Source: a bacterium
GTDB lineage: Bacteria; JAAXHH01
NCBI GenBank assembly: GCA_965262815.1
Contig: OZ253560.1
Location: 2,868,582 to 2,932,581, forward strand
DNA: 64,000 bases
Reading direction: 5' to 3'
The notes under the pieces were generated by a model, which did no database searches, had not been told where the DNA came from, and saw only the letters and a list, made by a program, of their open reading frames with translations. Of this stretch, positions 1 to 64,000 are shown one piece after another. Numbering within the stretch: position 1 is the first letter of the stretch; each line of letters begins with the position of its first letter. The position numbers were made by a program, and so were the translations under genes.

Positions 1-467
1 TCCAGGGCCATATCCTGATATCCGCCCGGCAAGGGGTCGAACTTAAGGGCCGTGAAGCCATCAGACGCCGCGTTTCGCGCGGACTCGTACATGGTTTCCG
101 GCGTGCCGCCCCCTCCCAGCAGGTGAAGCCTGACCTTGTCCCTGCAGTTTCCTCCCAGCAACTCCCAGACCGGTACGCCGAAGTGCTTTCCCTTGATATC
201 CCACAGGGCGATGTCGACGGCGCTGACCGCGCCGGACAGGGCGCTTCCGCGGAAGGGCGACATGCGATATAGATACTGCCAGTGATGCTCGATGCGGAAC
301 GGGTTCTGACCGACCAGGTAGTCTTTGAACCGCTCCACGATCTGGTGCACGGCCTCCGGATAGCCCCAGCAGGCGGTCTGGCCCACTCCGGTGATTCCGC
401 TGTCGGTACGGATTCGTAAAACATATCCACCACCGATGTAATACGAGGCGATGTCTTCTATTTTCAC
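1..467 (-). CDS. Enolase-superfamily dehydratase (mandelate racemase/muconate lactonizing enzyme N-terminal domain, ManD/RspA-like), 5' part only; gene runs off window start
   Basis: Minus-strand translation from GTG at 465-467 gives (M)KIEDIASYYIGGGYVLRIRTDSGITGVGQTACWGYPEAVHQIVERFKDYLVGQNPFRIEHHWQYLYRMSPFRGSALSGAVSAVDIALWDIKGKHFGVPVWELLGG..., typical enolase-superfamily N-terminal capping domain. AAGAAAGG RBS lies upstream. Not in the ORF track because it is truncated; the track's 61..588 ORF is a different frame. Confidence 0.55.
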   Translation of the reverse strand, partial: MKIEDIASYYIGGGYVLRIRTDSGITGVGQTACWGYPEAVHQIVERFKDYLVGQNPFRIEHHWQYLYRMSPFRGSALSGAVSAVDIALWDIKGKHFGVPVWELLGGNCRDKVRLHLLGGGGTPETMYESARNAASDGFTALKFDPLPGGYQDMAL

Positions 468-786
468 ATTCGATGCCTTTCTTGGAGCCACGGCGGAACC
501 CTGGCGGCAGGTACCGGGTAATCTCCCCGGAACTGGATGTGGATGGACAAATGTCAAGTAAGCGGAGTTTTTGCCGCCCCGCAACCATAAATCAAAATCG
601 TCGTCCGCATATTTTACTATTGAAGTTTTTACTTGTAGACCCCCTATGATGCCCTGTATACTCACTTTACAGATACTTCATTCGCTATGCGATTCTGTTA
701 AGAACCCCTGGTACGGTCCGCCGCGGTGGTTCCCGCCGGGCAATTGAGTCTGACTGTGCCGGGAGGTATCCCCTAGGAGATCGAAC

Positions 787-2211
787 ATGTATACGGAAGA
801 GACCGGATTGAATTTCGACCCGCGGTACGAGGACACGGAAAAGTTTAAAGCACTTTCCCGGCGTGGGTTCATCGGGCGGATCGCCGGCGGTCTCGCTGCT
901 GGAACGGCCCTCCTGTCCATGGCCGGCAAGGCCAGGGCTAAACCGCCGTTACCTGAAGGTCATTTGCCGGAACCCTCCGATATCGGGTATTGGAACTGGG
1001 TGGCTGACCAGTTTATCATCCGCGATGGCGTGTCCTACATGAATACCGGGACCCGGGGACCTTCTCCCGGTCCTGTCCACCGGGCGCAGATCGACGCGCT
1101 GGAAGGCGCCAACTCCAATTACAAGAGTTACAGCCAATATGTATACAACAGCGACTTCCGGTCCAATATGCGGGACAAGATGGCGAAGTTTGTCGGCTGC
1201 AAGTCCAACGAGGTCGCCTTCACCAACAATACGACCGAGGGCATGGTCTTCGGCACCTTCGGCATCGACATGGAACCGGGCGATGAAATCGTGACGACCA
1301 ATCACGATCATTCCAGTGGTGTACAGCCCATCAACCTTCGAGCGGCACGGGAGAAGACGAAAACCGTCATGATCGACCTGTCTTCGCCGGCGTTCCATCC
1401 ACCCGACAGCCCCGACGAGTTGCTCAAGGCCTTCGAGGCCGCCATTACGCCGCGCACCAAGTTGCTCAGCTTCTGCCATGTAAACTACGGCGACGGTCTC
1501 CTCCTGCCCGTGAAGGAAATCTGTGAGATGGCCCGTTCGAAGGGCGTCCTGACCCTGGTCGACGGCGCGCAGCCGCCGGGCATGCTCGATCTCAACATGC
1601 ACGACCTCGGTTGCGACATGTACGCGGGACCGTGCCACAAGTGGATGATGGCGTCCATGTACACCGGTTTCTTTTACGTCAATGAGAACATCGTGGACCG
1701 TGTGTGGCCGAGCATATACTCCGGACCGGTCAACGGTCTGACCATGTATGGAATGGAACCCACGGGTTTCGCCAAGGTGTACTACGACGAGTATCTCGCA
1801 GGCGCCGCCAAGTTCGAACTGCGTGGGTCGTCGAACGCGCCGGCACGGGTCGCCATCGACGCCGCGCTGGATTTCCACAACATGATAGGCCCCGCTGCGG
1901 TCGAGAGACGGAACCGCTACCAGGCCATGCGCGTGGCCAACGCCCTGCGCAACATCGACGGCGTCGACGTGTACAGCTCGCCCGATCCCCGTATGAGCGC
2001 GGCACTCGTCTCGTTCAAGGTCGGGGGGGTGGAAACCCGAGATCTCAACGACACGCTGTGGGAACGCCACAGGATCTACATCCGCAACGTCACCCACTCC
2101 GAGATCAACTGGGACGCCAACCGGACGTCGATGCACGTGATGGTTACCGATGCCCAGACCGACAAGTTCATCGGCGCTATCGAGGAAATCGCCAAGGAGA
2201 AACGGCTGTAG
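787..2211 (+). CDS. Aminotransferase class V-fold PLP-dependent enzyme (cysteine desulfurase/isopenicillin-N epimerase-like) with twin-arginine (Tat) signal peptide
   Basis: N-terminus SRRGFIGRIAGGLAAGTALLSMAGKARA is a Tat motif. Core CHVNYGDGLLLPVKEICEMARSKGVLTLVDGAQPPG...GPCHKW is class V PLP fold. AGGAGA RBS lies 8 nt upstream of the ATG. Confidence 0.75.
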   Translation: MYTEETGLNFDPRYEDTEKFKALSRRGFIGRIAGGLAAGTALLSMAGKARAKPPLPEGHLPEPSDIGYWNWVADQFIIRDGVSYMNTGTRGPSPGPVHRAQIDALEGANSNYKSYSQYVYNSDFRSNMRDKMAKFVGCKSNEVAFTNNTTEGMVFGTFGIDMEPGDEIVTTNHDHSSGVQPINLRAAREKTKTVMIDLSSPAFHPPDSPDELLKAFEAAITPRTKLLSFCHVNYGDGLLLPVKEICEMARSKGVLTLVDGAQPPGMLDLNMHDLGCDMYAGPCHKWMMASMYTGFFYVNENIVDRVWPSIYSGPVNGLTMYGMEPTGFAKVYYDEYLAGAAKFELRGSSNAPARVAIDAALDFHNMIGPAAVERRNRYQAMRVANALRNIDGVDVYSSPDPRMSAALVSFKVGGVETRDLNDTLWERHRIYIRNVTHSEINWDANRTSMHVMVTDAQTDKFIGAIEEIAKEKRL

Positions 2212-2270
2212 TCCAGCACAGTACTGCTGAACTTGCGGGTTTTGCGGGACAGAATCCCGAGGAATGAGTC

Positions 2271-2678
2271 ATGGCTTTTCTGCGTCATTTGGCGTTGCGT
2301 TGTCGAGACGTGGCCATATCGCGGCGTTTCTACGAGGAAGTGATCGGTTTCGACTTTATCGGACGCCGCGGTAACGGCGAAGCGGTCGATCTCAGCGACG
2401 GAACCGCCAACATCACGCTGCTGCCTCACGGAGAACAGGCCCGGCCGGCGCTCGAGGAAGGCGAGGAATACATCCATTTCGGCGTTCTGGTGGATGACCT
2501 CGAGGCTGCCTGGCACAGGGTGCGGAACTGGGGAGCGGAAGCGCCGAAGACCGTGAAGGGCCGTGACGCCATCTCCTCCGAAACCCCACCGGAGATCGCT
2601 TTCAAGGCCATCGATCCCGATGGCAACATTGTCGACATTTCCGGTGACAGGGACGAATGGCGCGGCGTGAAGATATGA
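2271..2678 (+). CDS. VOC family protein (glyoxalase/bleomycin resistance/dioxygenase fold)
   Basis: 135 aa. LRHLALRCRDVAISRRFYEEVIGFDF...IHFGVLVDDLEAAWHRV is the typical glyoxalase-I-like betaalphabetabetabeta module. Confidence 0.7.
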   Translation: MAFLRHLALRCRDVAISRRFYEEVIGFDFIGRRGNGEAVDLSDGTANITLLPHGEQARPALEEGEEYIHFGVLVDDLEAAWHRVRNWGAEAPKTVKGRDAISSETPPEIAFKAIDPDGNIVDISGDRDEWRGVKI

Positions 2679-2713
2679 ACAAGGGTTGATTCCCCGGTAC
2701 CGATCAACCTCCT

Positions 2714-4072
2714 ATGCGTATACTCCGATCGGCCGCGCTTTCGATTGACAAGTCCGTTGCTAGAGCGGCCGATTTGTTCGATTTCTCCCGCGGACGTCTC
2801 CCGCCCGGCACCCTTACCGCCGCCGCATGGCCCGGCCTGGTCCGGTCCCTGGTCCGACAGTTCAAGCAGGGCGTCGCCGGTGTAACGGGTACGAACGGCA
2901 AGCACACCACTTGCCGGATTCTGGCTGCGATCCTCCGGCAGGCTGACGCCCGCACGCTTTACCCCGATGATATCGCCCCTTCCATTGACGAAGTCGTCTC
3001 CACGCTTGTCCAGGCCACGGACCGCCGCGGCATGATCCATGCGGATTACGGTGTATTCGGTTTTGAAACCGGAATGCTGGGCAGGGCGATCAGGGTGTGC
3101 AGTCCACACACGCTGGTGCTGAACAACCTCTACCAGGACGAATTGAACCAGGAGGTCGATCCTGGTACACTGGTCGGAGAATGGAGCAATTGGTTCGGCA
3201 CCATGGCAGCCGGCCACAACATCCTCGTAAACGCGGACGACCCGGTCCTCTGCGGCGGATTCACACGCGGTGTTCCGCCGCGGCTGACCTACTTCGGCGT
3301 GGAAGATGAACGCCAGCACCTGGAGCATGCGTCCACGCCGGAGGTGCCGTGCCACCGGTGCCGCACCCCCCTCGCCTACCGAATCAACTGCCTGGCCCAT
3401 CTCGGCGACTACGCCTGCGAAGGCTGCGGGTGGGAAAGACCGCTGCCTACGGTCTATGCAATCGATGTGGAACTGGGAACGGAAGATTCCTGCTTCCGGC
3501 TCATCACGCCGCGGGGTCCCCTGGACGTCCGTCTCCGGTTGTCGGGACTTCATAACGTGTACAACGCTGTGGCGGCGGCGGCGGCAGCCGTCACCCTCGG
3601 CCTGAGTCCCGTGACGATACGCAAGGGGCTCGAAGCGGTAACGTCGACAGGCGGGCGGGACGAACGGGTGGTGATCCATGAAAGGGAAGCGCACCTGATG
3701 ACGATCAAGAACAGGACATCGCTGCACGAAGCGCTCAGAACCTGCCTGTTGGAACGCAGACGCGGCCACTACCTGTTTCTCCTGGACGAGGCGGTGCAGG
3801 ACGGAAAAACAGGGCCATGGATCGAGGACTGCGACCTGGAAGGTGTGGTGGACCGGTCAAGGTCCGTCCATGTGGCCGGAGCAGGCGGCGCGCACCTGGC
3901 CCTCATGGACGAGCAGATGGACGCGGAAGAGATGGCTTCGGCCGCGGACGTCAGCGACGTATTCCACGATATCATGCGCCGTCTCACGCCGGGCGACCGG
4001 CTGTGGGTCCTGGCGACCGAAGGCGCTATGTTCGCGGTCAGGCAGGAATTGAAGGAAATGGGGATACTTTGA
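2714..4072 (+). CDS. murT: Mur ligase family protein, MurT-like (lipid II isoglutaminyl synthase subunit; Mur-ligase central domain + Cys4 ribbon + DUF1727)
   Basis: GVTGTNGKHTT P-loop (Mur ligase), LVNADDPVL, Cys4 ribbon CHRCRTPLAYRINCLAHLGDYACEGCG, GLHNVYNAVAAAAAAVTLGL and GRDERVVIHEREAHLMTIKN align motif-for-motif with S. aureus MurT. No gatD neighbour. Confidence 0.75.
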   Translation: MRILRSAALSIDKSVARAADLFDFSRGRLPPGTLTAAAWPGLVRSLVRQFKQGVAGVTGTNGKHTTCRILAAILRQADARTLYPDDIAPSIDEVVSTLVQATDRRGMIHADYGVFGFETGMLGRAIRVCSPHTLVLNNLYQDELNQEVDPGTLVGEWSNWFGTMAAGHNILVNADDPVLCGGFTRGVPPRLTYFGVEDERQHLEHASTPEVPCHRCRTPLAYRINCLAHLGDYACEGCGWERPLPTVYAIDVELGTEDSCFRLITPRGPLDVRLRLSGLHNVYNAVAAAAAAVTLGLSPVTIRKGLEAVTSTGGRDERVVIHEREAHLMTIKNRTSLHEALRTCLLERRRGHYLFLLDEAVQDGKTGPWIEDCDLEGVVDRSRSVHVAGAGGAHLALMDEQMDAEEMASAADVSDVFHDIMRRLTPGDRLWVLATEGAMFAVRQELKEMGIL

Positions 4073-4084
4073 ACGATCGCCGTA

Positions 4085-4858
4085 TCAGTTCCACGGCGGC
4101 CGGTCGCACCCTTCGAAGGGATAGTGATCGCCGGTCCGGAAACGAGGAAGCGGAGGATAGTAATTGATACCGTCCACGACCTTGCCGCGGCACAGGTAGG
4201 CGGGGAAGTTCTCCCGCTTGATGCGCGTGGTCGTGGGAATGTAACGGAGCGTCAACCCGCACCGGCGCCTGTCGGACAGGTTGGCCTTCGAACCGTGAAT
4301 CAGGTAGGGATCGTGCAGGGATACGCCCCCCGCCGGCACGACGACGTCGACCGCCCGGGATTCGTCCACCTTCAAATCCAGTGCCGAACGCAGGACATTC
4401 TCCCCATCCGACGTGCGGTGCCTGTACAGCTTCTGATCCGCGTGGCTCCCCGGTACAACCCGCATGCATCCGTTCTCCGGGATCGAATCGTCCACGGCCA
4501 GCCAGATCGTAATGACCTCCATGTGTTCAAGCGGCCAGTAGTTTCCATCCTGGTGCCATAACACCGGCTGTCCGTCGCGGGGCGGCTTGCTGATGTAGTG
4601 GGCCGCGAAGAGCGCGATATCGGGACCCAGGAAGGGTTCTATGAGGTCGATCAGGCGGGGGTCGGTACACAGTCGGATCCAGAACGGATCGTCCACGATC
4701 AGGTTGTGGTGGTACTGTTCCGGCCGGACGTCGGGATACTTCCCGCCCATCCATTCGATATGCCCCTGGGCTTCCTCGGTCAGATCCTGGTCGATGACCC
4801 CGGGCAGGACGACATAACCGTCTTCTTCATATTTCCGTACGATATCGGTACCGTTCAT
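4085..4858 (-). CDS. Phytanoyl-CoA dioxygenase (PhyH) family Fe(II)/2-oxoglutarate-dependent oxygenase
   Basis: LWHQDGNYWPLEH...IWLAVDDSIPENGCMRVVPGSH...LSDRRRCGLTLRYIP: HxD...H facial triad and Arg of the PhyH fold. Close paralog of 38732..39565. Confidence 0.8.
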   Translation of the reverse strand: MNGTDIVRKYEEDGYVVLPGVIDQDLTEEAQGHIEWMGGKYPDVRPEQYHHNLIVDDPFWIRLCTDPRLIDLIEPFLGPDIALFAAHYISKPPRDGQPVLWHQDGNYWPLEHMEVITIWLAVDDSIPENGCMRVVPGSHADQKLYRHRTSDGENVLRSALDLKVDESRAVDVVVPAGGVSLHDPYLIHGSKANLSDRRRCGLTLRYIPTTTRIKRENFPAYLCRGKVVDGINYYPPLPRFRTGDHYPFEGCDRPPWN

Positions 4859-5179
4859 CAGGGTAAATTCCTATCGTTCGTGTTCGAGGTGTTTGCGCAG
4901 TGCGCGGCCCACGACGCCGATCTGGTGCTATAAATCCTGATACGTGTAGCTCTGGTGACGGCCACAGTTTCAGGTAGGTTTTCGCAACCCGGAAAATAGT
5001 GCAGTTCGCACGAATCTGTCAAGAGCGATCCGGTATCGGCGGCGACCGAAGATCGTTGCCCACGGTTGCCAGGCAACCCTTGAAACCACCGGTTTCGCCC
5101 GGATTCACCACCTGGTTCAAGGACGAAAACCACCTCGGTGAACGGGTGCTGGGACCGTACCTTTAAAATAAAGGAATGG

Positions 5180-5208
5180 TTGACACTACACCGGGGAACA
5201 TGTATCTT
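5180..5208 (+). promoter_or_regulatory. Putative sigma70-type promoter for korAB (-35 TTGACA 5180-5185, 17-nt spacer, -10 TATCTT 5203-5208)
   Basis: Read directly in the 440-bp intergenic region, about 90 nt upstream of the korA ATG. Confidence 0.35.
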
Positions 5209-5300
5209 GATGATTCCCATTATTCTTTGCATCACCCGACAACAATTCGTATGCAGTTCTGCAAATCAGCTTGTCCGTGATATACAGACTGGAGAAACCG

Positions 5301-7145
5301 ATGAGTTCAGACAGATTCGACTTTGCCATTGCCATAGGCGGCGCGGCGGGCCAGGGAATCGCCACTCCAGGCAATGTCCTCGCCCGGATTTTCATCCGCC
5401 GCGGACTGCACCTCAACGCCTACAATGCCTACCAGTCGATCATCCGGGGCGGCCATATATTCCTCACAGTGAGAGTCAGCGATCAACCGGTGCACAGCCA
5501 TGGCGACAAACTCGACCTGTTGGTCTGTCTGAACCAGGATACGATGGATCGGCACCTGGGCCTCATGGGGCCGGGTACGTGGGTCCTCTACAACAGCGAT
5601 ACGATCACGCCCGGGGTCCCGGCGGCCGGCGTCCACAGTTGTCCTCTTCCCATCGCCGAACTGACCGACAACAACCGCAACAAGCTCGTGCAGAACACCG
5701 TTTCACTCGGAACGATCCTCAAACTTCTCGACATGGATTTCCAGATCCTGGAAGACATCCTCACCATGCAGTTCCAGCGCAAGGGCCAGGACGTGGTCGA
5801 CGAGAATGTCGGCGTGGCGCGTGCGGGTTACGACTATGCCGCCACGCACTTTGAGCCCTTTTCAATGCCGGTACCCACCGGCGACAAGCCGATGGCGGTC
5901 TGGACGGGCAACGACGCGCTGGCCATGGGCGGCGCGGCGGCGGGCGTCAAGTTCTACTGCGCCTATCCCATGAGTCCATCCACGGGCGTACTCCACTGGA
6001 TGGCGCAAAACGCGCGGGAGCTGGGCATCATGGTGCGGCAGGTCGAAGACGAGATCGGCGTGGCCAACATGGCGATCGGCGCAGCGCACGTGGGGTGCCG
6101 GTCGATGTGCGCGACGTCGGGCGGCGGTTTTGCCCTGATGACCGAGGCGGTCGGCAGCGCCGCCATGATGGAAATACCCGTTGTTTTCATTGACGTGCAG
6201 CGCGCAGGACCATCCACGGGTGTGCCCACCAAGACGGAGCAGGGCGACCTCTGGCAGATACTCGGCGCGAGCCAGGGGGATTTCGAACGGTTCATCGTGG
6301 CGCCCACGGATGCCCTGGACGCCTTCAACACCATGCCCGAACTTTTCAACCTGGTGGACAGCTACCAGTGTCCGGGCATCGTGATATCGGATCTGCTGAT
6401 CTCCGAAGGCACCTTCAGCGTCGACCCGGAAGACATCGATATGCAACCGAACATAGAGCGGGGCGCGTTGATTACCGAGCCGGCCAATGGCGCGAGCGAC
6501 ATCCCGACGGGCTCGCAGGAGGCCAACGGACACGGGCTCATCGGAGCCCCGAGCAACGGTTACCTCCGGTATGAAAACACCGAAAGCGGCGTCTCGCCAC
6601 GGGCCCTTCCCGGCGTGGAAGGTTACGCCCATGTGGTGGCCTCGGACGAGCACGACGAGGATGGCGTCCTGGTGAGCGACGAATTCACCAATCCCCACAA
6701 GCGCCGCAAGATGGTGGAAAAACGCGCTCGAAAATTCAAGGATATCTCGAGCCGGATCAATCCGCCCGGACTCTCCGGAGCCGAAGACGCCGAGATCACG
6801 CTCATCGGCTGGGGTTCCACCCTCGGCGTGATCAGAGAAGCGGTGGAAATCCTCAGCCGTGAAGGCATCGCCGTCAACCACCTCCCGGTCAGATGGATCG
6901 TCCCGCTCCACGTGGACGCCATTCAGGAGGTCTTCGACAAGGCGAAACGGACGGCTATCGTGGAGAACAACTATTCCGGTCAATTCCATCGCTATCTGCG
7001 CAGCGAAACGGGTTTGACGGCGGACGGCCATATCAGGAAGTACGATGGCGAGCCGTTCATGCCCCATCATATCGTGGATGGCGTCAAAGAACTGCTGGCC
7101 GGCACAACGAACTGCTACGTGCCCTATCAAGAAGTCATCGTCTAA
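5301..7145 (+). CDS. korA: 2-oxoacid:ferredoxin oxidoreductase alpha subunit (fused gamma-alpha, KorA/OorA-like)
   Basis: DFAIAIGGAAGQGIATPGNVLARIF (gamma-domain GGxGQG) followed by the alpha pyruvate-flavodoxin oxidoreductase core. Start moved to ATG 5301 (GGAGA RBS) from ORF-track 5271. Confidence 0.85.
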   Translation: MSSDRFDFAIAIGGAAGQGIATPGNVLARIFIRRGLHLNAYNAYQSIIRGGHIFLTVRVSDQPVHSHGDKLDLLVCLNQDTMDRHLGLMGPGTWVLYNSDTITPGVPAAGVHSCPLPIAELTDNNRNKLVQNTVSLGTILKLLDMDFQILEDILTMQFQRKGQDVVDENVGVARAGYDYAATHFEPFSMPVPTGDKPMAVWTGNDALAMGGAAAGVKFYCAYPMSPSTGVLHWMAQNARELGIMVRQVEDEIGVANMAIGAAHVGCRSMCATSGGGFALMTEAVGSAAMMEIPVVFIDVQRAGPSTGVPTKTEQGDLWQILGASQGDFERFIVAPTDALDAFNTMPELFNLVDSYQCPGIVISDLLISEGTFSVDPEDIDMQPNIERGALITEPANGASDIPTGSQEANGHGLIGAPSNGYLRYENTESGVSPRALPGVEGYAHVVASDEHDEDGVLVSDEFTNPHKRRKMVEKRARKFKDISSRINPPGLSGAEDAEITLIGWGSTLGVIREAVEILSREGIAVNHLPVRWIVPLHVDAIQEVFDKAKRTAIVENNYSGQFHRYLRSETGLTADGHIRKYDGEPFMPHHIVDGVKELLAGTTNCYVPYQEVIV

Positions 7146-7157
7146 GGAGTCCCAAAC

Positions 7158-8078
7158 ATGTCAGTGGAAACTTTAACCCGTGACGAAGTGGAAGAAACAC
7201 CGGCAGTACCGCTGAAAGCGAAGGATTTCAAGGGAAAGGTAGATCCCGACTGGTGTCCCGGTTGCGGTGATTTCGGCGTATTGAGCAGCCTGCAGCGGGC
7301 CTGCGTCAACCTGGGCCTGCGACCCCACGAGGTACTCACGATCAGCGGAATCGGGTGTTCGTCGAATTTCCCCGGATACTTTAATTCCTACGGGATGCAT
7401 ACACTCCACGGTCGTTCGCTTGCGGTGGCCACGGGCGCGCAAATGGCGAACCACGAACTCACCGTTTTGGTCACGGGCGGCGACGGCGACGGATACGGCA
7501 TCGGTGGAAACCATTTCACCCACACGGCGCGGCGCAATGTCGACCTGACCTATATCGTCATGGACAACCAGATCTACGGGTTGACCACGGGCCAGGTTTC
7601 CCCGACCAGCAGTATCGACATGCGGACCAAAAGCACACCCTTCGGCAGCGTGGAAACGCCGATCAATCCCATCACGGCGGCGATCATGAATGGCGCCACC
7701 TTCGTGGCGCGGGGATTCAGCGGCGACGCGCGGCACCTGACCCAGCTCATCGAGCAGGCCGTTCAGCACCGGGGCTTTGCATTGATCGACGTATTCAGCC
7801 CCTGCGTCACGTTCAACAAGGACAACGACTACCCGTTCTTCAAACAGCGGGTCAAGAAGCTGGAAGACGAAGGCCACGACCCGAGCGACTGGAAAACAGC
7901 CTGCGAAAAGGCCCTGGTCTGGGGGGATGAAATCTACACCGGCCTGTTCTTTCAAAAAACGGACGCGCCCACGCTGGGTGACCAGGAACCGGTGCTGGAC
8001 GAAGGCGGCGCGCTGGCGCGGCGTGATCTGGGAATCAGCCAGGAGCAGGCAGGCCGGATTGTCAAGCGGATGATGTAG
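7158..8078 (+). CDS. korB: 2-oxoacid:ferredoxin oxidoreductase beta subunit (TPP-binding, KorB)
   Basis: DWCPGCGDFGVLSSLQRA...GIGCSSNFPGYFNSYGMHTLHGRSLAVATG...GGDGDGYGIGGNHF is the TPP-binding GDG motif. It begins 13 nt after the korA stop. Confidence 0.9.
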   Translation: MSVETLTRDEVEETPAVPLKAKDFKGKVDPDWCPGCGDFGVLSSLQRACVNLGLRPHEVLTISGIGCSSNFPGYFNSYGMHTLHGRSLAVATGAQMANHELTVLVTGGDGDGYGIGGNHFTHTARRNVDLTYIVMDNQIYGLTTGQVSPTSSIDMRTKSTPFGSVETPINPITAAIMNGATFVARGFSGDARHLTQLIEQAVQHRGFALIDVFSPCVTFNKDNDYPFFKQRVKKLEDEGHDPSDWKTACEKALVWGDEIYTGLFFQKTDAPTLGDQEPVLDEGGALARRDLGISQEQAGRIVKRMM

Positions 8079-8097
8079 AACGGGAAATTCCGTAGTT

Positions 8098-8757
8098 TCA
8101 GATGAAGGGGCTTTCCTGCAATTCCCGGTGCACGGCGCGGTAGAGGGGGACCGGCGAGGCGCTTTCTTCCCCGCGTTCACCGTCGGTGGGCTCAATCATG
8201 TTCAGCGACAGGACCTTGTCCCTGAAACTCCGTGTCTCCATCCCTTCGCCAAGACCCTGTTCGTACACACTCTGCAGCTCTACCAGGGAAAATTCGTTGG
8301 GAAGCAGCAACAGGGCGATATTGGTGTAATTCAGCTTGGCTGCGATTCTTTCCGTGCACACCTTCAGAATCTCATTGTGATCGTAGGCCAGCGAGGGGGT
8401 ATCGTTAACGTAAAACCACTCCCCCCTGCGGTACTTGTCCACGGGTCCGAAGGGATCGCCGGGGCTGTCGGGAAACCCCATGTAAGCCGTCGAAATAGTA
8501 CGTCTTCTAGGGTCTCGGTCGATGGCGGAGAAGGTATAAACCTGCTCGAAATAGGCGCTGACCTGACCCGTTGCCTCGCGAAAGGCGCGACGGACCGCCG
8601 ACTCCAGGTCTTCCGTTTCAAGAACCAGCGTTCCGGGTAGTGAAAACCGGCCTACGAACGGTTCGATCTTCAACTCGACCAGGTAGACCAGCAACTTGCC
8701 ATCGAGGAATCTGAAGATCCCCAGGTCCGTGGCCGCGTATGGTTTGGTCGGAATCAT
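8098..8757 (-). CDS. NUDIX-fold protein with C-terminal NrtR-type winged-helix domain (putative NrtR-like regulator)
   Basis: N-terminal NUDIX-like fold with a degenerate Nudix box (LPGTLVLETEDLESAVRRAFREATGQ). C-terminal roughly 90 aa resemble the NrtR DNA-binding domain. Confidence 0.5.
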   Translation of the reverse strand: MIPTKPYAATDLGIFRFLDGKLLVYLVELKIEPFVGRFSLPGTLVLETEDLESAVRRAFREATGQVSAYFEQVYTFSAIDRDPRRRTISTAYMGFPDSPGDPFGPVDKYRRGEWFYVNDTPSLAYDHNEILKVCTERIAAKLNYTNIALLLLPNEFSLVELQSVYEQGLGEGMETRSFRDKVLSLNMIEPTDGERGEESASPVPLYRAVHRELQESPFI

Positions 8758-8878
8758 ATCAAGGTCATGTTTGCATGGTTTTTAAGGGCGTGGCAAGAGA
8801 AAAATGGGCGAAACCCATCGGATAGGTTCCGGGTAGAATTCGGTTTTCGTCCAGGAATTGGGAGCCAGTTCGCAATCT

Positions 8879-9697
8879 ATGGACGTGGATGTCCTGTCGA
8901 CCGTAGTGCAACTCGTCGCCGGCGCGTTGATCGGTGCCTGCATAGGCATGACCGGCATTGGCGGCGGTGTACTCATCCTGCCCGTTCTTACCCTGTGGTT
9001 CGGCCTGCCTTCCACGGTGGCGGTGGGCACCGCCCATCTCTATTCCTTCCTGTGTAAGATTCCCGCCGTATTCTTCCATTTCAGACAAGGCACCATCCGG
9101 TTCCGTACGTCGGCGTACTTTCTCGCGGGGGCCGTGCCGGCGACCGTGGCCGTGGCACTCTGGATTACCGGATATGCCGGCGCCATCGACCAGGAAGACC
9201 CGGCCTGGCGTGAACTCCAGGCAAACCTTCGCAGGTTCATCGCGGCGGTCGTTATTCTTTCGGGCCTGCTGATCCTGTGGCACATGTTCATGAGGCCGGG
9301 GTCCCGGGCAGCGGCGGGTAAAGGCGTTACCCTCACGGGCGCCAAGGTGGCCCTCGCGGCGCTTCTCGGCGCCGCAATCGGTGGGCTGATCGCGGCCACC
9401 TCGGTGGGAAGCGGCATACTGATCGTACCGCTGATGATCATCATTTTCGGCCTCACCGCCGTGGATACGGTAGGCTCATCGATCTTCATCGCGCTGGTGC
9501 TTACCTTCACGAGTTCGATCATATACGCAGGCAGCAGCCAGTTGGATCTCGCGATATCGGTCACCATGGCGGCAGGATCGCTGGTGGGTGTGCCCGTCGG
9601 GGTTCGCATGTCGCGGAAGGTCCCGGAGCGAAACCTGCAGATCACCATTACGGGACTCGTGCTGGCGGCGGGTGCGGCCATGCTGGCCGGGGGATAG
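8879..9697 (+). CDS. TSUP family sulfite/anion exporter (TauE/SafE)
   Basis: Two repeated 4-TM halves, each with GxGGG (GMTGIGGGVLILP and ATSVGSGILIVPLMI). ATG at 8879 preferred over TTG at 8858. Confidence 0.75.
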   Translation: MDVDVLSTVVQLVAGALIGACIGMTGIGGGVLILPVLTLWFGLPSTVAVGTAHLYSFLCKIPAVFFHFRQGTIRFRTSAYFLAGAVPATVAVALWITGYAGAIDQEDPAWRELQANLRRFIAAVVILSGLLILWHMFMRPGSRAAAGKGVTLTGAKVALAALLGAAIGGLIAATSVGSGILIVPLMIIIFGLTAVDTVGSSIFIALVLTFTSSIIYAGSSQLDLAISVTMAAGSLVGVPVGVRMSRKVPERNLQITITGLVLAAGAAMLAGG

Positions 9698-9700
9698 GGA

Positions 9701-10495
9701 TCAGGGTGCCGCGAACACGTCGTTCAGCAGACCGCTGAGCCGGATGCCGGCCTGCAGCAATCGCAAATTGACGCCATCGATGTGCTTGAAGATGTAGGCA
9801 TAGCCCAGGTAAGGCGTTTTGGCGGAACGGGTACTGCCGTAATCGTATACGGCAGGCAGCATGCTCCGCGACTCCCGAGCCCAGTCCCACACCGTCGAGC
9901 GCCGCCATGCATCGATCTCGCCGGGTTCCGCATGGCCGAAGAACCGGACGAATTCCATGAAGCTCAACCGCTGGTGCTCGACGAGGTGTTCGTCCCAGAC
10001 CGTGTGGAGGTTGGTGCTTTCGCCGAACCAGCGGACCCTGATGTCGTTGCCGCCGCGGTCACTGCCGTATCCCGCGTGGAGCGGCTGGTGGATGTCGCCC
10101 ACCAGGTGCACCAGGAATTTCAGCGCGTCCACCCTTTCTTTACGTCCCGCCCCGGGGTCCCGTAAGACGCCTTCGAACCGTTGAATGGCCTCGATCACGT
10201 CTCCGCGACGGTTCCTTGGCGCCGCTGTCAGAGTCTGGCCGGGCGCTACGTTGATGTAGTGCCAGGGCGAAGCATGGCGCCAGGTCGGATCGGACTTGAT
10301 CTCATCGGCCCAGGTGCTGATCTGCGCCAGCGACGCGCGGCCGACGAGCTCAGCCACTCCTTTGCGGGCCGCGTCCGTCAGGTGTTTTTCGGCGATCTGG
10401 CCCACGACGCGGTGGCCGTTCGGACCCCACGCCATTGCAGGTGACGACCAGAGTATCAGTAGGAACACGGCGATCAGGATTTTTCCGGCGCGCAT
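9701..10495 (-). CDS. S1/P1 family nuclease (secreted Zn-dependent endonuclease)
   Basis: Signal peptide, then AWGPNGHRVVGQIA... (WGxxGH hallmark), HLVGDIHQPLHAG and HTVWDEHL zinc ligands. GGAGAG RBS lies before the ATG at 10495. Confidence 0.8.
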   Translation of the reverse strand: MRAGKILIAVFLLILWSSPAMAWGPNGHRVVGQIAEKHLTDAARKGVAELVGRASLAQISTWADEIKSDPTWRHASPWHYINVAPGQTLTAAPRNRRGDVIEAIQRFEGVLRDPGAGRKERVDALKFLVHLVGDIHQPLHAGYGSDRGGNDIRVRWFGESTNLHTVWDEHLVEHQRLSFMEFVRFFGHAEPGEIDAWRRSTVWDWARESRSMLPAVYDYGSTRSAKTPYLGYAYIFKHIDGVNLRLLQAGIRLSGLLNDVFAAP

Positions 10496-10516
10496 ATACA
10501 GCTCTCCAGGTTTCAT

Positions 10517-11989
10517 TCAGGGTACATAGGATGTGTCCGGATCCACGGGCGGCGGCGGCCAGTGCAATCCACGTTGGCCGGACAGACCCCGGTTGGCCGG
10601 CGGCATATATTCCAGGTCCGGCAGTCCGGTCAGCCCCCCGTTTTTCAGCCAGTGCCCGTCCCGGTCGCGCACCTGTTCCACCAGTCGCTCAGTCAGTCGG
10701 CCCATGGTCGAGGCATGTCGCTCCGATCCCGATAAGTCCCGGCGTTCTTCCGGATCCTCTTCCAGGTCGAACAACTGCGACCGGTTGCCGGCCGGATAGT
10801 AGATCAGCTTGTATCGGCCGTCGTGCATCATGCGCGTGGCCTGGGCGTTTTCGCCGCACTCGCCGTACAGGTGTTCCCGTTTCCCGCCGCCCACCATGGA
10901 GATGCCGTCGACCGTACCCGGGACGTCGATCCCCGCAAGGTCCAGCAGTGTGGGCATCACGTCCTGCCAGCCCACGAGCCGGTTGTCGGTGCGGTTGTGG
11001 CCAACGCGGTTGTCACCAGCCCGCCCGACGAGTATCATGGGCACGTTGGCCGACTGCTCGTAGTACAGCCGCTTCGCCCACAGACCGTGGACGCCCAGCA
11101 TGTCCCCGTGGTCGGCCGTAAACAGCACGACCGTGTTGTCGATCAGGCCTTCCTCCCGCAGTGTGCCGATCACCACGCGCAACTGGTGATCGATATGGGT
11201 GCACAAGGCGTAGAAAGCACGCCTCGCCCAGGCGATCTGGCTGTCGTTCATTTCGCCGACTCTTCCGCGGACCGCCTTCAGCGCATAAGGCAGGCTGTCC
11301 GGGTCCTCGGCCCAGTCGCCGAGATACGGCTCGCCGGGGTCCTCGTCGCGATACAGGTCAAGGTAGCACTGGAGCGGGGTCAGCGGAGGGTGGGGATGGC
11401 AATAGGAAAGGTACCAGAATCCCGGACGCGTGGGATCCCGCCGCCGGATCATCCGGGCCATCTGGCGCGTGGTCCAGTTGGTCACGTGCATTGCCTCGGG
11501 CAGGTGCCAGGGACGCTGTGCGTAATCGTTGTTGCTCATGCCGTGGGTGAACCCTTCGCCGGCAAAGCCGTTCTCGCCGAGAAACGTCTCGTAGTCGTCC
11601 ACGGCGCCCAGGTGCGGGCGGCCCTCTTCAGCGAGGATCACGTCGTCGAACCCTATCCGATCCCGTTGCGGATATACGTGCAGCTTTCCCACCGCGTAGG
11701 CCTGGTAGCCACTGTCCCTGAAGGACTGTGCCATGGTGGGAACCGACGGCATGGGGTTGTCGACCATGAACACCCTGTCGCCGTGGGTGGCCGTGGTCGT
11801 GCCGGTCATCAGCGTCCTGCGCGCGGGTATGCACACCGGGCATTCGCTGTAGGCCCGGTTATAGCGAACGCCGCTGCGGGCGAGCGTGTCCAGCGTCGGT
11901 GTCTGGATCACCGGGTGTCCCGCATGGCCGAACAGCGTACCGGGCCAGTGATCGGTGCAGACTAGGAGGACGTGTGGACGGGACGGCAT
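10517..11989 (-). CDS. Formylglycine-dependent sulfatase (arylsulfatase family), no signal peptide
   Basis: LLVCTDHWPG...YSECPVCIPARRTLMTG is the CxPxR FGly motif, followed by the sulfatase alkaline-phosphatase-like core. Start set at MPSRPHVLLV (GGGGGA RBS) rather than the ORF-track 12304. Confidence 0.8.
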   Translation of the reverse strand: MPSRPHVLLVCTDHWPGTLFGHAGHPVIQTPTLDTLARSGVRYNRAYSECPVCIPARRTLMTGTTTATHGDRVFMVDNPMPSVPTMAQSFRDSGYQAYAVGKLHVYPQRDRIGFDDVILAEEGRPHLGAVDDYETFLGENGFAGEGFTHGMSNNDYAQRPWHLPEAMHVTNWTTRQMARMIRRRDPTRPGFWYLSYCHPHPPLTPLQCYLDLYRDEDPGEPYLGDWAEDPDSLPYALKAVRGRVGEMNDSQIAWARRAFYALCTHIDHQLRVVIGTLREEGLIDNTVVLFTADHGDMLGVHGLWAKRLYYEQSANVPMILVGRAGDNRVGHNRTDNRLVGWQDVMPTLLDLAGIDVPGTVDGISMVGGGKREHLYGECGENAQATRMMHDGRYKLIYYPAGNRSQLFDLEEDPEERRDLSGSERHASTMGRLTERLVEQVRDRDGHWLKNGGLTGLPDLEYMPPANRGLSGQRGLHWPPPPVDPDTSYVP

Positions 11990-12127
11990 GTTTCCCCCGG
12001 GTAACGGTAACGCGTTCATCAGTGCATATGCATTCACGTGAAGAGCGTGGTTAGGAACCTTCCCAATATACAGTTCACAATTTCTGGTGTCCACGACTAC
12101 CGTTGCAGCTCGATCATGGTTTTGTCG

Positions 12128-12156
12128 TTGACAAACTTCCCATACATCTGTATATT
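12128..12156 (+). promoter_or_regulatory. Putative arsR promoter (-35 TTGACA 12128-12133; -10 TATATT 12151-12156) with overlapping ATACATCTGTAT palindrome (12142-12153), candidate ArsR operator
   Basis: Perfect 5-2-5 inverted repeat ATACA-TC-TGTAT overlaps the -10. ArsR/SmtB repressors classically bind imperfect palindromes overlapping their own promoter. Confidence 0.4.
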
Positions 12157-12203
12157 CGATTATAAGGATATATGAACCATCTCCTGACAACGGAGAACCC
12201 GAT

Positions 12204-12632
12204 ATGGAAAAGGACCTGGACGTTTTCAAGGCTTGTTCGGACGCCACGCGCCTGCGCATCCTGTTCCTGCTTACCGAGCGGGAACTTTGCGTGTGCGAAA
12301 TCATGGCGGTCCTGGACCTGCCTCAGGGCAAGGTCTCCCGGCACCTGGCCGTTATGAAACAATACGGGTTGCTGACGGATCACCGCGACGGTGTATGGAT
12401 CTACTACGCGCTGGCCAAAGATTCCTCGATCGCCCTGAGACACGTGATGGTGTACCTGTACTCGGCGCGTCAGGTACACGACCGGGTGCGGGCGGACCTG
12501 GACCGATTGCTTGGACTGGCCAGCCAGGGCAAGATCTGCGTGCCCCAACCGTCCATGGCCCAGCTCCAGATCGATGACGACGATGCGCCTGCGGAATCCG
12601 GGATACCGGTGGAAGCGACGGGAGGAAAGTGA
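12204..12632 (+). CDS. arsR: ArsR/SmtB family metalloregulatory transcriptional repressor
   Basis: Winged HTH. The ELCVCEI motif carries the As(III)-binding Cys pair. GGAGA RBS. Confidence 0.85.
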   Translation: MEKDLDVFKACSDATRLRILFLLTERELCVCEIMAVLDLPQGKVSRHLAVMKQYGLLTDHRDGVWIYYALAKDSSIALRHVMVYLYSARQVHDRVRADLDRLLGLASQGKICVPQPSMAQLQIDDDDAPAESGIPVEATGGK

Positions 12633-13276
12633 ATCTGCCTGATGCTGATACGGCCTTCTATCCAGGGCTTGAACAATACCTGAAGGCATGCGCGGCGGAA
12701 TCCACCATGATCCCGGTGGAACGACGGCAAGCATTGGAGCGTGTTTCCACCTATATAAAGGGTATATTGACCAAGAGGAATCCAGCCAGGTTGACGTTTA
12801 TCTGCACGCACAATTCTCGCAGGAGCCAGATGGCCCAGATCTGGGCGCATACTGCGGCGCGATACTTCGGCGTCACCGGCGTATCTACCTTCTCCAGAGG
12901 CACGGAATCTACGTCGTTCAACCCGAGAGCGGTCGCGGCACTGTCGCGTGCGGGCTTCCAAGTGGACCAAACCACAACAGGTAAAAACCCGGTATACCAT
13001 GTACAAGCCGGAGATGAACTTGACCCGGTGTGCGCGTTCTCCAAGACGTTTCTCGATCCTTCGAACCCACAGCGCGGGTTTTGCGCGGTCATGACCTGTT
13101 CGAGTGCGGACCGGGACTGCCCCGTCATAACCGACGCCGACGAACGGGTGCTCATAGCCTACGAGGACCCGAAACGCTACGACGGCACGGACCGGGAGAC
13201 CGCCCGGTACGACGCGTGCTGCAGGCAAATATGCCGGGAAATGTGCTGGGTGTTCGCGGCGACGGTATCAGCATAA
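12629..13276 (+). CDS. arsC: Arsenate reductase, LMW-PTP family (thioredoxin-coupled ArsC) with N-terminal extension
   Basis: CTHNSRRS is the CX5R P-loop. Downstream Cys are present. ATGA overlap with the arsR stop. Confidence 0.8.
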   Translation: MNLPDADTAFYPGLEQYLKACAAESTMIPVERRQALERVSTYIKGILTKRNPARLTFICTHNSRRSQMAQIWAHTAARYFGVTGVSTFSRGTESTSFNPRAVAALSRAGFQVDQTTTGKNPVYHVQAGDELDPVCAFSKTFLDPSNPQRGFCAVMTCSSADRDCPVITDADERVLIAYEDPKRYDGTDRETARYDACCRQICREMCWVFAATVSA

Positions 13277-13295
13277 TTAAAAGTAACTTCAGGCA

Positions 13296-13325
13296 CCTGC
13301 GAAAGCCTGCGAAAGCCTGCGAAAG
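13296..13325. repeat. Perfect 3x10-bp tandem repeat (CCTGCGAAAG)3 in the arsC-acr3 spacer
   Basis: Seen directly: cctgcgaaag cctgcgaaag cctgcgaaag, immediately abutting the acr3 GTG start. Confidence 0.6.
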
Positions 13326-14383
13326 TGAGCCTAGAGACCATGGATTCAACGTCAAAACGACTTTCGGCCCGCGACCGGTTCCTGACCCTGTGGATCTTCC
13401 TGGCCATGGGCCTGGGGGTAGCGCTGGGCGTCTGGGCGCCGGGTATCCCCGAGCTGATCCAGCTCGGCCAGGTGGGCACGACCAATATGCCCATCGCAAT
13501 CGGGCTCATCCTGATGATGTATCCACCGCTGGCGAAGGTGAAGTACGAAGAACTGGGCGACGTGTTCCGCAATTTCCGGATACTCGGCACGTCCCTTTTC
13601 CTGAACTGGGTCATCGGGCCGCTCCTGATGTTCGGCCTCGCCGTGCTCTTTTTGTCCGGCTACCCCGAATACATGACGGGACTGATCCTGATCGGCCTGG
13701 CACGGTGTATCGCCATGGTCATCGTGTGGAACGAACTGGCAAAGGGGAACACCGAGTACGCCGCCGGACTCGTGGCCTTCAACAGCCTGTTCCAGGTGTT
13801 CTTCTTCAGCGTCTACGCCTATGTCTTCATCACGGTGCTTCCTCCCCTGTTCGGGCTGGAGGGCAGCGTCGTACCGATCACGATCGGGCAGATCACGGAG
13901 AGCGTATTCATCTACCTCGGTATTCCCTTCATCGGCGGCATGACAACCCGCCTCGTGCTGATTCGATACAAGGAACGGGAGTGGTACGATTCCGTCTTCA
14001 TACCACGGATCAGTCCCGTTACCCTGGTCGCCCTGCTTTTCACCATCCTGGTCATGTTCAGCCTGAAGGGCGACACGATCGTTGCCATACCACTGGACGT
14101 GGTCCGAATCGCCATTCCGTTGCTGATCTATTTCGTGCTCATGTTCCTGATCACCTTCTGGATCGGCCGGAAGATCGGAGCAGACTATTCCAAAAGCGCA
14201 ACGCTTTCCTTCACCGCCGCGAGCAACAACTTCGAACTGGCCATCGCGGTGGCCGTGGCGGTCTTCGGCATCGAATCCGGCGTGGCCTTCGCGGCGGTCA
14301 TCGGTCCCCTCGTCGAAGTGCCGGTCATGATCGCGCTGGTCAACGTGGCCCTGCGATTTCAAAACATGTATTTCCGGCCATGA
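13325..14383 (+). CDS. acr3: ACR3 family arsenite efflux transporter
   Basis: 10-TM BART-superfamily transporter, [13 protein letters not shown] and ...[15 protein letters not shown] motifs. Start GTG 13325 or ATG 13340. Confidence 0.9.
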
Positions 14384-14475
14384 ACTTTAACATTGCCCCC
14401 ATCCGTCCCGCTGACGTATAATCTCGCCCTGCCTGTTCCTACCGCTGCCTACCCCCCCGCAAAAGGCTGGCCAGG

Positions 14476-15360
14476 GTGAGCTACATCGATGAAAACCAGC
14501 CGTTGACGACGAGACCTTTCCTGCTCGTACTGATGTTGTGCACGCTCTGGGGTGGCCTGGTCGTATCGGTCAAGGTGGGCCTGGAGGGGATCCCGCCGAT
14601 CCTTCTCGCGGTAATGCGTTTCGGTGTCGCCCTGGTGTGCGTCTATACCTGGACGCGTCTGGCAGGGGTCTCCCTGTACGTCCAACGGGGCGACCGTCTG
14701 ATCATCATCGTTCCCGCGCTCGTCATGGCCGCGCAGATACTGTTCCTCAACATCGGCGCCGAACGAACCTCCGGAAGCCACGCTGTCCTGTTCATGCAGA
14801 CCTACCCGTTCGTCGTTGCCGCCATCGCCCACTACATCATTCCGGGTGACCGCCTGACGCTGATCAAGCTCGTAGGCCTGGTCCTGGCCGGCGCCGGCAT
14901 GTTGCTGACCATTTACGACGAGGCAGGCGGGCCGTCGACGCCACTGGGCGACGTGCTCGTCCTGTTCAGTTCCATATCCCTGGCCATCCAGATCATGATC
15001 AACAAGGTCCTGGTCAGACGGATCTCCCCCGTCGCGCTGATATTCTGGCAACAGGTGGTCGTGCTGCCCGTTTTTACCGTCCTGTGGATGTCGACCGAAT
15101 GGCAGCTGCCCGTCTCGATTGACCTTAAGATCGTGGCGGCGATCCTGTACCAGGGCGCCATCGTGGCCGGATTCTGTTTTATGGTTTGGATACGCTTGCT
15201 GCAACGGCACAGCGCCACCCAGATCAGCGCTTTTTTCTTTACGACACCGCTGTTCGGCGTCATACTGAGCTGGCTGATTCTTGGAGACCAGGTAACGACG
15301 TATCTCACCGGCGGCCTGGTGCTGTTGGCGGCCGGACTATGGGTGGTCAACCGGTATTGA
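14476..15360 (+). CDS. EamA/DMT superfamily transporter
   Basis: 294 aa, 10 TM, two EamA repeats. Confidence 0.75.
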   Translation: MSYIDENQPLTTRPFLLVLMLCTLWGGLVVSVKVGLEGIPPILLAVMRFGVALVCVYTWTRLAGVSLYVQRGDRLIIIVPALVMAAQILFLNIGAERTSGSHAVLFMQTYPFVVAAIAHYIIPGDRLTLIKLVGLVLAGAGMLLTIYDEAGGPSTPLGDVLVLFSSISLAIQIMINKVLVRRISPVALIFWQQVVVLPVFTVLWMSTEWQLPVSIDLKIVAAILYQGAIVAGFCFMVWIRLLQRHSATQISAFFFTTPLFGVILSWLILGDQVTTYLTGGLVLLAAGLWVVNRY

Positions 15361-15396
15361 CAATCATTTTTTAATGACGAGGAAGGAGATACTGCG

Positions 15397-16236
15397 ATGA
15401 TCATCGACTGCCATTCGCATGCTTGGGATTACTGGCCCTACGAACCGGTGCCGCCCGATCCGGAGAACCGGGGCCGGGCGGAGATGCTGTTGCACGAAAT
15501 GGATATGGTGGGGGTGGACAAGGCAGTGCTGGTCTGCGCCCGGATCGATCACAATCCCGGCAACAACGATTACGGGGCCGAATGCGTCCGGCGGTACCCG
15601 GATCGATTCATTCAATTCGCCGACGTGGATTGCGGCTGGACTGAAACCTACCATAAACCGGGTGGCGTAGACAGGCTGGCGGAGGCCGTCGGAAAGTACC
15701 GTTTGAAGGGCTTTACCCATTACCTCAGGGACGATATGGACTGGTTCGAATCCAGTGAGGGTCTCGCTTTCTTCGAGAAGGCGGCCGAACTCAACCAGAT
15801 CGCGTCGCTGGCCCTGGGTCCGGCCTGGATGCCCGCGCTGAGAAAACTGGCGCGGCGGTTCCCTTCCGTCCCCTTTCTCTGCCATCACATGGCCAGCTTG
15901 AGTGTGGGCGAACCGCCGCCCCGCCCGATGCTGCGCGAAGTCCTCGAATCGGCGGACGTTCCCAATATCCACCTCAAGCTTTCCGGGTTCCAATACACAT
16001 CGGAAGTCGCGTGGGAATACCCCTATTCGGACAGCCTCTGGATCGTCCGCAAACTCTACGAATCCTATGGACCGGAACGTCTTTGCTGGGCGTCCAACTA
16101 TCCTCCCGTTGCCCTTGCGAGCACCTATCGGCAATCGCTGGAAGCCGTCCGTACCCACTGTACCTTCATCGCCGATCAGGACATGGATCTCATCCTGGGC
16201 GGCAACATGGAGCGGCTACTGGCGGGCGCCGGCTGA
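15397..16236 (+). CDS. Amidohydrolase-2 family metal-dependent hydrolase (TIM barrel)
   Basis: MIIDCHSHAW starts with the HxH metal motif. GGAAGGAG RBS. Confidence 0.75.
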   Translation: MIIDCHSHAWDYWPYEPVPPDPENRGRAEMLLHEMDMVGVDKAVLVCARIDHNPGNNDYGAECVRRYPDRFIQFADVDCGWTETYHKPGGVDRLAEAVGKYRLKGFTHYLRDDMDWFESSEGLAFFEKAAELNQIASLALGPAWMPALRKLARRFPSVPFLCHHMASLSVGEPPPRPMLREVLESADVPNIHLKLSGFQYTSEVAWEYPYSDSLWIVRKLYESYGPERLCWASNYPPVALASTYRQSLEAVRTHCTFIADQDMDLILGGNMERLLAGAG

Positions 16237-16452
16237 ATCCGTGCGGCCCAAATCCCCGGCAATACAGTGAGCTTCCCGAATCCTTCTTGTCGTCAGCGGA
16301 CGGCCACATTCAGGTAACTTTTCCCCCTGCTCCAACGTCTAACGAACAGGTAAGCGGGAACTTTGCCATGAATAACGGGCTTTAAATATTGTATACTCAA
16401 CGATAGACGTGGTCGTTGGCCAGACTCACCCGGCATGTTGCTTGGAGTAAAA

Positions 16453-17553
16453 ATGGGGCGTTTGAAAGATCTTCACCTGGGAAAACAAGTTTACTTTTCC
16501 GTCTTCACTGCGATCCTCGCGGCATTCATCCTGACGGGATGCGGAGACGCCAGTTCCGACACTGCTGACAAGACGAAAATCGGCGAGGACGGCAAGGCGG
16601 AAGCCGACTCGACCGCACCGCCTCCGGTGCCCGTGAACGTGATACCCGCTTCCCTGGGCACCATTTCCGACCTCATACTGACGACCGCTACCGTGGAAGC
16701 GGACCGCGACGCGCAGATCTTCCCCCGAACCACGGGCATGATCGAGGAAATGCGGGTCGAGGAAGGCGCCTACGTGAACCAGGGCGATGTGCTTGCCGTA
16801 CTGGAAAACGACGAAGAAGAAGTGTCCCTGGCCAGGGCGGAAGCCATCAGGGAAGCCCGGAAGCAGGAGTATGACCGTTCCATGGCCCTGCTGAATGCCC
16901 AGCTCATCAGCGAGGTGGACCACGAGGGCAAGGAACGGGAGTTCATTATGGCCAAGGCGGACTGGGAATCAGCCAAGGTCGCCTTCGACAAAACGACCAT
17001 CCGGGCGCCCTTCGGCGGCACCATCACGGATCGCCACCAGAACGTCGGCAACATGGCGAGACCGGGTGATGCCCTCTTCACCATGGTCGACCTGAATACA
17101 CTGCTCATCTACTCTCATTTGCCCGAAATGGAATGGTCCCACGTGGCCGTGGGCCAGCAGGTCATCCTGGAGACCGAAACGCTGCCGGACGGCAAGTTCG
17201 ACGGCACGATACTCCGCGTCAGCCCCATCATAAACCCGCAGAACGGCACCTTCAAGGTTACGGTAAAGATTGACGACCCAGGCTGGCGGTTGAAACCCGG
17301 CATGTTCGTCCGGGTCAAGATCCTCGTCGACCAGCACAAGGATGTGTTGCTGATCCCCAAAATCGCCCTGCTGGAAGACAACGAAGTCTTTACCGTGAAA
17401 GACAGCGTGGCGACCCGCGTCGCGCTCACCCTGGGACTGCAGGACGCCGATTTCACCGAGATACGAGAAGGTCTCAATCCGGGAGACCTGATTGTTATCG
17501 CCGGTCACCGAAGCATGAAAGACAGTACCCGGGTCAAGATCGTATCTCCCTGA
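16453..17553 (+). CDS. Efflux RND transporter periplasmic adaptor (membrane fusion protein), lipoprotein
   Basis: FILTGCGDASS is a lipobox. HlyD-like coiled-coil and beta-barrel domains. Start at the second ATG (GGAG RBS). Confidence 0.85.
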   Translation: MGRLKDLHLGKQVYFSVFTAILAAFILTGCGDASSDTADKTKIGEDGKAEADSTAPPPVPVNVIPASLGTISDLILTTATVEADRDAQIFPRTTGMIEEMRVEEGAYVNQGDVLAVLENDEEEVSLARAEAIREARKQEYDRSMALLNAQLISEVDHEGKEREFIMAKADWESAKVAFDKTTIRAPFGGTITDRHQNVGNMARPGDALFTMVDLNTLLIYSHLPEMEWSHVAVGQQVILETETLPDGKFDGTILRVSPIINPQNGTFKVTVKIDDPGWRLKPGMFVRVKILVDQHKDVLLIPKIALLEDNEVFTVKDSVATRVALTLGLQDADFTEIREGLNPGDLIVIAGHRSMKDSTRVKIVSP

Positions 17554-17571
17554 CGCGCGGGAATCCATTCC

Positions 17572-20500
17572 ATGAACATCGTTGACTTCGCCATTCGCAA
17601 GCCCGTCACCATCACGATGCTGGTGCTGGCGGCCCTGATTTTCGGATACGTGTCCTTCCAGCGCCTGACGGTCAACCTCCTTCCGGACATCTCCTATCCA
17701 TCGCTGACCGTACGCACGGAGTACGAAGGCGCCGCTCCCCAGGAGATCGAAAACCTCGTTTCACGGCGGGTCGAAGAAGCCGTGGGAGTCATTGCCGGAC
17801 TGGTCGAAATCAGTTCCGTCTCCCGGGCCGGCATGTCCGACGTGGTGCTCGAATTCGACTGGGACACGGACATGAACCTGGCGATCATGGACGTGCGCGA
17901 ACGGGTGGACCGCGTATTTCTACCGGAGGATGCCGAAAGGCCGCTACTGCTTCGCTACAATCCCGAACTCGACCCCATCATGCGACTGGGTCTGTCCGGG
18001 GAGGACCTGATCCAGCTTCGAAACCTGGCGGACTGGGAAATCCGAAGGCAGTTGGAGACTATACCCGGTGTGGCCTCGGTGCGCATGAAGGGCGGACTGG
18101 TCGAAGAGATCCAGGTTGAAATCGACGAGGCACAGTTGACGCGGCTGGGCCTCACCTTCGAGCAGATCAACCGACGGCTCGCCGATGAAAACATCAACCA
18201 GGCCGGTGGGCAGCTGCGGGAAGGCGACGAAGAACTGATCGTTCGCGCGGTCAACGAGTTCCAGACCGTCGAGGAAATCGGTGAGATCATCATCTCCAGC
18301 CGGGGAGAGGTGCCCGTCCGGCTGCACGACGTGGCCACCGTCCGCCGTCATTTCAAGGAACGCAAGACCCTCACGAGAATAAACGGCCGGGAAAGTGTCG
18401 AAATCTCCCTGTTCAAGGAAGCGGACGCCAATACGGTTACCGTGGCCCGCGCGATCAAGGAAAGGCTTGGGGACGTTACGACAGGCGAAGAGGAAGAGGT
18501 CCCTGTTGAAAAGGAAGGCGCAACCACCGGTGAATCGGAAAAACCGGCCGGCGGGGGAGCGGAAGTATCAACCGCCGATCCAGAGAACAATTTAACCGCG
18601 GATGGAACGCGCACGATCTCTGCGACCCTGCCCGAAGGCGTCTCGCTGTATCTCGTATCGGACCAGTCCCGTTTCATCGAAAACGCCATCAACGAGGTCA
18701 TTCGAACGGCGCAATGGGGCGGCGCACTGGCGATCCTGGTCCTGTTCCTGTTCCTGCGCAGCGTCAGAAGCACGCTCATCGTCGGTGTGGCCATACCTGT
18801 ATCGATCCTGATCACCTTCATCCTGATGTTCTTCAGCCAGACCTCGCTCAATATCATGTCTCTCGGCGGCCTGGCGCTTGGTGTCGGCATGCTGGTGGAC
18901 AACGCCATCGTGGTGCTTGAAAGCATATTCCGCTGCCGGGAGGAAGGCGACAACATCGTCGAGGCGGCCCGCCGGGGAGCATCCGAAGTGGGGATGGCCG
19001 TGACCGCGTCGACCCTCACCACCATCGCCGTGTTTTTCCCCATCGTCTTCATTGAAGGCATCGCCGGCCAGATCTTCACCGACCAGGCCCTGACCGTCAC
19101 CTTCGCCCTGCTGGCCTCCCTGGCCGTGGCGCTGACCTTCATACCCATGATGGCCTCGCGGGAGGGCGGGTTGGACAGCGTGGCGGGTGATGGCCTCTGG
19201 GTGCAGTCGACCTTTCGAGATTTCAGGCAGTCCCCGGCTGAAGAACGTCGGGGCACGATAAAGTGGTTCGCCCGCAGGTTTCGGGTCGACGCGGGACGGT
19301 GGTTCGTGGAGACCTTTCCCGGCCTGAAGTGGTTCGGGGAAACGGCCGGAGAATACCGTAAACGGCGAGGGGACATTCCGCCTTCGCGGGCGTGTTGGGT
19401 GGGACTCTTCCCCGTGTACCTGGAAAGCAGGTTCTTCGTGCTGTCGTGGCGCTGGCTGCGGGAATGCGTGAGACACGGAGGGACGACGGGTACGGACACC
19501 ACGAACAGGTGGCTCCGTGCGGTCTCGGCGATTCCGCGCTGGTTCTTCATTTTCCTGTTCCGATTGGTCCTGCCCTTTTACCAGCTTGTCCGTTTCCTGG
19601 TCGGCAGCACGTTGAAAATCCTTTTCACGATCGTACCGAACCTGCTGTTGACAGTGCTGGTTCCCGTGTGGTTTATCCTGCGGGGGCTTGCCTGGGTGCT
19701 GGGCAAGGTATTCCAACCGGTGCTGTACGTTTTCAACCGGGGACTCGACAGATGCCAGACACTGTACGTGTCCGTGCTCACCCAAGCGCTCCATCACCGG
19801 GCTGCGACGCTGCTTGCGGCGGCGGCGATTGTCGGGACTTCCGCGATACTCATTCCCCGCCTGGGCACGGAACTGATCCCCGAGCTGGAGCAGGGTGAAT
19901 TCGTGGTGGATCTCATCCTGCCCACCGGCACGCCGCTGGCGACAACCGATGCGATGGCGACGATGATCGAATCCTTGATTCGTGAAGATCCGGGCGTGGA
20001 ACAGGTTTATGTCGTGGTGGGCGCGATGGAGACCAGCGGCACGCTCGTCGAGGAAGAGCGCGAGAACGTGGCGCGTGTGTCGGTCATGCTCAACCTGAAC
20101 GCATCCAGAGAGACCGGCAGCGACGCTGTCATGGACCGGCTGCGGTCCCGCCTGGTGGAGATTCCCGACGCCAGGGTCGAATTCGGCCGGCCGGCCCTGT
20201 TCAGTTTCAAAACGCCGCTGGAGGTCGAGATACGGGGCTACAACCTGAAGGATCTTCGCAGTGTCAGCGGACAGGTGGTTAGTGCCCTGGACGATGTGGA
20301 AGGCCTGCGGGATGTACGATCCCTGATGGAAGCGGGCCATCCCGAGGTCGTGGTCGTTTTCGACCGCGACCGCATGGCGGCCCTGGGTGTGGATATAGGA
20401 CAGGCGGCGGACGCGATCCGGAACAAGGTCCGCGGCAGCGTGGCCACCCGGTTTTCGGCGGGGGAACGGAAAATCGATATCCTGGTACGGGCAAGGGAGG

Positions 20501-21363
20501 AAGATCGAAAGCAGATCGCCCAGCTGAAGGCCCTGGCAGTCAACACGGGTGACCGTGGAAACCCGGAAGGGAGCGGGAGAACGCAGCGGAATACCTCGTC
20601 GGAAGATCCCGAATCAATAAATGCCTCGTCGTCCCAGCGCACGGGAGAACGCGGTCCCATTCTGCTCAACGCCGTGGCACGGGTCCACCTCGACGAGGGG
20701 CCGAGTGAAATCCGCCGGATCGACCAGCAGCGCGTAGCCCTCGTAACGGCCAATCTGACCGGCATCGACCTGGGAAGCGTGGCCGGTGATATGCAGGATA
20801 GACTGGACCGGATGGCTCTTCCCGAAGACTTTCGCATCGACCTGGGCGGCCAGTACAGGGAGATGACCATCGCGTCGCGCAGCATGTTGCTCGCCATCGC
20901 CATGGCCATGTTCCTGGTCTACCTGGTCATGGCGTCGCAATTCGAGTCGCTGCTGCACCCGTTCATCATCATGATTTCGTTCCTGCTTGCCCTGTCGGGC
21001 GTACTACTTACCCTGTATATACTGGACATTGCGATCAGCATCATCGTCCTCATCGGCATTATCATGCTGGCGGGTATCGTGGTCAACAACGCGATCGTGC
21101 TGGTGGACTACATAAACCAGTTGCGACGGCGGGGCATGGACCGGCTAGAGGCCGTCATCACGGCCGGCCGGGTCAGGCTTCGTCCGATTCTCATGACCAC
21201 GGCCACGACGATACTGGGGCTGCTGCCCCTGGCGCTGGGCCTGGGCGAAGGCGCCGAAATACGTACACCCCTCGCCATAACGGTCATCGCCGGACTGATC
21301 GCGTCAACCTTTCTGACCCTCATCGTGATTCCGACGATTTACACGGTCCTGGATCGCAAATAG
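17572..21363 (+). CDS. RND efflux permease (HAE1/AcrB-like) with a roughly 230-aa insertion after TM6
   Basis: 1263 aa. AcrB/AcrD/AcrF family motifs occur throughout. An extra amphipathic/hydrophobic segment at about aa 520-760 is not present in canonical AcrB. Confidence 0.9.
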   Translation: MNIVDFAIRKPVTITMLVLAALIFGYVSFQRLTVNLLPDISYPSLTVRTEYEGAAPQEIENLVSRRVEEAVGVIAGLVEISSVSRAGMSDVVLEFDWDTDMNLAIMDVRERVDRVFLPEDAERPLLLRYNPELDPIMRLGLSGEDLIQLRNLADWEIRRQLETIPGVASVRMKGGLVEEIQVEIDEAQLTRLGLTFEQINRRLADENINQAGGQLREGDEELIVRAVNEFQTVEEIGEIIISSRGEVPVRLHDVATVRRHFKERKTLTRINGRESVEISLFKEADANTVTVARAIKERLGDVTTGEEEEVPVEKEGATTGESEKPAGGGAEVSTADPENNLTADGTRTISATLPEGVSLYLVSDQSRFIENAINEVIRTAQWGGALAILVLFLFLRSVRSTLIVGVAIPVSILITFILMFFSQTSLNIMSLGGLALGVGMLVDNAIVVLESIFRCREEGDNIVEAARRGASEVGMAVTASTLTTIAVFFPIVFIEGIAGQIFTDQALTVTFALLASLAVALTFIPMMASREGGLDSVAGDGLWVQSTFRDFRQSPAEERRGTIKWFARRFRVDAGRWFVETFPGLKWFGETAGEYRKRRGDIPPSRACWVGLFPVYLESRFFVLSWRWLRECVRHGGTTGTDTTNRWLRAVSAIPRWFFIFLFRLVLPFYQLVRFLVGSTLKILFTIVPNLLLTVLVPVWFILRGLAWVLGKVFQPVLYVFNRGLDRCQTLYVSVLTQALHHRAATLLAAAAIVGTSAILIPRLGTELIPELEQGEFVVDLILPTGTPLATTDAMATMIESLIREDPGVEQVYVVVGAMETSGTLVEEERENVARVSVMLNLNASRETGSDAVMDRLRSRLVEIPDARVEFGRPALFSFKTPLEVEIRGYNLKDLRSVSGQVVSALDDVEGLRDVRSLMEAGHPEVVVVFDRDRMAALGVDIGQAADAIRNKVRGSVATRFSAGERKIDILVRAREEDRKQIAQLKALAVNTGDRGNPEGSGRTQRNTSSEDPESINASSSQRTGERGPILLNAVARVHLDEGPSEIRRIDQQRVALVTANLTGIDLGSVAGDMQDRLDRMALPEDFRIDLGGQYREMTIASRSMLLAIAMAMFLVYLVMASQFESLLHPFIIMISFLLALSGVLLTLYILDIAISIIVLIGIIMLAGIVVNNAIVLVDYINQLRRRGMDRLEAVITAGRVRLRPILMTTATTILGLLPLALGLGEGAEIRTPLAITVIAGLIASTFLTLIVIPTIYTVLDRK

Positions 21364-21425
21364 TCAGACCTGTCAGACTCAACCCGTGATCGCTTCGTAC
21401 CGCGGTCACCCATGCCGAGTCACCT

Positions 21426-24400
21426 ATGTTCAGCTTTCTATCACCTGACAACTGGACCGCCTTCGCCTTCCGGCGACCCGTGACCGTATTCATGGTCCTG
21501 GTGAGCGCGATCCTGTTCGGCGCAATATCCTTTCGACTTCTCCCGCTGGAATTCGTACCGGCGCGGGATGGGACGTGGATGAACGTCTGGGTTCCCTATC
21601 CCAATTCCACGCCCGAAGACAATGTGCATCTCATCGCCAGACCGCTGGAAGGTGAATTGAAGACCTTGCGGGGCCTACGCCGCGTCGAATCCAACGCGCG
21701 TACCAACGGGGTAAACGCCAACCTTATTTTCGAACCCGATACCGACATGAAACTGGCTTACGTGGAGGTCCGGGACCGCGTGGAACGGGTCCGGCCTTCG
21801 CTGCCGGACGAAATCGATCGGATCTGGGTCCGGAAGTTCTCCAGTACCGATATCCCCGTCATGTTCCTCTCGCTGTCATGGCACGGAGACCAGGAAGCGT
21901 TGTACCAGGTCGTCGACGAACAGCTTCGTCCCCGGATCGAACGGATCGACGGCATAGCGGGTATCGATGCGTGGGGATCGCGCGCGCGGCAGGTTATCAT
22001 CGATTTGGACGAAGACCTGCTCAAGGCGTACAGGGTGAACGCGGAACAATTCGTTAACGCCATGGAGCAGGCCAACATGGATTCTCCGGGCGGATACGTG
22101 GAAGACGGCGGTTTCCGCTATATCATCAGGCTTACAGGCGCTTTCGAATCCGTGGAGGACATCCAGGGATTCCCCATCAATGACCGGGGACTCCGGCTCA
22201 GCGACGTCGCCCAGGTGTCTTACCGGAAGCCCACGGTCCGTCGCCGGTTCCGCCTTAACGGCCAGGACGCCGTCGGGATGGTCATCCGCAAGGAATCCAA
22301 CGCCAATACCGTGGAAGTCTCCGCGGCGGTGAAGACCACGCTCGACGACCTGACCCGGGATCCCCGGTGGCCCGGACTGTCCTATTACGTCTACTTCGAG
22401 CAGTCATCCTGGATTCTGAGTTCCCTCAAAGCGCTAGGAACAGCCGGCATGTGGGGTGGCCTGTTCGCCCTGGGCGTCCTGTTTTTCTTTCTAAGAAAAT
22501 ACCGGACGACCTTCATCATAGCCGCGTCCATCCCCGCTTCCATCCTGGTGACGTTTACCGTCATGTATTTTATCAATGCCCGTTACCAGATCCTGTCTCT
22601 CAATCTCATTTCGCTCATGGGGCTGATGCTCGGAATAGGCATGCTGGTGGACAACGCCGTGGTGGTACTGGAGAACATCGTCAGACTGCGCCGTCAGGGC
22701 CTGGAACCCGTAGATGCGGCCATACAGGGCGCCCGCGAAGTATCGGTGGCCGTTAGCGCAGCCACGATGACGACGGCCATTGTGTTTCTGCCCCTGCTTT
22801 TTATCGGAGGCGGAGGCGCCCAGACGGAGATGAGAGAACTGGGGTTGGTCATTACCATATCGCTGATCTCGTCCCTGGTGATGTCGCTCACATTCATTCC
22901 GCTGCTGGCGTCCCGGTTGCTGAAGGACGGGCTTCCTCCGAACATCGGATTACTGGAAGCGCTGGAGCGCCGATACGCCGAGGTGATCGGGTGGGTGTTG
23001 AACCATCGTTTCGACGTGGCGCTCATCCTGGCGGGATTCATCGCACTCACCATTTACCTGCCGATGAGCAGGGTCACGCTTGACAATTCGTCTTCGGACC
23101 CGCGTCGGGTCTGGATGTATATCGAACCCGGTCAGTTCGCCGACATGGCAGAAACCGAGCGCTTTACGGTCGACCTGGAAAACCAGTGGCTTGCCGCGGC
23201 AGATACGTTGAACATCAAGGCCGTTCGATCGGATTTTCGTCCCAGTCGAATATGGTTCGAGGTCTATCTCAAAAGCGGACAGGACGATTCTGTCTGGGAG
23301 GGTCTGAGCCAAAGGGCAAAGCAACCGTGGATATGGGTCTCACTCGCGGTATGCGCCTGCCTGCTGATCGTATTCAGGAGAAAGCCCTACGCTTTTCAAA
23401 CCCTCGCCGTTATTACTGCGTTGTACGTGGCCATACTGGTGATTCTCGGCACCCAGGGCGGCGCGGAATCCTACCGGTCATCGGAAGAAGTGGCCAAGAT
23501 CATCCGAAAGACCATTCCCGAGATACCGGGGCTGGTTGTGAAATGGAGATGGGGAGAGGGCGGCGAGGAAGATCCAAGGGTCAGCATCGCCCTGAGCGGC
23601 GAAGATCCCAGGCGTCTCGAACAGATCGCCGAGGACGTGAACGCGCGCTTGAGCCAACTGCCCGAAATCACGACGATCACCACCGACCTCGACAACGAGG
23701 AGACGCAGAACGAGGTTCAGGTAACGGTTGACCGCGAGCTGTCCGGCAAATTCGGCCTGACGCCTCGCCGTATCGCCGATATGACGCTGTCGGGCATCCG
23801 GGGCAACGAACTGAAACGGTTGAAAACGGAGGATCGGGAGATTCGGGTCTGGTTGCAAACGATGGAGGAAGACCGGGAAACCGTCCACCAGCTTCGGGAC
23901 CAGGCGGTCTACCTGGACGATGGAACGCAACTGCCCCTGGCCACCATGGCGAGTTTCACCCAGACCCCCGCGTTCAGGACCATCTTCCGGCGGGACGGCG
24001 AGACCATCCTGATGGTCCGGGCCAACACCACGACCGAGGGCATTGAGACGCTCGGGGGAAAAATCAGCGGCAGCCTGGCGGACCTGTCCCTGCCCAGGGG
24101 ATACTCATGGCGGCTGGGAGATCGCTGGGAACAACTGGATGAAGACACCGCCGCCATGTTCACGGCGATCATTCTCGCGCTGGTTGCGGTACTGCTGCTT
24201 CTGGGATCCCTATTCGAATCCTATATCGACCCCCTCATCATCATCCTCGTATCCATTCCATTCGCGTATTTCGGATGCTACTGGATGCTGTGGGCCACCG
24301 GCACCAATATGTCGGTGCTCGCACTCATCGGCGTGGTGATCCTGGTCGGTGTAGTGGTCAACAATGCCATTGTGTTCATCGACCACATCAAGCACCTGGA

Positions 24401-24689
24401 GCGGGAGGGTCGATTGAAGGGCCGTGAGTTAATCATTCAAGCGGGTCGCGACCGTCTGCGCCCGATCCTGATGACGGCGCTGACGACCATGCTCGGCCTG
24501 CTGCCCATGGCCATCGGCAACGCCTCCCTGGGCGACCAGCCCTACTATCCCATGGGCCGTTCCGTGATGGGGGGCCTGATCTTTTCCACCATCGGCGCCA
24601 TGATCGCGCTTCCCCTGGTCTACAGCGCCTTCGAAGACCTCAGGACCTGGTGGCGGGGCATAGTTGCCAGGGTTCGCCATCCAGCCTGA
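21426..24689 (+). CDS. RND efflux permease (HAE1/AcrB-like), second permease of an MdtBC-like tandem pair
   Basis: 1087 aa. 12-TM with two large periplasmic loops. Confidence 0.9.
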   Translation: MFSFLSPDNWTAFAFRRPVTVFMVLVSAILFGAISFRLLPLEFVPARDGTWMNVWVPYPNSTPEDNVHLIARPLEGELKTLRGLRRVESNARTNGVNANLIFEPDTDMKLAYVEVRDRVERVRPSLPDEIDRIWVRKFSSTDIPVMFLSLSWHGDQEALYQVVDEQLRPRIERIDGIAGIDAWGSRARQVIIDLDEDLLKAYRVNAEQFVNAMEQANMDSPGGYVEDGGFRYIIRLTGAFESVEDIQGFPINDRGLRLSDVAQVSYRKPTVRRRFRLNGQDAVGMVIRKESNANTVEVSAAVKTTLDDLTRDPRWPGLSYYVYFEQSSWILSSLKALGTAGMWGGLFALGVLFFFLRKYRTTFIIAASIPASILVTFTVMYFINARYQILSLNLISLMGLMLGIGMLVDNAVVVLENIVRLRRQGLEPVDAAIQGAREVSVAVSAATMTTAIVFLPLLFIGGGGAQTEMRELGLVITISLISSLVMSLTFIPLLASRLLKDGLPPNIGLLEALERRYAEVIGWVLNHRFDVALILAGFIALTIYLPMSRVTLDNSSSDPRRVWMYIEPGQFADMAETERFTVDLENQWLAAADTLNIKAVRSDFRPSRIWFEVYLKSGQDDSVWEGLSQRAKQPWIWVSLAVCACLLIVFRRKPYAFQTLAVITALYVAILVILGTQGGAESYRSSEEVAKIIRKTIPEIPGLVVKWRWGEGGEEDPRVSIALSGEDPRRLEQIAEDVNARLSQLPEITTITTDLDNEETQNEVQVTVDRELSGKFGLTPRRIADMTLSGIRGNELKRLKTEDREIRVWLQTMEEDRETVHQLRDQAVYLDDGTQLPLATMASFTQTPAFRTIFRRDGETILMVRANTTTEGIETLGGKISGSLADLSLPRGYSWRLGDRWEQLDEDTAAMFTAIILALVAVLLLLGSLFESYIDPLIIILVSIPFAYFGCYWMLWATGTNMSVLALIGVVILVGVVVNNAIVFIDHIKHLEREGRLKGRELIIQAGRDRLRPILMTALTTMLGLLPMAIGNASLGDQPYYPMGRSVMGGLIFSTIGAMIALPLVYSAFEDLRTWWRGIVARVRHPA

Positions 24690-24706
24690 CGGCTGTTATT
24701 CTGCGC

Positions 24707-24727
24707 CTTCCATACTGTCAATGGAAG
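24707..24727. terminator. 7-bp perfect stem hairpin (CTTCCAT-actgtca-ATGGAAG) between convergent genes; possible bidirectional terminator (no U-tract)
   Basis: Seen directly between the RND stop (24689) and the PhyH stop (24777). Confidence 0.3.
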
Positions 24728-24776
24728 ACGAACAACCTCGTACGACCCCGGCACAAAACTGATCCGGCTAAAACGT

Positions 24777-25553
24777 CTACTGACCTGGCTCGACAAGCCC
24801 ATCGATCAGGCCCCGGATCCGGGGGCTTTTGCTGTTGCAAAAGGCCGCGTGGGGCCGGAAAACGTCCGGAGCGCCGTCCCGCATCATGGCCAGGTGGTGC
24901 TCCGTGCGAGGCCGTGGGCCGAACTTGAACACGATCACCCGACGTTTCCCCGCCTTGCGGTATACCGCGTGATACAGCCACTGGTTGAACAGGACGATGT
25001 CGCCCGGTTCGGTTTCGATAGCACAGCCGGGAATCTGGGGTCCCTCCACGCCGAAGCAACGGTCATCGCCGTTGTAATGGGCGTCCTGCAATGGCATGAG
25101 CGCCTGGTGAAAAGGATCCCGGTGGGAGCCGGGAATGACCCTCAGCGCGCCGTTGTCCCTTCGCTGCGGATCGAGGTACAGCATGACCTTGGTTCGCGGG
25201 TAATCGAGATGCTGTGACGTCTTGTATCCGTCGAAATGCCAGCTGTGGTCGGCCAGCTTCGGATCGATCCCCCACATGCCCTCCGATCCGATCCAGATGA
25301 GATCCTCGCCCAGGAGTTCCATCATGGGCAGGTAGATCCTGTCGTCTTCCACCAGCTCCAGTAGTTCCGGGCTTTCCTCGATGAATCCGGGCTTCCAAAG
25401 CCACTCTTCTTCGCCGATGTCGCGGCCGAGTTTCCTCGCGCACGCCACGGCGGCCTCACGGATCAGCACCCCTACCTCGTCCCTGGTGAAGGCCCGGCGG
25501 ATGACCAGGTATCCGAAGGTGTGGAAATGGGCGATCTGGCCGCTGGACAACAT
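24777..25553 (-). CDS. Phytanoyl-CoA dioxygenase (PhyH) family oxygenase
   Basis: HSWHFDGY...RVIPGSHRDP... Start set at MLSSGQIAHF because the GGAGGA RBS sits inside the track's N-terminal extension. Confidence 0.8.
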   Translation of the reverse strand: MLSSGQIAHFHTFGYLVIRRAFTRDEVGVLIREAAVACARKLGRDIGEEEWLWKPGFIEESPELLELVEDDRIYLPMMELLGEDLIWIGSEGMWGIDPKLADHSWHFDGYKTSQHLDYPRTKVMLYLDPQRRDNGALRVIPGSHRDPFHQALMPLQDAHYNGDDRCFGVEGPQIPGCAIETEPGDIVLFNQWLYHAVYRKAGKRRVIVFKFGPRPRTEHHLAMMRDGAPDVFRPHAAFCNSKSPRIRGLIDGLVEPGQ

Positions 25554-25709
25554 GGGGGCTCCTCCTGCCATATGCGTAAGGGCATCGGATGCGGAGGAAA
25601 GTATCTGAACTTTACTTGCGAGATATACCGGTACTTTCCGACTATGTAGATCAGATAGCTGTATTTCTTTTATTTCGAAAAGGCGGCAGTGTTGAACCGC
25701 AATTCGTGG

Positions 25710-25901
25710 ATGGATACGACCATTAAGGCGGCACTGATTGGGGTTGCAGTCCTGATGTACTTGGACTTGAAAGTCGAGATACGGGACTTGGGAAACAAAA
25801 TCGACAGAGTGGAAACGAAGGTCGATGAAGTCCGGGGATATCTCAAGTTCAATGCTGCCGCTCCCAACATGGAGTCGCCCGCCGCGGACCCCGAGAAGTA
25901 G
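25710..25901 (+). CDS. Hypothetical small protein (one TM + coiled-coil) in a low-GC spacer
   Basis: MDTTIKAALIGVAVLMYLDLKVEIRDLGNKIDRVETKVDEVRGYLKF. Weak evidence; the region is locally AT-rich and sits between two minus-strand genes. Confidence 0.3.
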   Translation: MDTTIKAALIGVAVLMYLDLKVEIRDLGNKIDRVETKVDEVRGYLKFNAAAPNMESPAADPEK

Positions 25902-25905
25902 CCTT

Positions 25906-28743
25906 CTAATTTGATGCCGAGATTCTTTTCACCACAAGAGACGCCACGTCCAACTCCGTCCCGCTGTCGAACCACACCTTGTACTCCACGCCCCCGACAC
26001 TGAACGTAAACACCGCGACGTCGTGGCCATCCGAGGGGACGGATTCGTCTTCGTGGCGGGTCAGCATGACGTCCGGCGGTACGGTCACCTGGTACAGGGC
26101 GATCTCGCCCCGGGCGATGTTGTACTCCCTGCGAACCTCGCGTACGGCAATCATCTCGTTGAGTTCCCGCGGAACGACAACCCTTTCCACGAAACCAGGG
26201 ACGTTGAACCCCTCTATCGTTTCGCCGGGAACCCCGTGCATTACCAGCCGGTTGCTCGGAGGAGCATAGTCTTTCTCCGCGAGGATCTCCCCGATGTCAC
26301 CCGGCGGCGGGAACTCGTCCAGCATCTCGCGCACCAGGGAATCCAGCGGACCTTCATAGAAATCGTACCTGCCGCTCACGGATCCGGCCTTGATCTGGCG
26401 GAGGGCGAGTGCCTCGTCGCCTTCCGTCAATTCGGGTTCGCAGGTGTCCCCGAAGGGCGACCAGGGCGTGTTGCCCTGGGGGGTCGACCAATTTGCCACG
26501 CGGGATGGCAGATCAACGTCCGAGTCCCGGTCCACCAGCCTCTCCGATATGTCCTTGCCCTCGTCCATGAGCGTCCGCATCCGGTCGATGTAGAGCCGCA
26601 CGCGCGGAAGGAAATAGTGGACGATCATTTCGGCGAAGTCCTCCGGCAGGTAGTCGAGCAGCACCTGCCAGTTCTCAAGGGAGATCAGCGCGGTGAACGT
26701 GATCCAGTTGCTTTCGCTGTTGGCGTGGCCAGGCACGATCTCGGGCCACCGGGCCGCCCAGTCGTCGTGGGTCTTGAGCCTGAACTGCTCATGGGCGCTG
26801 CAATACCGGGCCATGGCGTTCATCACGTGCTCCGCCTCAGCGGCCATCCGTTCGAACCGTTCCCTGTCCCCGGTGCGAAAGGCCTTCCGTGTGTGAGCCA
26901 GGCGATGGTTGAATATGCCCGCCAGGTAGGTCCGGCCGATGTCGACCAGGTCGAAGCGGTACATGGGGGAATCCTCGAGCGCATCGTAACGGGAAAGGAG
27001 GATCTCGAGCATGTCGTGCAATGCCGGTAGAAACCCGATGAGCCGTTTGACGGATCCGGAAGTGAGACCGGGCAGCAGGGTGCCGTCCCAGTTCCGGTAC
27101 AAGGGACCGTTGTGAGTGCACGGATCGAAGTACGCCATGATCGTTTCGGCGAAGATCTGCACGGCCGGCCGGGTGCCCTCCGCCGCAGGGCCGTACCGCC
27201 TGCGGTTCCACCGTTCGACGTAATCGTCGGGGTCCATGTCCGCCGGGTTCCACGACAACTCCGCGTAGAGGTCCATGGTCATCACGTTCCGGTGGTTGGT
27301 TTCCGTAGACACCATGAAACCCTGGAGGTTGGCCGCGCGGGGATTGTCCGCCAGCGACCGGGCGTTGTTGATCGCCGTTTCAATGTCGCCGTTGGGATTG
27401 GTCTCCCTCCCGCACTGGCCGCACATGCCCGTGGACCACGGCAGGTCCCAGTAGTAGTCGCATCGCAGGAAGTCGTACATGCGGCCGCCGTGGTTGAGGA
27501 ACATGTTTCCGATCACGGGCAGACCGGCATCCCGAACAGCCCGGGCCTGGGCAGCCGCCGTGGGATTGTCCGTGCACACCCGGGGGCTGAACAACACCGC
27601 GTCCGGATCTCCGTCCCGAACGGCCTGGATCATCCCGTCCACCGATGCATGGGTGAGTTCCGAGGCCCTATCCGGATCTTCTTCGACCCACGTCTCCTCC
27701 GTGGGCAGCCACAGGCTGTACAGGTGATCCGTGCCCAGCGCTTCCCCGTAGGATTCCACCACGGCGGTGGTGAAACGGCGTGTAACCGGGTCCCTCGGAT
27801 CGAGTACGATTTCCGATTCCCCGCACCACTCCAGCGGCGCGACCCGGATCTTCACACCCGTCATGCCCTCGTACCCGTCCACGAATTCCTGGAGCTGGCG
27901 GCCGTCGGCGTACGGCGAAAATCCCGGGTTTACCGCAGGCGTGCCCACGTGAAGCTGCATGCGGTACCGGACGCGTATGCCCGCTTCCCTGGCGTAGTCG
28001 AATACGCGGCGCAAAAGCGCGATTCGTTCCTTTTGCCAGTCGGTGAGCTCCACGTGCACGCCCAGGCGGTTAGCCGCCAGCGCGCCGATGCCGCAGCAGT
28101 CCGCGATGTTGCCGCTTTCCAGGATGTTGAACCGCTTCTTGACCAGGTAGTCGACCCAGGGTTTGAACTCCTCCCACGTCCACCAGCGCATCCCGCTGTA
28201 GGCGTCCTGCATGTTGGCGAAGTACATCCGCCACTTGAATCGGGGTTTGCGGCAGTCCTCGAGTTCGCCTATCGTGACGGTCTCCCTTTGCGGAATCTGT
28301 TCGCCCTCTTCAAAGAATCCGCAGCCCAGGTGTTCTTCGAAAAACCGGTACACGGCATAGAGGGCGGAGTAGGGCCGGCTGCCCGCAAGCACCAGGTTGT
28401 TCCCGGTACACCGGATGACGTAGCCATCGAAGCCCAGGACGGATTCGGTCAGGTCGACCTTAAGTTCGGTTGGAGCCCATCCGATATACACCCGGCCGGC
28501 AGTGTCCTCATGGCCGGTATGAGATTCATCGGCGCCGATCGAGGATAGTTCCGCCGGATTCCGCAGGACGAGCAAATCCATTCCACCCATGCGCTTCAAG
28601 ATGCGTTGAAACTCGCTGGCGGCACGTCGCTCAGCCGGTCCGGCCGTGGAAGATAGCACGATCTGCGACGCGGGTTGTCTGTTTTTAAAAAGCGTAATCA
28701 TGGGGAATGCCGGTTGTTTTACTGATTGATTTCCTGTAATCAT
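25906..28743 (-). CDS. Alpha-N-acetylglucosaminidase (GH89, NAGLU family), no signal peptide
   Basis: MRWWTWEEFKPWVDYLVKKRFNILE (cf. human NAGLU [21 protein letters not shown]), GTDHLYSLW (TDHIYG), NMFLNHGG (LHNFGGN), RFDLVDIGRTYL (RYDLLDLTRQ), HYFLPRVRLYID (YYTPRWRLF). All three NAGLU domains are present. Confidence 0.8.
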   Translation of the reverse strand: MITGNQSVKQPAFPMITLFKNRQPASQIVLSSTAGPAERRAASEFQRILKRMGGMDLLVLRNPAELSSIGADESHTGHEDTAGRVYIGWAPTELKVDLTESVLGFDGYVIRCTGNNLVLAGSRPYSALYAVYRFFEEHLGCGFFEEGEQIPQRETVTIGELEDCRKPRFKWRMYFANMQDAYSGMRWWTWEEFKPWVDYLVKKRFNILESGNIADCCGIGALAANRLGVHVELTDWQKERIALLRRVFDYAREAGIRVRYRMQLHVGTPAVNPGFSPYADGRQLQEFVDGYEGMTGVKIRVAPLEWCGESEIVLDPRDPVTRRFTTAVVESYGEALGTDHLYSLWLPTEETWVEEDPDRASELTHASVDGMIQAVRDGDPDAVLFSPRVCTDNPTAAAQARAVRDAGLPVIGNMFLNHGGRMYDFLRCDYYWDLPWSTGMCGQCGRETNPNGDIETAINNARSLADNPRAANLQGFMVSTETNHRNVMTMDLYAELSWNPADMDPDDYVERWNRRRYGPAAEGTRPAVQIFAETIMAYFDPCTHNGPLYRNWDGTLLPGLTSGSVKRLIGFLPALHDMLEILLSRYDALEDSPMYRFDLVDIGRTYLAGIFNHRLAHTRKAFRTGDRERFERMAAEAEHVMNAMARYCSAHEQFRLKTHDDWAARWPEIVPGHANSESNWITFTALISLENWQVLLDYLPEDFAEMIVHYFLPRVRLYIDRMRTLMDEGKDISERLVDRDSDVDLPSRVANWSTPQGNTPWSPFGDTCEPELTEGDEALALRQIKAGSVSGRYDFYEGPLDSLVREMLDEFPPPGDIGEILAEKDYAPPSNRLVMHGVPGETIEGFNVPGFVERVVVPRELNEMIAVREVRREYNIARGEIALYQVTVPPDVMLTRHEDESVPSDGHDVAVFTFSVGGVEYKVWFDSGTELDVASLVVKRISASN

Positions 28744-28751
28744 TCTACATC

Positions 28752-29507
28752 ATGACACCATCCGAATTCCAGACCTTTGGGACCCCGCACCTCGTCGTGA
28801 TGGGCCTGACCCTGGCCCTTCCCATGGTGCTCTCGGGTCTCGCAGGAAGAGCGGGGGATGGCCGAACTGCAAAGTCGATCGGTTACCTGCTCGCCGCCAT
28901 GCTATTGGTCAACGAAGTCACGGCCGGGGGATCCCGCTTGCTGCAATTCGGTCCGGATTACTTCGTCCGGAACTACCTGCCGTTGCATATCTGCGGCATC
29001 GCAAACCTTGTCACCGCCGCAACCCTGGTATTCCGGAACCGGCATACTTACGAGATCGCCTACTTTTGGGGGCTTGTCGGTTCCGCCAATGCCGTGATCA
29101 CGCCGGGCGCCATTGAGACCGGCTTCCCTTCCTGGCGATTCTTCCAGTATTTCATCGCCCACTCAGGTATCGTGGTGGGCGTCCTATACGCCACCTGGGG
29201 CCTGGGCATGCGGCCTACACTGGGCGGACTCTTTCGCGCCTTCATCATCCTGAATGTATTCGCCGTAGCCGTGGGTATCGTCAACTTGCTCCTGGGGTCG
29301 AATTACATGTACCTTTCGAAGCCGCCCTGGGGCACAGTCTCGCCCTTCTTCTTCGCGCCGTGGCCGTGGTACATCCCATTCCTCGACGCCGTGGCGCTCG
29401 GAATGTTCTTCGTGGTCTACCTTCCAATTTACGTGTTCCGCCGGCGTGGATCGCAAGCGAAACGTAACACCGCCGACGCGAGACCAGGCCGGAACGAGAC
29501 CAGTTAA
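28752..29507 (+). CDS. Integral membrane protein, TIGR02206/YwaF-like family
   Basis: 251 aa, about 7 TM. True start may be the internal M (28800), since the divergent GH89 start codon is only 8 bp away. Confidence 0.5.
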   Translation: MTPSEFQTFGTPHLVVMGLTLALPMVLSGLAGRAGDGRTAKSIGYLLAAMLLVNEVTAGGSRLLQFGPDYFVRNYLPLHICGIANLVTAATLVFRNRHTYEIAYFWGLVGSANAVITPGAIETGFPSWRFFQYFIAHSGIVVGVLYATWGLGMRPTLGGLFRAFIILNVFAVAVGIVNLLLGSNYMYLSKPPWGTVSPFFFAPWPWYIPFLDAVALGMFFVVYLPIYVFRRRGSQAKRNTADARPGRNETS

Positions 29508-30898
29508 GTTACCCGGAACGTCTCCCCGCCCTCGGTGTGCCAGTCCGTCAACTGGCGGACCGGGATCGTTCTAAGTCCTACCTGGGCATTTCCGGTGTAA
29601 AAAACGTATCCGGTGTCGCCCCTCACGATCATGCGGGGCCAGCCGGTCCACGTATGGTCAAAACGCTCGCTGCCTATACCCAGTGCCGGAAGGGCCGGAT
29701 TGCGTGGATAGTAGGTCCAGTTTCTCAGGTCATGTGAACGGGCAAGGCCCACCGTGTCGCACCACTGATGCTGGCTATTGGCCCCCGGCGGCACCCATGC
29801 GTTGCAACCTTCGTACCAGAGATACCAGGCATCGCCGATGCGGTTCAGGGACCGCGGCCGCACATGAACAGCGTCCCAGTTGTCCAGTGTCTCCGGGCCG
29901 AACACGGGATTGTCTTCGTCCTCGCGCCAGTCCACGAGATTGTCGCTGTAGAGCAGGTAACCCCGGTCACCGCCAGGCCAGCCTCCCGCCGGTCCAGGGG
30001 TGTACCCGGCGTAGAACATGATGTACCGGTAATCCGGATGGTCCACGCGCTGCAGGTCGAATTCGTGGGCGGCATCGTTGAAGTGCCGGTAGACGGGGTT
30101 CCCTGCGAAGGGCGTGAAAGGACCCAATGGATCATCGGCCGTCGCGATCATGAAACCGAGCCAGGCCGGATATTGCTGTACGGCGTACATGATGGCAACC
30201 TGGCCGCCGGGGGTAACGACGGCGCCGTTTACGTAGATATTGTCGCCGGGTGCATCCTTGTAGGAGAGTACAGGCGCCGGATGCACATCCCACGTCAGCA
30301 GGTCATCACTTGTGGCCACGGCGATGGTACGCCGGGAGGACCCCTCCTGATCACCCTCCATGCCCGCCAGGCAATACATGTAGTAGCGCCCGCCTGTTTC
30401 AACGATCGAGCCCGGGATGATCTGTTTCTCGTAGTGGCTGCCCGTCGGACCCAGTGGAATGACCGGCTCCGACATCTGGTTCAGCCAGGGCAGCGTCGCG
30501 ACCGTGCAGGATTCTATGGCGCACCCCGTAGATCCATCCAGTTCCAGCAGGTTTTCCCACGGTTCGTACACTTCGTCCCATTCACCCGACGGACCGCGGA
30601 TCCAGCCCGATATCCCGTTGACAAAGAACCGGAAGTAGTTACCCTTTTTCAGCACGCGGACCTCCCAGGGAGGGGGGCCACTGTCCAGGTATTCCTTCAG
30701 CACCGTACTCTTTCCCCCGACCTGCCGGACCACGCGGAAGCCTTGCCTGTCGATGTTCAGCAACACGCCTGAAGCATCGCCGTCACCGGAAAACCTGATA
30801 ATTGACGAAGGCGCTGCCTCCGCGCTTGTTATTCTGACGTTGAGTTCGTAGTTACCCGTAATGTGCCGAGAGATCATCGGTTGAAACCTGGCGTTCAT
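29504..30898 (-). CDS. Glycoside hydrolase with N-terminal lectin-like domain and five-bladed beta-propeller (GH43/GH32/GH130-clan-like)
   Basis: TIAVATSDDLLTWD blade motif and repeated propeller signatures. Start placed at MNARFQ, because the upstream part of the track ORF is AT-rich non-coding-like. Confidence 0.5.
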   Translation of the reverse strand: MNARFQPMISRHITGNYELNVRITSAEAAPSSIIRFSGDGDASGVLLNIDRQGFRVVRQVGGKSTVLKEYLDSGPPPWEVRVLKKGNYFRFFVNGISGWIRGPSGEWDEVYEPWENLLELDGSTGCAIESCTVATLPWLNQMSEPVIPLGPTGSHYEKQIIPGSIVETGGRYYMYCLAGMEGDQEGSSRRTIAVATSDDLLTWDVHPAPVLSYKDAPGDNIYVNGAVVTPGGQVAIMYAVQQYPAWLGFMIATADDPLGPFTPFAGNPVYRHFNDAAHEFDLQRVDHPDYRYIMFYAGYTPGPAGGWPGGDRGYLLYSDNLVDWREDEDNPVFGPETLDNWDAVHVRPRSLNRIGDAWYLWYEGCNAWVPPGANSQHQWCDTVGLARSHDLRNWTYYPRNPALPALGIGSERFDHTWTGWPRMIVRGDTGYVFYTGNAQVGLRTIPVRQLTDWHTEGGETFRVT

Positions 30899-31434
30899 GC
30901 AGGGATAAAACACCGGACCGGGAGTGGATAAATACTGATTTGTCTCACAAAAGATAATCCATATATTACGGTTAATCCACAACGAAACCGGGAAAAAGGA
31001 GAAGGTAGACATGCCTCCTTCCGATATCAATCCGGGCACGGCTGTTATGCTCAACGGCGCTCTACGATTCCATCGCTGCCCACCTTCGCAACGGCCTGAA
31101 CGTAGTGACCGATATCGCACATCACGACGACTACGAAATGCCCCGTGGAATACTCTATCGCTGCGCAAGCCGCATGGAAGGACCGGGCGTTTATTTCGTG
31201 GGCGTACGCTGTCCGGCCGAAGTCGTGTGGCGCCGCCGCAAAGATACCTGGCTTAAACTGCCGCCGCTATGTCCACGCCGAACCGATAGCGTATGTTGAA
31301 AAGCCGGGACGCATGACCATTTTCCAATTAACACGGACTTTGCGCAGGGGTATATTGTTGATCCTGTGTTCGTTCAACTGGTTCATGAATCCTGCACGAA
31401 TGATGGATCGAAAATCCGGAAGAGCAGCGTCCAA

Positions 31435-32514
31435 ATGGCCTGGCGTGTTGCAGAACAATTCACGATCTACCGCGAAAAGGGTTGGTACGGGGCCCATCCC
31501 AACATCGTCCGGACGGCAAGTGGAGACCTGCTGACGCTGTTTCACCGTTCGCCCGCCACCGGATTCAGCCACCACAGCCATCCCCTTTTCGATGTGAGAG
31601 CATGCCGCTCAAGCGATGAAGGGCAATCGTGGGGTCCGCCGGAGCTGGTAACGGTCTACCCGTACGGAGGCGTGCTGGATTTCGGAACCCATACGCTGTC
31701 CAACGGCGAGATCTTTCTTCATGGCAGCACGGTGGACCTGGTCCCCGCGGATGAGCCAGGGGTCTCCAAACATACGTGGGTTTCCCGGCCCGGCGTGGGT
31801 TTTCACGTGCGTTCCGGGGACAACGGAACGACCTGGTCGCACCCGGAACGGTTTCCGCCGCTTCCTGGCGCCGTAAACGGTCATCCCGCTTCGCACACCG
31901 GTATCTGCCGCAGCGGACTACTGGAAACGCCGGACGGACGGCTCCTGCTCCCCGGTAAGGCGACCGATCACCCGGAGGGCAAGCCGCCATTTTTTGGAAT
32001 GATGCAGGCGTCGCAAGACAACGGGCAGACCTGGTCATTCGCCGGACGCATAGCCGAGGACGACGTCGCCCATTTCAGCGAACCGGCGATCTGCATGACG
32101 CCATCCGGAAGAATCCTGGTACTCTTCCGCTGTCATCCGAACCAGCCTCCCGGACAGGACGTTCACCTGGTGGTTGTGCACTCGGACGATGGCGGCGAGA
32201 CCTGGTCGCCGTGGCGTTCGACGACCATGAGGGGATGTCCCGGACACCTGCTGGGCCTGGGTGACGGCCGTATCCTGGCCACGGTGGGCACCCGGTGGGA
32301 AGGACAGATGGGTTGCATGGCACGGATCCTGGACCCCGAGGCCCGCGACCTGGATACCGCGCCGGGTCTCGTCGTACGCGCCGATTCCGCCGATTCGGAC
32401 TGCGGGTATCCATGGTCTATTGAATTAATGGACGGAAGGGTGCTGGTCGTGTACTACTATACCTATGAAGACGGCATCCGGGGCATTGAAGGATCGGTGC
32501 TGGAGGAGCGCTGA
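31435..32514 (+). CDS. BNR-repeat exo-alpha-sialidase family protein (GH33-like), no signal peptide
   Basis: Four Asp-boxes: SSDEGQSW, SGDNGTTW, SQDNGQTW, SDDGGETW. N-terminal NIVRTASGDLL is RIP-like. Confidence 0.7.
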   Translation: MAWRVAEQFTIYREKGWYGAHPNIVRTASGDLLTLFHRSPATGFSHHSHPLFDVRACRSSDEGQSWGPPELVTVYPYGGVLDFGTHTLSNGEIFLHGSTVDLVPADEPGVSKHTWVSRPGVGFHVRSGDNGTTWSHPERFPPLPGAVNGHPASHTGICRSGLLETPDGRLLLPGKATDHPEGKPPFFGMMQASQDNGQTWSFAGRIAEDDVAHFSEPAICMTPSGRILVLFRCHPNQPPGQDVHLVVVHSDDGGETWSPWRSTTMRGCPGHLLGLGDGRILATVGTRWEGQMGCMARILDPEARDLDTAPGLVVRADSADSDCGYPWSIELMDGRVLVVYYYTYEDGIRGIEGSVLEER

Positions 32515-32577
32515 GGGATTTCGAGGCAACGGAGGTTTTTCGGCCGGTTGCAATCTACACACTATTGGGGAACATCG

Positions 32578-33366
32578 ATGTTTCAACTTGAATCACACCA
32601 GCTGGATTTCATGGACACTTTCGGGTACCTGAGTTTTCCCGGATTGCTCAACGACAGGATCGGTGAGATCGATCAGGCTTTCGATGCATTGCTGAATAGG
32701 CACGGTGGCGACGATCACGAAGGCATCGAACGCCTGGCCGTGGTACCATTCATCAACCATGACACCTACCTGTGCACGCTGCTGGACGATCCCCGCATCC
32801 ACGGTGTCGCCACTGGTTTACTGGGTGAGCAGTACCAGTACTGGAACAGCGACGGCAACTACTACGTCGGTGACACGAGGTGGCACTCCGACACCCAGTG
32901 GCCGGAACCCATCCGGTTTTACAAGATGGCCGTCTACCTGGATCCGATGACGAAGGATACGGGCGCGCTTCGGGTCATTCCGGGCAGTCACCGGTTCGGA
33001 GAAGGCTACGCGGAAACGGTTCATGCGCACCTGACGGGCAGAAAAGGATGCTGGGGCGGACTTCACGGCAGCGACGTGCCGTCGATGGCCGTCGAGACCC
33101 GGCCCGGAGACCTGGTCGTATTCAACCATTCGACCAAGCACAGCGCATGGGGCGGAAGCCAAAAGAGGCGCATGTTCACGATCGTATTCACGGGACATCA
33201 CACCGACGGCCCAGCCCTGGATGCCTTCAAAGAGGTTATCCGGCAACACGCCTACACCACGCGTGAGGTCTTCGGCGGCAAAACCGGCCCCCTGCTTTCC
33301 ACGGCAACGCCGGAACGATTACTGCACCTGCAGAATCTGATCACACACATACCTGAAGCGGCCTGA
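32578..33366 (+). CDS. Phytanoyl-CoA dioxygenase (PhyH) family oxygenase
   Basis: FMDTFGYLSFPGLL...RWHSDTQW...RVIPGSHRFG. Paralog of 45261..46112. GGGGAA RBS. Confidence 0.8.
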   Translation: MFQLESHQLDFMDTFGYLSFPGLLNDRIGEIDQAFDALLNRHGGDDHEGIERLAVVPFINHDTYLCTLLDDPRIHGVATGLLGEQYQYWNSDGNYYVGDTRWHSDTQWPEPIRFYKMAVYLDPMTKDTGALRVIPGSHRFGEGYAETVHAHLTGRKGCWGGLHGSDVPSMAVETRPGDLVVFNHSTKHSAWGGSQKRRMFTIVFTGHHTDGPALDAFKEVIRQHAYTTREVFGGKTGPLLSTATPERLLHLQNLITHIPEAA

Positions 33367-33395
33367 CACCGCGAATTTCAACGGGGTACTCAGAA

Positions 33396-34334
33396 ATGGC
33401 ACTTACTCAAGATCAGTTCCAGCATTTCTCAGACGAGGGCTATGTAATCGTCGAAGGCGCGCTAGACAACGCCGACCTTGATCCCGTCATCGCCGGAATC
33501 GAAGCTTACGTCGATGAACGGGCACATAATCTCAAGCAGGAGGGACTGATCTCGGAACTGCACGAGGGCGAACCCTTCGAGCGGCGGCTCGCCCTGATCA
33601 CGCAGGAAAACACCTCGATCTACGACGATATCGACATCATGCACATGCGGGCCGAAGCCGTGTTTCACTTCCTGGGCAACAGCCGGATGCTGGACCTGGT
33701 GGAATCCCTCGTGGGACCAGAAATCACGTGCAGTCCCATACAGCATCTGCGGGCGAAGCTGCCGGACAACCTGGTATATACGGGAAACGGGGAAGAAGAC
33801 CCCCTGGGCGCCCGCATCAAGGAGAACGTGGCGCCCTGGCACCAGGACGCGCAGGTACACCATGAAGACGCAGACCCGGTATTCATCCTCACCGTCTGGC
33901 TGCCCCTCTGCGACACCGACGAAGAGAACGGATGCCTGCAGATCATACCCCGGGTTCACCACCGGCGGACCGTGTACTGGAGCGAAGGGTTCGGCATCGA
34001 AGAAGGCCAGTTGCCCGAAGGCGGGGTCCTGTCACTGCCGATGAAGAAAGGCGACGTGCTCCTCATGCACAAGCTGATCCCGCACCGGTCCATCCCCAAC
34101 CGTTCCGGCACGATTCGGTGGAGTCTCGACCTGCGGTATCAACAGACCGGACTGCCCACCGGTCGTTCGTTTTACCCGAACTTCATCACCCGGAGCCGCC
34201 GCCATCCCGAGTTCGTGCTCACAAACTACGGAACCTGGCGCCGCGGTTGGGAGGAAGCGCTGAAGGTCACGACGCAGCGACCGCCCCGCAAGAATCGTCC
34301 TACCCAGCCGAAACAGATCCGGATGTACGGGTAA
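33396..34334 (+). CDS. Phytanoyl-CoA dioxygenase (PhyH) family oxygenase
   Basis: FSDEGYVIVEGAL...PWHQDAQV...LQIIPRVHH... Confidence 0.8.
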   Translation: MALTQDQFQHFSDEGYVIVEGALDNADLDPVIAGIEAYVDERAHNLKQEGLISELHEGEPFERRLALITQENTSIYDDIDIMHMRAEAVFHFLGNSRMLDLVESLVGPEITCSPIQHLRAKLPDNLVYTGNGEEDPLGARIKENVAPWHQDAQVHHEDADPVFILTVWLPLCDTDEENGCLQIIPRVHHRRTVYWSEGFGIEEGQLPEGGVLSLPMKKGDVLLMHKLIPHRSIPNRSGTIRWSLDLRYQQTGLPTGRSFYPNFITRSRRHPEFVLTNYGTWRRGWEEALKVTTQRPPRKNRPTQPKQIRMYG

Positions 34335-34358
34335 GGGTAGACCACGGAGCATCCCTGC

Positions 34359-34859
34359 TCAGGCTTTCAAAGTGGTACGATAAATCCGGCGGTAACCGAT
34401 CAGGTTGCTGACCAGGAACGTGATTTCCATCAGGACCGCGACCGGGCTGCCGGCGATGAAATTGTGCACCATCCAGGTCACCGCGCAGGCCATGTAGTAG
34501 AGCCGCACCTTCCGGTCGGTCGCCTGGAAATTGCCGTATGTTGCCAGCAAGGATCCGAAGAGGGCCAGGATGTCCAGGGGCCGTTCGTAGCTGACCGCGA
34601 ATCCCGCCAGGATGAGCCCCATGAACAAGTACATCAGTCGCCGGTCGGTAGTAAACGCCGCTGTGAAAACGCGGACGCCCATGACGACGTAGAGCGTCCC
34701 GGCCCCGGCCCTGCCGAGAACGAAGAAGTGGGCTGCGTTTGACAATGCCGAGCCGCAAAGCCAAAGCAGGACACTGCGCCGCTTTTTGAGCTGGAAGGAA
34801 ATGACACCGCACGAGAAGGCGACCGCGGCGAGCATCTGCGATATCAGGAAGGAATCCAT
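34359..34859 (-). CDS. YgjV family inner-membrane protein
   Basis: 166 aa, 5 TM, layout and length like E. coli YgjV. Confidence 0.5.
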   Translation of the reverse strand: MDSFLISQMLAAVAFSCGVISFQLKKRRSVLLWLCGSALSNAAHFFVLGRAGAGTLYVVMGVRVFTAAFTTDRRLMYLFMGLILAGFAVSYERPLDILALFGSLLATYGNFQATDRKVRLYYMACAVTWMVHNFIAGSPVAVLMEITFLVSNLIGYRRIYRTTLKA

Positions 34860-35015
34860 GGTGATTTCATTCCGGGTGATTGGCGACCACGTGCAAAATA
34901 AGGGTCAACCCCGACCGGTCAAGGCGAAACCCGCCCTTCCTACTTGACGTAAGGCCCAATCGACGATAACGTTCATCATATCCATTTCCAACCGTGACGA
35001 ACGGATGGCCCCACC

Positions 35016-36761
35016 ATGTTGACGCCGGTTCGCGTGTTATCTCTCCTCGTAATACTTGGCGCGGCTTCCGCCGGGATCCTTCATGTCCTGGCCAGCGACG
35101 AACCGTCCACGACCTACGTCAACTCCGCCGGTGTCGCGCTGCCCCCCGACGCGGCGCCGCCTTCGGAGCAGTACGTCCGCCTGTTTCAACTGGACAATAC
35201 CTACATGGAGTGGTTCCGTACGATCTACAAGGGGACCTACGGCCACCGGATCATCGCGGAGCCGCTGATCCGTTTCGACAAGGATTTCAACCTGATCCCG
35301 GCGGCCGCGAACAGCTGGGAGCCCACCGACGATGGGCTTGGATGGTATTTCTACCTTCGCGACGACCTGGAGTTTTCGGACGGGAAGCCGCTGACCGCCC
35401 ACGATTTCGTGTTCACCCTGCGCCGCGGCGCCGATCCGGACAACGCCTACGACGTGGAGTGGTATTACCGGCCGATCAAGAACTGGAGCGAGGTCGTGGG
35501 AGGCAGACTGCCCCTCGACTCGCTGGGCGTGCACGCGGTCGACGACTACATCCTGCTGATCGAGACGGACGAACCCTGCGCCTACATGCCGGACCTCATG
35601 GTCGACAGCTGGGTTTCCCCCCAACAGGCGGTGGAGAAGCACGGCGACGCCTGGTCCACCAGTCCTGAGACATCTATCGCCAGCGGACCTTTCTTCCTTG
35701 AGGAGTGGACCAAGGCCGACCAGGTCGTGCTCAAGGCCAATCCGAGGTACCACGGCGCCGCGCGGCCCTACCTGGAAACGATCATCGCAAAGCTGTACAA
35801 CGCGTCAACGCCGCCGCCCCTGCTCGCCTCCTACGAGGCGGACGAGATAGACTTCGCCCTCGTTACGAATCATGCCGAACTCGCCCGGATAAAGACCGAT
35901 CCGAAACTGAGCCGCGAACTGCATTCCTACACAGATTTCGCGACCTACTACCTCACGATGGACACCTACAACCCGCCCTTCGACAACCTCAAAGTCCGCC
36001 AGGCCTTCAGCCACGCCATCGACCGGAATGCCGTCTGCAGCTCCGCGCTGCAAGGCTTCGCGACGCCGGCCTACTCGATGCTGCCGCCCGGTTTCCCGGC
36101 GGAAGCGACCGAAGCGCTGAAGCCCGTCCAGCGATACGATCCCGAACTGGGACGCGAGCTGCTGGCCGAAGCGGGATATCCGGATGGGAAAGGATTCCCC
36201 CGGGTGGAGATGTGGATCCGTCGCGACGTGCAGCCGGTGCACGAAGCGGGCGAGGCAATCCACGCCATGATCAAGCAGAACCTCGGAATCGACCTGGTCG
36301 TACGCAACATCGAGGTCAAGGTCTTCATGGACGCGATCAACAACCACCAGCTTCCCCTGGGTCTGGTCCGTTTCGGGGCCGACTTCATCGATCCCAGCAG
36401 CCTCATGAACCTCTGGCTTTCTTCGGGCCGCCACGCCTGGAAGGACGACCAGTTCAACCTGCTGGTGGTCCAGGCCGGCGGCATCGTCGGCGACTACCGG
36501 GCGCGCATGGACGTCTACCGGCAGGCCGAACGGATCCTGGTGGAGGAAGTGGGCGGCCTCTTCGTGTGGTACCCGACAATGAACCAGATATGGAAATCGG
36601 ACATCAAAGGGGATGCTCTCGAACCGAACCAGCGGGGCTTCCGGTCCTGGCGTGGCGAGCAGATCGGGAACACGGCCTTTACGATCTATATCGCGGAAGA
36701 CGGGGGGCAGGGCATTGAGTCAATCGGGTTCTGGGAGCGGGTATTTGGAGGGGGTGGGTAG
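35016..36761 (+). CDS. ABC transporter substrate-binding protein, family 5 (peptide/nickel/oligosaccharide-binding), orphan
   Basis: Signal peptide plus SBP_bac_5 core. No permease or ATPase genes adjacent. Confidence 0.8.
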   Translation: MLTPVRVLSLLVILGAASAGILHVLASDEPSTTYVNSAGVALPPDAAPPSEQYVRLFQLDNTYMEWFRTIYKGTYGHRIIAEPLIRFDKDFNLIPAAANSWEPTDDGLGWYFYLRDDLEFSDGKPLTAHDFVFTLRRGADPDNAYDVEWYYRPIKNWSEVVGGRLPLDSLGVHAVDDYILLIETDEPCAYMPDLMVDSWVSPQQAVEKHGDAWSTSPETSIASGPFFLEEWTKADQVVLKANPRYHGAARPYLETIIAKLYNASTPPPLLASYEADEIDFALVTNHAELARIKTDPKLSRELHSYTDFATYYLTMDTYNPPFDNLKVRQAFSHAIDRNAVCSSALQGFATPAYSMLPPGFPAEATEALKPVQRYDPELGRELLAEAGYPDGKGFPRVEMWIRRDVQPVHEAGEAIHAMIKQNLGIDLVVRNIEVKVFMDAINNHQLPLGLVRFGADFIDPSSLMNLWLSSGRHAWKDDQFNLLVVQAGGIVGDYRARMDVYRQAERILVEEVGGLFVWYPTMNQIWKSDIKGDALEPNQRGFRSWRGEQIGNTAFTIYIAEDGGQGIESIGFWERVFGGGG

Positions 36762-36777
36762 GGGATGAGATCGATTC

Positions 36778-37017
36778 TCAGACGATATTCAGCATTTTGT
36801 TGGCATAGTCTTTTCCAGCCGTGGGCGACGGAAGGGACCGGCCTTCTTTTCGATACAAATCTATTGTTTCTTCGCAAATCCGGCATAGTTCAGTAAATAC
36901 GTCGCTCTCGTTCTCCCCATGACAACCGCCATAGAAGAGCCCGGGGCAACTTCCAACGTAACAATGGTCTTCATCGGACCACTCTACTATTTTGACGTAT
37001 TGGGAACTCGCCCTCAT
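36778..37017 (-). CDS. HicB-like (UPF0150) antitoxin-fold small protein, no HicA partner found
   Basis: YVKIVEWSDEDHCYVGSCPGLFYGGCHGENESDVFTELCRICEETIDLY matches the HicB N-domain pattern I.E.DEDG.YV..P.LPG....G.T.EE....EAIELY. Lies in a low-GC spacer. Confidence 0.45.
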   Translation of the reverse strand: MRASSQYVKIVEWSDEDHCYVGSCPGLFYGGCHGENESDVFTELCRICEETIDLYRKEGRSLPSPTAGKDYANKMLNIV

Positions 37018-37229
37018 TTTTTTGATTCCTCGATTGCGCCTTTCACGGCCATTTCCTGATCAATTTCGGCATCATCATTTTAAAACAGTGGGAATCTATG
37101 TGTCAAGGAGTTGTCCCAATATACTGGGCTTAGCTGAATTACATGTTTTTTATTTCTGGCGAACGAAACGCCGCTATACCGTGTTGTATTCTTGAAGCCC
37201 GCAGCCAGTCGACGAGCAAAGGACCGCGT

Positions 37230-37790
37230 ATGACCTACAGAGAGGGACGATCCATCGCCCTCGAAATCCACCGTGGAAACCGCGACGCGGTGGCGGACCT
37301 GGTGGCAACCTACGAGGACATTTTGTTTACCTATGCCTTTCATATGCTGGGCGGGTTTGACGACGCGAAGGACATTACGCAGGACGCCTTCGTACGGGCT
37401 TATGTCACGCTCACAGGCAAGTACGACGAGGAGCGTTGCCGGACCCTCGAGATTCGTCCCTGGCTTTTCCGCATCGTCCGGAACCTGGCGTTCAACAGAC
37501 TGCGGGCACGAAAACGGAAAGCGGCTGCGCAGGATCGAATGGCGGTCGAGTTTACAGTCAGCAACTCGGCTCGCGAGCCTTCCGATAACCAGACACGGGC
37601 TCTGCGGCTCGCCCTGGCCGGTTTGGGTGGAGAAAGCAGGGAACTGATCATCCTGCGATTCATCGAGCAGTCCAGTTATGCCGAAATAGCGTCGATAACC
37701 GGATCGTCGGAATCGGCCCTGCGCGGCAAGGTGCACCGCGCCTTAAGAAAACTGCGCAAGCTCATGGAGGATAAACCCCGTGAACTGTAA
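37230..37790 (+). CDS. RNA polymerase sigma-70 factor, ECF subfamily
   Basis: Sigma2 (DITQDAFVRAY...WLFRIVRN) and sigma4 (SYAEIASITGSSESALRGKVHRALRKLR). AAAGGA RBS. Confidence 0.85.
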   Translation: MTYREGRSIALEIHRGNRDAVADLVATYEDILFTYAFHMLGGFDDAKDITQDAFVRAYVTLTGKYDEERCRTLEIRPWLFRIVRNLAFNRLRARKRKAAAQDRMAVEFTVSNSAREPSDNQTRALRLALAGLGGESRELIILRFIEQSSYAEIASITGSSESALRGKVHRALRKLRKLMEDKPREL

Positions 37791-38670
37791 CGAAGCAAGG
37801 CAGTACCTGGATGCCGTGAGGACGGGAGAGGTTGACACCGAAGTGCGCCGGGCCGTGTCGGAACACCTTGAATCGTGTCCCGCATGCCGCGACGAGGCCG
37901 CATCCCTCGCGCGCCTGGCAGAGGGTATAAAGCCACTTAAAATGACCGCCCCAAACGGGATAATGGAAGGAGTAACAGGGATGATCATCGACCGATACGA
38001 TGTCATCGATACGGAGTTCGGACCGGCGCACGTGGGATTCACGCCAAGGGGCATATCCGCGGTAAAGCTCGATGTGGAGGAGGATGGCGTCTTCGAAACC
38101 TATTATGAAGACAGACTGGGGCGGAAGGTGGCACGAGGCAGTTTGCCTGGAAAATACGCAAATGCGGTCAGGAAAGCGATCATGGGCGAGAAGAACATCC
38201 CGCCGCCGGTCACCCTCGAGGGTTTGACCGGATTCGAACGGACCGTCCTGGAGCACCTGGCCAAGATACCGCTCGGCGAGGTACGGCCCTACGCCTGGCT
38301 GGCCCGGGAGGTGGGCAGGCCGAAGGCGATCCGGGCCGTCGGCACAGTCATGGCGCGAAATCCCGTGCCCTTCTTGATGCCCTGCCACCGGCTGGTACCC
38401 TCGGTGGGCGGCGTGGGGAACTACTATTACGGCCCGGAGATGAAATTGACGCTGCTGGAACGGGAGGGGATCGCCAGGGAGGATCTCGCGAATTGGAAAC
38501 AACGCGGCGTTCGCTTCGTCGGCAGCCGTACGACCGGTATTTTCTGTTATCCGACCTGCCGCGACGCCCGTCGCATCCAGCATCGGCATCGCCTGGAATT
38601 CACCAGTGCCGATGAGGCGACAGCAAACGGTTGCCGGCCGTGCAAGCACTGCCGGCCGTTAGCGACGTAG
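37780..38670 (+). CDS. Anti-sigma factor (zf-HC2/ZAS N-domain) fused to O6-alkylguanine-DNA alkyltransferase (Ogt N+C domains) and a C-terminal Ada-type Cys4 zinc methyl-acceptor domain
   Basis: GTG start overlaps the sigma stop by 11 nt. MNCNEARQYLDAVRTGE...VSEHLESCPACRDE is HxxxCxxC. TVLEHLAKIPLGEVRPYAWLAREVGRPKAIRAVGTVMARNPVPFLMPCHRLV carries the PCHR active site. RTTGIFCYPTCRDARRIQHRHRLEFTSADEATANGCRPCKHCRP matches E. coli Ada residues 31-74 (RTTGIFCRPSCRARHALRENVSFYANASEALAAGFRPCKRCQP). Confidence 0.8.
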   Translation: MNCNEARQYLDAVRTGEVDTEVRRAVSEHLESCPACRDEAASLARLAEGIKPLKMTAPNGIMEGVTGMIIDRYDVIDTEFGPAHVGFTPRGISAVKLDVEEDGVFETYYEDRLGRKVARGSLPGKYANAVRKAIMGEKNIPPPVTLEGLTGFERTVLEHLAKIPLGEVRPYAWLAREVGRPKAIRAVGTVMARNPVPFLMPCHRLVPSVGGVGNYYYGPEMKLTLLEREGIAREDLANWKQRGVRFVGSRTTGIFCYPTCRDARRIQHRHRLEFTSADEATANGCRPCKHCRPLAT

Positions 38671-38731
38671 ATTCCGAACCACCTCCAGCGTTTATCCAGA
38701 TCCGCTTCTGCCGTAGATACATTGTATATAC

Positions 38732-39565
38732 CTAGCGGTTCCGAGGCGGAATGTCGTCACCCGCCGGCCGAGGCACGGGTCTCCAGTAACCCGAGGGATC
38801 GCTGCCCCGGCAGACGAGGGCCTGGTGGTATTCCGGATTGCGGCCGCGAACGTCGGGCGGTAAATATCGTATCGTCAAACCGCAGCGGCGGCGGTTGGAT
38901 ACATTTGGTTCGGATCCGTGCAACAAAAGGTCGGTGTGAATGGAAATCTGGCCCGCCTTCATGACAAAGGGTACGGGGGACCCGCCCCACCTGTCCGGAT
39001 CGAGGACGGTCTGCCCCAACACGTTTCGCTCCGCCTTCGTGCTGTTTTCGAACGGGATCTGGCCGTGCCGGTGAGAGCCCGGGATCACCGTCATGGGCCC
39101 GTTCTCCTCGTCCACGTTGTCGATGGCCAGCCAGATCGTTACCACCTTGCTCGGGGTGAGCGGCCAGTACGAAGCATCCTGGTGCCAGCTTACCTTTTTA
39201 ATGTCCCCGGGCATCTTGCAGAAGTAATGGGTCATCTCGCAGATCAGCGTCTCGCCGACCAGGTCTTCGGCGTAGTCCAGGATCCTGGGCGTCATGGCCA
39301 GGTCGTAAATGCCCCTGCAATGTCTCTGCCAGCCATTGATCGAGTAGCTGTTGTATCCCTCTTTCTCGGCCCGAGCCATCATGTCTTCAAAGTACAAGCG
39401 GTTCGCCTCCGCCTCCTGGGGCGTGAAAACGTCCAAGGGGCACAGGTACCCGTTTTCATTGAAAAAAGCAATCTGATCGGGCGTTAACGTCTTCGGATGT
39501 TCGTTTCGCACCGGGAAAAACCGCAGTTCCCGTTTCATTTCGGGCAAGGCATCGGTTATGGGCAT
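38732..39565 (-). CDS. Phytanoyl-CoA dioxygenase (PhyH) family oxygenase
   Basis: SWHQDASYWPL...IWLAIDNVDEENGPMTVIPGSH...VSNRRRCGLTIRYLP. Paralog of 4085..4858. Start trimmed to an internal Met. Confidence 0.8.
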   Translation of the reverse strand: MPITDALPEMKRELRFFPVRNEHPKTLTPDQIAFFNENGYLCPLDVFTPQEAEANRLYFEDMMARAEKEGYNSYSINGWQRHCRGIYDLAMTPRILDYAEDLVGETLICEMTHYFCKMPGDIKKVSWHQDASYWPLTPSKVVTIWLAIDNVDEENGPMTVIPGSHRHGQIPFENSTKAERNVLGQTVLDPDRWGGSPVPFVMKAGQISIHTDLLLHGSEPNVSNRRRCGLTIRYLPPDVRGRNPEYHQALVCRGSDPSGYWRPVPRPAGDDIPPRNR

Positions 39566-39683
39566 AAAGTGACCCCGGTCGATGGCACGGACTGTGATGG
39601 ATGGCCTGTCAGATGATCGCGACGGTAAATATAGCGGCACAAAACGCTTGAGACAACCCTTTGCATCGGTTAAATACCCCTAC

Positions 39684-40523
39684 ATGGACGACAAAACGAT
39701 AAAGGCGCTTTCCACCCTCGACCTCGTGCCGGGCGCGTCCGTCGAAGAGGTGAAGAAATCGTACCGCGAACTTGCGCTGATATGGCATCCGGACAAGGTC
39801 CCCGCCCAGGTGAAAGACCGGGCGACGACAAAGTTCACGGAGATCAACGAGGCGTACCAGTGGCTCGTCCGGAACCCGGATCGACTGAAGGCATCCGCTA
39901 CCTTCGGTTCATCTTCCACCCGGCAGTCGCCACCCCGTTATCGTTCGGCGCGGGGATCGTCAGAGGGACGCGCGGGTGGGGCCCGCACTGACCGGGCACG
40001 AACCGGTGCCTCCAGCCAGTCGGGATCGGGTGCCTCCAGCCAGTCGGGATCGGGTGCCTCCAGCCAGTCGGGATCGGGCGCCTCCGCCGACCCGGCTGTC
40101 CAGCGCATACGAAGGGCCGCGCAAGGAACCTGGACCGATGCCGGTTCGGGCCTGTACGTCTACCCCGATATCGATGCAGACCGGGCCGCTAACTTCGTCG
40201 TATCGCTGCAGCAAAATGCCCTCTTCAAAGGCGCGGCCTCAACGGTGAACGACCTGCTGGTTTTCTACGATATCGACGGATCCGGCGAAGAAGGCATGGC
40301 CATCACCCGGTCGAACCGCCTGGTCAACAACAACGTATCGGCGTCTTACGACATCGGCGATCTGGAGGAAGTCAGGCTGAAAGAGGGGTTGTTCTGGAGC
40401 GAGATCGTGGTGCGGAGACGGGGGCAAAATCGTTTTGAAAGGGTGGGATACGTGGAGAAGTCTCCCGGGCGGGCGCTGGCGAACATTCTGCAAAAGCTGG
40501 TCGCCGAAAATATTGCCGCTTGA
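39684..40523 (+). CDS. J-domain (DnaJ-like) protein with Ser/Gly-repeat linker and C-terminal PH-like domain
   Basis: YRELALIWHPDKVP...INEAYQWL is a canonical J-domain with HPD. Then (GASSQSGS)x3, then a roughly 130-aa domain of unknown function. Confidence 0.65.
   Translation: MDDKTIKALSTLDLVPGASVEEVKKSYRELALIWHPDKVPAQVKDRATTKFTEINEAYQWLVRNPDRLKASATFGSSSTRQSPPRYRSARGSSEGRAGGARTDRARTGASSQSGSGASSQSGSGASSQSGSGASADPAVQRIRRAAQGTWTDAGSGLYVYPDIDADRAANFVVSLQQNALFKGAASTVNDLLVFYDIDGSGEEGMAITRSNRLVNNNVSASYDIGDLEEVRLKEGLFWSEIVVRRRGQNRFERVGYVEKSPGRALANILQKLVAENIAA
40005..40076 (+). repeat. Perfect 3x24-bp tandem repeat (GGTGCCTCCAGCCAGTCGGGATCG)3 plus degenerate 4th copy, encoding (GASSQSGS)n
   Basis: Seen directly. 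100% nucleotide identity among the three copies. Confidence 0.7.
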
Positions 40524-40543
40524 GGTCATCGCCGGGAGCGAAC

Positions 40544-41227
40544 TCACACCGGCCACGCCTCCTTCCGATACCCCATGTCCCAGAACATCCACTCGTACCG
40601 GCTGGTCGTGATGTAATGATGGAGCATGGCTTCCCGGTCTTCCGCGGGAAGTCCCCGGGCGATCCGGTTCGTGATTTCGAGGACGGCCACTACGCACTCG
40701 GCGAACTGATCGCCGGCGTAGGTGTCTATCCATTGTTGATACATTGGGTCCGGAGATCCCCGTTCCGCCAGCGCCTTGCCCACCTCCCAGTAGATCCAGT
40801 AGCAGGGAAGCACCACGGCCACGACTTCGTGAAAGGGACGGGCGTAGGCCACCGATAACAGGTAACTCGTATAGGCCTGGCAGACGGGCGCCTTGGGCGT
40901 CGCCCACACTTGTTCCGCCGATAGCCCAAAGACGTCGAAGAAGTTCTCCTGCATGGCCCGTTCTTCCACGAGGCATCCCTTGGCGTGTTCGTTGAAGAGG
41001 ATGATGGTTTCTTCATCCGGCGCCTTGACCGCGGCAAGGCTCAGCGCCCGGGCATATTCCTTGAGGTAAAGCGCGTCCTGGACGGTATAGAATTCGAAGG
41101 CCGCGCGGTCGAGGTTGCCCGAGGTCAGTCCCGTAATGAAGGGATGGACCAGGATCGCATCGTAAATGGACGCTGTCTCCGACCACATGAGATCTGTGAT
41201 GTGCGTGTTGGCCGTGGTGGTGGTCAT
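40544..41227 (-). CDS. tenA: TenA family aminopyrimidine aminohydrolase (thiaminase II) / TenA-PqqC heme-oxygenase-like fold
   Basis: 227 aa, TenA_Thi-4 pattern ...VLPCYWIYWEVG...YEWMFWD. ATGA overlap with the upstream PhyH. Confidence 0.8.
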   Translation of the reverse strand: MTTTTANTHITDLMWSETASIYDAILVHPFITGLTSGNLDRAAFEFYTVQDALYLKEYARALSLAAVKAPDEETIILFNEHAKGCLVEERAMQENFFDVFGLSAEQVWATPKAPVCQAYTSYLLSVAYARPFHEVVAVVLPCYWIYWEVGKALAERGSPDPMYQQWIDTYAGDQFAECVVAVLEITNRIARGLPAEDREAMLHHYITTSRYEWMFWDMGYRKEAWPV

Positions 41228-42009
41228 CCGGTCATCACACTCTGGTCGGCGACCCGCACATGAGCCGTGTAGTCATCGCACCGAAAGTAGGCGCCGTCCA
41301 GGTTGTCGGTTTCGGTGGTCACTTTGGCGGTGACCCAGTGCGTCGCGTAGCCGCGCCGCCAGCGATTCGAGGAGTTGCTCCGGGACGAGTGCAGGGTCTC
41401 CGAATGGTGGAAGACCACGCCGCCCTTGCACACCGGCGCGGCGGCCTCATTCTCCCACTCGATCAGGTCGTCCGGAGGGGCAAGGTTGTAAGGCTGACCG
41501 GGAACCTCCACGTGATCGATGATCCCCTTCTTGTGTGAACCGGAAATGTAACGGAGGCAGCCGTTCTCCTCGTCCACGTCGTCGAGGGCGATCCAGGCCG
41601 TGATCACGTGGTCTCCCGGCGTGCACCGGAAGTAGAAGTTGTCCTGATGGTAAGGCTTCTCCGACCCGAACCGCGGCGGTTTCATAAAGAGTTGGTCGCT
41701 CTTGAGCAGAGGTACTTCACCGGTAATCCGACGGAGAATGTCTCGAAGCCGGATGTCCAGGGCGAAGTTTCGGAACACCGTGTGACGCAGGTAGGGGCTA
41801 TCGATCTTTCGCGGCGCGGTTTCTCCCGATTCGGAGACGTCCAGTGAGTACCCCGCCATGGTTTCATGCTCGGTAATGTTTTCGCCGATTTCCAGGGCGA
41901 GCCGGGCCACCTCGTCGGATTCTTCCGCGGTGTAGACGCCCTCTACCACCACCCATCCCCGGTCGTGGAACTGTCTGACCTGGTCTTCGCTGATCATTCT
42001 GTCATCCAC
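41224..42009 (-). CDS. Phytanoyl-CoA dioxygenase (PhyH) family oxygenase
   Basis: FHDRGWVVVEG...PYHQDNFY...AWIALDDVDEENGCLRYISGSH. Confidence 0.8.
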   Translation of the reverse strand: MDDRMISEDQVRQFHDRGWVVVEGVYTAEESDEVARLALEIGENITEHETMAGYSLDVSESGETAPRKIDSPYLRHTVFRNFALDIRLRDILRRITGEVPLLKSDQLFMKPPRFGSEKPYHQDNFYFRCTPGDHVITAWIALDDVDEENGCLRYISGSHKKGIIDHVEVPGQPYNLAPPDDLIEWENEAAAPVCKGGVVFHHSETLHSSRSNSSNRWRRGYATHWVTAKVTTETDNLDGAYFRCDDYTAHVRVADQSVMTG

Positions 42010-42766
42010 TCCGCAGTGTATCCAGGTTTTGCTGCAGGACGCGCAAGCCGTAGCCCATGGGCGTACCGACGTTGATGTAGCGGTATCCCCACTCGATTTT
42101 CTCCTGTATATCCTGTACGTCGTCCAGCGTCGTCCCCGCCATGATCCCGGTGCCTTCCAGGCGCTTTGGCACGTCGCGGAGGACAGATTGCACCTCGGGG
42201 GAATCGTTCTGCGTTATCACGCCCAGCGTGGCGGAAAGATCGGTGGGACCGACGAAGAGCACGTCGATGCCTCGGACCTGCGCGATATCGTCGAGGTTGT
42301 CGTAGGCTTCCTTGCTCTCGATCTGGAGCACGAGCACGGTCTCTTCGTTGGCCGTTCGGATTACCTCGTTGAAATCCAGGTCCGCCAGCATCGCCCAGTA
42401 CGGGGATATGCCCCGCTGCCCCTCGGGAGCGTAACGGGCATACCGGACGGCCCTTTCCGCCTCTTCGACCGTATTGACCTGGGGGACCATGACCGCCACG
42501 GCCCCGATGTCATAGGCCTTCTTGATCAGCGCGGGATCATTCGAGGCGACGCGGATCATGGGTGCGACGCCCCGCTGCCGGGCGATCACCGGAACCATGT
42601 CGAGGTCTTCTATGCCGAAGGAGGAATGCTCGGTATCGATCCACATGAAATCGATATCGGCACCGGAGACGGCCGCGGCGGTGAACGAGGTAGGCGCGGG
42701 CAGCACCGTGCCCAGCAGCAGGGCGCCCTCACGGATGCGCTGCTTTAACGGGTTGGGATACTTCAT
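42002..42766 (-). CDS. HpcH/HpaI family aldolase (2-keto-3-deoxy-acid aldolase/citrate-lyase-beta-like)
   Basis: LLGTVLPAP...MWIDTEHSSFG...VMVPQVNTVEEAERAVRYARYAPEGQRG is the TIM-barrel HpcH fold. Confidence 0.8.
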   Translation of the reverse strand: MKYPNPLKQRIREGALLLGTVLPAPTSFTAAAVSGADIDFMWIDTEHSSFGIEDLDMVPVIARQRGVAPMIRVASNDPALIKKAYDIGAVAVMVPQVNTVEEAERAVRYARYAPEGQRGISPYWAMLADLDFNEVIRTANEETVLVLQIESKEAYDNLDDIAQVRGIDVLFVGPTDLSATLGVITQNDSPEVQSVLRDVPKRLEGTGIMAGTTLDDVQDIQEKIEWGYRYINVGTPMGYGLRVLQQNLDTLRSG

Positions 42767-42815
42767 CTGGTTTGGTTGCCCTTCTATAGCATGCTGCCGG
42801 TGGTTGGCTATCCGC

Positions 42816-43976
42816 CTACAAAGCGCTTCTTTCGCGCTTGAAGGCGGAAATGAAGGCCTCGTTCTCCTGAGGCAGGCCGACGGAAATCCGCATGAAGCCT
42901 TCCATGTCGAAGGCCTGGCGGACGCGGACCTTCTTTTCCCAGAGACGCTCGATCAGCGTGTCCACGTTGGAACCGACTTCGACGGTTACGAAGATCGTCT
43001 GTGTACGCATCGGGCTGTAACCCATGGCTTCCAGTTCTTCGTAAAGATACGCCTTGCCTTCCCGCGTGAGTTCCGCCGAACGCCGCACGTGTTCCTGGTC
43101 CCCTAGGGCCGCTATGGCCGCGACGGTCGAGAGGGTGTTCTTGTTGAGCATACCAATACTGAACCGCTGCATGCGTTCCAGGAGCGAAGGGTGGGCGACG
43201 CCGTAACCGACCCGCATGCCGCCCAGGCCGTAGGCCTTCGAGAAGGTTCGGGAGATCAGCAGGTTTTCGACGTCCTTTGTCAGGGAGACCATGGACGGGT
43301 AGTCCGGGTCGTCCACGAACTGGATATAGGCTTCGTCCACGCAGACGATGACGTGTCCGGGCATGGCCCGAATCGTCCGTTCAAGTTCACCCGGGTCGAG
43401 GATCTGCCCCGTGGGATTGTTGGGATTGCAGATGCTGACGATCCGCGTCTGTTCGTCGACCGCCGCGGCCAGGGCCGCCAGATCCATCTGCCAGTCTCCG
43501 GTCAACGGCACCTTCTTGACGACCTGTCCGAGTTCCTCGGTCGTCCTCGGTATGGAACGATAGGATGGAAAGGCCGTAACCGTGTTCCCCGGCTGATTCC
43601 AGAAAGCCGCCAGCGTCGCCGTCAACAGTATTTCGGAAGATCCGACGCCCAGGACCACGTATTCCGGATCGACGCCATGATGCGCGGCCAGGGCTTCTTC
43701 GAGTTCGTTGTGCATGGTATACCGGTTCATGCCGAACATTTTTTGAGCTACCGCCTCGATGGCCCTGCGGGACGCGCCGAGGGGATTCTCGTTGATACTG
43801 AGCTGCACCAGCAGCGGATCATCGAGACCTACGCCGTTTACCGGTTGCATCTGGGGTTCGTTGACCATCTGGGCCGCCGCTTCCCATACCGGTGTGCCGA
43901 TCAGCGAAACACCCGCGCCGCCCAGGACGGTGTTACGCAGGAAATTACGCCGGTCCATTTCGTGTATATCAGCCAT
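42816..43976 (-). CDS. Class I/II PLP-dependent aminotransferase (HisC-like) with twin-arginine signal peptide
   Basis: MDRRNFLRNTVLGGAGVSLIGTPVWEAAAQ is a Tat motif. ...ICNPNNPTG... and ...SRTFSKAYGLGGMRVGY carry the PLP-Lys. Confidence 0.75.
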   Translation of the reverse strand: MADIHEMDRRNFLRNTVLGGAGVSLIGTPVWEAAAQMVNEPQMQPVNGVGLDDPLLVQLSINENPLGASRRAIEAVAQKMFGMNRYTMHNELEEALAAHHGVDPEYVVLGVGSSEILLTATLAAFWNQPGNTVTAFPSYRSIPRTTEELGQVVKKVPLTGDWQMDLAALAAAVDEQTRIVSICNPNNPTGQILDPGELERTIRAMPGHVIVCVDEAYIQFVDDPDYPSMVSLTKDVENLLISRTFSKAYGLGGMRVGYGVAHPSLLERMQRFSIGMLNKNTLSTVAAIAALGDQEHVRRSAELTREGKAYLYEELEAMGYSPMRTQTIFVTVEVGSNVDTLIERLWEKKVRVRQAFDMEGFMRISVGLPQENEAFISAFKRERSAL

Positions 43977-44050
43977 GATGACCTCCATCTTCGATGGCAG
44001 TTTTTGGGGGATTTGACCTCGCTGGAAATAAGCGGCCACGGTGGGGTATT

Positions 44051-44098
44051 GTCAAAGACTCTTTTGACCTTGAAACCTCGTCACACATCGGATACAAT
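44051..44098 (+). promoter_or_regulatory. Perfect palindrome GTCAAA-N6-TTTGAC (44051-44068) abutting a sigma70-like promoter (-35 TTGAAA 44070-44075, -10 TACAAT 44093-44098)
   Basis: Seen directly in the divergent intergenic region between the aminotransferase operon and the amidohydrolase gene. Geometry typical of a dimeric repressor operator. Confidence 0.35.
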
Positions 44099-44199
44099 GA
44101 GTGTTCCCTAAAAGTACATCCAGAGTTCACGCTGAACGGACCGGACGTGATGTCCGCTGTGCATTAGCACAGAATAGAAACATACCACGAGGAGTAACC

Positions 44200-45204
44200 A
44201 TGTACTCGCTGGACTATCAGGATTTCGACCGGGATATATGGGAAGACGAACTGGCCGGTTTCGTGCCGGATACGGTCTACGACATGCACGTCCACATGTG
44301 GTCGGAGCGGCACAAGGGACGATTGACCACGGAATCCACGGGCTTGCGTCTGGAAATCGACTACCAGGACCACCTGGACTGGGCGGAGAAGATGTATCCC
44401 GGCCGAGATATGCACTACCTGGTCCTCGGCACGCCCATCGTGGGCGGGATCGACGTGGAGGGGCACAACGACTGGATGGCGCAGGAGATGAAGCAGGATC
44501 CCGAGTCTGCGATCAACATGATGGTGACGCCCGACATGACGCCCGATTACGTGGCCGCGCAGGTCAGAAAACACGGCTTCCTGGGCCTGAAGCCGTACCG
44601 GACCTTCGCGCCGGACCCCACCCATTGCAGGATCTGCGATTTCCTGCCGGAATCCTTCATAGAGGTGGCCGACGACCTGGGTCTCGCTATCACCATGCAC
44701 CTGTCCAAGCCGGACGGACCGGCGGACGCGGACAATCAGAGGGATCTGGCGTACTACACGAAAAAATATCCACGTGCGCAGTGGATTCTCGCCCATTGCG
44801 CACGTGCGTTCAACGCCTTCATGATGGAACGGGGCATTCACTTCCTGACCGGCCTGCCAAACATCTGGTACGACACCTCGGCCGTGAATGACCTCTACAC
44901 CCACTACCTGCTGATGAAGCACGAGTATCGGTCCCGGGTCATGTTCGGTTCGGACAACATCGTCGCGGGGTGCGCCCGCGGGAAGTATGTTACCTACGGA
45001 CGCGCGTGGACCTATTACGAGGGGACGACGGAAACCACGCCCCACTGCGATCCGCGGGCGACGCTGGTTATCTACGAGCAGTTGCGGCAGGAGAAGCAGG
45101 TGGCGGAGATGCTGGGACTGACGGCCGGCGAAATCGAGGATCACTTCTCCGGCAACGCGAAGCGATTTCTTTCGGAAGTCCGCGCCCGGCAGCAGTGGCG
45201 GTAA
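44200..45204 (+). CDS. Amidohydrolase-2 family metal-dependent hydrolase
   Basis: VYDMHVHMW is the HxH motif. Start at MYSLDYQD with a GAGGAG RBS; the track N-terminal extension was rejected. Confidence 0.75.
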   Translation: MYSLDYQDFDRDIWEDELAGFVPDTVYDMHVHMWSERHKGRLTTESTGLRLEIDYQDHLDWAEKMYPGRDMHYLVLGTPIVGGIDVEGHNDWMAQEMKQDPESAINMMVTPDMTPDYVAAQVRKHGFLGLKPYRTFAPDPTHCRICDFLPESFIEVADDLGLAITMHLSKPDGPADADNQRDLAYYTKKYPRAQWILAHCARAFNAFMMERGIHFLTGLPNIWYDTSAVNDLYTHYLLMKHEYRSRVMFGSDNIVAGCARGKYVTYGRAWTYYEGTTETTPHCDPRATLVIYEQLRQEKQVAEMLGLTAGEIEDHFSGNAKRFLSEVRARQQWR

Positions 45205-45260
45205 GGCCAAACCATGAAGCGCTGCCGTTAGTAGCTGGTCGGTGGGCCTTTGAGCGCGGC

Positions 45261-46112
45261 CTATCCCCTTGAGGGCTCCGACATGCGCAACTTGGCCTTG
45301 CGCACTTCCTCCTCGAGGTGGGACTGGTACGCCAGGGGCTGTTCCAGGTGCTTCATGCGATCCGGACCCGCCGTCTGGATCATGGCTTCGCCGTACACGC
45401 TTTCGAGCCAGAACCGCGCGCCGGCGGCGATCTCGTTCTTCAGGATTTGCATATCCCGTTCGGCGAAACGGGCCGTGCAGTTGATCGTGAACATCCGGCG
45501 CCGGTCGCTACCGCCCCAGGCGCTGTGCTTGGTGTTCTGGTTGAACACGACGATGTCCCCGGGCTGTGTCTCCAGGGCCACGGCCGGCACCTCCCAGCCT
45601 TCTATACCCCAGTTCGTCGGAGATTTCCTGATCGAGGATTCAAGGGACTCCGCGTATGCGTCCCCGTACCGTTGACTGCCCGGGATCACCCGCAGCGCCC
45701 CTGTTTCCCGGGTCAATGGATCCAGGTAGAAGGCCATCTTGAAGTAAATACGGGGCGGCTTGCCGCGCATCTTGCCGGACCAGTCCGTATCAGAATGCCA
45801 TCCCGTATCGGCGACGTAGAAATTGCCGTCGCTCCCCAGGTAGACGAAATCGTCCCCGAGCAGGCTGCTGAAGATCCCGTTGACCCTGGGATCGTCCAGC
45901 AGGGCGGAGAGAATCGGGTGCTGGTCAATAAACGGTACAATGCAGGACCGGGCAGTACCGTCGTGCTGCTTGCCGTCGTGCCCGCCACCGCGTTCTGTCC
46001 ACACGGTCTCGAAGGCGTCGATGATCCCGTCGACGCGGTCCTTCAATAACCCGGGGAAACCCAGGAAGCCGAAGGTGTCCATGAACCCCAGTTGCTGTTC
46101 GGTCAGTTTCAT
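45261..46112 (-). CDS. Phytanoyl-CoA dioxygenase (PhyH) family oxygenase
   Basis: FMDTFGFLGFPGLLKDRVDG...GWHSDTDW...RVIPGSQRYG. Confidence 0.8.
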   Translation of the reverse strand: MKLTEQQLGFMDTFGFLGFPGLLKDRVDGIIDAFETVWTERGGGHDGKQHDGTARSCIVPFIDQHPILSALLDDPRVNGIFSSLLGDDFVYLGSDGNFYVADTGWHSDTDWSGKMRGKPPRIYFKMAFYLDPLTRETGALRVIPGSQRYGDAYAESLESSIRKSPTNWGIEGWEVPAVALETQPGDIVVFNQNTKHSAWGGSDRRRMFTINCTARFAERDMQILKNEIAAGARFWLESVYGEAMIQTAGPDRMKHLEQPLAYQSHLEEEVRKAKLRMSEPSRG

Positions 46113-46275
46113 CGGAGCGTCTCCGTCAAATTGGACCAGCCTGCTTGATCTTTTGCCACCTAACGATTTGTTTGGGAGTATCTGGCTTCTATAATATAGT
46201 CCCGCAGGAACCCTTTAAAGCAAATAAAAAACCGGAATCTGAACCCTGCGTTTTCTCCAACGGAAGGAGCGAATC

Positions 46276-47208
46276 ATGAGACGATTTACCCGCACCCCCT
46301 ATCTCTCCGGACCGAATGATCCGGCATTCCGTGAAATCCGCGGTGTACTCAAACCAGGTGAAACGGTCCAGGTCGAGACATTCGGCGGACACGACCAGGA
46401 CTACCTTGCCAAGAAAGACCTGCGGGCCGGGGCGGTCATGGACGTGGATCCCTACCGTTTTTCACGCCCGTGCGGTCCCTTCTGCATCGAGGGGATCGAG
46501 GCCGGAGACTGGGTGTCCGTGGAGATCCTCGACATGGAAGTCGGCGCCTATGGTTTCTACCGAAACGGCGGCCCTCACTGGGGTAGTCTCCGGCTCATAG
46601 CACCGGTACGGGACGGCCTCGTACATTTTCCGCCCGATTTCGTTGTTCCTGTTCGCCCCATGATCGGCGTCGTGCAGCTGGAATCGGTGGCCCACCACCA
46701 GATCGACACGGGTGGGAACATGGACTTCAACGCGATCCAGCCGGGCAGCACGGTGCATATCCGTGCGCAGAAACCCGGGGGGCTGCTCTCGCTGGGTGAT
46801 GTGCACGCGCGCATGGGAGACGGCGAACTGACAGGTACAGGTGTCGAAATCGATTCCACGATCACCATGCGGGTGGATCGCTCACCGGGGTTCCCCTGCA
46901 GCAGTCCGGTCGTGGAGAAGACCCGGATCGTGGAGTCGCAGGAAGAATACCTGACCAGCGGCCAGGGTTACAACTGGGAAGAGGCCGTGAAGATCGCCTG
47001 GAGCGAAATGAACTCCCTCATAGCGGACCGTTACGACACCACCGTGGAATACGCCAACCTTATCGTCGGGACCATCGCCGACGCCCGTCCGGGATACGCC
47101 GCCGGCCTGATGAACCGGCGCGGCAACGTGGACGGGAATGCCTACGTCACCTGTCAACTGGCGGTAACGAAGGAACTGCGTCGAACGGGGACGCCCTACG
47201 TGTCCTAA
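46276..47208 (+). CDS. Acetamidase/formamidase (FmdA_AmdA) family protein
   Basis: GPFCIEGIEAGDWVSVEILDME...IGVVQLESV...GDVHARMGDGELTGTGVE. GGAAGGAG RBS. Confidence 0.8.
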   Translation: MRRFTRTPYLSGPNDPAFREIRGVLKPGETVQVETFGGHDQDYLAKKDLRAGAVMDVDPYRFSRPCGPFCIEGIEAGDWVSVEILDMEVGAYGFYRNGGPHWGSLRLIAPVRDGLVHFPPDFVVPVRPMIGVVQLESVAHHQIDTGGNMDFNAIQPGSTVHIRAQKPGGLLSLGDVHARMGDGELTGTGVEIDSTITMRVDRSPGFPCSSPVVEKTRIVESQEEYLTSGQGYNWEEAVKIAWSEMNSLIADRYDTTVEYANLIVGTIADARPGYAAGLMNRRGNVDGNAYVTCQLAVTKELRRTGTPYVS

Positions 47209-47252
47209 AGGCCCGGCACATCGGTTCACAGGCGCCGAACTCGTCTTTCGTA

Positions 47253-47579
47253 CTACTGCAGGGGAGAAAAGGGAACCGGCGCGAGGATACGGTTTGCCAC
47301 GTCCGCAACCAGCGGTCCATTAGTTTCGCTGGCGGCCTTGGCCTCGATCCAGGCTGGATCGCTCATGAACGCCGCCCAGGCGCGTTCGCGGTGCGCCGTG
47401 TCATCGAAGACCAGCAGGTAGGTGAGTTCATGGTTGCTCGGTCCCACCACGGTCTGCCAGAAACCGACCAGCTTCATGCCGTGTTTCTCGAAGAGGGGTA
47501 CGGCGTGATGGGTGAACCGGTTCAGGATATCCGGCACACGGCCGGGCATGATTTTGTAGATGCGTTCTTCATAGATCAT
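47253..47579 (-). CDS. NIPSNAP family protein
   Basis: MIYEERIYKIMPG...FEKHGMKLVGFWQTVVGPSNHELTYLLVFDD. Start at ATG 47579 (GGAGG RBS); the track start 47618 is a TTG. Confidence 0.8.
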   Translation of the reverse strand: MIYEERIYKIMPGRVPDILNRFTHHAVPLFEKHGMKLVGFWQTVVGPSNHELTYLLVFDDTAHRERAWAAFMSDPAWIEAKAASETNGPLVADVANRILAPVPFSPLQ

Positions 47580-47614
47580 GAGAATGCCTCCGAAGGGGCC
47601 GCCATGCTCCGAGG

Positions 47615-48772
47615 TCAATCCAGCCCGGCGAGGGACGCGCCCCGCGCAACGGCGTGACCCTGCCGGCGCAGGTATTGTTCAAGGCCAACAAGGAACGGCG
47701 TGACGGCCTCGAGGGCGGCGTTATGCCCCATGTGGCCCACGCGGATCGATCGATGCACGTGGTCTCCCAGGCCCAGGCCGACATGCATGCCGTACTCGGC
47801 CTTCATGAAATCGGAGAAAGCGACTGGTTTGAACCAGTCTTCCGACAGGATGACCGTCATATTGACACACGCGGCCCGTTCCTCGGCCATGACAGTCAGT
47901 CCCATGGCGCGGACCCCTTCACGCACCACGCGGGCTACCCGTCTGTGGCGGGACCAGGTGGCCTCGAGCCCTTCTTCCTCCAGAATGAAATCCGTGCTTT
48001 TTAACAGGGCGGTGAAATTGTTGACCGGCATGGTGCCGGGATGGGGATGGACGTCGGCCTGCGTTTCGGCGAAATGCCGCAAATTCTGTAGATCGGTCAT
48101 GAATCCACGGGGCTCTCGCCGGTCTTTCATGGCGTCCCACGCCCGGTCGCTCACAGCCACGAGGGCCAGGCCCGGCGGCGCGCCCAGGGCCTTCTGGGAG
48201 GCGCAGGTCGTGATGTCGATGTCCCAGGCATCCATCAGGTATTGCTCACCGCCCAGGGACGCTATGGAATCCACCAGTACGAGCATCCCGTGCTCCCGGG
48301 CGGCTGCAGCCAGTTCCCTCACCGGGTTGGCCAGACCAGTCGATGTCTCCCCGTGCACCATGAAGACCGCCTTGAGCCTGGGGTTGTCCGCCGCCGCCGC
48401 GTGGATATCCGACGCTTCGAAGGGAATCCCCCAGGGTTTCTTCGACACCACCGAATCGAGCCCGAACGCCCGGGCGAGATCGTCCAGGCGCTGGCCGAAC
48501 AGTCCGTTGTCGAGCGTCAGGATCCGGTCGCCTGGATTGAAAAGGCTGTTCATGGCCACGTCGTTGGCCGTGTGTCCCGATCCCACGAGTATAAAAACCT
48601 CTCCTTCCGTCCCGATTACACGCTGCAGATTGGAAACGGTCTTCCGCCAGATTTCCACCCAGCGGTCCCCGTAATGGGCGGTGAGGGGATCGCTCATATG
48701 GGCCAGCACGTCAGGACTGATTTCGACGGGACCGGGTATCATCAATCGGTAGTGTTTACGCATGAAGGGCAC
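47615..48772 (-). CDS. Class V aminotransferase (alanine-glyoxylate/serine-pyruvate/AEP-pyruvate aminotransferase-like)
   Basis: LMIPGPVEISPDVL...TSTGLANPV...CASQKALGAPPGLA carries the PLP-Lys in SQK. Confidence 0.85.
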   Translation of the reverse strand: MPFMRKHYRLMIPGPVEISPDVLAHMSDPLTAHYGDRWVEIWRKTVSNLQRVIGTEGEVFILVGSGHTANDVAMNSLFNPGDRILTLDNGLFGQRLDDLARAFGLDSVVSKKPWGIPFEASDIHAAAADNPRLKAVFMVHGETSTGLANPVRELAAAAREHGMLVLVDSIASLGGEQYLMDAWDIDITTCASQKALGAPPGLALVAVSDRAWDAMKDRREPRGFMTDLQNLRHFAETQADVHPHPGTMPVNNFTALLKSTDFILEEEGLEATWSRHRRVARVVREGVRAMGLTVMAEERAACVNMTVILSEDWFKPVAFSDFMKAEYGMHVGLGLGDHVHRSIRVGHMGHNAALEAVTPFLVGLEQYLRRQGHAVARGASLAGLD

Positions 48773-49096
48773 CTATTGATGGGTATTGAACGTGAGTCGG
48801 ATCCGTTGTCTTGCTCGCTCGGAACATCGTTCGAATATACGGAGACCATGCGGCTGGATCAACAGAGAAAAACTGAAGACACGGCGGCCCGCGGGCGTAT
48901 TTAATCTAAGTAGTCTTTCTTTAAGGATGTATGGTGCATATATGCCTTGACTTGCCATTAACCCTCGCCTTTATTGCCTGTGCCGGTTCCAACGCACAGA
49001 CGTGGGATCCGCCTGATTAACGAGGGGTATGCCTTCAGTACCCGTTCGATCCATGAACAACACGGCGTTGTCATTGTCGGAACAAGGATACGGTAA

Positions 49097-50869
49097 ATGT
49101 TGCATCGAATGAAAATCCTGGTCGCGGTGTGTGGCCTGTTTCTGTCATCCATAGCGGTTCACGATGCAGAAGCGGCGTCTCGCAAGCCGGTCGTTGGTAA
49201 AAAGGGCATGGCGGTGGCCGTGGAACCCATGGCCACGAAAATCGCCGCGGATATTCTTAAGAACGGCGGAAACGCCGTCGACGCCGCCGTGGCGCTGGGA
49301 CTGGCCCTGGCGGTTACCCATCCCTCCGCCGGGAATATCGGCGGCGGTGGATTCATGGTCATTCGCATGGCCGACGGCACGGCCGTGGCGGTAGACTATA
49401 GGGAAAAAGCGCCGGGAAAAGCGCATGCCGGGATGTACCTGGACGAGCAAGGAAACCGCGCGGTGAACCCCGCCATTTCCTTTACCCGTTCTGACGGTTC
49501 GACCTTCCATCCCCCAACCAACCGCATACATCACCTGGCGATCGGCGTGCCGGGAACAGTCGCCGGATTTGCCCTGGCCCTGGAGAAATACGGCTCCATG
49601 TCCATGGTGGAAGTCATCCAGCCCGCCATCGATCTCGCGGAACAGGGCTTTATACTGACAGAGCGCATCGCCCGGGGATTAAACAGCCGCACAGCCATCT
49701 TCAACCAGATCCCCGCGAGCAAGAAGGCCATGCTCCGGGCGGACGGAGAGGATTGGCAGGCAGGCGATCGTTGGATACAGAAAGACCTGGCGGAAACCCT
49801 GAAGCTTATCGCCAGGGACGGCCACGACGGGTTCTACAAGGGCAGAACCGCCGAATTGATCGAAAAGGACATGGAGGCTGGGGGCGGGATGATAGACCGC
49901 ACCGACCTCGCGAACTACCAGGCGATCATCCGGGAACCCGTTCGCACCACCTACAGGGATGAATACGAGATCATATCCATGCCCCCGCCGAGTTCGGGCG
50001 GCATTACCATGTCGTTGATGGTCAACATACTCGAAGGCTACGACCTGGGCCGGATGGGGCATAATTCATCCAACACCCTTCACGTCATGACCGAGGCAAT
50101 GCGCCGAGCCTACGCTGACCGGGCCCGGCACCTTGGCGACGCGGACTTCGTCGAGATTCCGGAACATCTCACGACGAAGGAATACGCGGCCAAGCTACGG
50201 TCCACTATCGATCCCTTCTACGCCACGCCGAGCGAAGAGGTGGGACCGGAATTGACCTTGCCCGCGGAAAGTAACCAGACCACCCATTACTCCGTCGCCG
50301 ACCAGTGGGGCAACGCCGTTTCGAACACCTACACGCTGGAAGGCGGATACGGGTCCCATATAGTCATCGCGGGCACGGGCATGATCACCAACAACGAGAT
50401 GGGCGACTTCAATCCGCAGCCGGGAATAACCAGATCTACCGGACAGATTGGTACGGAGCCGAATCTCATCGAACCGAACAAACGCATGTTGAGCTCTATG
50501 TCCCCGACCATCGTCACGCGGAACGGCGACCTGTACCTGGTGGTGGGCAGTCCCGGGGGACGCACGATCATCAATACGACAATGCAGTTGATCCTGAACG
50601 TCATCGACCATGGCATGAATATCCAGGAAGCAGTCGACGCACCGCGAATCCACCACCAGTGGTTCCCGGACCGTCTCAGAGCCGAGAACGGAGTGGGACG
50701 CGAGACTGCGGAAGCTTTGCAGGCCAAGGGTCATGAACTAAGCAGCCGGGGTTTCGGGGGCGGATCCTACCGCCAGGGGGACGGCCACAGTATCATGGTG
50801 GACCCCGATACCGGCTACCGCCTGGGGGCGCCGGACCCCCGGATCGAGGGCGCTGCATTCGGTCATTAG
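49097..50869 (+). CDS. ggt: Gamma-glutamyltranspeptidase
   Basis: Signal peptide. Autoprocessing/nucleophile Thr in SNQTTHYSVADQWGNAVS. GGT small-subunit motifs. Confidence 0.9.
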   Translation: MLHRMKILVAVCGLFLSSIAVHDAEAASRKPVVGKKGMAVAVEPMATKIAADILKNGGNAVDAAVALGLALAVTHPSAGNIGGGGFMVIRMADGTAVAVDYREKAPGKAHAGMYLDEQGNRAVNPAISFTRSDGSTFHPPTNRIHHLAIGVPGTVAGFALALEKYGSMSMVEVIQPAIDLAEQGFILTERIARGLNSRTAIFNQIPASKKAMLRADGEDWQAGDRWIQKDLAETLKLIARDGHDGFYKGRTAELIEKDMEAGGGMIDRTDLANYQAIIREPVRTTYRDEYEIISMPPPSSGGITMSLMVNILEGYDLGRMGHNSSNTLHVMTEAMRRAYADRARHLGDADFVEIPEHLTTKEYAAKLRSTIDPFYATPSEEVGPELTLPAESNQTTHYSVADQWGNAVSNTYTLEGGYGSHIVIAGTGMITNNEMGDFNPQPGITRSTGQIGTEPNLIEPNKRMLSSMSPTIVTRNGDLYLVVGSPGGRTIINTTMQLILNVIDHGMNIQEAVDAPRIHHQWFPDRLRAENGVGRETAEALQAKGHELSSRGFGGGSYRQGDGHSIMVDPDTGYRLGAPDPRIEGAAFGH

Positions 50870-50928
50870 GCGAACCCGCTGGATTTTCCCGATAGGGAGT
50901 TCCGCGTTTCGCTGCTGGAGTAAGCAAA

Positions 50929-51948
50929 TTGAAGTTGTACGACCGTGACGCCGCGCAGGAACTGCGTCACCAGCTGGGCAGGTTCACCCGAGCACCGGTG
51001 GCCCACCTGCCCACTCCGCTACAGGATTGTCCTCGCCTTAAGCAAGCCCTCGAGGGTCCACGGATCCTCATTAAACGCGACGACATGACCGGGCTGGCCA
51101 TGGGTGGAAACAAGGCCCGCCAGTTCACCTACTCCCTGGGTCCCGCCTTGGATAACGGGTGCGATTACCTGATCCACGGCTCCGATTCCCAGTCCAACCA
51201 ATCCGCGCAGACCGCCGCCGCCGCCGCCCGGCTGGGCATGAAGTCCGTCGTGGTCATTCCGCGGGACCATCGATCCTATCCTGTTTCCGGCAACCTGCTG
51301 CTCAACCATCTCATAGCGGACCAGATCAGGTACGTCTTCCCGCTGACCGTGAAGGATGAAGTGGAAAAGCAGATCGATGAATTGAAAGCAAAAGGATCAA
51401 GACCCTACGACACGAGCCGGGACGGTGCGATCCTTCGCGCCGTGGCCTACGTGGACGCCACCCTGGAACTGTGCGAGCAGCTCGCACAGCGGGGTATCGC
51501 GCCCCGGGCCATCTATACGAGTTCCATGACCTATACCATCGTCGGGCTGGTGGTCGGACTGCGCGCCGTTTCCGCCTGCTTCAAGGCCGTCGGGCTCAAC
51601 TACTGGGTAGGGGACGACCGGGAAATGCAGGAACGCCTCGCACCCGTGGCCAACGAATGCGCCTCGGTCATCGGACTGAAACACACTTTCACGCCGGACG
51701 ATTTCGATGTCACGTGCCAGTACGCCAAACCGGATTTCGGCGAACCGTCGCGGACCAGCCTCGAAACCATGCGCCTTGTAGCGCAGACCGAGGGCATCGT
51801 ACTCGACCCGGTATACACGGCCAAGGCCATGGACGGCCTGGTCAACCACATAAGGGAAGGGCGATTCCAGACAGACGACACCGTCGTCTTCCTGCATACG
51901 GGAGGAACGCCCGCAATTTTTGCCTACGGAGACGAGCTCTTCGGCTGA
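50929..51948 (+). CDS. 1-aminocyclopropane-1-carboxylate deaminase/D-cysteine desulfhydrase family PLP enzyme (fold type II)
   Basis: TPLQD...ILIKRDDMTGLAMGGNKARQ is the GGNKxRK PLP-Lys motif. TTG start with GGAG RBS. Confidence 0.8.
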   Translation: MKLYDRDAAQELRHQLGRFTRAPVAHLPTPLQDCPRLKQALEGPRILIKRDDMTGLAMGGNKARQFTYSLGPALDNGCDYLIHGSDSQSNQSAQTAAAAARLGMKSVVVIPRDHRSYPVSGNLLLNHLIADQIRYVFPLTVKDEVEKQIDELKAKGSRPYDTSRDGAILRAVAYVDATLELCEQLAQRGIAPRAIYTSSMTYTIVGLVVGLRAVSACFKAVGLNYWVGDDREMQERLAPVANECASVIGLKHTFTPDDFDVTCQYAKPDFGEPSRTSLETMRLVAQTEGIVLDPVYTAKAMDGLVNHIREGRFQTDDTVVFLHTGGTPAIFAYGDELFG

Positions 51949-53509
51949 GCCGCTCCTGTTGGATTTTCCAACGCATCCAAGAGAGGTAACCCATATTTTG
52001 TTACGCAGATCATCCAGGAAAGCAAGCGACAAGAAAGAAAGCGAAGGCCCGACAAGACGGATAGCCAGGGAGCGGGTTCACCACGTATTCGGCCCGAACG
52101 TCTCTCCGGCCATCACCGTCAACCGCGGCGAGACCATCGTCGTGGAAACACAGGATTGTTACCGGGGTCTTCTCACGGAAGAACCCGAAACGCATCGTAA
52201 CTTCGAACAATCCGGCGGCATACCGGTAACCGGTCCCATTTACGTGGAAGAAGCCCACATCGGCGACGTCCTGTCCATACAGGTGAAGCAGATCACACCG
52301 GCGGGTACCGGCGTGTTCGCAGTGCGGCCGGAAACGGGCGTCCCCGGGCAGGAGATCCAGGATACGAAAGTACGTATACTGGAAGTGAACGACAAACAGG
52401 TCCAGCTGGATGACCGGCTGAATCTACCGGTACACCCGGTGATAGGAATCATGGGCGTGGCCGCCAAGCACGGGGAGATCGATTCCGTTTACCCGGGCAG
52501 GCACGGCGGAAACATGGACACCCTGGAAATCACGACCGGTTCCAAGATCTTCCTGCCCGTACAGGTCAATGGCGCCCTGCTGTCGCTGGGAGATGTCAAG
52601 GCCTGCGTGGGCGACGGCCAGATCGCCGGTTCGGGCGTGGAAGTCGAGGCGGAGGTCACCGTGAGAGTGGACACGCTGCCGGGCGGCCGGTTTTCCTGGC
52701 CCCGGGTCGAATCGAAGGGCGAATGGGTTACCATCACGTCCGCGTCCACGGTCGACCAGGCTGCGCGCCTGGCAATCACCGAGATGGTGAAATGGATCTC
52801 ACAGGACAAGGGACTTGATTTCGATACGGCCTACGCGCTGGTCAGTCTTGGCGGCGGACTCCACGTCAGCCAGTGGGGAAATCCGCTCATTACCGCGCGC
52901 ATGGTGTTTCCAAAGCGGTTGATCAGCAAGATCAAATCGCAACCTACCGCTTCCGGCCAGCTCAATTTCCGTTCTCTGCCCCCCGCGGCCAACGGCGACA
53001 CCGGTGGCGAGACCGTGGCGGCCGAAGCCGAACAACCCGCATCCCGGTCATCCCGAAAATCCGGCTCGAGCCGGTCGCAGCGCTCATCGGGCAGGTCCCG
53101 GCAGACGGGGAGCCGGAGAGGTACGCGCCAACGGTCGAACGGCGCCGCGGACCCCGCCAGCGACGACGGCACCGTGAAAGAGGCGGCCCAGGAGAACAGC
53201 GACGCAAAGGAAAGCCGGGTCACCGCGAATGGTAAAGGACAAGAGAACAAGGCAGGCAGGAACGGCAAAGGCAAGGATAAGGCCGTGCAGCAGGACAAGT
53301 TGCCCGAGCAGGGAGAACCGACCGCCGTCCAACCTGAAACCGCTCCCGCGGCAAGGGTAGAACCCGATGCCGTGACTACGCCGTCGGCCGACCCGTCAAG
53401 TGCTAAGGATGTACGCAAGGACGATTTGAAAACCGAAAACGCCAAACCGGTAGAAGAGGTCCGCAAGCCCACCTACGGGAGAAGGCAGCGTACGGTCCGC
53501 AGGACCTAG
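51920..53509 (+). CDS. Acetamidase/formamidase (FmdA_AmdA) family protein with a roughly 200-aa intrinsically disordered RS/KE-rich C-terminal tail
   Basis: Core VHHVFGPNVSPAITVNRGETIVVETQDCYRG...GDVKACVGDGQIAGSGVE. True start may be TTG at about 51998 (AGAGAGG RBS), after the upstream stop. The tail is SRSSRKSGSSRSQRSSGRSRQTGSRRGTRQRSNG...KGKDKAVQQDK... Confidence 0.7.
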   Translation: MPTETSSSAEPLLLDFPTHPREVTHILLRRSSRKASDKKESEGPTRRIARERVHHVFGPNVSPAITVNRGETIVVETQDCYRGLLTEEPETHRNFEQSGGIPVTGPIYVEEAHIGDVLSIQVKQITPAGTGVFAVRPETGVPGQEIQDTKVRILEVNDKQVQLDDRLNLPVHPVIGIMGVAAKHGEIDSVYPGRHGGNMDTLEITTGSKIFLPVQVNGALLSLGDVKACVGDGQIAGSGVEVEAEVTVRVDTLPGGRFSWPRVESKGEWVTITSASTVDQAARLAITEMVKWISQDKGLDFDTAYALVSLGGGLHVSQWGNPLITARMVFPKRLISKIKSQPTASGQLNFRSLPPAANGDTGGETVAAEAEQPASRSSRKSGSSRSQRSSGRSRQTGSRRGTRQRSNGAADPASDDGTVKEAAQENSDAKESRVTANGKGQENKAGRNGKGKDKAVQQDKLPEQGEPTAVQPETAPAARVEPDAVTTPSADPSSAKDVRKDDLKTENAKPVEEVRKPTYGRRQRTVRRT

Positions 53510-53541
53510 AGCCACTGACTGGCACTGGGTCGCGTATCCTG

Positions 53542-53563
53542 GGACGGCTGACTCACGCCGTCC
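53542..53563. terminator. 7-bp perfect stem hairpin (GGACGGC-loop8-GCCGTCC) between convergent genes; possible bidirectional terminator
   Basis: Seen directly between the formamidase stop (53509) and the Minf_1886-like stop (53600). No U-tract. Confidence 0.3.
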
Positions 53564-53599
53564 TGGAGCCGGGGCGCCGCAGCAGGACAGGTTCGTCTT

Positions 53600-53989
53600 T
53601 CAGCGGCGCTTCGTCTCCACTTCTATCTGGAATTCGGTCTCGAAGGCCGTGGTGAAATCGTATACCTCGTCGAAATCCTCGATGGCGTCCTCTTCGGTTT
53701 TTCGAAGTAGTCCCTCGTTGACGAGATTGAAGACGATATCGCCGAAGTGGCGGGTTTTCGTGATGTTCCACTCTTCGAAAACCAGTCTCACCGATATGCC
53801 GAACCGCTCGATGGCGAAGTCCCGGATGCCCAGGGACAGTTCCTTCCCCGTGATATGCCTTCGGGCGGATAGTTTCCCCACCGTATACGAAACGGCTTCC
53901 ATGACGAAAAGGTAGGCCCGCCGTGGAAAGCGGCCGTCCTTTTCCAGGATGCTGTCCAGTACTTCCTGGGGATCCTGTTCTTCCGACAC
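53600..53989 (-). CDS. Minf_1886-family conserved hypothetical protein (about 130 aa)
   Basis: AYLFVMEAVSYTVGKLSARRHITGKELSLGIRDFAIERFG...HFGDIVFNLVNEGLLRKTEEDAIEDFDEVYDF matches this family's conserved core as I recall it. GTG start with GGAGAG RBS. Last gene of a minus-strand operon. Confidence 0.55.
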   Translation of the reverse strand: MSEEQDPQEVLDSILEKDGRFPRRAYLFVMEAVSYTVGKLSARRHITGKELSLGIRDFAIERFGISVRLVFEEWNITKTRHFGDIVFNLVNEGLLRKTEEDAIEDFDEVYDFTTAFETEFQIEVETKRR

Positions 53990-54034
53990 GTCACACTCTC
54001 CGCGCTTGCCTGAAGTCGATGAACGCCAACCCGG

Positions 54035-56029
54035 TCACCAGGTCTGGACGGGATGCCCGGCCTGTGGAAACCACTGGGTATCCGCCACGTAGGACAGGAA
54101 TACGCCGAGCACGAAGGCGACCAGCATGCCCATTGCGGCCGGTATGGCCTTTCGGTAAAGCTGGATGCCTCCCAGCCTAAGTAACAGGGCCTTAACGAGC
54201 CACACTACGAAAACCGAGAAGACGGAACTGGCCATGCCGGGCGTCAATACTACGGTGAATCCTATGGGATGCAATGCCCACCAGGAAAACCGATGATGGG
54301 CCTGGATGAGCAGCGTAGTAATCACGCCGCCGATGGCCATAAACCAGAATTCCGCACCCGTAATCGCCTGCTCGTTGTTGATCCATTTCACGAGATTGTC
54401 GTAGGGCAGCTTGCTCCCCGTGTTGAAGGCGGGCTCTAGAAAGTTCGACGCCCCGCTGTGTGTATATCCCAGGTACACGGTGTACGCCACCGCCACGATG
54501 ATGCTGAGGGCGAGCACCCCGGTGATCGCACGGAACGCCCCCTTTCCCGTTCCCCCCATTTCATCGTCCACCTTGGCGATGTGTCCCATGGAACACATAC
54601 CGAGGGTCCGCCAGTTGCGTGCATAGGCGTTGCCGATGGCCAGGTTGGTCAGGTCCTGTGTACCAATGCTGCCGGATCCGATGACGGCCACGGTGAAATC
54701 ATGGGTTTCGAAGGGCAGGTCCAGGAACACGATGCCCGTTTCCGCCACGATGCGGGTCACACCAACGAACATGATCAACAACGACCCCATCATGAAGGCA
54801 ATGATGCCAAGGGACATCCCCGAAGCGTACAGCCAGCAGACGATATACGTTACGCCCCCAAGCACGCCCAGCATGGCCATGCGATAGGAGAAGAACTCCT
54901 TCGAATCGTCCACATGGGGGGCTCTTCCAATCGCCTTCATGAACACGTTCTTCAGATGGCGCCGCGCGGCCCACAGGGCGAAAAGGGAGAAGATGAGAAA
55001 CCCCCCGGAATGCTGCGATTTGACGACCGCGAAGGCCTGGGGCACGCCAAGCCGGATCATGATGCCCTGCTGAATGGTCATAAGGACGAAGAAAATCCAG
55101 ATGCTGAACAGGACATTCAGATTGGTAAAATAGCCGACCCCGGCTACCAGAAAATTGAACTTTACGGGTATGGCGGGAAAGGACCTGGCCAGGACAAAGT
55201 TGAAATTGTGCATGGGGCCTATGGGGATTGGCCCGACCCAGTTGAAGAAGCTGATGATGTTCCAGAGGAAGATGAACAGCGTTATGCCGAAGGCGTACCA
55301 GAACAGTTTCGACTGCATCACGGCGGGAAGGGCCCGGCGTCCCGTCCCTTCCTCGATCAGGATCAACGGGATCTGCGCCAGCGGAAAGGTCAGCCTTTCG
55401 TGTTCCACCCACTGCTTGCGCAGCATGACCATGGCCGATGCGCCGACGACGAAGATCGCGAGAAAAAAGGTGATCCACCAGAAGAGAGGTATCGACCAGG
55501 TGTTGCGCAACAGCCCAAGGATAGAGGGACTGCTTTCCGGTACACCCTCGAAAAACCAGGATATGGCCCGGTGCTCGTTGGAAATGATGAGCCATGAGGG
55601 CAGGTACTTGAAGAATAGTTCCGCCCACTGGTTCTCCGTTGTTGCATAGTAGTGAGGCGCGGTGATGGCCGAAATCCAGTAGGAACTGAAGGGCCAGGCG
55701 GGAATGGTCGAAGCCGTGAAGACCAGGAAAAAAACGACGATGAGTTCATACCGGTTCAGGACCCAGGCCGGCCAGAAGAACTTCATCAGGGGATTGAAGA
55801 CCAGCAGGACCAGCATGAAGGGGAACAGCGCGGCGACGGGTAGATGGGTCAGGCTGATATAGGAGGACCCGGTGACATACGCCGCGTGGATCGTCCATAT
55901 ATTCAGGAGGACGGACATGACGACACCGATAAACAGTGCCTTTTTTGTCATACCCGACTTGAGGGTCGCCCTGGATCCTCCGCTTTCATCTCTACCGGTC
56001 TGCGGGGATGTCGTGCTGGAAAGGGACAT
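54035..56029 (-). CDS. Large polytopic membrane protein (about 14-16 TM), unassigned family, putative transporter; paralog of 59929..61911
   Basis: 664 aa, hydrophobic segments throughout, no recognisable family motif. Shares blocks with the paralog (SKEFFSYRMAMLG/REEFFSYRTAVFG; NAYARNWRTLGM/NAFARNWRTFTM; RIVAETGIVFLDLP/RIVAEAGLVAMDLP). Confidence 0.7.
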   Translation of the reverse strand: MSLSSTTSPQTGRDESGGSRATLKSGMTKKALFIGVVMSVLLNIWTIHAAYVTGSSYISLTHLPVAALFPFMLVLLVFNPLMKFFWPAWVLNRYELIVVFFLVFTASTIPAWPFSSYWISAITAPHYYATTENQWAELFFKYLPSWLIISNEHRAISWFFEGVPESSPSILGLLRNTWSIPLFWWITFFLAIFVVGASAMVMLRKQWVEHERLTFPLAQIPLILIEEGTGRRALPAVMQSKLFWYAFGITLFIFLWNIISFFNWVGPIPIGPMHNFNFVLARSFPAIPVKFNFLVAGVGYFTNLNVLFSIWIFFVLMTIQQGIMIRLGVPQAFAVVKSQHSGGFLIFSLFALWAARRHLKNVFMKAIGRAPHVDDSKEFFSYRMAMLGVLGGVTYIVCWLYASGMSLGIIAFMMGSLLIMFVGVTRIVAETGIVFLDLPFETHDFTVAVIGSGSIGTQDLTNLAIGNAYARNWRTLGMCSMGHIAKVDDEMGGTGKGAFRAITGVLALSIIVAVAYTVYLGYTHSGASNFLEPAFNTGSKLPYDNLVKWINNEQAITGAEFWFMAIGGVITTLLIQAHHRFSWWALHPIGFTVVLTPGMASSVFSVFVVWLVKALLLRLGGIQLYRKAIPAAMGMLVAFVLGVFLSYVADTQWFPQAGHPVQTW

Positions 56030-56106
56030 GGAAACTTCGATTTCCTATGGCGTTCCGTCGTTGCGGCGGACGGATCCGATTCACGGCCACTCGAAGGCCG
56101 CGCGGC

Positions 56107-57477
56107 CTAATCCCAGGTGTTCAACCCTTTCCGGCCGAATGCCGGAAGGAGTACAAAGTGGTCTTCCGTTTCCTTCATCCTGTGCAAAAGGAGGTCATGG
56201 TGCCGTATGATCTCCTCCCGGTACGCGGGATCGTCCAGGAGATTCCGCTGTTCCCAGGGATCATTCGCCAGGTCGAAAAACTGCCATGGACCGCCGCCGT
56301 GGTTGTCTCCGCGAACGGTGTACTTGTACCGGGCGGTCCGGAATCCGCGCCACACCCACTCGTAGAAGGCCATGCCCTGACGCAGTTCAGCTACGAATTC
56401 GAGCATCACCCCTTCCCTTTTCAAATGATCGGCGCCGCCATGTATAAGCGGGGTGAGGTCGGTTCCCGGCAGGTCGTCTCTCGGCTTCACTCCAGCCAGT
56501 CCCAGGATGGTGGGGAATAGATCCTCGGTGCAGACCGGATCCTGGATCGTGTCGCCGGCCCGCTCCGGACACCTGGGATCCGCCACGATGAGGGGAATGC
56601 CCGTCGACTCCTCGTAAGGCCACTGCTTTCCCCGAAGTCCATGGGCGCCGCCGAGTTCGCCGTGATCAGAAAGAAACAGGACAACGGTGTCACCCTGGAG
56701 TCCGGTCCGTAACAGGAAAGCGCCAAGTCGCCCCATGTTCCAGTCCAGGTTCTCCACCATGGCGTAGTAACGCTTCCGGTTGAGCATGATCCGTTCCAAT
56801 TCCCCGGTTTCGGCAGCCTCGACGTTGGGAGGCAGTACGATGTCCATCGCCTCCCAGGTGCGTTGAAGGGTCTCCGGCGCCTCGAATGGATCGTGGGGCG
56901 GCTCGACGGAGATCACCATGCAGAAGGGACGGGATGGATCCCGGTATTCCAGGTTGTCCATGGCCAGGTCGAAAAGCCCGTCGGTCTGGTACCCTTCAAT
57001 CGGTCGCGGCGTCGGGTCGTCGTCCTCGAAATAAAACGTATCGAAGGGACCGTTCCTGAGCTCGAAACCCAGCCATTTCTCCCAGCGGCCCCGGTAGGCT
57101 TTCTTTACGGGCGTCCGCCCGCACTGGCGGGCCGACCCCATGCGGCCGTGACCGCCGTCCAGGTGCCATTTCCCCGTGTATATCGTCTCGTACCCCGCCT
57201 CGTTGAATTCGTCCGCAAGGGTCCGCTCAGCAGGAGACATCCTGTATTCGATCCCCGGGACCTTCCGGTCATGGGCGTACAGGCCCGTCATGAAGGAAAA
57301 GCGGAAGGGGACGCAGATGGGGCAGGTCGAACTGGCGTTTTCGAAGCGCACGCCCCGGTCGGCGAGGGCGTCTACGTGGGGCGTAACGATGTTGGGATCG
57401 CCGTAGGTGGACAGGGCCTGGCGACGCAGCTGGTCACTCAGCACGATCAGAATATTGGGCGTTGAAACGGCCTTCAT
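56107..57477 (-). CDS. Formylglycine-dependent sulfatase, no signal peptide (cytoplasmic; choline-sulfatase-like)
   Basis: NILIVLSDQLR...SSTCPICVPFRFSFMTG is the CxPxR motif. Sulfatase core. GGACGAGG RBS. Confidence 0.85.
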   Translation of the reverse strand: MKAVSTPNILIVLSDQLRRQALSTYGDPNIVTPHVDALADRGVRFENASSTCPICVPFRFSFMTGLYAHDRKVPGIEYRMSPAERTLADEFNEAGYETIYTGKWHLDGGHGRMGSARQCGRTPVKKAYRGRWEKWLGFELRNGPFDTFYFEDDDPTPRPIEGYQTDGLFDLAMDNLEYRDPSRPFCMVISVEPPHDPFEAPETLQRTWEAMDIVLPPNVEAAETGELERIMLNRKRYYAMVENLDWNMGRLGAFLLRTGLQGDTVVLFLSDHGELGGAHGLRGKQWPYEESTGIPLIVADPRCPERAGDTIQDPVCTEDLFPTILGLAGVKPRDDLPGTDLTPLIHGGADHLKREGVMLEFVAELRQGMAFYEWVWRGFRTARYKYTVRGDNHGGGPWQFFDLANDPWEQRNLLDDPAYREEIIRHHDLLLHRMKETEDHFVLLPAFGRKGLNTWD

Positions 57478-57663
57478 CCAGGTTACCTCGTCCTGTCTCC
57501 GCGGGATGAATCAGTCTTAAATGGACCCGGCCGGCGCCTGGTGTGATGGCCGGGGTAATTGGGTTGTGTATCGCCGGGTGGCGTACTATATTGCCGGTCA
57601 AGAGAGTAACGAATCACCAACCACAAATCAACTGGATTTCCCATCGGCAACCGGTGCTTCCCC

Positions 57664-58521
57664 ATGAGCAAACCCGATGACCTGGATATCTACCTCTTCG
57701 ACCTGCAGGGCTTCATCCACATGAAGCAGGCCCTGACCGGGGCAGAGGTGACTGAACTGAACGCCTGCCTGGACGAAATCCCGCCCCTGTCTCCCGGCGA
57801 ATGGCACGGTTGCGTCCATGCCCATACCTATGGCACCGTGGACGGACTGAACCTGCAACAGATTTACGAGGCGGGCGCTCCCTTTGAAGCCCTGATCGAT
57901 CATCCATCCTGGATCGATAAGCTAAAGCACTTCGTGGGCGGGGAAGGGACGTTCGACTACAGCCACGGACCGCTGTTCATCGACGAAAACCTCGCCAATT
58001 TCCGGGAACCGGGCGAAGCGATCGGACTGCATTCCGGGGGATTCCCCCGGATCATGCGCAATGGATTCCGCTACGATGGCGGCCGGTTCATGTGCGGACA
58101 GATCAACGTGCTGATCGCCCTGACCGACATCGGTCCGGGGGACGGCGCCACCATGGTCATTCCCGGTAGCCACAAGTCCAACTTCATCCATCCCGAATAC
58201 GCCCGCCACGCCATGAAGCCGAAGGGGGCCTCCGTGGAAGGCATCTCCGCTTCCGTCGAATTGTTCATGGAAGCCGGCGACGCCCTACTGTTCGTGGATG
58301 GCATTTCCCACGGTTCGGCCACCCGCCGAAACGCGGGAACGCGGCGTATCGTGGTCTACCGGTACGGACCGTCCTGGGGCAACTTCCGCCACGGGTACCA
58401 ACCGTCACCCGAATTGCTGGACCGCCTGACCCCCGATCGCAGGAAGATCGTCTCTCCCCAACACGCCGCGCCTTCCGGGGCGCCTTACGGCAGTACTGCA
58501 TCAGGTCAGGGCGGGAAGTGA
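57664..58521 (+). CDS. Phytanoyl-CoA dioxygenase (PhyH) family oxygenase
   Basis: FDLQGFIHMKQAL...MVIPGSHKSNF... double-stranded beta-helix. 3' end overlaps the convergent sulfatase by 16 nt. Confidence 0.75.
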   Translation: MSKPDDLDIYLFDLQGFIHMKQALTGAEVTELNACLDEIPPLSPGEWHGCVHAHTYGTVDGLNLQQIYEAGAPFEALIDHPSWIDKLKHFVGGEGTFDYSHGPLFIDENLANFREPGEAIGLHSGGFPRIMRNGFRYDGGRFMCGQINVLIALTDIGPGDGATMVIPGSHKSNFIHPEYARHAMKPKGASVEGISASVELFMEAGDALLFVDGISHGSATRRNAGTRRIVVYRYGPSWGNFRHGYQPSPELLDRLTPDRRKIVSPQHAAPSGAPYGSTASGQGGK

Positions 58522-59867
58522 AACCGGCGGTCCAGCCGCCGTCTGAGCTCTCCTACCGTTTCCGGCCGGTCCGCCGCCACGTTTTCCTTTTCTTCAGGAT
58601 CATTCTTCAGGTCGTATAGTTCCGTCTCGCCCGTCTCGTGGGAGATCAGCTTGTATTCCGCCGTACGGACCAGCCTGAACTGACGCAGCGCGCTGGCTCC
58701 TTCCTCCCGGTGGGTAGACCGTTCCCCGGTGAGCACGGCGCCGAAGTCCATCGCGTCGAGGCCGTCCTGGGCCGGCAGTCCAGCCAGGGCGCACAGGGTG
58801 GGGTTGACGTCGATCAGTTCCACAAGGGCGTCGGAGGTTTGTCCACCCGGTATGCCCGGTCCGGCGGCGATCAGGGGCACACGCAGGGCCGCCTCGTAGG
58901 GCAGGGACTTGGTGTACATGCCGTGATCGCCCAGCATCTCCCCGTGGTCGCTGGCAAATACGACGTAGGTATCGTCCCCCATGCCTCGACGTTCTACGGC
59001 CTCGATGATCCGGCCCACCTGGTCGTCGATGAGTTCAGTGGCGGCGCAGTACTGGCGACGGGTGACCGCGACCTCATCGTCGGACAGGTCGCGACGCCGC
59101 GCGTTGACCCAGTCCGGTTTCCCTTCTCTCGCGCTGCGCACGGCAGGCGGCACCTCCGCGTCCCGGTAGCGGTCGGCGTAAGCCGCGGGTGGATCGAAGG
59201 GGTCGTGGGGACCTACGAAACTCACAAACAGGTGCCAGGGGTAGTCGTCCGGCACGGCTTCGATCCAATCGACGGCGCGACGTCCGATGTAAATGTCCTC
59301 GAAGGCCTCGAGGGGCAGGACCGAGTCGTGGGACGCGCCTTCGATCCATCCCTTCGCTCCCCGCGCCGCGTAGTCCGCCCAAAAGCCTTCGAAGAGCCCC
59401 TGATCCCGCAGCCAGAATCCGTACGGTCCCCGGGGTTCGTCCGCCATGCCGGCGTGCATCTTGCCCTCGCACTCCACGGGATGGGTAAATCCCCATCCGA
59501 ATACCCGGGGACGGTCGCCGTGAAGGCCGTTGTAGGAATCCGGCTTGGCGAGGTCGAGTTTACCCACGCAGCCTACGCGGTACCCCGCATCCCGCAGGCG
59601 GGCGTAATAGGGCGTGACGTGCCGGGGAAGGTAGCAATTGTTGTCCAGGCAACCCAGCCGCGCGGGCTGGTATCCGCTGGCCAGGCCGATGCGCGCGGGC
59701 GCGCAGACCGGGGCGTTGGTGATGCATTGCGTGAAGCGGATCCCGCGTTGCGAGAGCCGGTCCAGGTTTGGTGTATTCAAGAATGACGCCCCCGCCGAGG
59801 ACAGGTAGTCGTGGCGGTGCTGGTCGTCCATGATGAACAACAGGTTGGGGCGTTTGGTACCTGTCAT
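58506..59867 (-). CDS. Formylglycine-dependent sulfatase, no signal peptide
   Basis: NLLFIMDDQHRHD...ITNAPVCAPARIGLASG is the C(A)PxR motif. GCGAGG RBS. Confidence 0.85.
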   Translation of the reverse strand: MTGTKRPNLLFIMDDQHRHDYLSSAGASFLNTPNLDRLSQRGIRFTQCITNAPVCAPARIGLASGYQPARLGCLDNNCYLPRHVTPYYARLRDAGYRVGCVGKLDLAKPDSYNGLHGDRPRVFGWGFTHPVECEGKMHAGMADEPRGPYGFWLRDQGLFEGFWADYAARGAKGWIEGASHDSVLPLEAFEDIYIGRRAVDWIEAVPDDYPWHLFVSFVGPHDPFDPPAAYADRYRDAEVPPAVRSAREGKPDWVNARRRDLSDDEVAVTRRQYCAATELIDDQVGRIIEAVERRGMGDDTYVVFASDHGEMLGDHGMYTKSLPYEAALRVPLIAAGPGIPGGQTSDALVELIDVNPTLCALAGLPAQDGLDAMDFGAVLTGERSTHREEGASALRQFRLVRTAEYKLISHETGETELYDLKNDPEEKENVAADRPETVGELRRRLDRRFHFPP

Positions 59868-59928
59868 GGTTTAGCCTCGCATGTGTTTCGGGTTATCCCG
59901 ATCGTTCTTCCATGTTCTCGGGCAGGTT

Positions 59929-61911
59929 TCAGTTGATGAAGGATTCGAACTGGTGGGGCGTGGCCGGAAACCAGAGGCTGTCCACCAGGAACGAAAGCGC
60001 CATACCCACGACGTAGCCCACCAGGATGCCGAGGAAGAGGGGTTGCACCTTGCGGTACAGCGCTCCCCCGCCCAGGCGCAGCAGGATCACCTGGATGAGC
60101 CAGGCCAGCAGGAACGGCAGGAACATGAACCGGACGGTGTCCGCGGCCACGGCGACGAGTCCGATGGGATGCAGCGGCCACCAGAGAAAGAGGAAGCGCC
60201 CCAGGATCATCAGCATGTACAGGGCGACGCCGTTGCCGAAAAATACCAGTTCAAGTCCCGAAACACTACTCGCGCTGCTGTTCCACTGCATGATGGTATT
60301 GTAGAAGAACGGCACGAGATCGCCGGGCTTGGATAGCAGGTTGTCGGCGCCCACGGCGTAACCCGCGCTGATGTAATAATACAGCGAAGCGACGACGCTC
60401 ACGGCGAAGGACAGGCAGATCCACAGGAAGAGGTGCCGGGTGGCCGGCTGCATCCAGCGCTGGAGATACGCGGTGTGGGACAGCCCGATCATCGTGAAAG
60501 TCCGCCAGTTCCGCGCAAAGGCGTTCGTCATGCCCAGGGCGGTGATGGTGGAAGAGTTGAGGTTGTCGGCGCCGATGATGCCCGCGGTAAACACGTTGGC
60601 GTTCACCGGCAGGTCCATGGCGACGAGGCCCGCCTCGGCGACGATCCTGGCCATGCCGAGGTATACGATGAAGAGGACGGCGAGCAGGGCCAGGCTGACC
60701 GGCAGCGACATGCCGATGCTGTAGAGCCAGCCCAGCAGGTAGATCAATCCGAAGATCATTCCGAACACCGCTGTTCGGTAGGAGAAGAACTCCTCCCGGT
60801 CATCCACCGCCGGATCCTTACGGAACGCCCGCCTGCCCACGGCGGCCAGGTGATGCCGGGCCATCCAAAGTCCCCAAACCACCAGGGCGATCAGCGCGCC
60901 GATGGACTGCGTGCCCACCAGGCCGGTGGGTGACATCGTCGTTGCCGCCGTAACCCCGAGCATGTTCAGTACGCCGCGTTGCAGCGTCGTGAGCAGGAGG
61001 AAGAAGCAAAGGCTGAACAGGATCTCGGCATTGACAAAAAAGGCGAAACAGAGCACGAAGACATTCAGACGGATGGGAAGATCGGGGATCGACGGGTGCA
61101 CCTTCACGTACACCAGGTCCGGTCCCATGATGGGAATCGGTGAAACAAAGCCCCAGTAGGAAACGATATTCCAAAGCACGACGGCCAGCGACAGGACGAC
61201 GCCGATCCGGAAGGCGTTCGTGCGGACCATGGGCGGCCTGTCTTCGTCCTTTTGCAATCCCATCAGGTTGAGCGCCACCTCGCCCAGGGGGAAACGCAGC
61301 CTTTCGTGGCTGACCCACTGCTTCCTCAGGATGACCACGATGCACGCGCCGGTCCACATGAGGGCGGCAAAACACGACATCCACCACAGCAGGGGCGAGA
61401 TCCAGGCCATCCACGGGATGTCGTACCCGGGGCCGGCCCCCTCGTAGAAAATCCGTACCGCGTCGGTCTTGTCGCTGATCACCAGCCACGCGGGCAGCGT
61501 GTCGAAGAAGGTTTCCGCCCAACGGATTTCGGGACTCGCGTGATAGAAGGGTCCGGTAATGATGGAGACCAGGTACCGTGTCATGCCCCAGTCGGGTACC
61601 ATCGAACCGATCAGGCCCATGGCGAAAATCACGACCAGTTCGGAGGTTTTCAGGGTGTGCCTGGGCGCCAGGATCTTCAGCAGGACGTGGGGTCCCAGGA
61701 TCAGCACGAGGAAGGGGATAAGCAGCGCCGAGGGCAGATGGGCGTAGGTGACGTAGTTGTACCCGGCGTGGTCGGCGGCGAACTGTCCCCAGACGGCCAC
61801 CACGGCGGAAAGCCCTAGACCGATGATCCCGGCCCGCAGGGTTACGGCCGTTGATCCGCGGTTTCGAGGTGGTTCCGGGGAAATGGAATACCTCCGTTCA
61901 TGTTGCGGCAC
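59929..61911 (-). CDS. Large polytopic membrane protein, paralog of 54035..56029
   Basis: 660 aa, GTG start, same conserved blocks as its paralog. Lies between a PhyH gene and a sulfatase in one minus-strand operon. Confidence 0.7.
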   Translation of the reverse strand: MPQHERRYSISPEPPRNRGSTAVTLRAGIIGLGLSAVVAVWGQFAADHAGYNYVTYAHLPSALLIPFLVLILGPHVLLKILAPRHTLKTSELVVIFAMGLIGSMVPDWGMTRYLVSIITGPFYHASPEIRWAETFFDTLPAWLVISDKTDAVRIFYEGAGPGYDIPWMAWISPLLWWMSCFAALMWTGACIVVILRKQWVSHERLRFPLGEVALNLMGLQKDEDRPPMVRTNAFRIGVVLSLAVVLWNIVSYWGFVSPIPIMGPDLVYVKVHPSIPDLPIRLNVFVLCFAFFVNAEILFSLCFFLLLTTLQRGVLNMLGVTAATTMSPTGLVGTQSIGALIALVVWGLWMARHHLAAVGRRAFRKDPAVDDREEFFSYRTAVFGMIFGLIYLLGWLYSIGMSLPVSLALLAVLFIVYLGMARIVAEAGLVAMDLPVNANVFTAGIIGADNLNSSTITALGMTNAFARNWRTFTMIGLSHTAYLQRWMQPATRHLFLWICLSFAVSVVASLYYYISAGYAVGADNLLSKPGDLVPFFYNTIMQWNSSASSVSGLELVFFGNGVALYMLMILGRFLFLWWPLHPIGLVAVAADTVRFMFLPFLLAWLIQVILLRLGGGALYRKVQPLFLGILVGYVVGMALSFLVDSLWFPATPHQFESFIN

Positions 61912-61917
61912 ATTATG

Positions 61918-62745
61918 TTACTCGATCCAGGGATCCATACGGAACAACTTGCGGCCCAGCGGCGTCAGCATGGCCAGTGCCTCGGAACTCATGGACCGGT
62001 CGGGTCCCGGGGCGAGACGGGCCTCTTCGCCCTCCAGGGGATACAGGCGGGTGAAATGGGCGACCCTGGGCACACTTCGGTGATTGGCGCTGGCGGCGTG
62101 GGGCATCAGGTGGTGCATGAGCACGAAGTCGCCCGCGTCCCCTTTGACCTCCACCGACGGCGGAAAATCAACGACGTGGGTCCATGTGTCGTTGCGCGAT
62201 AGTCCTTCCGGTTCGTTGAGCATGACGTCCCTCACCCTGTTCGGCGCGCCGGGAATAACGTGGATGCCGCCGCCGTTTTCTTCGACGTGAGACAGGTAGT
62301 AGCATCCGCCGATGCCGATACCGTGGCGCAGGAATGGAGGGTTCAGATCCTCCGGTCCGCCCGGCCGCGCGTCCAGGTGCAGGTTTTGAATGCGCCCTTC
62401 GCGCCCTTTATCCCGCAGGGTAATCCCCACAGAGCCGTCTCCCACCCGGATGCAGTCGGTTTCGAGGATTTCGGCCGCGGCCCGGTAGAGCCCTTCGTTT
62501 TGAAGCAGGGGAAGCAGCGCCGGACTGTAGAAACTGTGGTTTCCGTCGGTGTGCATGGGTTTGATCCTGCCGCAGTACGCGATATAGTGGTCCGGCAGGG
62601 AAAGGTCGCGGGGGATCAAATCAAGAATGGCGTTGCGGGCGGTTTCCACCGTAGCGGCGTCCAGGGTACCCTTCAGCACCAGGTAGCCGTCGGACCAGAA
62701 TTGCTCCAGTTGTTCGCCGGTCAGGTAACGGGGGGTCTCGTTCAT
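61918..62745 (-). CDS. Phytanoyl-CoA dioxygenase (PhyH) family oxygenase
   Basis: FWSDGYLVLKGTL...IHVIPGAPNR...VLMHHLMPHAAS. First gene of the minus-strand PhyH-membrane-sulfatase operon. Confidence 0.75.
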   Translation of the reverse strand: MNETPRYLTGEQLEQFWSDGYLVLKGTLDAATVETARNAILDLIPRDLSLPDHYIAYCGRIKPMHTDGNHSFYSPALLPLLQNEGLYRAAAEILETDCIRVGDGSVGITLRDKGREGRIQNLHLDARPGGPEDLNPPFLRHGIGIGGCYYLSHVEENGGGIHVIPGAPNRVRDVMLNEPEGLSRNDTWTHVVDFPPSVEVKGDAGDFVLMHHLMPHAASANHRSVPRVAHFTRLYPLEGEEARLAPGPDRSMSSEALAMLTPLGRKLFRMDPWIE

Positions 62746-62791
62746 GGAACGCTAATAAACATTTTAGAATTAAAAAATGCGGGTACAAAAC

Positions 62792-63205
62792 TTAAGGGCA
62801 GGTGTCTTGTCTCAACAGTTTTTTGTGTTTCGTGGTTTGGTAAACACTCCCGTTAACAACAGATTTAAAGTCAGTATGCAGATTGGTGTCGCCCGAGACT
62901 AACAGCTTAACCTTGGCTATCCTGGCCAAGGCGATTATATCAGGGTCGTCAGATTTCAGTTGAGGTAATGATCTTTTATCCTGTTCAACTTCTCTTGCTG
63001 GATATTGTTTCAGTTTTCCATTTTCTCTGAATTGATCAAACTGCTTTCTCATCTTGTCGTGTTTTTCCAATTCTTGTTTCAATTTTAATGTCGGTGAGTA
63101 CACCATCTTACCATTTTTGCTCATCCATTTTCTTACGAGTTCCATATCTTGGTTTTCAGGATTTACATACTCACTAAATTTGTTGGTATCTAAAATAAGA
63201 CACAT
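62792..63205 (-). CDS. PIN-like small protein (putative nuclease/toxin component) in low-GC islet
   Basis: 137 aa. N-terminus MCLILDTNKF is the canonical first acidic PIN motif. Later acidic residues lie in DPDIIALARIA and LVSGDTNLHTDF. Starts 10 nt downstream of the ATPase stop. Confidence 0.5.
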   Translation of the reverse strand: MCLILDTNKFSEYVNPENQDMELVRKWMSKNGKMVYSPTLKLKQELEKHDKMRKQFDQFRENGKLKQYPAREVEQDKRSLPQLKSDDPDIIALARIAKVKLLVSGDTNLHTDFKSVVNGSVYQTTKHKKLLRQDTCP

Positions 63206-63215
63206 AAATGTACTT

Positions 63216-64000
63216 TCAATTTGTAAAACCTAGTAACCTATCCGATTCATTTATGAAAAAGTTTCTATAGCCAGGTGGAGCACCTATAAGATTGCCTTGT
63301 TTGTCGAAACTTATATTGTGAACTCTCACTCGGTTGCCAACAGGTTCTAAGTATATAAGTGAGACATCCTGTGGTGCGATTACACCATTCATGATTTCAA
63401 TTCGTGCTCTATTTACCATAGCATCACTATGAGTCTCAATCACATATCTGTGCTTCTTGCTTTTAATGGTTTCAATCAACATTGAAGACAGTTCAGCTTG
63501 GCCTTTGGGATGTAAATGTACCTCTGGCTGCTGCATTAAGAAAACCGTCTTAGAGTATGCGTTGTAGATTCGGACAAGGATCGGAAGAATTTGACTCACT
63601 CCGTATCCCACATCAGTGAAATTTACTTTAGGTCCTTTTACCTTAATCTGTAGTTGATATGGATCGCCAATTGACTTCCCCAGTCTTCTGACATTTACAT
63701 CGGTAAACAAGCCAGATGATTTTCCAAACTTAATTAAACTGTCTCTTAGTTCACCCCATCTATCCTTATTCGCTCTTGACATATTCATAATCAACATCGG
63801 GATGTCGATTCCTTCTGGGTTCTCTTCCTCTTTAAACGGATTGTAGGTGCGTTGAGGTTTAGAGCGCACCGGAGCAAAACTGACTATATCAGGTTGGTCA
63901 AACCTACTATTGCTGAAGAACAAGGAACTAGGTTTTATATCGAGTAAATTCGAAATAGCATTTCTGAATTTCTCAAAAACTCTAAAGTTCTTGGGTACTG
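63216..64000 (-). CDS. ABC-type (AAA_21/AAA_15-like, DUF3696-type C-terminus) ATPase, C-terminal part; N-terminus beyond window end
   Basis: VFLMQQPEVHLHPKGQAELSSMLIE is a Walker B/D-loop. IETHSDAMVNR is an H-loop. Walker A lies outside the window. Locally low GC. Confidence 0.6.
   Translation of the reverse strand, partial: VPKNFRVFEKFRNAISNLLDIKPSSLFFSNSRFDQPDIVSFAPVRSKPQRTYNPFKEEENPEGIDIPMLIMNMSRANKDRWGELRDSLIKFGKSSGLFTDVNVRRLGKSIGDPYQLQIKVKGPKVNFTDVGYGVSQILPILVRIYNAYSKTVFLMQQPEVHLHPKGQAELSSMLIETIKSKKHRYVIETHSDAMVNRARIEIMNGVIAPQDVSLIYLEPVGNRVRVHNISFDKQGNLIGAPPGYRNFFINESDRLLGFTN

Follow-up and report, generated by a model that had tools for sequence, protein, structure and literature searches.

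Suicide DNA-repair proteins such as Ogt are spent at one molecule per lesion, so that cells need a synthesis matched to consumption. To our knowledge, the only well-understood solution to this is the Ada protein of E. coli, whose shut-off is awkward. Ada carries a Zn(Cys)4 domain (N-Ada) and an Ogt-type acceptor in one autoregulated polypeptide; methylation of its Cys38 is the transcriptional switch, and the methylated protein gains affinity for DNA and contacts RNA polymerase (RNAP), which leads to activation. The Ada-Zn and Ogt modules have been shuffled among phyla, as in AdaA/AdaB of B. subtilis and in the actinobacterial combination of AdaA-AlkA with Ogt. These split systems keep an output of the AraC helix-turn-helix (HTH) type, and we know of none that uses a sigma/anti-sigma pair. 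A second kind of system is that of the class I zinc anti-sigma factors, represented by RsrA/SigR, ChrR/SigE, RsiW/SigW and RslA/SigL, in which a four-helix domain with ligands spaced C/H-x(25)-H-x3-C-x2-C is encoded directly 3' of the gene for an ECF sigma factor. In ChrR, a cytoplasmic anti-sigma factor, the C-terminal domain is the sensor.

The closest catalogued relative of the locus described here is the ECF122 group, whose conserved neighbour is a 6-O-methylguanine DNA methyltransferase (MGMT) proposed as a possible regulator (PMC8999054, citing Casas-Pastor 2021). The entry for ECF122 in that 2022 review lists the group without a cognate anti-sigma factor and gives its mechanism as unknown, with WP_057211282.1 of Cellulomonas sp. 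Root930 as an example (PMC8999054). The locus lies in a window of 64 kb, the whole stretch of DNA that was analysed, and has the same MGMT neighbour, a likeness drawn from the published description of that neighbour. Actinomycetota are well represented among the sigma/partner pairs that we collected, as they are in ECF122. However, in contrast to the group as listed there, the MGMT neighbour here has a predicted N-terminal class I anti-sigma domain and a C-terminal Ada-type Cys4 domain. The statement in the preliminary description that such an arrangement had not been described is therefore true in part only: the link between sigma factor and MGMT is already recorded in the ECF122 entry, whereas the anti-sigma/Ogt/Ada-Zn architecture itself was not found. 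Neither experimental work on this architecture nor a description of it turned up in the searchable literature, including that on ECF sigma factors and alkylation. The module combines two known kinds of system and is partly catalogued.

Table 1. Coordinates of the sigma gene, its partner gene, their features and the predicted promoter in the window.
Feature	Position	Strand	Details
ECF-type promoter CGAACgAAA-N12-GTGTT (predicted)	37160..37185	+	-35 GAAC, 16-nt gap, -10 GTGTT
ECF (group 4) sigma gene, 186 aa	37230..37790	+	ATG 37230; stop 37788-37790
Anti-sigma/Ogt/Ada-Zn fusion gene (partner), 296 aa	37780..38670	+	GTG 37780; stop 38668-38670
Class I anti-sigma domain (predicted), residues 1-69	37780..37986	+	helices 3-15, 20-32, 34-53, 61-69
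ZAS ligands	Cys3 37786-88; His29 37864-66; Cys33 37876-78; Cys36 37885-87	+	
Ogt/MGMT O6-alkylguanine-DNA alkyltransferase, N- and C-domains, residues 70-232	37987..38475	+	
Candidate acceptor Cys202 of PCHR	38383-38385	+	
N-Ada-type Zn(Cys)4 methylphosphotriester-acceptor domain, C-terminal, residues 233-296	38476..38667	+	
Ada-type cysteines	Cys256 38545-47; Cys260 38557-59; Cys288 38641-43; Cys291 38650-52	+	

The upstream gene codes for a protein that contains only the sigma2 and sigma4 regions (Pfam Sigma70_r2 at residues 24-96 and Sigma70_r4_2 at 123-175) and has the length of about 180-200 aa that is typical of ECF (group 4) sigma factors. With TIGR02937 (sigma70-ECF) it reaches a score of 79.1 (cutoff 42.9), and no equivalog cutoff was reached in the NCBIfam search. 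Its start codon is aligned across relatives and is preceded by a Shine-Dalgarno sequence (AAAGGA, 37218-37223); an upstream ATG at 37143 was rejected as the start, as it sits 5' of the promoter. The second gene has its own Shine-Dalgarno sequence (GGAGGA, 37766-37771), and inspection of the open reading frames gave exactly what had been reported for the pair, namely a partner of 296 aa that begins at a GTG and shares its first 11 nt with the end of the sigma gene. On the opposite strand, a 295-aa ORF (37762-38649, -) is a mere mirror of the real gene that recurs in 77 loci.

Each domain of the partner was identified by three independent methods. In Pfam, zf-HC2 covers residues 3-37 (28.6 bits, cutoff 22.2), DNA_binding_1 residues 152-231 (86.7 bits) and Ada_Zn_binding residues 243-293 (38.8 bits, cutoff 23), whereas Methyltransf_1N gave no score; of the four domain calls proposed as a check in the preliminary description, three were thus obtained, and the Ogt N-domain fold was nonetheless found. 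Indeed, when a profile of 90 homologues was searched against the PDB, Ada-C (1sfe) aligned to residues 69-230 with an E value of 5e-28, so that the expected complete Ogt with its PCHR cysteine is present, in a two-domain fold made of an RNase-H-like N-domain and an HTH C-domain. In the same search N-Ada (1adn) aligned to residues 248-294 (E 5e-10, with N-Ada structures at about 1e-9), and the complex of N-Ada with DNA was also a fold match. The cysteines C256, C260, C288 and C291 are equivalent to C38, C42, C69 and C72 of Ada, which bears out the earlier assignment of a C-terminal Ada-type domain with all four zinc ligands. The absence of an HTH output, also noted before, was verified in Pfam, where no match to HTH_AraC and no sequence-specific HTH were seen in the partner. 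NCBIfam returned an Ogt superfamily match and weak anti-sigma matches, while the Ada equivalog NF011964 reached 103 bits, through the Ogt part alone, against a cutoff of 345. Compared with E. coli Ada, the four zinc cysteines and the PCHR motif are present, but the order is reversed (Ogt, then Ada-Zn) and the AraC HTH is missing. By these matches the partner is not an Ada orthologue, though it reuses both Ada modules.

Concerning the N-terminal domain, RsiW, the anti-sigma factor of SigW (5wuq_C), aligned to residues 4-69 in the PDB profile search (E 2.8e-4), and a four-helix anti-sigma fold was found. The preliminary description was right as to the presence of an anti-sigma domain and of the HxxxCxxC signature, but it gave the domain about 55 aa instead of about 69 aa in four helices, and it overlooked the fourth ligand, Cys3, upstream of H29, C33 and C36, with which the RsrA-type spacing C-x25-H-x3-C-x2-C is complete in the window. 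By fold, motif and gene context, this region belongs to the class I/ZAS family of anti-sigma domains, with a predicted inhibitory role. As in ChrR, a soluble C-terminal domain would be the sensor. Unlike in the known zinc anti-sigma factors, however, the C-terminal part consists of two suicide modules for DNA repair, and the protein would respond to methyl groups passed irreversibly from damaged DNA rather than to reversible oxidation or proteolysis. Close relatives can also do without the zinc ligands.

The pairing with a sigma factor proved to be strict. A genome scan for the partner recovered 80 loci, two of which begin at a contig end; in all the remaining 78, which have enough flanking sequence, an ECF sigma gene lies immediately 5' on the same strand (75 detected by tblastn and three more by ORF inspection), and the search for this domain order together with an ECF sigma gene, suggested earlier as a check, thus gave a uniform answer. 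In most loci the sigma stop and the partner start overlap by either 11 nt or 4 nt (ATGA). The pairs are spread over at least seven phyla (Gemmatimonadota, Latescibacterota, Zixibacteria, Acidobacteriota, Chloroflexota, Dormibacterota and Actinomycetota), with relatives of about 296 aa and 45-89% identity to the partner in Gemmatimonadota, Zixibacteria, Chloroflexota and Acidobacteriota; a close relative, OZ245326.1, codes for a partner with 93% identity. The pairs also occur in the genome assembly of an actinobacterium and in assemblies of two sequencing runs from a metagenome context, as well as in cultured bacteria, namely Streptomyces sp. NBC_01022 and Rubrobacter radiotolerans, which carries the pair on plasmid 2 (sigma WP_051590067.1 and MGMT WP_084264190.1). 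In one locus (L051) sigma, Ogt and Ada appear in a single chain, which we rejected as a natural fusion: region 4.2 reads out of frame, indicating a frameshift artefact, and a near-twin (L059) has an ordinary ATGA overlap.

When some 2,800 flanking ORFs were clustered, no conserved neighbour emerged beyond the pair. An ORF that by eye resembles a methyltransferase, present in 28 loci, was dismissed as a conserved partner since it reflects clade synteny, and the neighbours in the window (a PhyH dioxygenase, a DnaJ-domain protein, an SBP_bac_5 solute-binding protein and TenA) are not tied to alkylation repair. In some genomes the gene directly 3' of the pair is itself a repair gene: a naked Ogt-Ada-Zn paralogue in locus L024, and a canonical ogt in Streptomyces. 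The Ogt-like domain of the Streptomyces partner has lost the Tyr and Arg-finger residues while PCHR and the Ada Cys4 are kept, which hints that the Ada-type domain may be the indispensable sensor.

Upstream of the sigma gene, the only conserved block in the otherwise divergent regions of 21 close relatives is CGAACnAAA-N12-GTGTT. Across the 64 kb of the window this pattern matches once, where 0.03 matches would be expected, and within 6 kb on either side of the loci it is found only 5' of sigma, including in an acidobacterial locus (L053) whose partner has 38% identity to that of the window. A distant clade has TGCAAC-N16-GTGTT with equal spacing, promoters of the (G/C)AAC-N16-GTGTT type also occur in Rubrobacter and Streptomyces, and (G/C)AAC-N16-(G/C)TGT is present in 46 of 74 upstream regions. 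No promoter of the sigma-70 type was seen upstream of sigma on the same strand, nor any conserved element resembling an Ada box, besides the -35 and -10, in the upstream regions of close relatives. The predicted promoter bears the hallmark of an ECF operon that regulates itself and whose promoter specificity is conserved. No second copy or regulon site was present in the window or the 80 loci, and targets of the alkA, alkB or aidB type were not found in the window and the flanks of the loci. A metagenome-wide scan with the 16-base consensus gave at least 80 matching loci, none of those listed having this sigma downstream, and these are chance matches.

Conservation within the partner is very uneven. 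In an alignment of 78 partners, Cys202 of PCHR, the equivalents of human MGMT Tyr114, Arg128, Asn137, His146, Arg147, Tyr158 and Glu172, and all four Ada-type zinc cysteines are invariant. By contrast, the ZAS ligands, conserved to 90% or more in a set of 90 long-form proteins from the database, are complete in 14 and degenerate in 13 of the 27 long-form loci, and relatives about 75% identical to the window partner carry sets such as SHRS, RQSC or CQSS. The anti-sigma domain is retained all the same, under purifying selection (dN/dS 0.36) that is more relaxed than that on Ogt (0.105) and on Ada-Zn (0.15). Fifty of the 78 relatives are of a short form (about 255-285 aa) that lacks helices I-III and whose first residue hhalign places opposite residue ~44 of the window partner. 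It keeps the last 1.5 helices or so, and in a structural model (pLDDT 94.7) the Ogt N-domain is preceded by only two short helices. Short-form relatives are still paired with sigma and retain the promoter, and the shared promoter specificity argues that long- and short-form systems form one ECF lineage. The short form is very abundant, mostly in Acidimicrobiia and other Actinomycetota, its clusters numbering more than 3,261 (E <= 1e-20). Contrary to the earlier impression, the architecture is not rare and extends to thousands of clusters. The zf-HC2 domain is missing from the precomputed Pfam calls of most homologues. The HxxxCxxC motif on which the preliminary description was based is thus present in the window but dispensable elsewhere, being degenerate in many long forms and gone with helices I-III in the short ones, so that the zinc motif is not the conserved sensor; the invariance of the MGMT residues and of the Ada cysteines makes the repair domains the candidates for this role. 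For the short forms, either a minimal anti-sigma element would be enough, or sigma would be controlled otherwise.

Taken together, the pairing with sigma, the invariant acceptor cysteines, the autoregulatory promoter and the downstream ogt and Ogt-Ada genes of some genomes strengthen the case for an autoregulated circuit responding to alkylation damage, with sigma set free once the anti-sigma factor has taken up a methyl group, as the preliminary description proposed, and which we regard, with modest confidence, as the probable function of the locus. Sigma would transcribe its own two-gene operon from GAAC-N16-GTGTT, and the co-translated, equimolar partner would sequester it via the N-terminal class I domain. 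The Ogt domain would move alkyl groups from O6-alkylguanine to Cys202, and the Ada-type domain methyl groups from methylphosphotriesters to Cys256. Since these transfers are irreversible, damage would leave the anti-sigma factor modified and unable to restrain sigma, by a conformational change, by retention on DNA, or by destabilisation followed by proteolysis. Freed sigma would then renew the supply of both sigma and repair protein until the unmodified anti-sigma factor again outweighs the damage, a loop that would match the synthesis of a consumable enzyme to its consumption. Where Ada activates directly while bound to DNA, the output here would lie in holding back an ECF sigma factor and then letting it go. 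We infer that the N-domain binds sigma and, above all, that methyl transfer relieves the inhibition, as well as the cysteine that would be responsible. Methylated Ada is an activator for which we know of no rapid degradation, and the proposed release step is accordingly without a direct precedent.

Could the partner instead sense thiol chemistry in the manner of RsrA, oxidation or alkylation of the ZAS thiolates freeing sigma and Ogt-Ada being co-regulated cargo? The full ligand set in the window and its conservation in the long-form database proteins fit such a scheme, and zinc motifs associated with redox sensing are overrepresented among the soluble anti-sigma factors of class I (PMC7406223). 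The same source, however, finds mixed zinc and non-zinc groups to be common and zinc to be often purely structural (PMC7406223), and in our data the ligands are swapped in nearly half of the long forms, at about 75% identity and under purifying selection, while in the short forms the motif is absent and both the sigma pairing and the promoter stay; we thus judge redox sensing distinctly unlikely. Somewhat less so, but still on the unlikely side, is that the N-domain is an ordinary anti-sigma and the repair domains only repair, with feedback setting a constant level of Ogt, or with sigma freed by unrelated proteolysis or transcriptional control. An autoregulatory promoter, translational coupling and the lack of any further conserved partner are what a signal-independent homeostat would have, and the review entry on the MGMT-associated group gives its mechanism as unknown (PMC8999054). 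Yet this would leave unexplained why two distinct irreversible methyl-acceptor modules are coupled to an anti-sigma factor in at least seven phyla, and why the Streptomyces protein keeps its Ada Cys4 while the repair residues of its Ogt decay.

A further possibility borrows more directly from Ada: the N-terminal element would merely tether sigma, and methylation of the Ada-type domain would raise its affinity for DNA and recruit sigma-RNAP to promoters or damaged DNA. The way in which methylated Ada activates, the fold match to the N-Ada/DNA complex and the small N-terminal element to which the short forms are reduced would all agree with a tethered co-activator. Against it, the partner has no sequence-specific HTH, its N-domain matches inhibitory anti-sigma domains over its full length, and no element like an Ada box accompanies the -35 and -10, so that we consider this reading very improbable.

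Returning to the alkylation-responsive circuit, we put forward more tentatively, as an attractive possibility rather than the probable outcome, that an anti-sigma factor which is itself a suicide enzyme represents the first sigma/anti-sigma switch signalled by irreversible methyl transfer from damaged DNA, a self-resetting adaptive response to alkylation that takes the place of the Ada/AraC design in seven phyla or more, and that in the short forms a remnant of roughly 25 residues together with the repair domains acts as a minimal anti-sigma factor hitherto overlooked. If true, the latter would explain why ECF122 was catalogued without one.

As the anti-sigma factor would be the consumable enzyme itself, two genes would provide both induction and automatic shut-off. 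If this is true, such a system may serve as a compact and orthogonal alkylation biosensor in synthetic biology, and ECF sigma factors would gain covalent alkyl transfer from DNA as a further input signal. An orphan ECF group present in thousands of environmental bacteria and in some cultured ones, among them the radiation-resistant Rubrobacter and Streptomyces, would also acquire a mechanism.

In the partner of the ECF sigma factor, an anti-sigma domain is joined to Ogt and Ada-type zinc domains. In the plasmid-borne locus of Streptomyces sp. NBC_01022 (L085), the partner retains the PCHR motif and the Ada Cys4 site, and the equivalents of MGMT Tyr114 and Arg128 (human numbering) are gone. The same plasmid carries a separate canonical ogt after the partner and an AfsR/SARP regulator gene just 5' of sigma. 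A Chloroflexia MAG (L024) encodes, directly 3' of its long-form partner, a second Ogt-Ada-Zn gene that lacks the anti-sigma helices. In two Latescibacterota relatives (L013 and L025), a six-residue insertion brings the partner to 302 aa. An apparent single-chain sigma-Ogt-Ada fusion in L051 was rejected as a frameshift artefact, with sigma region 4.2 out of frame.

Coordinates of features in the window and at related loci (L-numbers; coordinates of each locus)
Feature	Location	Strand	Remarks
79-aa ORF	window 36778-37017	-	divergent from sigma operon
sigma-70 promoter of 79-aa ORF	window 37106-37077	-	near-consensus TTGACA-18-TAAAAT, 11/12
PhyH-family Fe(II)/2OG dioxygenase paralogue	window ~33396-34334	+	one side of region
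PhyH-family Fe(II)/2OG dioxygenase paralogue	window 38732-39640	-	other side of region
DnaJ-domain protein	window 39582-40523	+	tandem SGSGASSQ repeat within low-complexity linker
partner	L085 3378-4220	+	annotated 'Ada metal-binding domain-containing protein'
separate canonical ogt	L085 4253-4810	+	32-nt gap after partner
second Ogt-Ada-Zn gene	L024 ~7010-7681	+	PCHR, CxPxC, CxxC present
six-residue insertion	L013 and L025, partner residues ~24-30		between anti-sigma helices I and II
apparent sigma-Ogt-Ada single chain, 461 aa	L051 5377-6762	+	long-read MAG
sigma/partner module near NHEJ genes	L081 6604-8638		one actinobacterial genome
ORF resembling class I SAM-dependent methyltransferase (by eye)	L029 6958-8121	-

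Concerning the surroundings of the operon in the window, the product of the divergent 79-aa ORF gave no significant match in a Pfam search and resembles, as judged by eye, a HicB-type antitoxin; its DNA is kept 5' of the sigma operon in many close relatives. The two flanking PhyH-family paralogues do not belong to the AlkB family, and their synteny is shared with ~22 related loci. The DnaJ-domain protein gene is kept downstream in ~20 related loci.

Other neighbours were observed further afield. At the actinobacterial locus, genes for a LigD Prim-Pol and an ATP-dependent DNA ligase lie ~2 kb from the module, separated from it by a rhomboid gene and one for an unannotated 388-aa protein. The methyltransferase-like ORF is convergent with the partner and lies just 3' of it in 28 loci (L029 plus 27 others of Chloroflexota type), an arrangement that probably represents clade synteny.

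Follow-up and report, generated by a model that had tools for sequence, protein, structure and literature searches.

We describe a bacterial locus in which two large membrane proteins, DUF_A and DUF_B, each lie in a putative operon with a different sulfatase that has no signal peptide. Both belong to the Pfam family DUF6785/DUF6784, which a structure model places as a predicted, sequence-divergent bacterial branch of the OPT/Yellow-Stripe fold, and their gene order suggests that they probably import small sulfated compounds. We give roughly even weight to the more specific reading that each of these OPT-fold importers brings in a distinct organosulfate for its partner cytoplasmic sulfatase.

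Layout and conservation of the locus

The locus occupies part of a 64-kb stretch of DNA, the whole of which we refer to as the window. Its seven open reading frames, all of which lie at the coordinates and on the strands given in a preliminary description of this DNA, are as follows:

61918..62745, minus strand: PhyH_up, a PhyH-family Fe(II)/2-oxoglutarate oxygenase (PF05721); opens operon 1
59929..61911, minus strand: DUF_B, a 660-aa polytopic membrane protein (DUF6785 + DUF6784), inferred OPT-fold secondary transporter
58506..59867, minus strand: Sulf_B, a Cys-type S1 sulfatase without signal peptide (PF00884 + SGSH_C)
57664..58521, plus strand: PhyH_mid, a HygX-like Fe(II)/2OG oxygenase with a relocated carboxylate ligand (PF05721)
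56107..57477, minus strand: Sulf_A, a Cys-type S1 sulfatase without signal peptide (PF00884 + SGSH_C); opens operon 2
54035..56029, minus strand: DUF_A, a 664-aa polytopic membrane protein (DUF6785 + DUF6784) with a predicted OPT/Yellow-Stripe fold
53600..53989, minus strand: Minf_1886-family small protein (TIGR04138); last gene of operon 2

The intergenic distances fit two operons, PhyH_up-DUF_B-Sulf_B and Sulf_A-DUF_A-Minf_1886: PhyH_up lies 6 bp upstream of DUF_B and Sulf_B 61 bp downstream of it, while 77 bp separate Sulf_A from DUF_A and 45 bp separate DUF_A from the Minf_1886 gene. PhyH_mid is divergent from Sulf_A (186 bp apart) and convergent with Sulf_B, whose 3' end it overlaps by 16 bp. 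The earlier sulfatase, PhyH and Minf_1886 assignments hold, with matches to PF00884, PF05721 and TIGR04138; the small protein passes the NCBIfam cut-off of 60 at 129.5 bits (E 6.7e-38), and a Minf_1886 gene directly follows DUF_A orthologues on the same strand at seven loci (cluster 25), with a median gap of 46 bp.

At least six related genomes or contigs share the gene order of the window locus (L001, L045, L048, L049, L051/L082 and L083), and the position of PhyH_up is kept in L045, L048, L049, L051, L082, L083 and L084. The proposed synteny of a transporter-sulfatase-PhyH trio is real among these close relatives, in which DUF_A is at least 80% identical, but is confined to them: co-location of the three genes did not extend across divergent genomes.

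DUF6785/DUF6784 proteins have a predicted OPT/Yellow-Stripe fold

The two membrane proteins had been described as lacking any recognisable family motif, which proved wrong: DUF_A matches DUF6785 (PF20581) at 348 bits and DUF6784 (PF20580) at 67.4 bits, against gathering cut-offs of 25 and 26.4, DUF_B matches the same models at 346.3 bits (E 3e-103) and 65.3 bits (E 6e-18), and both proteins cover both models end to end. DUF6785 was present in all 120 homologues listed, and DUF6784 in all but one. The family is large (at E ≤ 1e-3 it comprises 6,794 cluster representatives), occurs here in bacterial MAGs of Latescibacterota, Zixibacteria, Gemmatimonadota and Planctomycetota, and is represented by several paralogues per genome, with at least 4–5 copies each in Latescibacterota/PAUC34f-like bacteria. 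The earlier view that it is uncharacterised stands, as the Pfam entries give no function and we found no mention of DUF6785/DUF6784 in the searchable literature; to these bare entries we add a fold assignment and a linkage to sulfatases.

Sequence comparison leaves the family unlinked to OPT proteins, since the Pfam OPT model (PF03169) gave no match to DUF_A or DUF_B at E ≤ 0.01 or to 41 family members at E ≤ 10, and a 41-sequence family profile returned 0 matches at E ≤ 10 against all PDB sequences. The AF2 model of the DUF6785 membrane protein is confident (pLDDT 85.7), and the sole fold that it matched was Yellow Stripe 1 of the OPT superfamily (Foldseek E 2e-9, TM 0.63–0.68), at an identity of 11–15% over the structural alignment. 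Compared with the solved OPT-superfamily structure HvYS1 (PDB 7WSR/7WST), the predicted structure shows the same organisation, a YS core and a scaffold with inverted repeats. What had been noted as a loose resemblance to OPT transporters is thus a strong structural match at the level of the predicted fold.

Members of the OPT superfamily (TC 2.A.67) import peptides, glutathione and metal chelates. OPT/Yellow-Stripe proteins are plant and fungal transporters, whereas DUF6785/DUF6784 is a bacterial family, and DUF6785 genes neighbour sulfatases, GGT and sugar-type oxidoreductases, not metal-chelate genes. HvYS1 itself imports by a proton-coupled elevator mechanism, and its fold is otherwise unique (PMC9691689).

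Sulfatases are the most recurrent operon partners of DUF6785 genes

Family-wide, the commonest operon partner is a sulfatase, found in 5 of 34 DUF6785 subgroups (60% identity) as against at most 2 for any other family; in a first set of 80 loci, the nearest DUF6785 gene lay on the same strand for 33 of 34 sulfatases. We distinguished about eight DUF6785-sulfatase architectures (D, DUF6785; S, sulfatase; M, Minf_1886): D-S and S-D-M (both in the window), D-lux-PhyH-x-x-S, S-[MFS]-TIM-SDR-D, S-D, D-x-S-D, S-GGT-D-D-D and D-x-S, whose sulfatases are only 23–32% identical to one another. The S-TIM-SDR-D order is maintained to ~70% identity and over GC contents of 0.46–0.64, and the S-D order to 68–77% identity. 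After dereplication, sulfatases made up 4.3% of genes at 1–3 positions and 1.8% at 6–9, a modest enrichment of ~2.4-fold in genomes that are rich in sulfatases, and a sulfatase occurred in 5 of 31 subgroups near the DUF6785 gene as compared to 3 of 28 at 6–9 positions. Most DUF6785 genes have other neighbours, among them GGT, M32 carboxypeptidase and sugar-type oxidoreductases. The expected co-occurrence with sulfatases is hence confirmed as the most recurrent partnership but not as a general one: with a sulfatase partner in only ~15% of subgroups, import of organosulfates cannot be what the DUF6785 family does as a whole.

An alternative that we consider rather unlikely is that the DUF6785 family imports peptides or gamma-glutamyl (glutathione-like) compounds in the manner of OPT proteins, with sulfatase adjacency incidental in sulfatase-rich genomes and the sulfatase substrates entering via other transporters. 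The modest enrichment would agree with this, as would the established cargoes of OPT-superfamily members (PMC9691689). A GGT homologue lies directly upstream of DUF6785 on the same strand in seven loci (L042, L046, L054, L055, L059, L132 and L148), an M32 carboxypeptidase overlaps the start of the DUF6785 pair in L031, and the syntenic Tara contig L084 retains DUF_B while missing Sulf_B. Moreover, low-GC S-x-x-D operons also hold an MFS gene (L091–L093 and L110), and this MFS transporter could be the real organosulfate importer there. The window too has a GGT gene four genes from DUF_A, but it is on the opposite strand with three genes between. Sulfatases, too, remain the top operon partner: there are about eight unrelated pairings, in which both genes share a strand and lie a short distance apart.

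The two operons are not copies of one module

DUF_A and DUF_B are clear paralogues by sequence, as first described (35% identity over their full length, E 8e-131); the two sulfatases share 29% identity (E 3e-43). The two operons had further been taken to repeat the same gene trio, and here several results disagree: firstly, the gene orders are unlike, P-D-S (PhyH-DUF6785-sulfatase) as against S-D-M, and orientation also differs; secondly, DUF_A and DUF_B fall into separate clades of the family tree, DUF_B in a clade of its own that is sister to the S-x-x-D clade; thirdly, Sulf_A and Sulf_B are not mutual closest relatives once orthologues are set aside; and lastly, PhyH_up and PhyH_mid are barely similar (E 0.026). 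Given the low paralogue identities, differing gene order and different clades, DUF_A/Sulf_A and DUF_B/Sulf_B are old, separately placed paralogues, and "duplicated trio" is an overstatement.

Both oxygenases exceed the PF05721 cut-off of 22 (PhyH_mid, 62.8 bits, E 7e-17; PhyH_up, 35.4 bits, E 1.8e-08). In PhyH_up, the metal triad of the family is matched by H-L-D and a distal His, and this His and an Arg are invariant; a sequence search found no solved relative of this protein. PhyH_mid carries a HygX-type variant of the metal motif, H123-S-G125 ... D212-x3-H216, plus an Arg, and 21 homologues from several phyla all share H123, S124, G125, D212, H216 and R227. Its nearest solved protein is HygX (4xc9, E 2.4e-11), an orthosomycin orthoester synthase (PDB 4XC9/4XCA) for which an HxG...Ex3H motif has been described (PMC13374393). 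The two have in common an HxG...(E/D)x3H motif with a relocated carboxylate ligand, in an alignment of only ~100 residues. PhyH_mid is part of no antibiotic gene cluster but of an environmental subfamily that is very widespread and strongly conserved, with 2,893 homologues and ~70% identity across phyla.

That transporter, sulfatase and PhyH form a tandem-duplicated three-gene module acting sequentially on one organosulfate class appears improbable. A PhyH gene does stand beside both DUF6785-sulfatase pairs, in positions kept in close relatives, PhyH genes recur in the D-lux-PhyH-x-x-S and S-D (convergent PhyH) architectures, and HygX acts on a carbohydrate substrate. Against this, besides the dissimilarities of the two units, 9 of the ~55 genes in the 64-kb window are PhyH genes, their density near DUF6785 is barely enriched (5.8% at 1–3 genes vs 3.6% at 6–9), and the genes that flank close PhyH_mid homologues (~70% identity) in other phyla are unrelated, with neither sulfatase nor DUF6785 among them. 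The earlier proposal of PhyH as a specific member of the pathway is not upheld by these counts; the PhyH neighbours are probably not obligate members of it and belong instead to a genome-wide PhyH expansion.

The partner sulfatases are cytoplasmic on reading of their ORFs

In the Pfam scan, PF00884 was matched by Sulf_A at E 1.4e-45 and by Sulf_B at E 4.5e-41, and each has the complete CxPxRxxxx(T/S)G sulfatase signature (CVPFRFSFMTG and CAPARIGLASG, respectively, both at residue 55). With the CxPxR cysteine at this position and the first residue of the domain no more than 7 residues from the earliest start codon available, re-reading of the ORFs left no room for a cleavable signal peptide, in agreement with the preliminary description; on this direct reading, Sulf_A and Sulf_B are cytoplasmic. 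DUF-linked sulfatases in other architectures likewise have the cysteine at residue 49–58, with no signal-peptide room, among those in which the motif was found and the 5' end of the ORF was not over-extended. Cytoplasmic location is not specific to DUF6785 pairing, as all three window sulfatases share it, including one without a DUF6785 neighbour.

The nearest solved relative of Sulf_A is a YidJ-like protein (2qzu, E 3e-42), and those of Sulf_B are 4upi (4e-50) together with two choline sulfatases, 6fny and 7pth. Neither window sulfatase comes near the equivalog cut-off for choline sulfatase (433, with scores of 182 and 227 bits) or for arylsulfatase (481, with scores of 209 and 252 bits), and the solved relatives allow no substrate assignment for either enzyme. 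It is very unlikely that these enzymes instead cleave phosphonate or phosphate esters, by the promiscuity of the alkaline-phosphatase superfamily, and that the membrane proteins import organophosphorus compounds: some solved relatives of Sulf_B are indeed phosphonate monoester hydrolases (2vqr, 2w8s, 4upk), and 4upi is sulfatase/PMH-like, there are sub-threshold NCBIfam PehA matches, a metallophosphoesterase is present in the D-lux-PhyH-x-x-S architecture along with a sulfatase-fold protein without a CxPxR match, and phosphonates are substrates of some PhyH proteins (PMC3909097), but Sulf_A and Sulf_B score higher on the arylsulfatase and choline-sulfatase models, both retain the complete signature, and true sulfatases are the majority of their top solved relatives.

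Pfam scans of the genes within the 64-kb window found no FGE-type or radical-SAM families; close to DUF6785 genes in two metagenomic relatives, L148 and L140, there are homologues of solved FGEs (E 4e-32 and 2e-22).

A candidate route for organosulfate import

Gene order, family membership, the predicted fold match, the lack of signal peptides and the repeated operon linkage with sulfatases are observations; that the proteins transport, in which direction, with what energy source and for which class of substrate, we infer as follows. By analogy with HvYS1, a DUF6785 protein would bring sizeable organic solutes into the cell as a secondary, proton-coupled carrier of the elevator type. Different paralogues lie in different catabolic operons. 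DUF_A and DUF_B would each share a transcript with its own cytoplasmic Cys-type S1 sulfatase, and, most likely, the imported organosulfate, for which a sulfated sugar or oligosaccharide and a sulfated peptide or amino-acid conjugate are candidates, would then be desulfated inside the cell by that partner.

Loci that combine a cytoplasmic sulfatase with a dedicated importer include atsRBC-atsA of Pseudomonas and the betC choline-O-sulfate utilisation genes of Sinorhizobium. In these systems, as in the route proposed here, a sulfate ester is imported and then cleaved by a Cys-type sulfatase without a signal peptide, and Sulf_B resembles the betC-type system in having choline sulfatases among its solved relatives; the ats and bet transporters are of the ABC type, whereas the window has a candidate OPT-fold secondary carrier.

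More tentatively, DUF6785/DUF6784 may be an unrecognised bacterial OPT/Yellow-Stripe branch, some members of which were recruited as dedicated importers of sulfated metabolites. If so, marine and sponge-associated bacteria of the Latescibacterota/PAUC34f type would use organosulfates by an "import first, desulfate in the cytoplasm" route. Such a route would be distinct from the SusCD-based one of Bacteroidota, which is periplasmic, and from the ats and bet systems with their ABC-type transporters, and the frequent tandem pairs of DUF6785 paralogues would point to heterodimeric carriers.

Two operons pair DUF6785 membrane proteins with sulfatases

Among the ~55 genes of the window (GC 60%), two minus-strand operons each join a membrane protein of ~660 residues (DUF_A or DUF_B) to an S1 sulfatase (Sulf_A or Sulf_B), with PhyH-family Fe(II)/2OG oxygenases encoded at the head of operon 1 (PhyH_up) and between the operons (PhyH_mid). 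An ORF check of the window reproduced the coordinates and strands of all seven ORFs of the preliminary description, and Pfam and NCBIfam searches upheld their Sulfatase+SGSH_C, PhyH and TIGR04138 assignments. The same gene map is present in a 98%-identical genome whose genes were called independently (L082); looking up the exact DUF_A sequence returned no record, and P0001, a homologue 98% identical to DUF_A, stood in for it.

Genes of the two operons
61918-62745, minus strand: PhyH_up, operon 1; PhyH
59929-61911, minus strand: DUF_B, operon 1, 6 bp after PhyH_up
58506-59867, minus strand: Sulf_B, operon 1, 61 bp after DUF_B; Sulfatase+SGSH_C
57664-58521, plus strand: PhyH_mid, divergent from Sulf_A, 186 bp apart; PhyH
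56107-57477, minus strand: Sulf_A, operon 2; Sulfatase+SGSH_C
54035-56029, minus strand: DUF_A, operon 2, 77 bp after Sulf_A
53600-53989, minus strand: Minf_1886-family gene, operon 2, 45 bp after DUF_A; TIGR04138

The 3' ends of PhyH_mid and Sulf_B overlap by 16 bp. Promoter and terminator scans of 53000-63500 returned no more sites than shuffled sequence.

These genes had been taken for a duplicated trio of transporter, sulfatase and PhyH. Comparison of the two operons contradicts this: DUF_A and DUF_B share 35% identity and belong to separate clades, Sulf_A and Sulf_B are 29% identical and are not each other's nearest paralogues, gene order differs, and PhyH_up and PhyH_mid are essentially unrelated (E 0.026). 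On the divergence, the separate clades, the gene order and the non-reciprocal closest-paralogue relation, we reject a recent tandem duplication. The locus is neither a new kind of system nor a duplicated three-gene pathway.

DUF_A and DUF_B are predicted to adopt the OPT fold

The two membrane proteins had been said to belong to no recognisable family; both in fact match Pfam DUF6785 (E 1e-103) and DUF6784 (E 1e-18) along their whole length, families whose names and accessions returned no mention in the searchable literature. A profile of 41 DUF6785 members shows the family to be large: at E<=1e-3 it recovered the representatives of 6,794 clusters (50% identity), a number that falls to 2,248 at E<=1e-30. 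Named homologues come from MAGs of Latescibacterota, Zixibacteria, Gemmatimonadota and Planctomycetota, and several isolate names (APA, IRC, RHO, SB) look to us like those of sponge-metagenome bins. Paralogues number at least 4-5 within a single genome (e.g. OZ241838.1, OZ252103.1).

From the 41-member alignment, AlphaFold2 gave a confident model of DUF_A (pLDDT 85.7, pTM 0.85), and searching the whole PDB with it by Foldseek returned 7wsr and 7wst only (E 2e-9, TM 0.63-0.68). Both are structures of Yellow Stripe 1 (HvYS1), the solved OPT-superfamily member recovered in both structure searches, which its authors describe as built of inverted repeats, without structural homologues of its fold when published, and working as a proton-coupled elevator (PMC9691689). 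We dropped a link at the sequence level: Pfam OPT had zero matches even at E<=10 in a scan of the 41 family members, and the family profile had zero matches at E<=10 among PDB sequences. Since the relationship is structural only, we treat the DUF6785 family as a putative OPT-fold relative outside the OPT sequence family. DUF_A and DUF_B are very probably OPT-fold transporters, and the fold match offers a first functional hypothesis, that of OPT-fold carriers, for a family of ~6,800 sequence clusters.

What is known of the OPT superfamily to date comes chiefly from the uptake of peptides and metal chelates in eukaryotes. If confirmed, our reading would add to it a new bacterial branch, possibly with anionic sulfated substrates, and would improve the annotation of many "hypothetical membrane proteins" of marine metagenomes.

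Distantly related DUF6785 paralogues often sit two or three together, in tandem or divergent orientation (18 loci: L015, L017, L021, L022, L024, L025, L031-L033, L039, L042, L046, L054, L055, L059, L063, L132 and L139). HvYS1 is a homodimer (PMC9691689), and heterodimeric carriers formed from such paralogues are therefore conceivable.

The sulfatases are predicted to be cytoplasmic

The Cys-type signature is complete in both enzymes, reading CVPFRFSFMTG in Sulf_A and CAPARIGLASG in Sulf_B, with the Cys at residue 55. That they lack signal peptides, as first proposed, was borne out: even when the ORF is taken at its maximum length, the predicted catalytic domain of each begins at residue 7, which excludes a signal peptide. 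A third S1 sulfatase of the window, when trimmed from its listed ORF to the likely start MPSRPHVLLV, has none either; it has no DUF6785 neighbour and adjoins an S1/P1 nuclease gene and the TauE/SafE gene. All three enzymes are thus predicted to be cytoplasmic, and their substrates would have to cross the inner membrane.

Other genes of the window
8858-9697, plus strand: TauE/SafE sulfite exporter
10517-12304, minus strand: third S1 sulfatase, motif CIPARRTLMTG; listed ORF over-extended
25906-28743, minus strand: NAGLU-like (GH89) protein
29504-31168, minus strand: weak GH32-like protein
31366-32514, plus strand: BNR/sialidase-like protein
49097-50869, plus strand: gamma-glutamyltranspeptidase (GGT) homologue, signal-peptide-like N-terminus; four genes from DUF_A, opposite strand
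50929-51948, plus strand: PLP enzyme, closest to D-cysteate sulfo-lyase CuyA (E 7e-78, 262 bits; equivalog cut-off 450)
51920-53509, plus strand: acetamidase/formamidase-family protein, C-terminal tail of ~200 aa
4085-4858, 24777-25571, 38732-39640, 41224-42009 and 45261-46112, minus strand, and 32548-33366 and 33396-34334, plus strand: other PhyH genes

The closest solved relatives of Sulf_A and Sulf_B (YidJ-like, S1_30, choline, GAG and carrageenan sulfatases, and PMH-like enzymes) come from many S1 subfamilies and have comparable scores, so these matches do not assign a substrate. Pfam scans of the window genes detected no FGE-type or radical-SAM family; two metagenomic relatives do have FGE homologues in the vicinity of DUF6785 genes. 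Searches with "cytoplasmic sulfatase" phrases found no relevant literature.

DUF6785 genes recur beside sulfatases

We sampled loci around DUF6785 genes (79 genome and 80 metagenome loci), in which ORFs were called, clustered and searched with HMMs. The commonest neighbouring family was sulfatase, and 33 of the 34 sulfatases in the first locus set share the strand of the nearest DUF6785 gene. When DUF6785 genes were collapsed to 34 subgroups at 60% identity, and operon partners defined as lying <=3 genes away on the same strand with gaps <200 bp, sulfatase was a partner in 5 subgroups and any other family in 2 at most. We distinguished ~8 DUF6785-sulfatase architectures, two of them in the window.

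DUF6785-sulfatase architectures (D, DUF6785 protein; S, sulfatase)
D-luciferase-like-PhyH-DMFA2_C-metallophosphoesterase-S
S-[MFS]-TIM barrel-SDR-D
S-D
D-ceramidase-like-S-D
DUF3604-S-GGT-D-D-D
D-DUF3604-S

Sulfatases from different architectures share only 23-32% identity; by this measure the pairing arose, or was retained, repeatedly and with different enzymes. Conservation of two of the architectures extends down to ~70% protein identity, at GC 0.45-0.64. In dereplicated loci, sulfatases make up 4.3% of genes at offsets 1-3 versus 1.8% at offsets 6-9; we set aside the ~7-fold enrichment of the raw counts, which dereplicating orthologous loci lowers to ~2.4-fold. The enrichment is modest and occurs in sulfatase-rich genomes; PAUC34f/Latescibacterota and Poribacteria are rich in these enzymes (PMC7081726).

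As the likeliest mechanism, we propose that DUF_A and DUF_B would act as OPT-fold secondary importers, each for a different small organosulfate, which would thereby reach the cytoplasm for the partner sulfatase. Taken whole, this statement is in our judgement evenly poised between being right and wrong. The ats and betC systems are known pairs of importer and cytoplasmic sulfatase; the window pairs would resemble them in logic and differ in transporter class. Sulfated organic matter (algal and animal glycans, sulfated lipids, metabolites) is a large marine pool of carbon and sulfur, and for some members of the DUF6785 family the operon data indicate a substrate class that can be tested.

As the main alternative, DUF_A and DUF_B might import peptides or gamma-glutamyl compounds, with sulfatase adjacency incidental, which we consider unlikely given how often sulfatase recurs as operon partner. 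The majority of DUF6785 subgroups have no nearby sulfatase. A GGT homologue lies directly upstream of DUF6785 on the same strand in L042, L046, L054, L055, L059, L132 and L148, within the operon DUF3604-sulfatase-GGT-D-D-D-aminotransferase in L132, and M32 carboxypeptidases and sugar-type oxidoreductases are further neighbours. These recurrent partners point to different substrates.

The Tara contig MDTE01008031.1 (L084, 6944-13433) is otherwise syntenic and encodes a DUF_B that is 80% identical, with PhyH_mid 62 bp after it and Sulf_B absent; the pairing of DUF_B with a sulfatase is therefore not obligatory. In the low-GC sulfatase-TIM barrel-SDR-DUF6785 operons of L091-L093 and L110, the sulfatase gene is followed immediately by an additional gene for an MFS transporter; this complicates naming the organosulfate importer.

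PhyH oxygenases

Nine PhyH genes in 64 kb (~16% of genes) represent a massive expansion, resembling the unexplained one reported in Poribacteria (PMC3909097). In related genomes, PhyH accounts for ~4-6% of the genes that surround DUF6785 loci, at about equal density near DUF6785 and further off. The window's other PhyH proteins are only 16-21% identical to PhyH_mid, whose subfamily has 2,893 homologues, is 66-88% identical across Latescibacterota, Gemmatimonadota, Zixibacteria, Handelsmanbacteria and Chloroflexota, and elsewhere has unrelated neighbour genes. Such conservation across phyla would imply one important reaction.

In PhyH_mid, H-S-G replaces HxD, which resembled an Fe/2OG halogenase signature. 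This reading was ruled out because in HygX, the nearest solved relative of PhyH_mid, the motif is also HxG and the carboxylate has moved to Ex3H (PMC13374393), matched in PhyH_mid by HxG...Dx3H; the metal motif H-S-G ... D212-x3-H216 is invariant in homologues.

Further genes of the window

The CuyA-like PLP enzyme and TauE/SafE hint at organosulfonate metabolism besides that of sulfate esters, and the NAGLU-like, GH32-like and BNR/sialidase-like genes would fit a lifestyle on animal-type or sulfated glycans. A low-GC islet (62792-64000, minus strand; 47% versus 60%) holds a 137-aa ORF with zero family matches that looks PIN-like (ILDTN ... SGDTN), and an AAA ATPase, running off the window end, whose best matches are the candidate defence ATPases NsnB, PDC-M55A, HEC-03B and AriA. 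Since the closest relative (L082) has DUF4325+PIN at this position, the islet is a putative variable defence or toxin-antitoxin spot. The tail of the acetamidase/formamidase-family protein is of low complexity, strongly basic and Ser/Arg/Gly-rich (…SRSSRKSGSSRSQRSSGRSRQTGSRRGTRQRS…), and that of its L045 orthologue is still longer and repeat-rich.

Follow-up and report, generated by a model that had tools for sequence, protein, structure and literature searches.

A low-GC gene pair encoding an OLD-type ABC ATPase and a PIN-domain protein as a candidate anti-phage system related to HEC-03 and Menshen

Introduction

What is encoded by the small low-GC islet at the end of a 64,000-nucleotide stretch of bacterial DNA (hereafter, the window), and does it have known relatives? 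An earlier note on this DNA had described a candidate two-gene system, an ATPase paired with a small nuclease in the manner of anti-phage systems, and had matched the combination to no named system. We found that two names apply to such a combination, HEC-03 and Menshen NsnB/NsnC. Judged by sequence comparison, the pair in the window is a separate, unnamed lineage within the known ATPase-plus-nuclease anti-phage class, with these two systems as its closest relatives. We think it probable that the pair is a self-contained two-gene anti-phage system of the abortive-infection type, in the 'ABC ATPase + nuclease effector' class.

Results

The islet is an abrupt change in base composition that continues beyond the window. 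In 300-nt intervals, GC was 0.62-0.64 until ~62650 and 0.33-0.40 across 62800-64000, in agreement with the earlier report of a fall from ~62% to under 40% upstream of the PhyH start at 62745. The islet (62746-64000) is at the very end of the window, with a GC content ~24 points under that of the genome. As had been noted, it runs past the window edge, and we took the missing part, including the rest of the ATPase gene, from a near-identical genome (L001/L003). In L001 (8540-10460, corresponding to OZ245326.1 at about 2,631,400-2,633,300), the complete islet is ~1.9 kb, contains the genes for an ATPase of 464 aa and for the 137-aa protein, and is flanked by PhyH genes. The stretch identical to L001 stops at 62722, just within PhyH. 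L001 and L003 differ at 0-1 positions per 100 nt and were rejected as independent strains; because they are the same genome, the observation of an identical islet concerns one pair of strains only.

The islet has no recognizable mobile-element boundaries and appears to have been at its site for some time. The earlier note had proposed extending the contig past 64000 in search of an integrase, tRNA, or att site. The extension through L001 gave only the N-terminus of the ATPase followed by another PhyH gene, and a search of the L001 flanks found no integrase, tRNA, att site, or target-site duplication around the islet. Two-copy repeats of 10-20 nt around the L001 islet (e.g., AAGACACCTG at 8472 and 10398) were evaluated as att sites or target-site duplications and rejected as chance occurrences. 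There was no significant excess of promoters or terminators around the islet in L001. To find an empty site, we looked for exact copies of the adjoining PhyH protein, and none was on record. The neighbors of the pair in the window are metabolic genes, none of them defense genes. About ten genomes of the window's own clade share both the islet and its site, and therefore the first insertion was not recent. The horizontal acquisition that had been proposed holds for the family and not as a recent event in the window clade.

Table 1. Features of the islet in the window.
Feature	Position	Strand	Basis or remark
Spacer, 46 nt, AT-rich	62746..62791		Downstream edge of the low-GC islet, adjoining GC-rich PhyH
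137-aa standalone PIN-domain protein (MCLILDTNKF...), predicted Mg-dependent RNase, putative effector	62792..63205	-	Fold and conserved residues
Spacer, 10 nt, ATPase stop to PIN start	63206..63215	-	Sequence; fits a tight operon
3' part of gene for 464-aa OLD-type ABC ATPase with DUF3696-like C-terminal tail, 260 codons + stop	63216..64000	-	Open frame to edge, Pfam, PADLOC

The upstream gene encodes an ABC ATPase with a non-canonical Walker B motif. The frame at 63216-63998 continues without a stop up to the edge of the window; counting from the first TTG gives 235 codons, which fits the minus-strand C-terminal part of 235+ aa with an ETHSD motif described before. The N-terminal 204 codons are outside the window. 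The full-length gene is at 8596-9990 of L001, and the shared part is 100% identical. The part in the window contains VFLMQQPEVHLHP and ETHSD, and the motifs of the protein are DVGYGVSQ, FLMQQPEVHLHP, and ETHSD, with intact Walker A (K36), GYG signature, and H-loop. The motif that had been read as Walker B is present in a non-canonical form, with QQ (residues 360/361) where DE would be expected, kept in 75/75 and 73/75 homologues. Given this conserved replacement of the catalytic DE, the ATPase is more likely to bind ATP as a switch or clamp than to hydrolyze it fast.

Comparisons with protein families placed the ATPase among those of defense systems. The part in the window matched AAA_15 (1.3e-12) and AAA_21 (1e-8) in Pfam and NsnB (6e-29), PDC-M55A (1e-28), and HEC-03B (2e-24) in PADLOC. 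The full-length protein matched AAA_15/AAA_21 over its whole length, and its PADLOC matches were NsnB (4.4e-37, 127 bits), PDC-M55A (1.3e-36, 125 bits), HEC-03B (1.3e-24, 85 bits), and AriA (8e-20). NCBIfam and PHROGs added only a weak match to a retron-Eco8 effector and a PHROG of unknown function. The C-terminal tail (residues ~396-464) had been called DUF3696-like. Pfam DUF3696 (PF12476) did not match the ATPase at E<=1 and was absent from the precomputed Pfam annotations of 120 homologues; the likeness stands through the NsnB, PDC-M55A, and HEC-03 ATPase models, which align with the tail up to their last positions, and through distant plasmid relatives that carry the NCBI name 'DUF3696 domain-containing'.

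The ATPase does not look like a housekeeping protein. Its fold resembles SMC/Rad50 heads, as well as GajA, PtuA, and OLD (Foldseek, with a structure model of only moderate quality, pLDDT 72), and its N-terminus has weak matches to SMC_N and AAA_23, as might be expected of a RecF/SbcC-like ATPase working with a PIN nuclease in DNA repair or RNA processing. However, the SMC_N match is below threshold (E 0.12), and the full-length protein has neither a coiled coil nor a fused nuclease and best matches NsnB. The low GC of the islet, the patchy occurrence and mosaic recombination of the pair (see below), and the lack of an NCBIfam equivalog and of homologues in PLSDB plasmids or GenBank phages also argue against such a role, which the earlier note had named as grounds for abandoning its proposal and which we consider very improbable.

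The downstream gene encodes a PIN-domain protein with an apparently intact active site. The 137-aa protein is as previously described in its start, length, and distance from the ATPase gene (Table 1). It has the three-layer alpha/beta/alpha PIN fold, and its closest structural relatives are VapC toxins. Four acidic residues, D6 (after strand 2-5), E45 (within helix 40-48), D87 (before helix 88-97), and D106 (after strand 101-103), have been retained by 72-74 of the 75 homologues, and in A5 each is either invariant or conserved to 90% or more; their absence was to have counted against the PIN assignment. We base that assignment on fold and conserved residues, and not, as before, on the N-terminal motif alone. 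The Pfam PIN model (PF01850) gives the window protein only 13.7 bits, under the cut-off of 23.6, and matches 40 of 67 family members (best 3.9e-11), so at the level of Pfam the assignment is by transitivity. PADLOC (E<=1), NCBIfam, and PHROG models did not match the protein, a PDB sequence search with the PIN profile yielded unrelated proteins only, none better than E 0.19, and tblastn found no match in PLSDB plasmids or GenBank phages. The family comprises 1715 representative clusters at 50% identity, almost all of them standalone proteins of ~140 aa (representatives about 130-160 aa), and the window protein has no further domain.

The two genes form a recurrent pair. The ATPase gene was directly upstream of the PIN gene in 79/80 loci from many phyla, and the spacer was mostly 1-10 nt across 75 homologous loci. 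Because the same pair recurs in 79/80 related loci, the association is far beyond chance. No conserved third gene was found at these loci. GC was lower in the pair than in the flanks in 67/68 loci, the distribution over phyla was patchy, and the hosts were mostly uncultured lineages of sponge-symbiont type (MAGs). The ATPase core and the module of tail plus PIN recombine independently, giving a mosaic. The pair thus behaves as a mobile, rapidly shuffled element. Co-inheritance of tail and PIN could be mere physical adjacency.

The closest validated system is HEC-03. HEC-03 (Hma-embedded candidate 03, Payne et al.) is an ABC ATPase + PIN system that protects E. coli, requires both genes, worked when cloned alone, and was toxic on induction (10.1101/2024.01.29.577857). 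Like the pair in the window, it encodes an ABC ATPase of ~460 aa that ends in a DUF3696-type tail and, downstream of it, a small VapC-like PIN protein. Both lineages lack the catalytic Walker-B glutamate (FMEQPE in HEC-03, FLMQQPE in the window lineage) and both occur embedded in other defense operons. The window ATPase is 27% identical to that of validated HEC-03 over 190 aa (BLASTP, E 8e-19; reference pair from Pseudomonas cichorii, WP_025259138 and WP_025259137). The tight coupling of the two genes is shared as well: they overlap or abut in HEC-03 and have the 10-nt spacer in the window.

The window lineage is nonetheless distinct from HEC-03. On the PADLOC HEC-03 ATPase model, a genuine HEC-03 protein scored 440 bits and the window ATPase 85 bits, less than on the NsnB and PDC-M55A models; taken by itself, the ATPase is ambiguous among the three. 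On the PIN model, genuine proteins scored 81-95 bits (9e-28, 3e-23), whereas the window protein did not match at E<=1 and only one of 32 members of its family matched HEC-03A, at 0.016. Comparison by hhalign indicated that the two PIN families are only remotely related, with 72% over 43 columns when one PIN of HEC-03 was used and 1.5% with another. HEC-03 loci on plasmids have an extra downstream 'RNA ligase family' gene that is lacking in the window lineage, and HEC-03 hosts are Proteobacteria and Bacillus plasmids, in contrast to the uncultured sponge-type hosts of the window lineage. The only plasmid matches of the ATPase, DUF3696 proteins with 22-30% identity, proved to be genuine HEC-03 loci.

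The best PADLOC match of the ATPase is NsnB of Menshen, and the partner protein differs from that of Menshen. Residues 3-460 of the window ATPase align to positions 2-343 of the 345 in the NsnB model, tail included, and in both proteins the signature reads GxG instead of SGG and Walker B departs from the canonical form. Menshen pairs this type of ATPase with a PIN-like domain, and the tails of NsnB are predicted by an AlphaFold3 model to clamp that domain of NsnC, which is inactive, without the D-E-D-D residues, and fused to a C-terminal nuclease or toxin (Millman 2022; Li et al. NAR 2025, PMC12065111). Both partners begin with a PIN fold, but that in the window is a standalone protein with D-E-D-D intact. 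Menshen also has NsnA (ParB-DUF262 + ParBDB) upstream of the ATPase gene, where the islet, as completed from L001, is preceded by PhyH. By the PADLOC models, then, the window lineage belongs to neither HEC-03 nor Menshen.

We considered whether the pair could be what is left of a Menshen system after decay, with NsnA and the toxin domain at the C-terminus of NsnC lost and with residual function or none. The top score of NsnB and the PIN-like start of NsnC are in keeping with this. However, the window family conserves the residues that Menshen PIN-like domains lack, almost all of its 1715 representative clusters are standalone proteins, and DUF262 was not among the 25 most frequent Pfam families listed in a scan of 126 flanking ORFs. 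Conservation of the PIN family over such depth is incompatible with decay, and we give this reading hardly any credence. If the two are directly related, the window form looks more like an ancestral state with an active PIN.

Other known systems share the logic and differ in the effector. In PARIS (AriA/AriB), Septu (PtuA/PtuB), Gabija (GajA/GajB), and AbiL/HEC-01, an OLD-type ABC ATPase likewise controls a nuclease effector, but these effectors are Toprim/DUF4435, HNH, or Toprim + UvrD helicase rather than PIN. PADLOC scores of the window ATPase against these systems were far under those for NsnB, PDC-M55A, and HEC-03, AriA being an example.

In some loci, the pair is embedded in a restriction-modification system. 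At least 13 loci, distributed over Binatia, Entotheonella, Gammaproteobacteria, Nitrospirales, and Poribacteria, have the order Mod - ATPase - PIN - Res (type III); an example of an embedded pair is L009 from OZ242288.1. In PADLOC, the flanking genes matched type III MTase (5e-101) and REase (4e-22). The end of Mod and the start of the ATPase gene overlap, and the four-gene cassette is common to several phyla, with Res 74-90% identical. Other immediate neighbors were type I REase, type III MTase, mad3/LmuB-like, and PDC-M37B/DolB-like genes. In ~60/80 loci, including the window, there are no adjoining restriction-modification genes, and these solo copies keep intact ORFs and catalytic residues. 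The suggestion of a candidate two-gene system is supported by the 79/80 adjacency across phyla and this embedding, and the likeness to anti-phage pairs is borne out by the embedding and the precedent of HEC-03.

The embedded loci recall PrrC, which joins an ABC-type ATPase and an RNase in one protein and resides within type I restriction-modification systems. In PrrC/RloC anticodon nucleases, an ABC-type NTPase regulates an RNase inside restriction-modification operons, as may be the case in some loci of the window lineage. The pair could accordingly be a retaliation module, kept latent by the restriction-modification complex and firing once that complex is put out of action by an anti-restriction protein of a phage, with solo copies as remnants or reliant on restriction-modification elsewhere. 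The type III cassettes shared among phyla and their overlap of Mod and ATPase genes fit this reading. On the other hand, PrrC consists of one polypeptide, has a nuclease that is not a PIN, and belongs to type I systems, whereas the window lineage has two genes, a PIN protein, and a type III context in a minority of loci, and the solo copies, which include the window, are intact. HEC-03 also functions when cloned alone, and the type I context of PrrC was noted in the same study (10.1101/2024.01.29.577857). We consider a retaliation role quite improbable.

The pair might instead be a toxin-antitoxin or addiction module. The PIN protein would then be a toxin like VapC, with the ATPase in the role of a large antitoxin or regulator, and the module would serve locus stabilization or stress dormancy rather than phage defense. 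VapC RNases share the fold and the acidic active-site residues of the window protein and are its nearest structural relatives, although sequence similarity to solved VapCs is undetectable. The Pfam text for AAA_21 reads 'putative AbiEii toxin, type IV TA', the window clade keeps the pair at one chromosomal site without other defense genes, and induced HEC-03 is toxic (10.1101/2024.01.29.577857). However, VapC has VapB encoded upstream, and the window lineage has no VapB gene or other small DNA-binding antitoxin of that kind; the upstream partner is an ABC ATPase of ~450 aa. The repeated type III embedding and the defense phenotype of HEC-03 favor defense, and we regard a toxin-antitoxin role without defense as improbable. 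Defense and toxin-antitoxin function need not exclude each other, since abortive-infection systems often resemble toxin-antitoxin modules.

Discussion

Under the anti-phage reading that we prefer, the pair may work as follows. By analogy with the NsnB-NsnC AlphaFold3 model and the solved PtuA-PtuB and AriA-AriB complexes, oligomers of the ATPase would hold the PIN protein inactive through the C-terminal tail. A phage cue would be sensed by the variable insert regions of the ATPase, and a nucleotide-dependent conformational change would free or activate the PIN RNase, the ATPase with QQ acting by binding ATP rather than by fast hydrolysis. The RNase would then cleave host or phage RNA (tRNA, rRNA, or mRNA), and translation would stop before phage progeny are made.

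A more elaborate reading joins several of these elements, and we offer it tentatively, considering it unlikely as a whole. The lineage would be the active-PIN sister or ancestral state of Menshen NsnB-NsnC, with a live PIN RNase clamped by a hydrolysis-impaired QQ ATPase that senses ATP, and with the tail+PIN module and the ATPase sensor core swapped independently. It would be a habitat-specific cassette in at least a dozen sponge-microbiome phyla, some members being a PrrC-like back-up wired to type III restriction-modification and firing when restriction is disabled.

The architecture and logic of the pair are already established and will be no surprise to specialists in phage defense. Current defense finders would miss the system, because the PIN protein is matched by none of the PADLOC models and the ATPase alone is ambiguous among NsnB, PDC-M55A, and HEC-03, and the overlooked PIN family is sizeable, with about 1,700 clusters at 50% identity. 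The lineage connects two separately described systems, HEC-03 with its active PIN and Menshen with its inactive PIN and added toxin, and provides a minimal model for the control of PIN proteins by DUF3696-type ATPases. Its conserved QQ Walker B raises the question of whether ATP binding is enough or hydrolysis is needed. The near-confinement of the pair to sponge-type MAGs, which belong to many phyla, together with its embedding in type III systems, makes it handy for tracing gene flow and phage pressure within the sponge habitat.

The low-GC islet encodes an ATPase and a small protein

GC content in 300-nt windows fell from 0.62-0.64 up to ~62650 to 0.33-0.40 over 62800-64000, confirming the sharp drop near a PhyH start that the earlier note had described. 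The 137-aa ORF was also found where that note had placed it, downstream of an ATPase frame that contains DVGYGVSQ, VFLMQQPEVHLHP and ETHSD. We recovered the ATPase N-terminus and the far flank from L001, a 3.73-Mb contig found by exact-sequence look-up of the 137-aa protein, where the flanks have 95.7% identity to those in the window. In L001 the complete islet is ~1.9 kb, contains two genes only, and has PhyH genes on both sides, with GC back to ~0.6 within 100 nt of either end. There was no tRNA, integrase, or convincing direct repeat around the islet in L001, and no excess of promoter or terminator matches.

Coordinates of the islet genes and of homologous (L001-L070) and plasmid (L083, L084) loci
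Feature	Position	Strand	Remark
ATPase, 3' part	window edge to stop at 63216-63218	-	open frame, 260 codons
137-aa ORF, starting MCLILDTNKF	62792-63205	-	10 nt downstream of ATPase frame
PhyH gene	start 62745		GC-rich
464-aa ATPase	L001:8596-9990
137-aa protein	L001:10001-10414
Four-gene Mod-ATPase-PIN-Res cassette	L009:2252-9127		also L010, L011, L015, L018, L022-L024, L028, L029, L031, L070, L072
ATPase broken by ~2.2-kb insertion	L027:2445-5994		insertion carries opposite-strand 618-aa ORF
Two tandem ATPase paralogues	L070:2863-5989		upstream of a single PIN
Frameshifted ATPase	L013:4669-5981
Plasmid HEC-03	L083:2941-5559, L084:2365-4993		pAcX50e, pAsa9-like

The islet is inserted co-directionally into what looks like a cluster for utilisation of polysaccharides or sulfated substrates. 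Within this GC-rich neighbourhood (window 59929-62745, L001:1-20414), 20 kb hold at least six paralogous dioxygenases of the PhyH family, and there are also sulfatases, cupins, and two membrane proteins of the DUF6785/DUF6784 type. Window 62722-64000 and L001:9206-10484 were 100% identical over at least 1279 nt, against a 4.9% difference in the flanks; elsewhere in the 11 kb compared, the longest identical run was 544 nt. This suggests that a probable defence cassette was recently exchanged or went through a gene-specific sweep, in a single strain pair, since L001 and the public chromosome OZ245326.1 (L003) are one genome.

The 137-aa protein is a PIN domain

Sequence models barely detected the PIN domain. 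The Pfam PIN model gave an E-value of 0.1, below threshold, and there were no matches in PADLOC, NCBIfam, or PHROGs, nor in a profile search of PDB sequences. The AF2 model, built with 32 homologues as input, had a pLDDT of 91.2, and its top Foldseek matches were PAE0151 and VapC proteins (probability 1.0). In this model D6 follows strand 1, E45 lies in the third helix, strand 3 is followed by a helix that starts at D87, and D106 comes after strand 4 with D112 near, placing the acidic residues at the positions that a PIN active site requires. They were retained in 72-74 of 75 genomic homologues and in a 67-member alignment with identity down to 29%; 40 members of this wider set reached Pfam PF01850 (best E 3.9e-11). 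Based on the modelled structure and conservation, which were decisive, we conclude that the protein is a PIN domain, as proposed earlier from its first motif, and it appears to be active. An exhaustive PIN profile search at E≤1e-3 returned 1715 representative clusters, and the PIN-family matches listed were nearly all standalone proteins of ~130-160 aa.

The ATPase has an unusual Walker B motif

The full-length ATPase is an AAA_15/AAA_21 protein (Pfam) with no coiled coil. Its AF2 model was of moderate quality (pLDDT 72) and resembled SMC/Rad50 heads, GajA, PtuA, OLD, and retron-associated PtuA. In 75 homologues, Walker A (GENSTGK[TS]) was invariant, the signature was DVGYGxxQ, and the H-loop was ETHSD. 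Walker B was hhhQQPExHLHP; its two glutamines, Q360 (75/75 homologues) and Q361 (73/75), occupy the D-E positions of OLD-type ATPases. The HEC-03 ATPase has E-Q at these positions, and E-N is reported for NsnB, the Menshen ATPase. ABC ATPases with an E-to-Q change bind ATP and dimerise with little hydrolysis, and because of this behaviour we predict the same of the QQ family.

The pair resembles Menshen and HEC-03

The best PADLOC match of the ATPase was NsnB (4.4e-37, aligned end to end), followed by PDC-M55A (1.3e-36) and the HEC-03 ATPase (1.3e-24); AriA, GajA, PtuA, and Old scored far lower. The ATPase tail, called DUF3696-like in the earlier note, aligned up to the ends of these three models, and the nearest annotated plasmid relatives carry DUF3696 protein names, but Pfam DUF3696 was not detected in the ATPase or in 120 homologues.

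The Menshen ABC ATPase NsnB, which has a DUF3696 tail, is predicted to clamp the PIN-like domain at the N-terminus of NsnC. This PIN-like domain has lost the D-E-D-D residues; NsnC owes its toxicity to a nuclease fused at the C-terminus, and NsnA (ParB-DUF262) is the proposed sensor (PMC12065111). Neither HEC-03 nor relatives with an active PIN are mentioned in that paper. In contrast, the window system has no NsnA gene, and its PIN is standalone and apparently active. Despite the match to NsnB, the pair is thus unlikely to be a decayed Menshen system.

The earlier note could name no ATPase-PIN match, but this kind of system has been described. HEC-03 of Pseudomonas cichorii, a 461-aa DUF3696 ATPase followed by a 157-aa VapC-like PIN, protected E. 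coli, and both genes were needed (10.1101/2024.01.29.577857). On the PADLOC ATPase model, genuine HEC-03 loci from plasmids of Azotobacter and Aeromonas scored 440 bits, against 85 bits for the window ATPase; on the PIN model they scored 95 and 81 bits, and the window PIN had no match. Profile comparison linked the window PIN only weakly to HEC-03 PINs, at 72% over 43 columns in one case and 1.5% in another. The window pair therefore appears to belong to neither system. The plasmid HEC-03 loci have a conserved third gene directly after the PIN, annotated 'RNA ligase family protein', which hints at a pairing of RNA damage and repair; the window lineage lacks this gene. PADLOC-DB v2 (PDLC04147, PDLC04148) calls the ATPase HEC-03B and the PIN HEC-03A, the inverse of the preprint (10.1101/2024.01.29.577857; HEC-03A, ATPase; HEC-03B, PIN).

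The pair is a conserved operon with a probable defence role

In 80 loci from a scan of one genome per species, an ATPase homologue was directly upstream of the PIN gene in 79; the exception was cut by a contig end. The distance from the end of an intact ATPase ORF to the PIN start was -1 to +73 nt, mostly 1-10 nt (75 loci), and all-against-all clustering of flanking ORFs found no third gene common to all loci. The pair is a strictly linked operon. One main rival to a defence role is a toxin-antitoxin-like addiction module.

At least 13 loci, in Binatia, Entotheonella, Gammaproteobacteria, Nitrospirales, and Poribacteria, had the order type III Mod, ATPase, PIN, type III Res, with the Mod stop overlapping the ATPase start (PADLOC: MTase_III 5e-101, REase_III 4e-22). 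The Res proteins were 74-90% identical across these phyla and the cassette therefore moves as a unit, probably as a restriction-modification system, transferred across phyla, with an embedded second defence. The other main rival, a PrrC-like back-up to restriction-modification, bears on these loci; both rivals overlap the defence reading that we prefer. Other adjoining genes encode a type I REase, a further type III MTase, mad3/LmuB-like ATPases, and a PDC-M37B/DolB-like protein. The remaining neighbours are mostly housekeeping genes; a housekeeping function of the pair itself is unlikely, and the locus context points to defence, as the earlier note had proposed.

The context also points to mobility. 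Of 68 full-length loci, 67 had a pair with lower GC than the flanking sequence. About ten related genomes (L004-L008, L014, L016, L017; match at 6001, flanks 3700-7700) carry the pair at one shared site, which has PhyH genes on both sides and a DUF6785 gene downstream. These pairs remain 17-24 GC points under their flanks with PINs only 55-73% identical, which indicates that they have either resided there for long without amelioration or been replaced repeatedly at a hotspot.

The operon is mosaic. Between L001 and L017, 92% of the ATPase core is shared and only 58% of the PIN. The reverse holds for L014/L016, L056/L059, and L069/L073, which agree in 87-92% of the PIN and in 88-95% of the ATPase tail but in only 52-59% of the core. 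From these mismatches, the tail plus PIN and the core recombine separately. This fits contact between tail and PIN; adjacency alone could explain the same pattern.

Model and distribution

Starting from the established domain identities, conserved PIN catalytic and ATPase nucleotide-binding residues, operon linkage, and defence-type context, we propose that an ATPase oligomer may keep the PIN inactive via its C-terminal tail, that the poorly conserved inserts (low-pLDDT segments 54-70, 135-151, 192-201, and 229-276) may sense infection, and that a change of nucleotide state would release or activate the PIN RNase, which, once freed, would shut translation down.

The great majority of the 80 best loci belonged to lineages characteristic of the marine sponge microbiome, with habitat taken from taxon names: 21 Poribacteria, 9 Latescibacterota, 7 Binatia, plus Entotheonella, Porisulfidus, Poriferihabitaceae, and others. 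Groundwater and soil MAGs supplied only the weakest matches among them.

The observation and interpretation of the earlier note hold, except for the lack of a named match. We conclude that the pair forms a new lineage, unannotated at present, within a known type of anti-phage system, and that its QQ Walker B, how it relates to Menshen, and how it circulates in sponge-type microbiomes are testable side issues.
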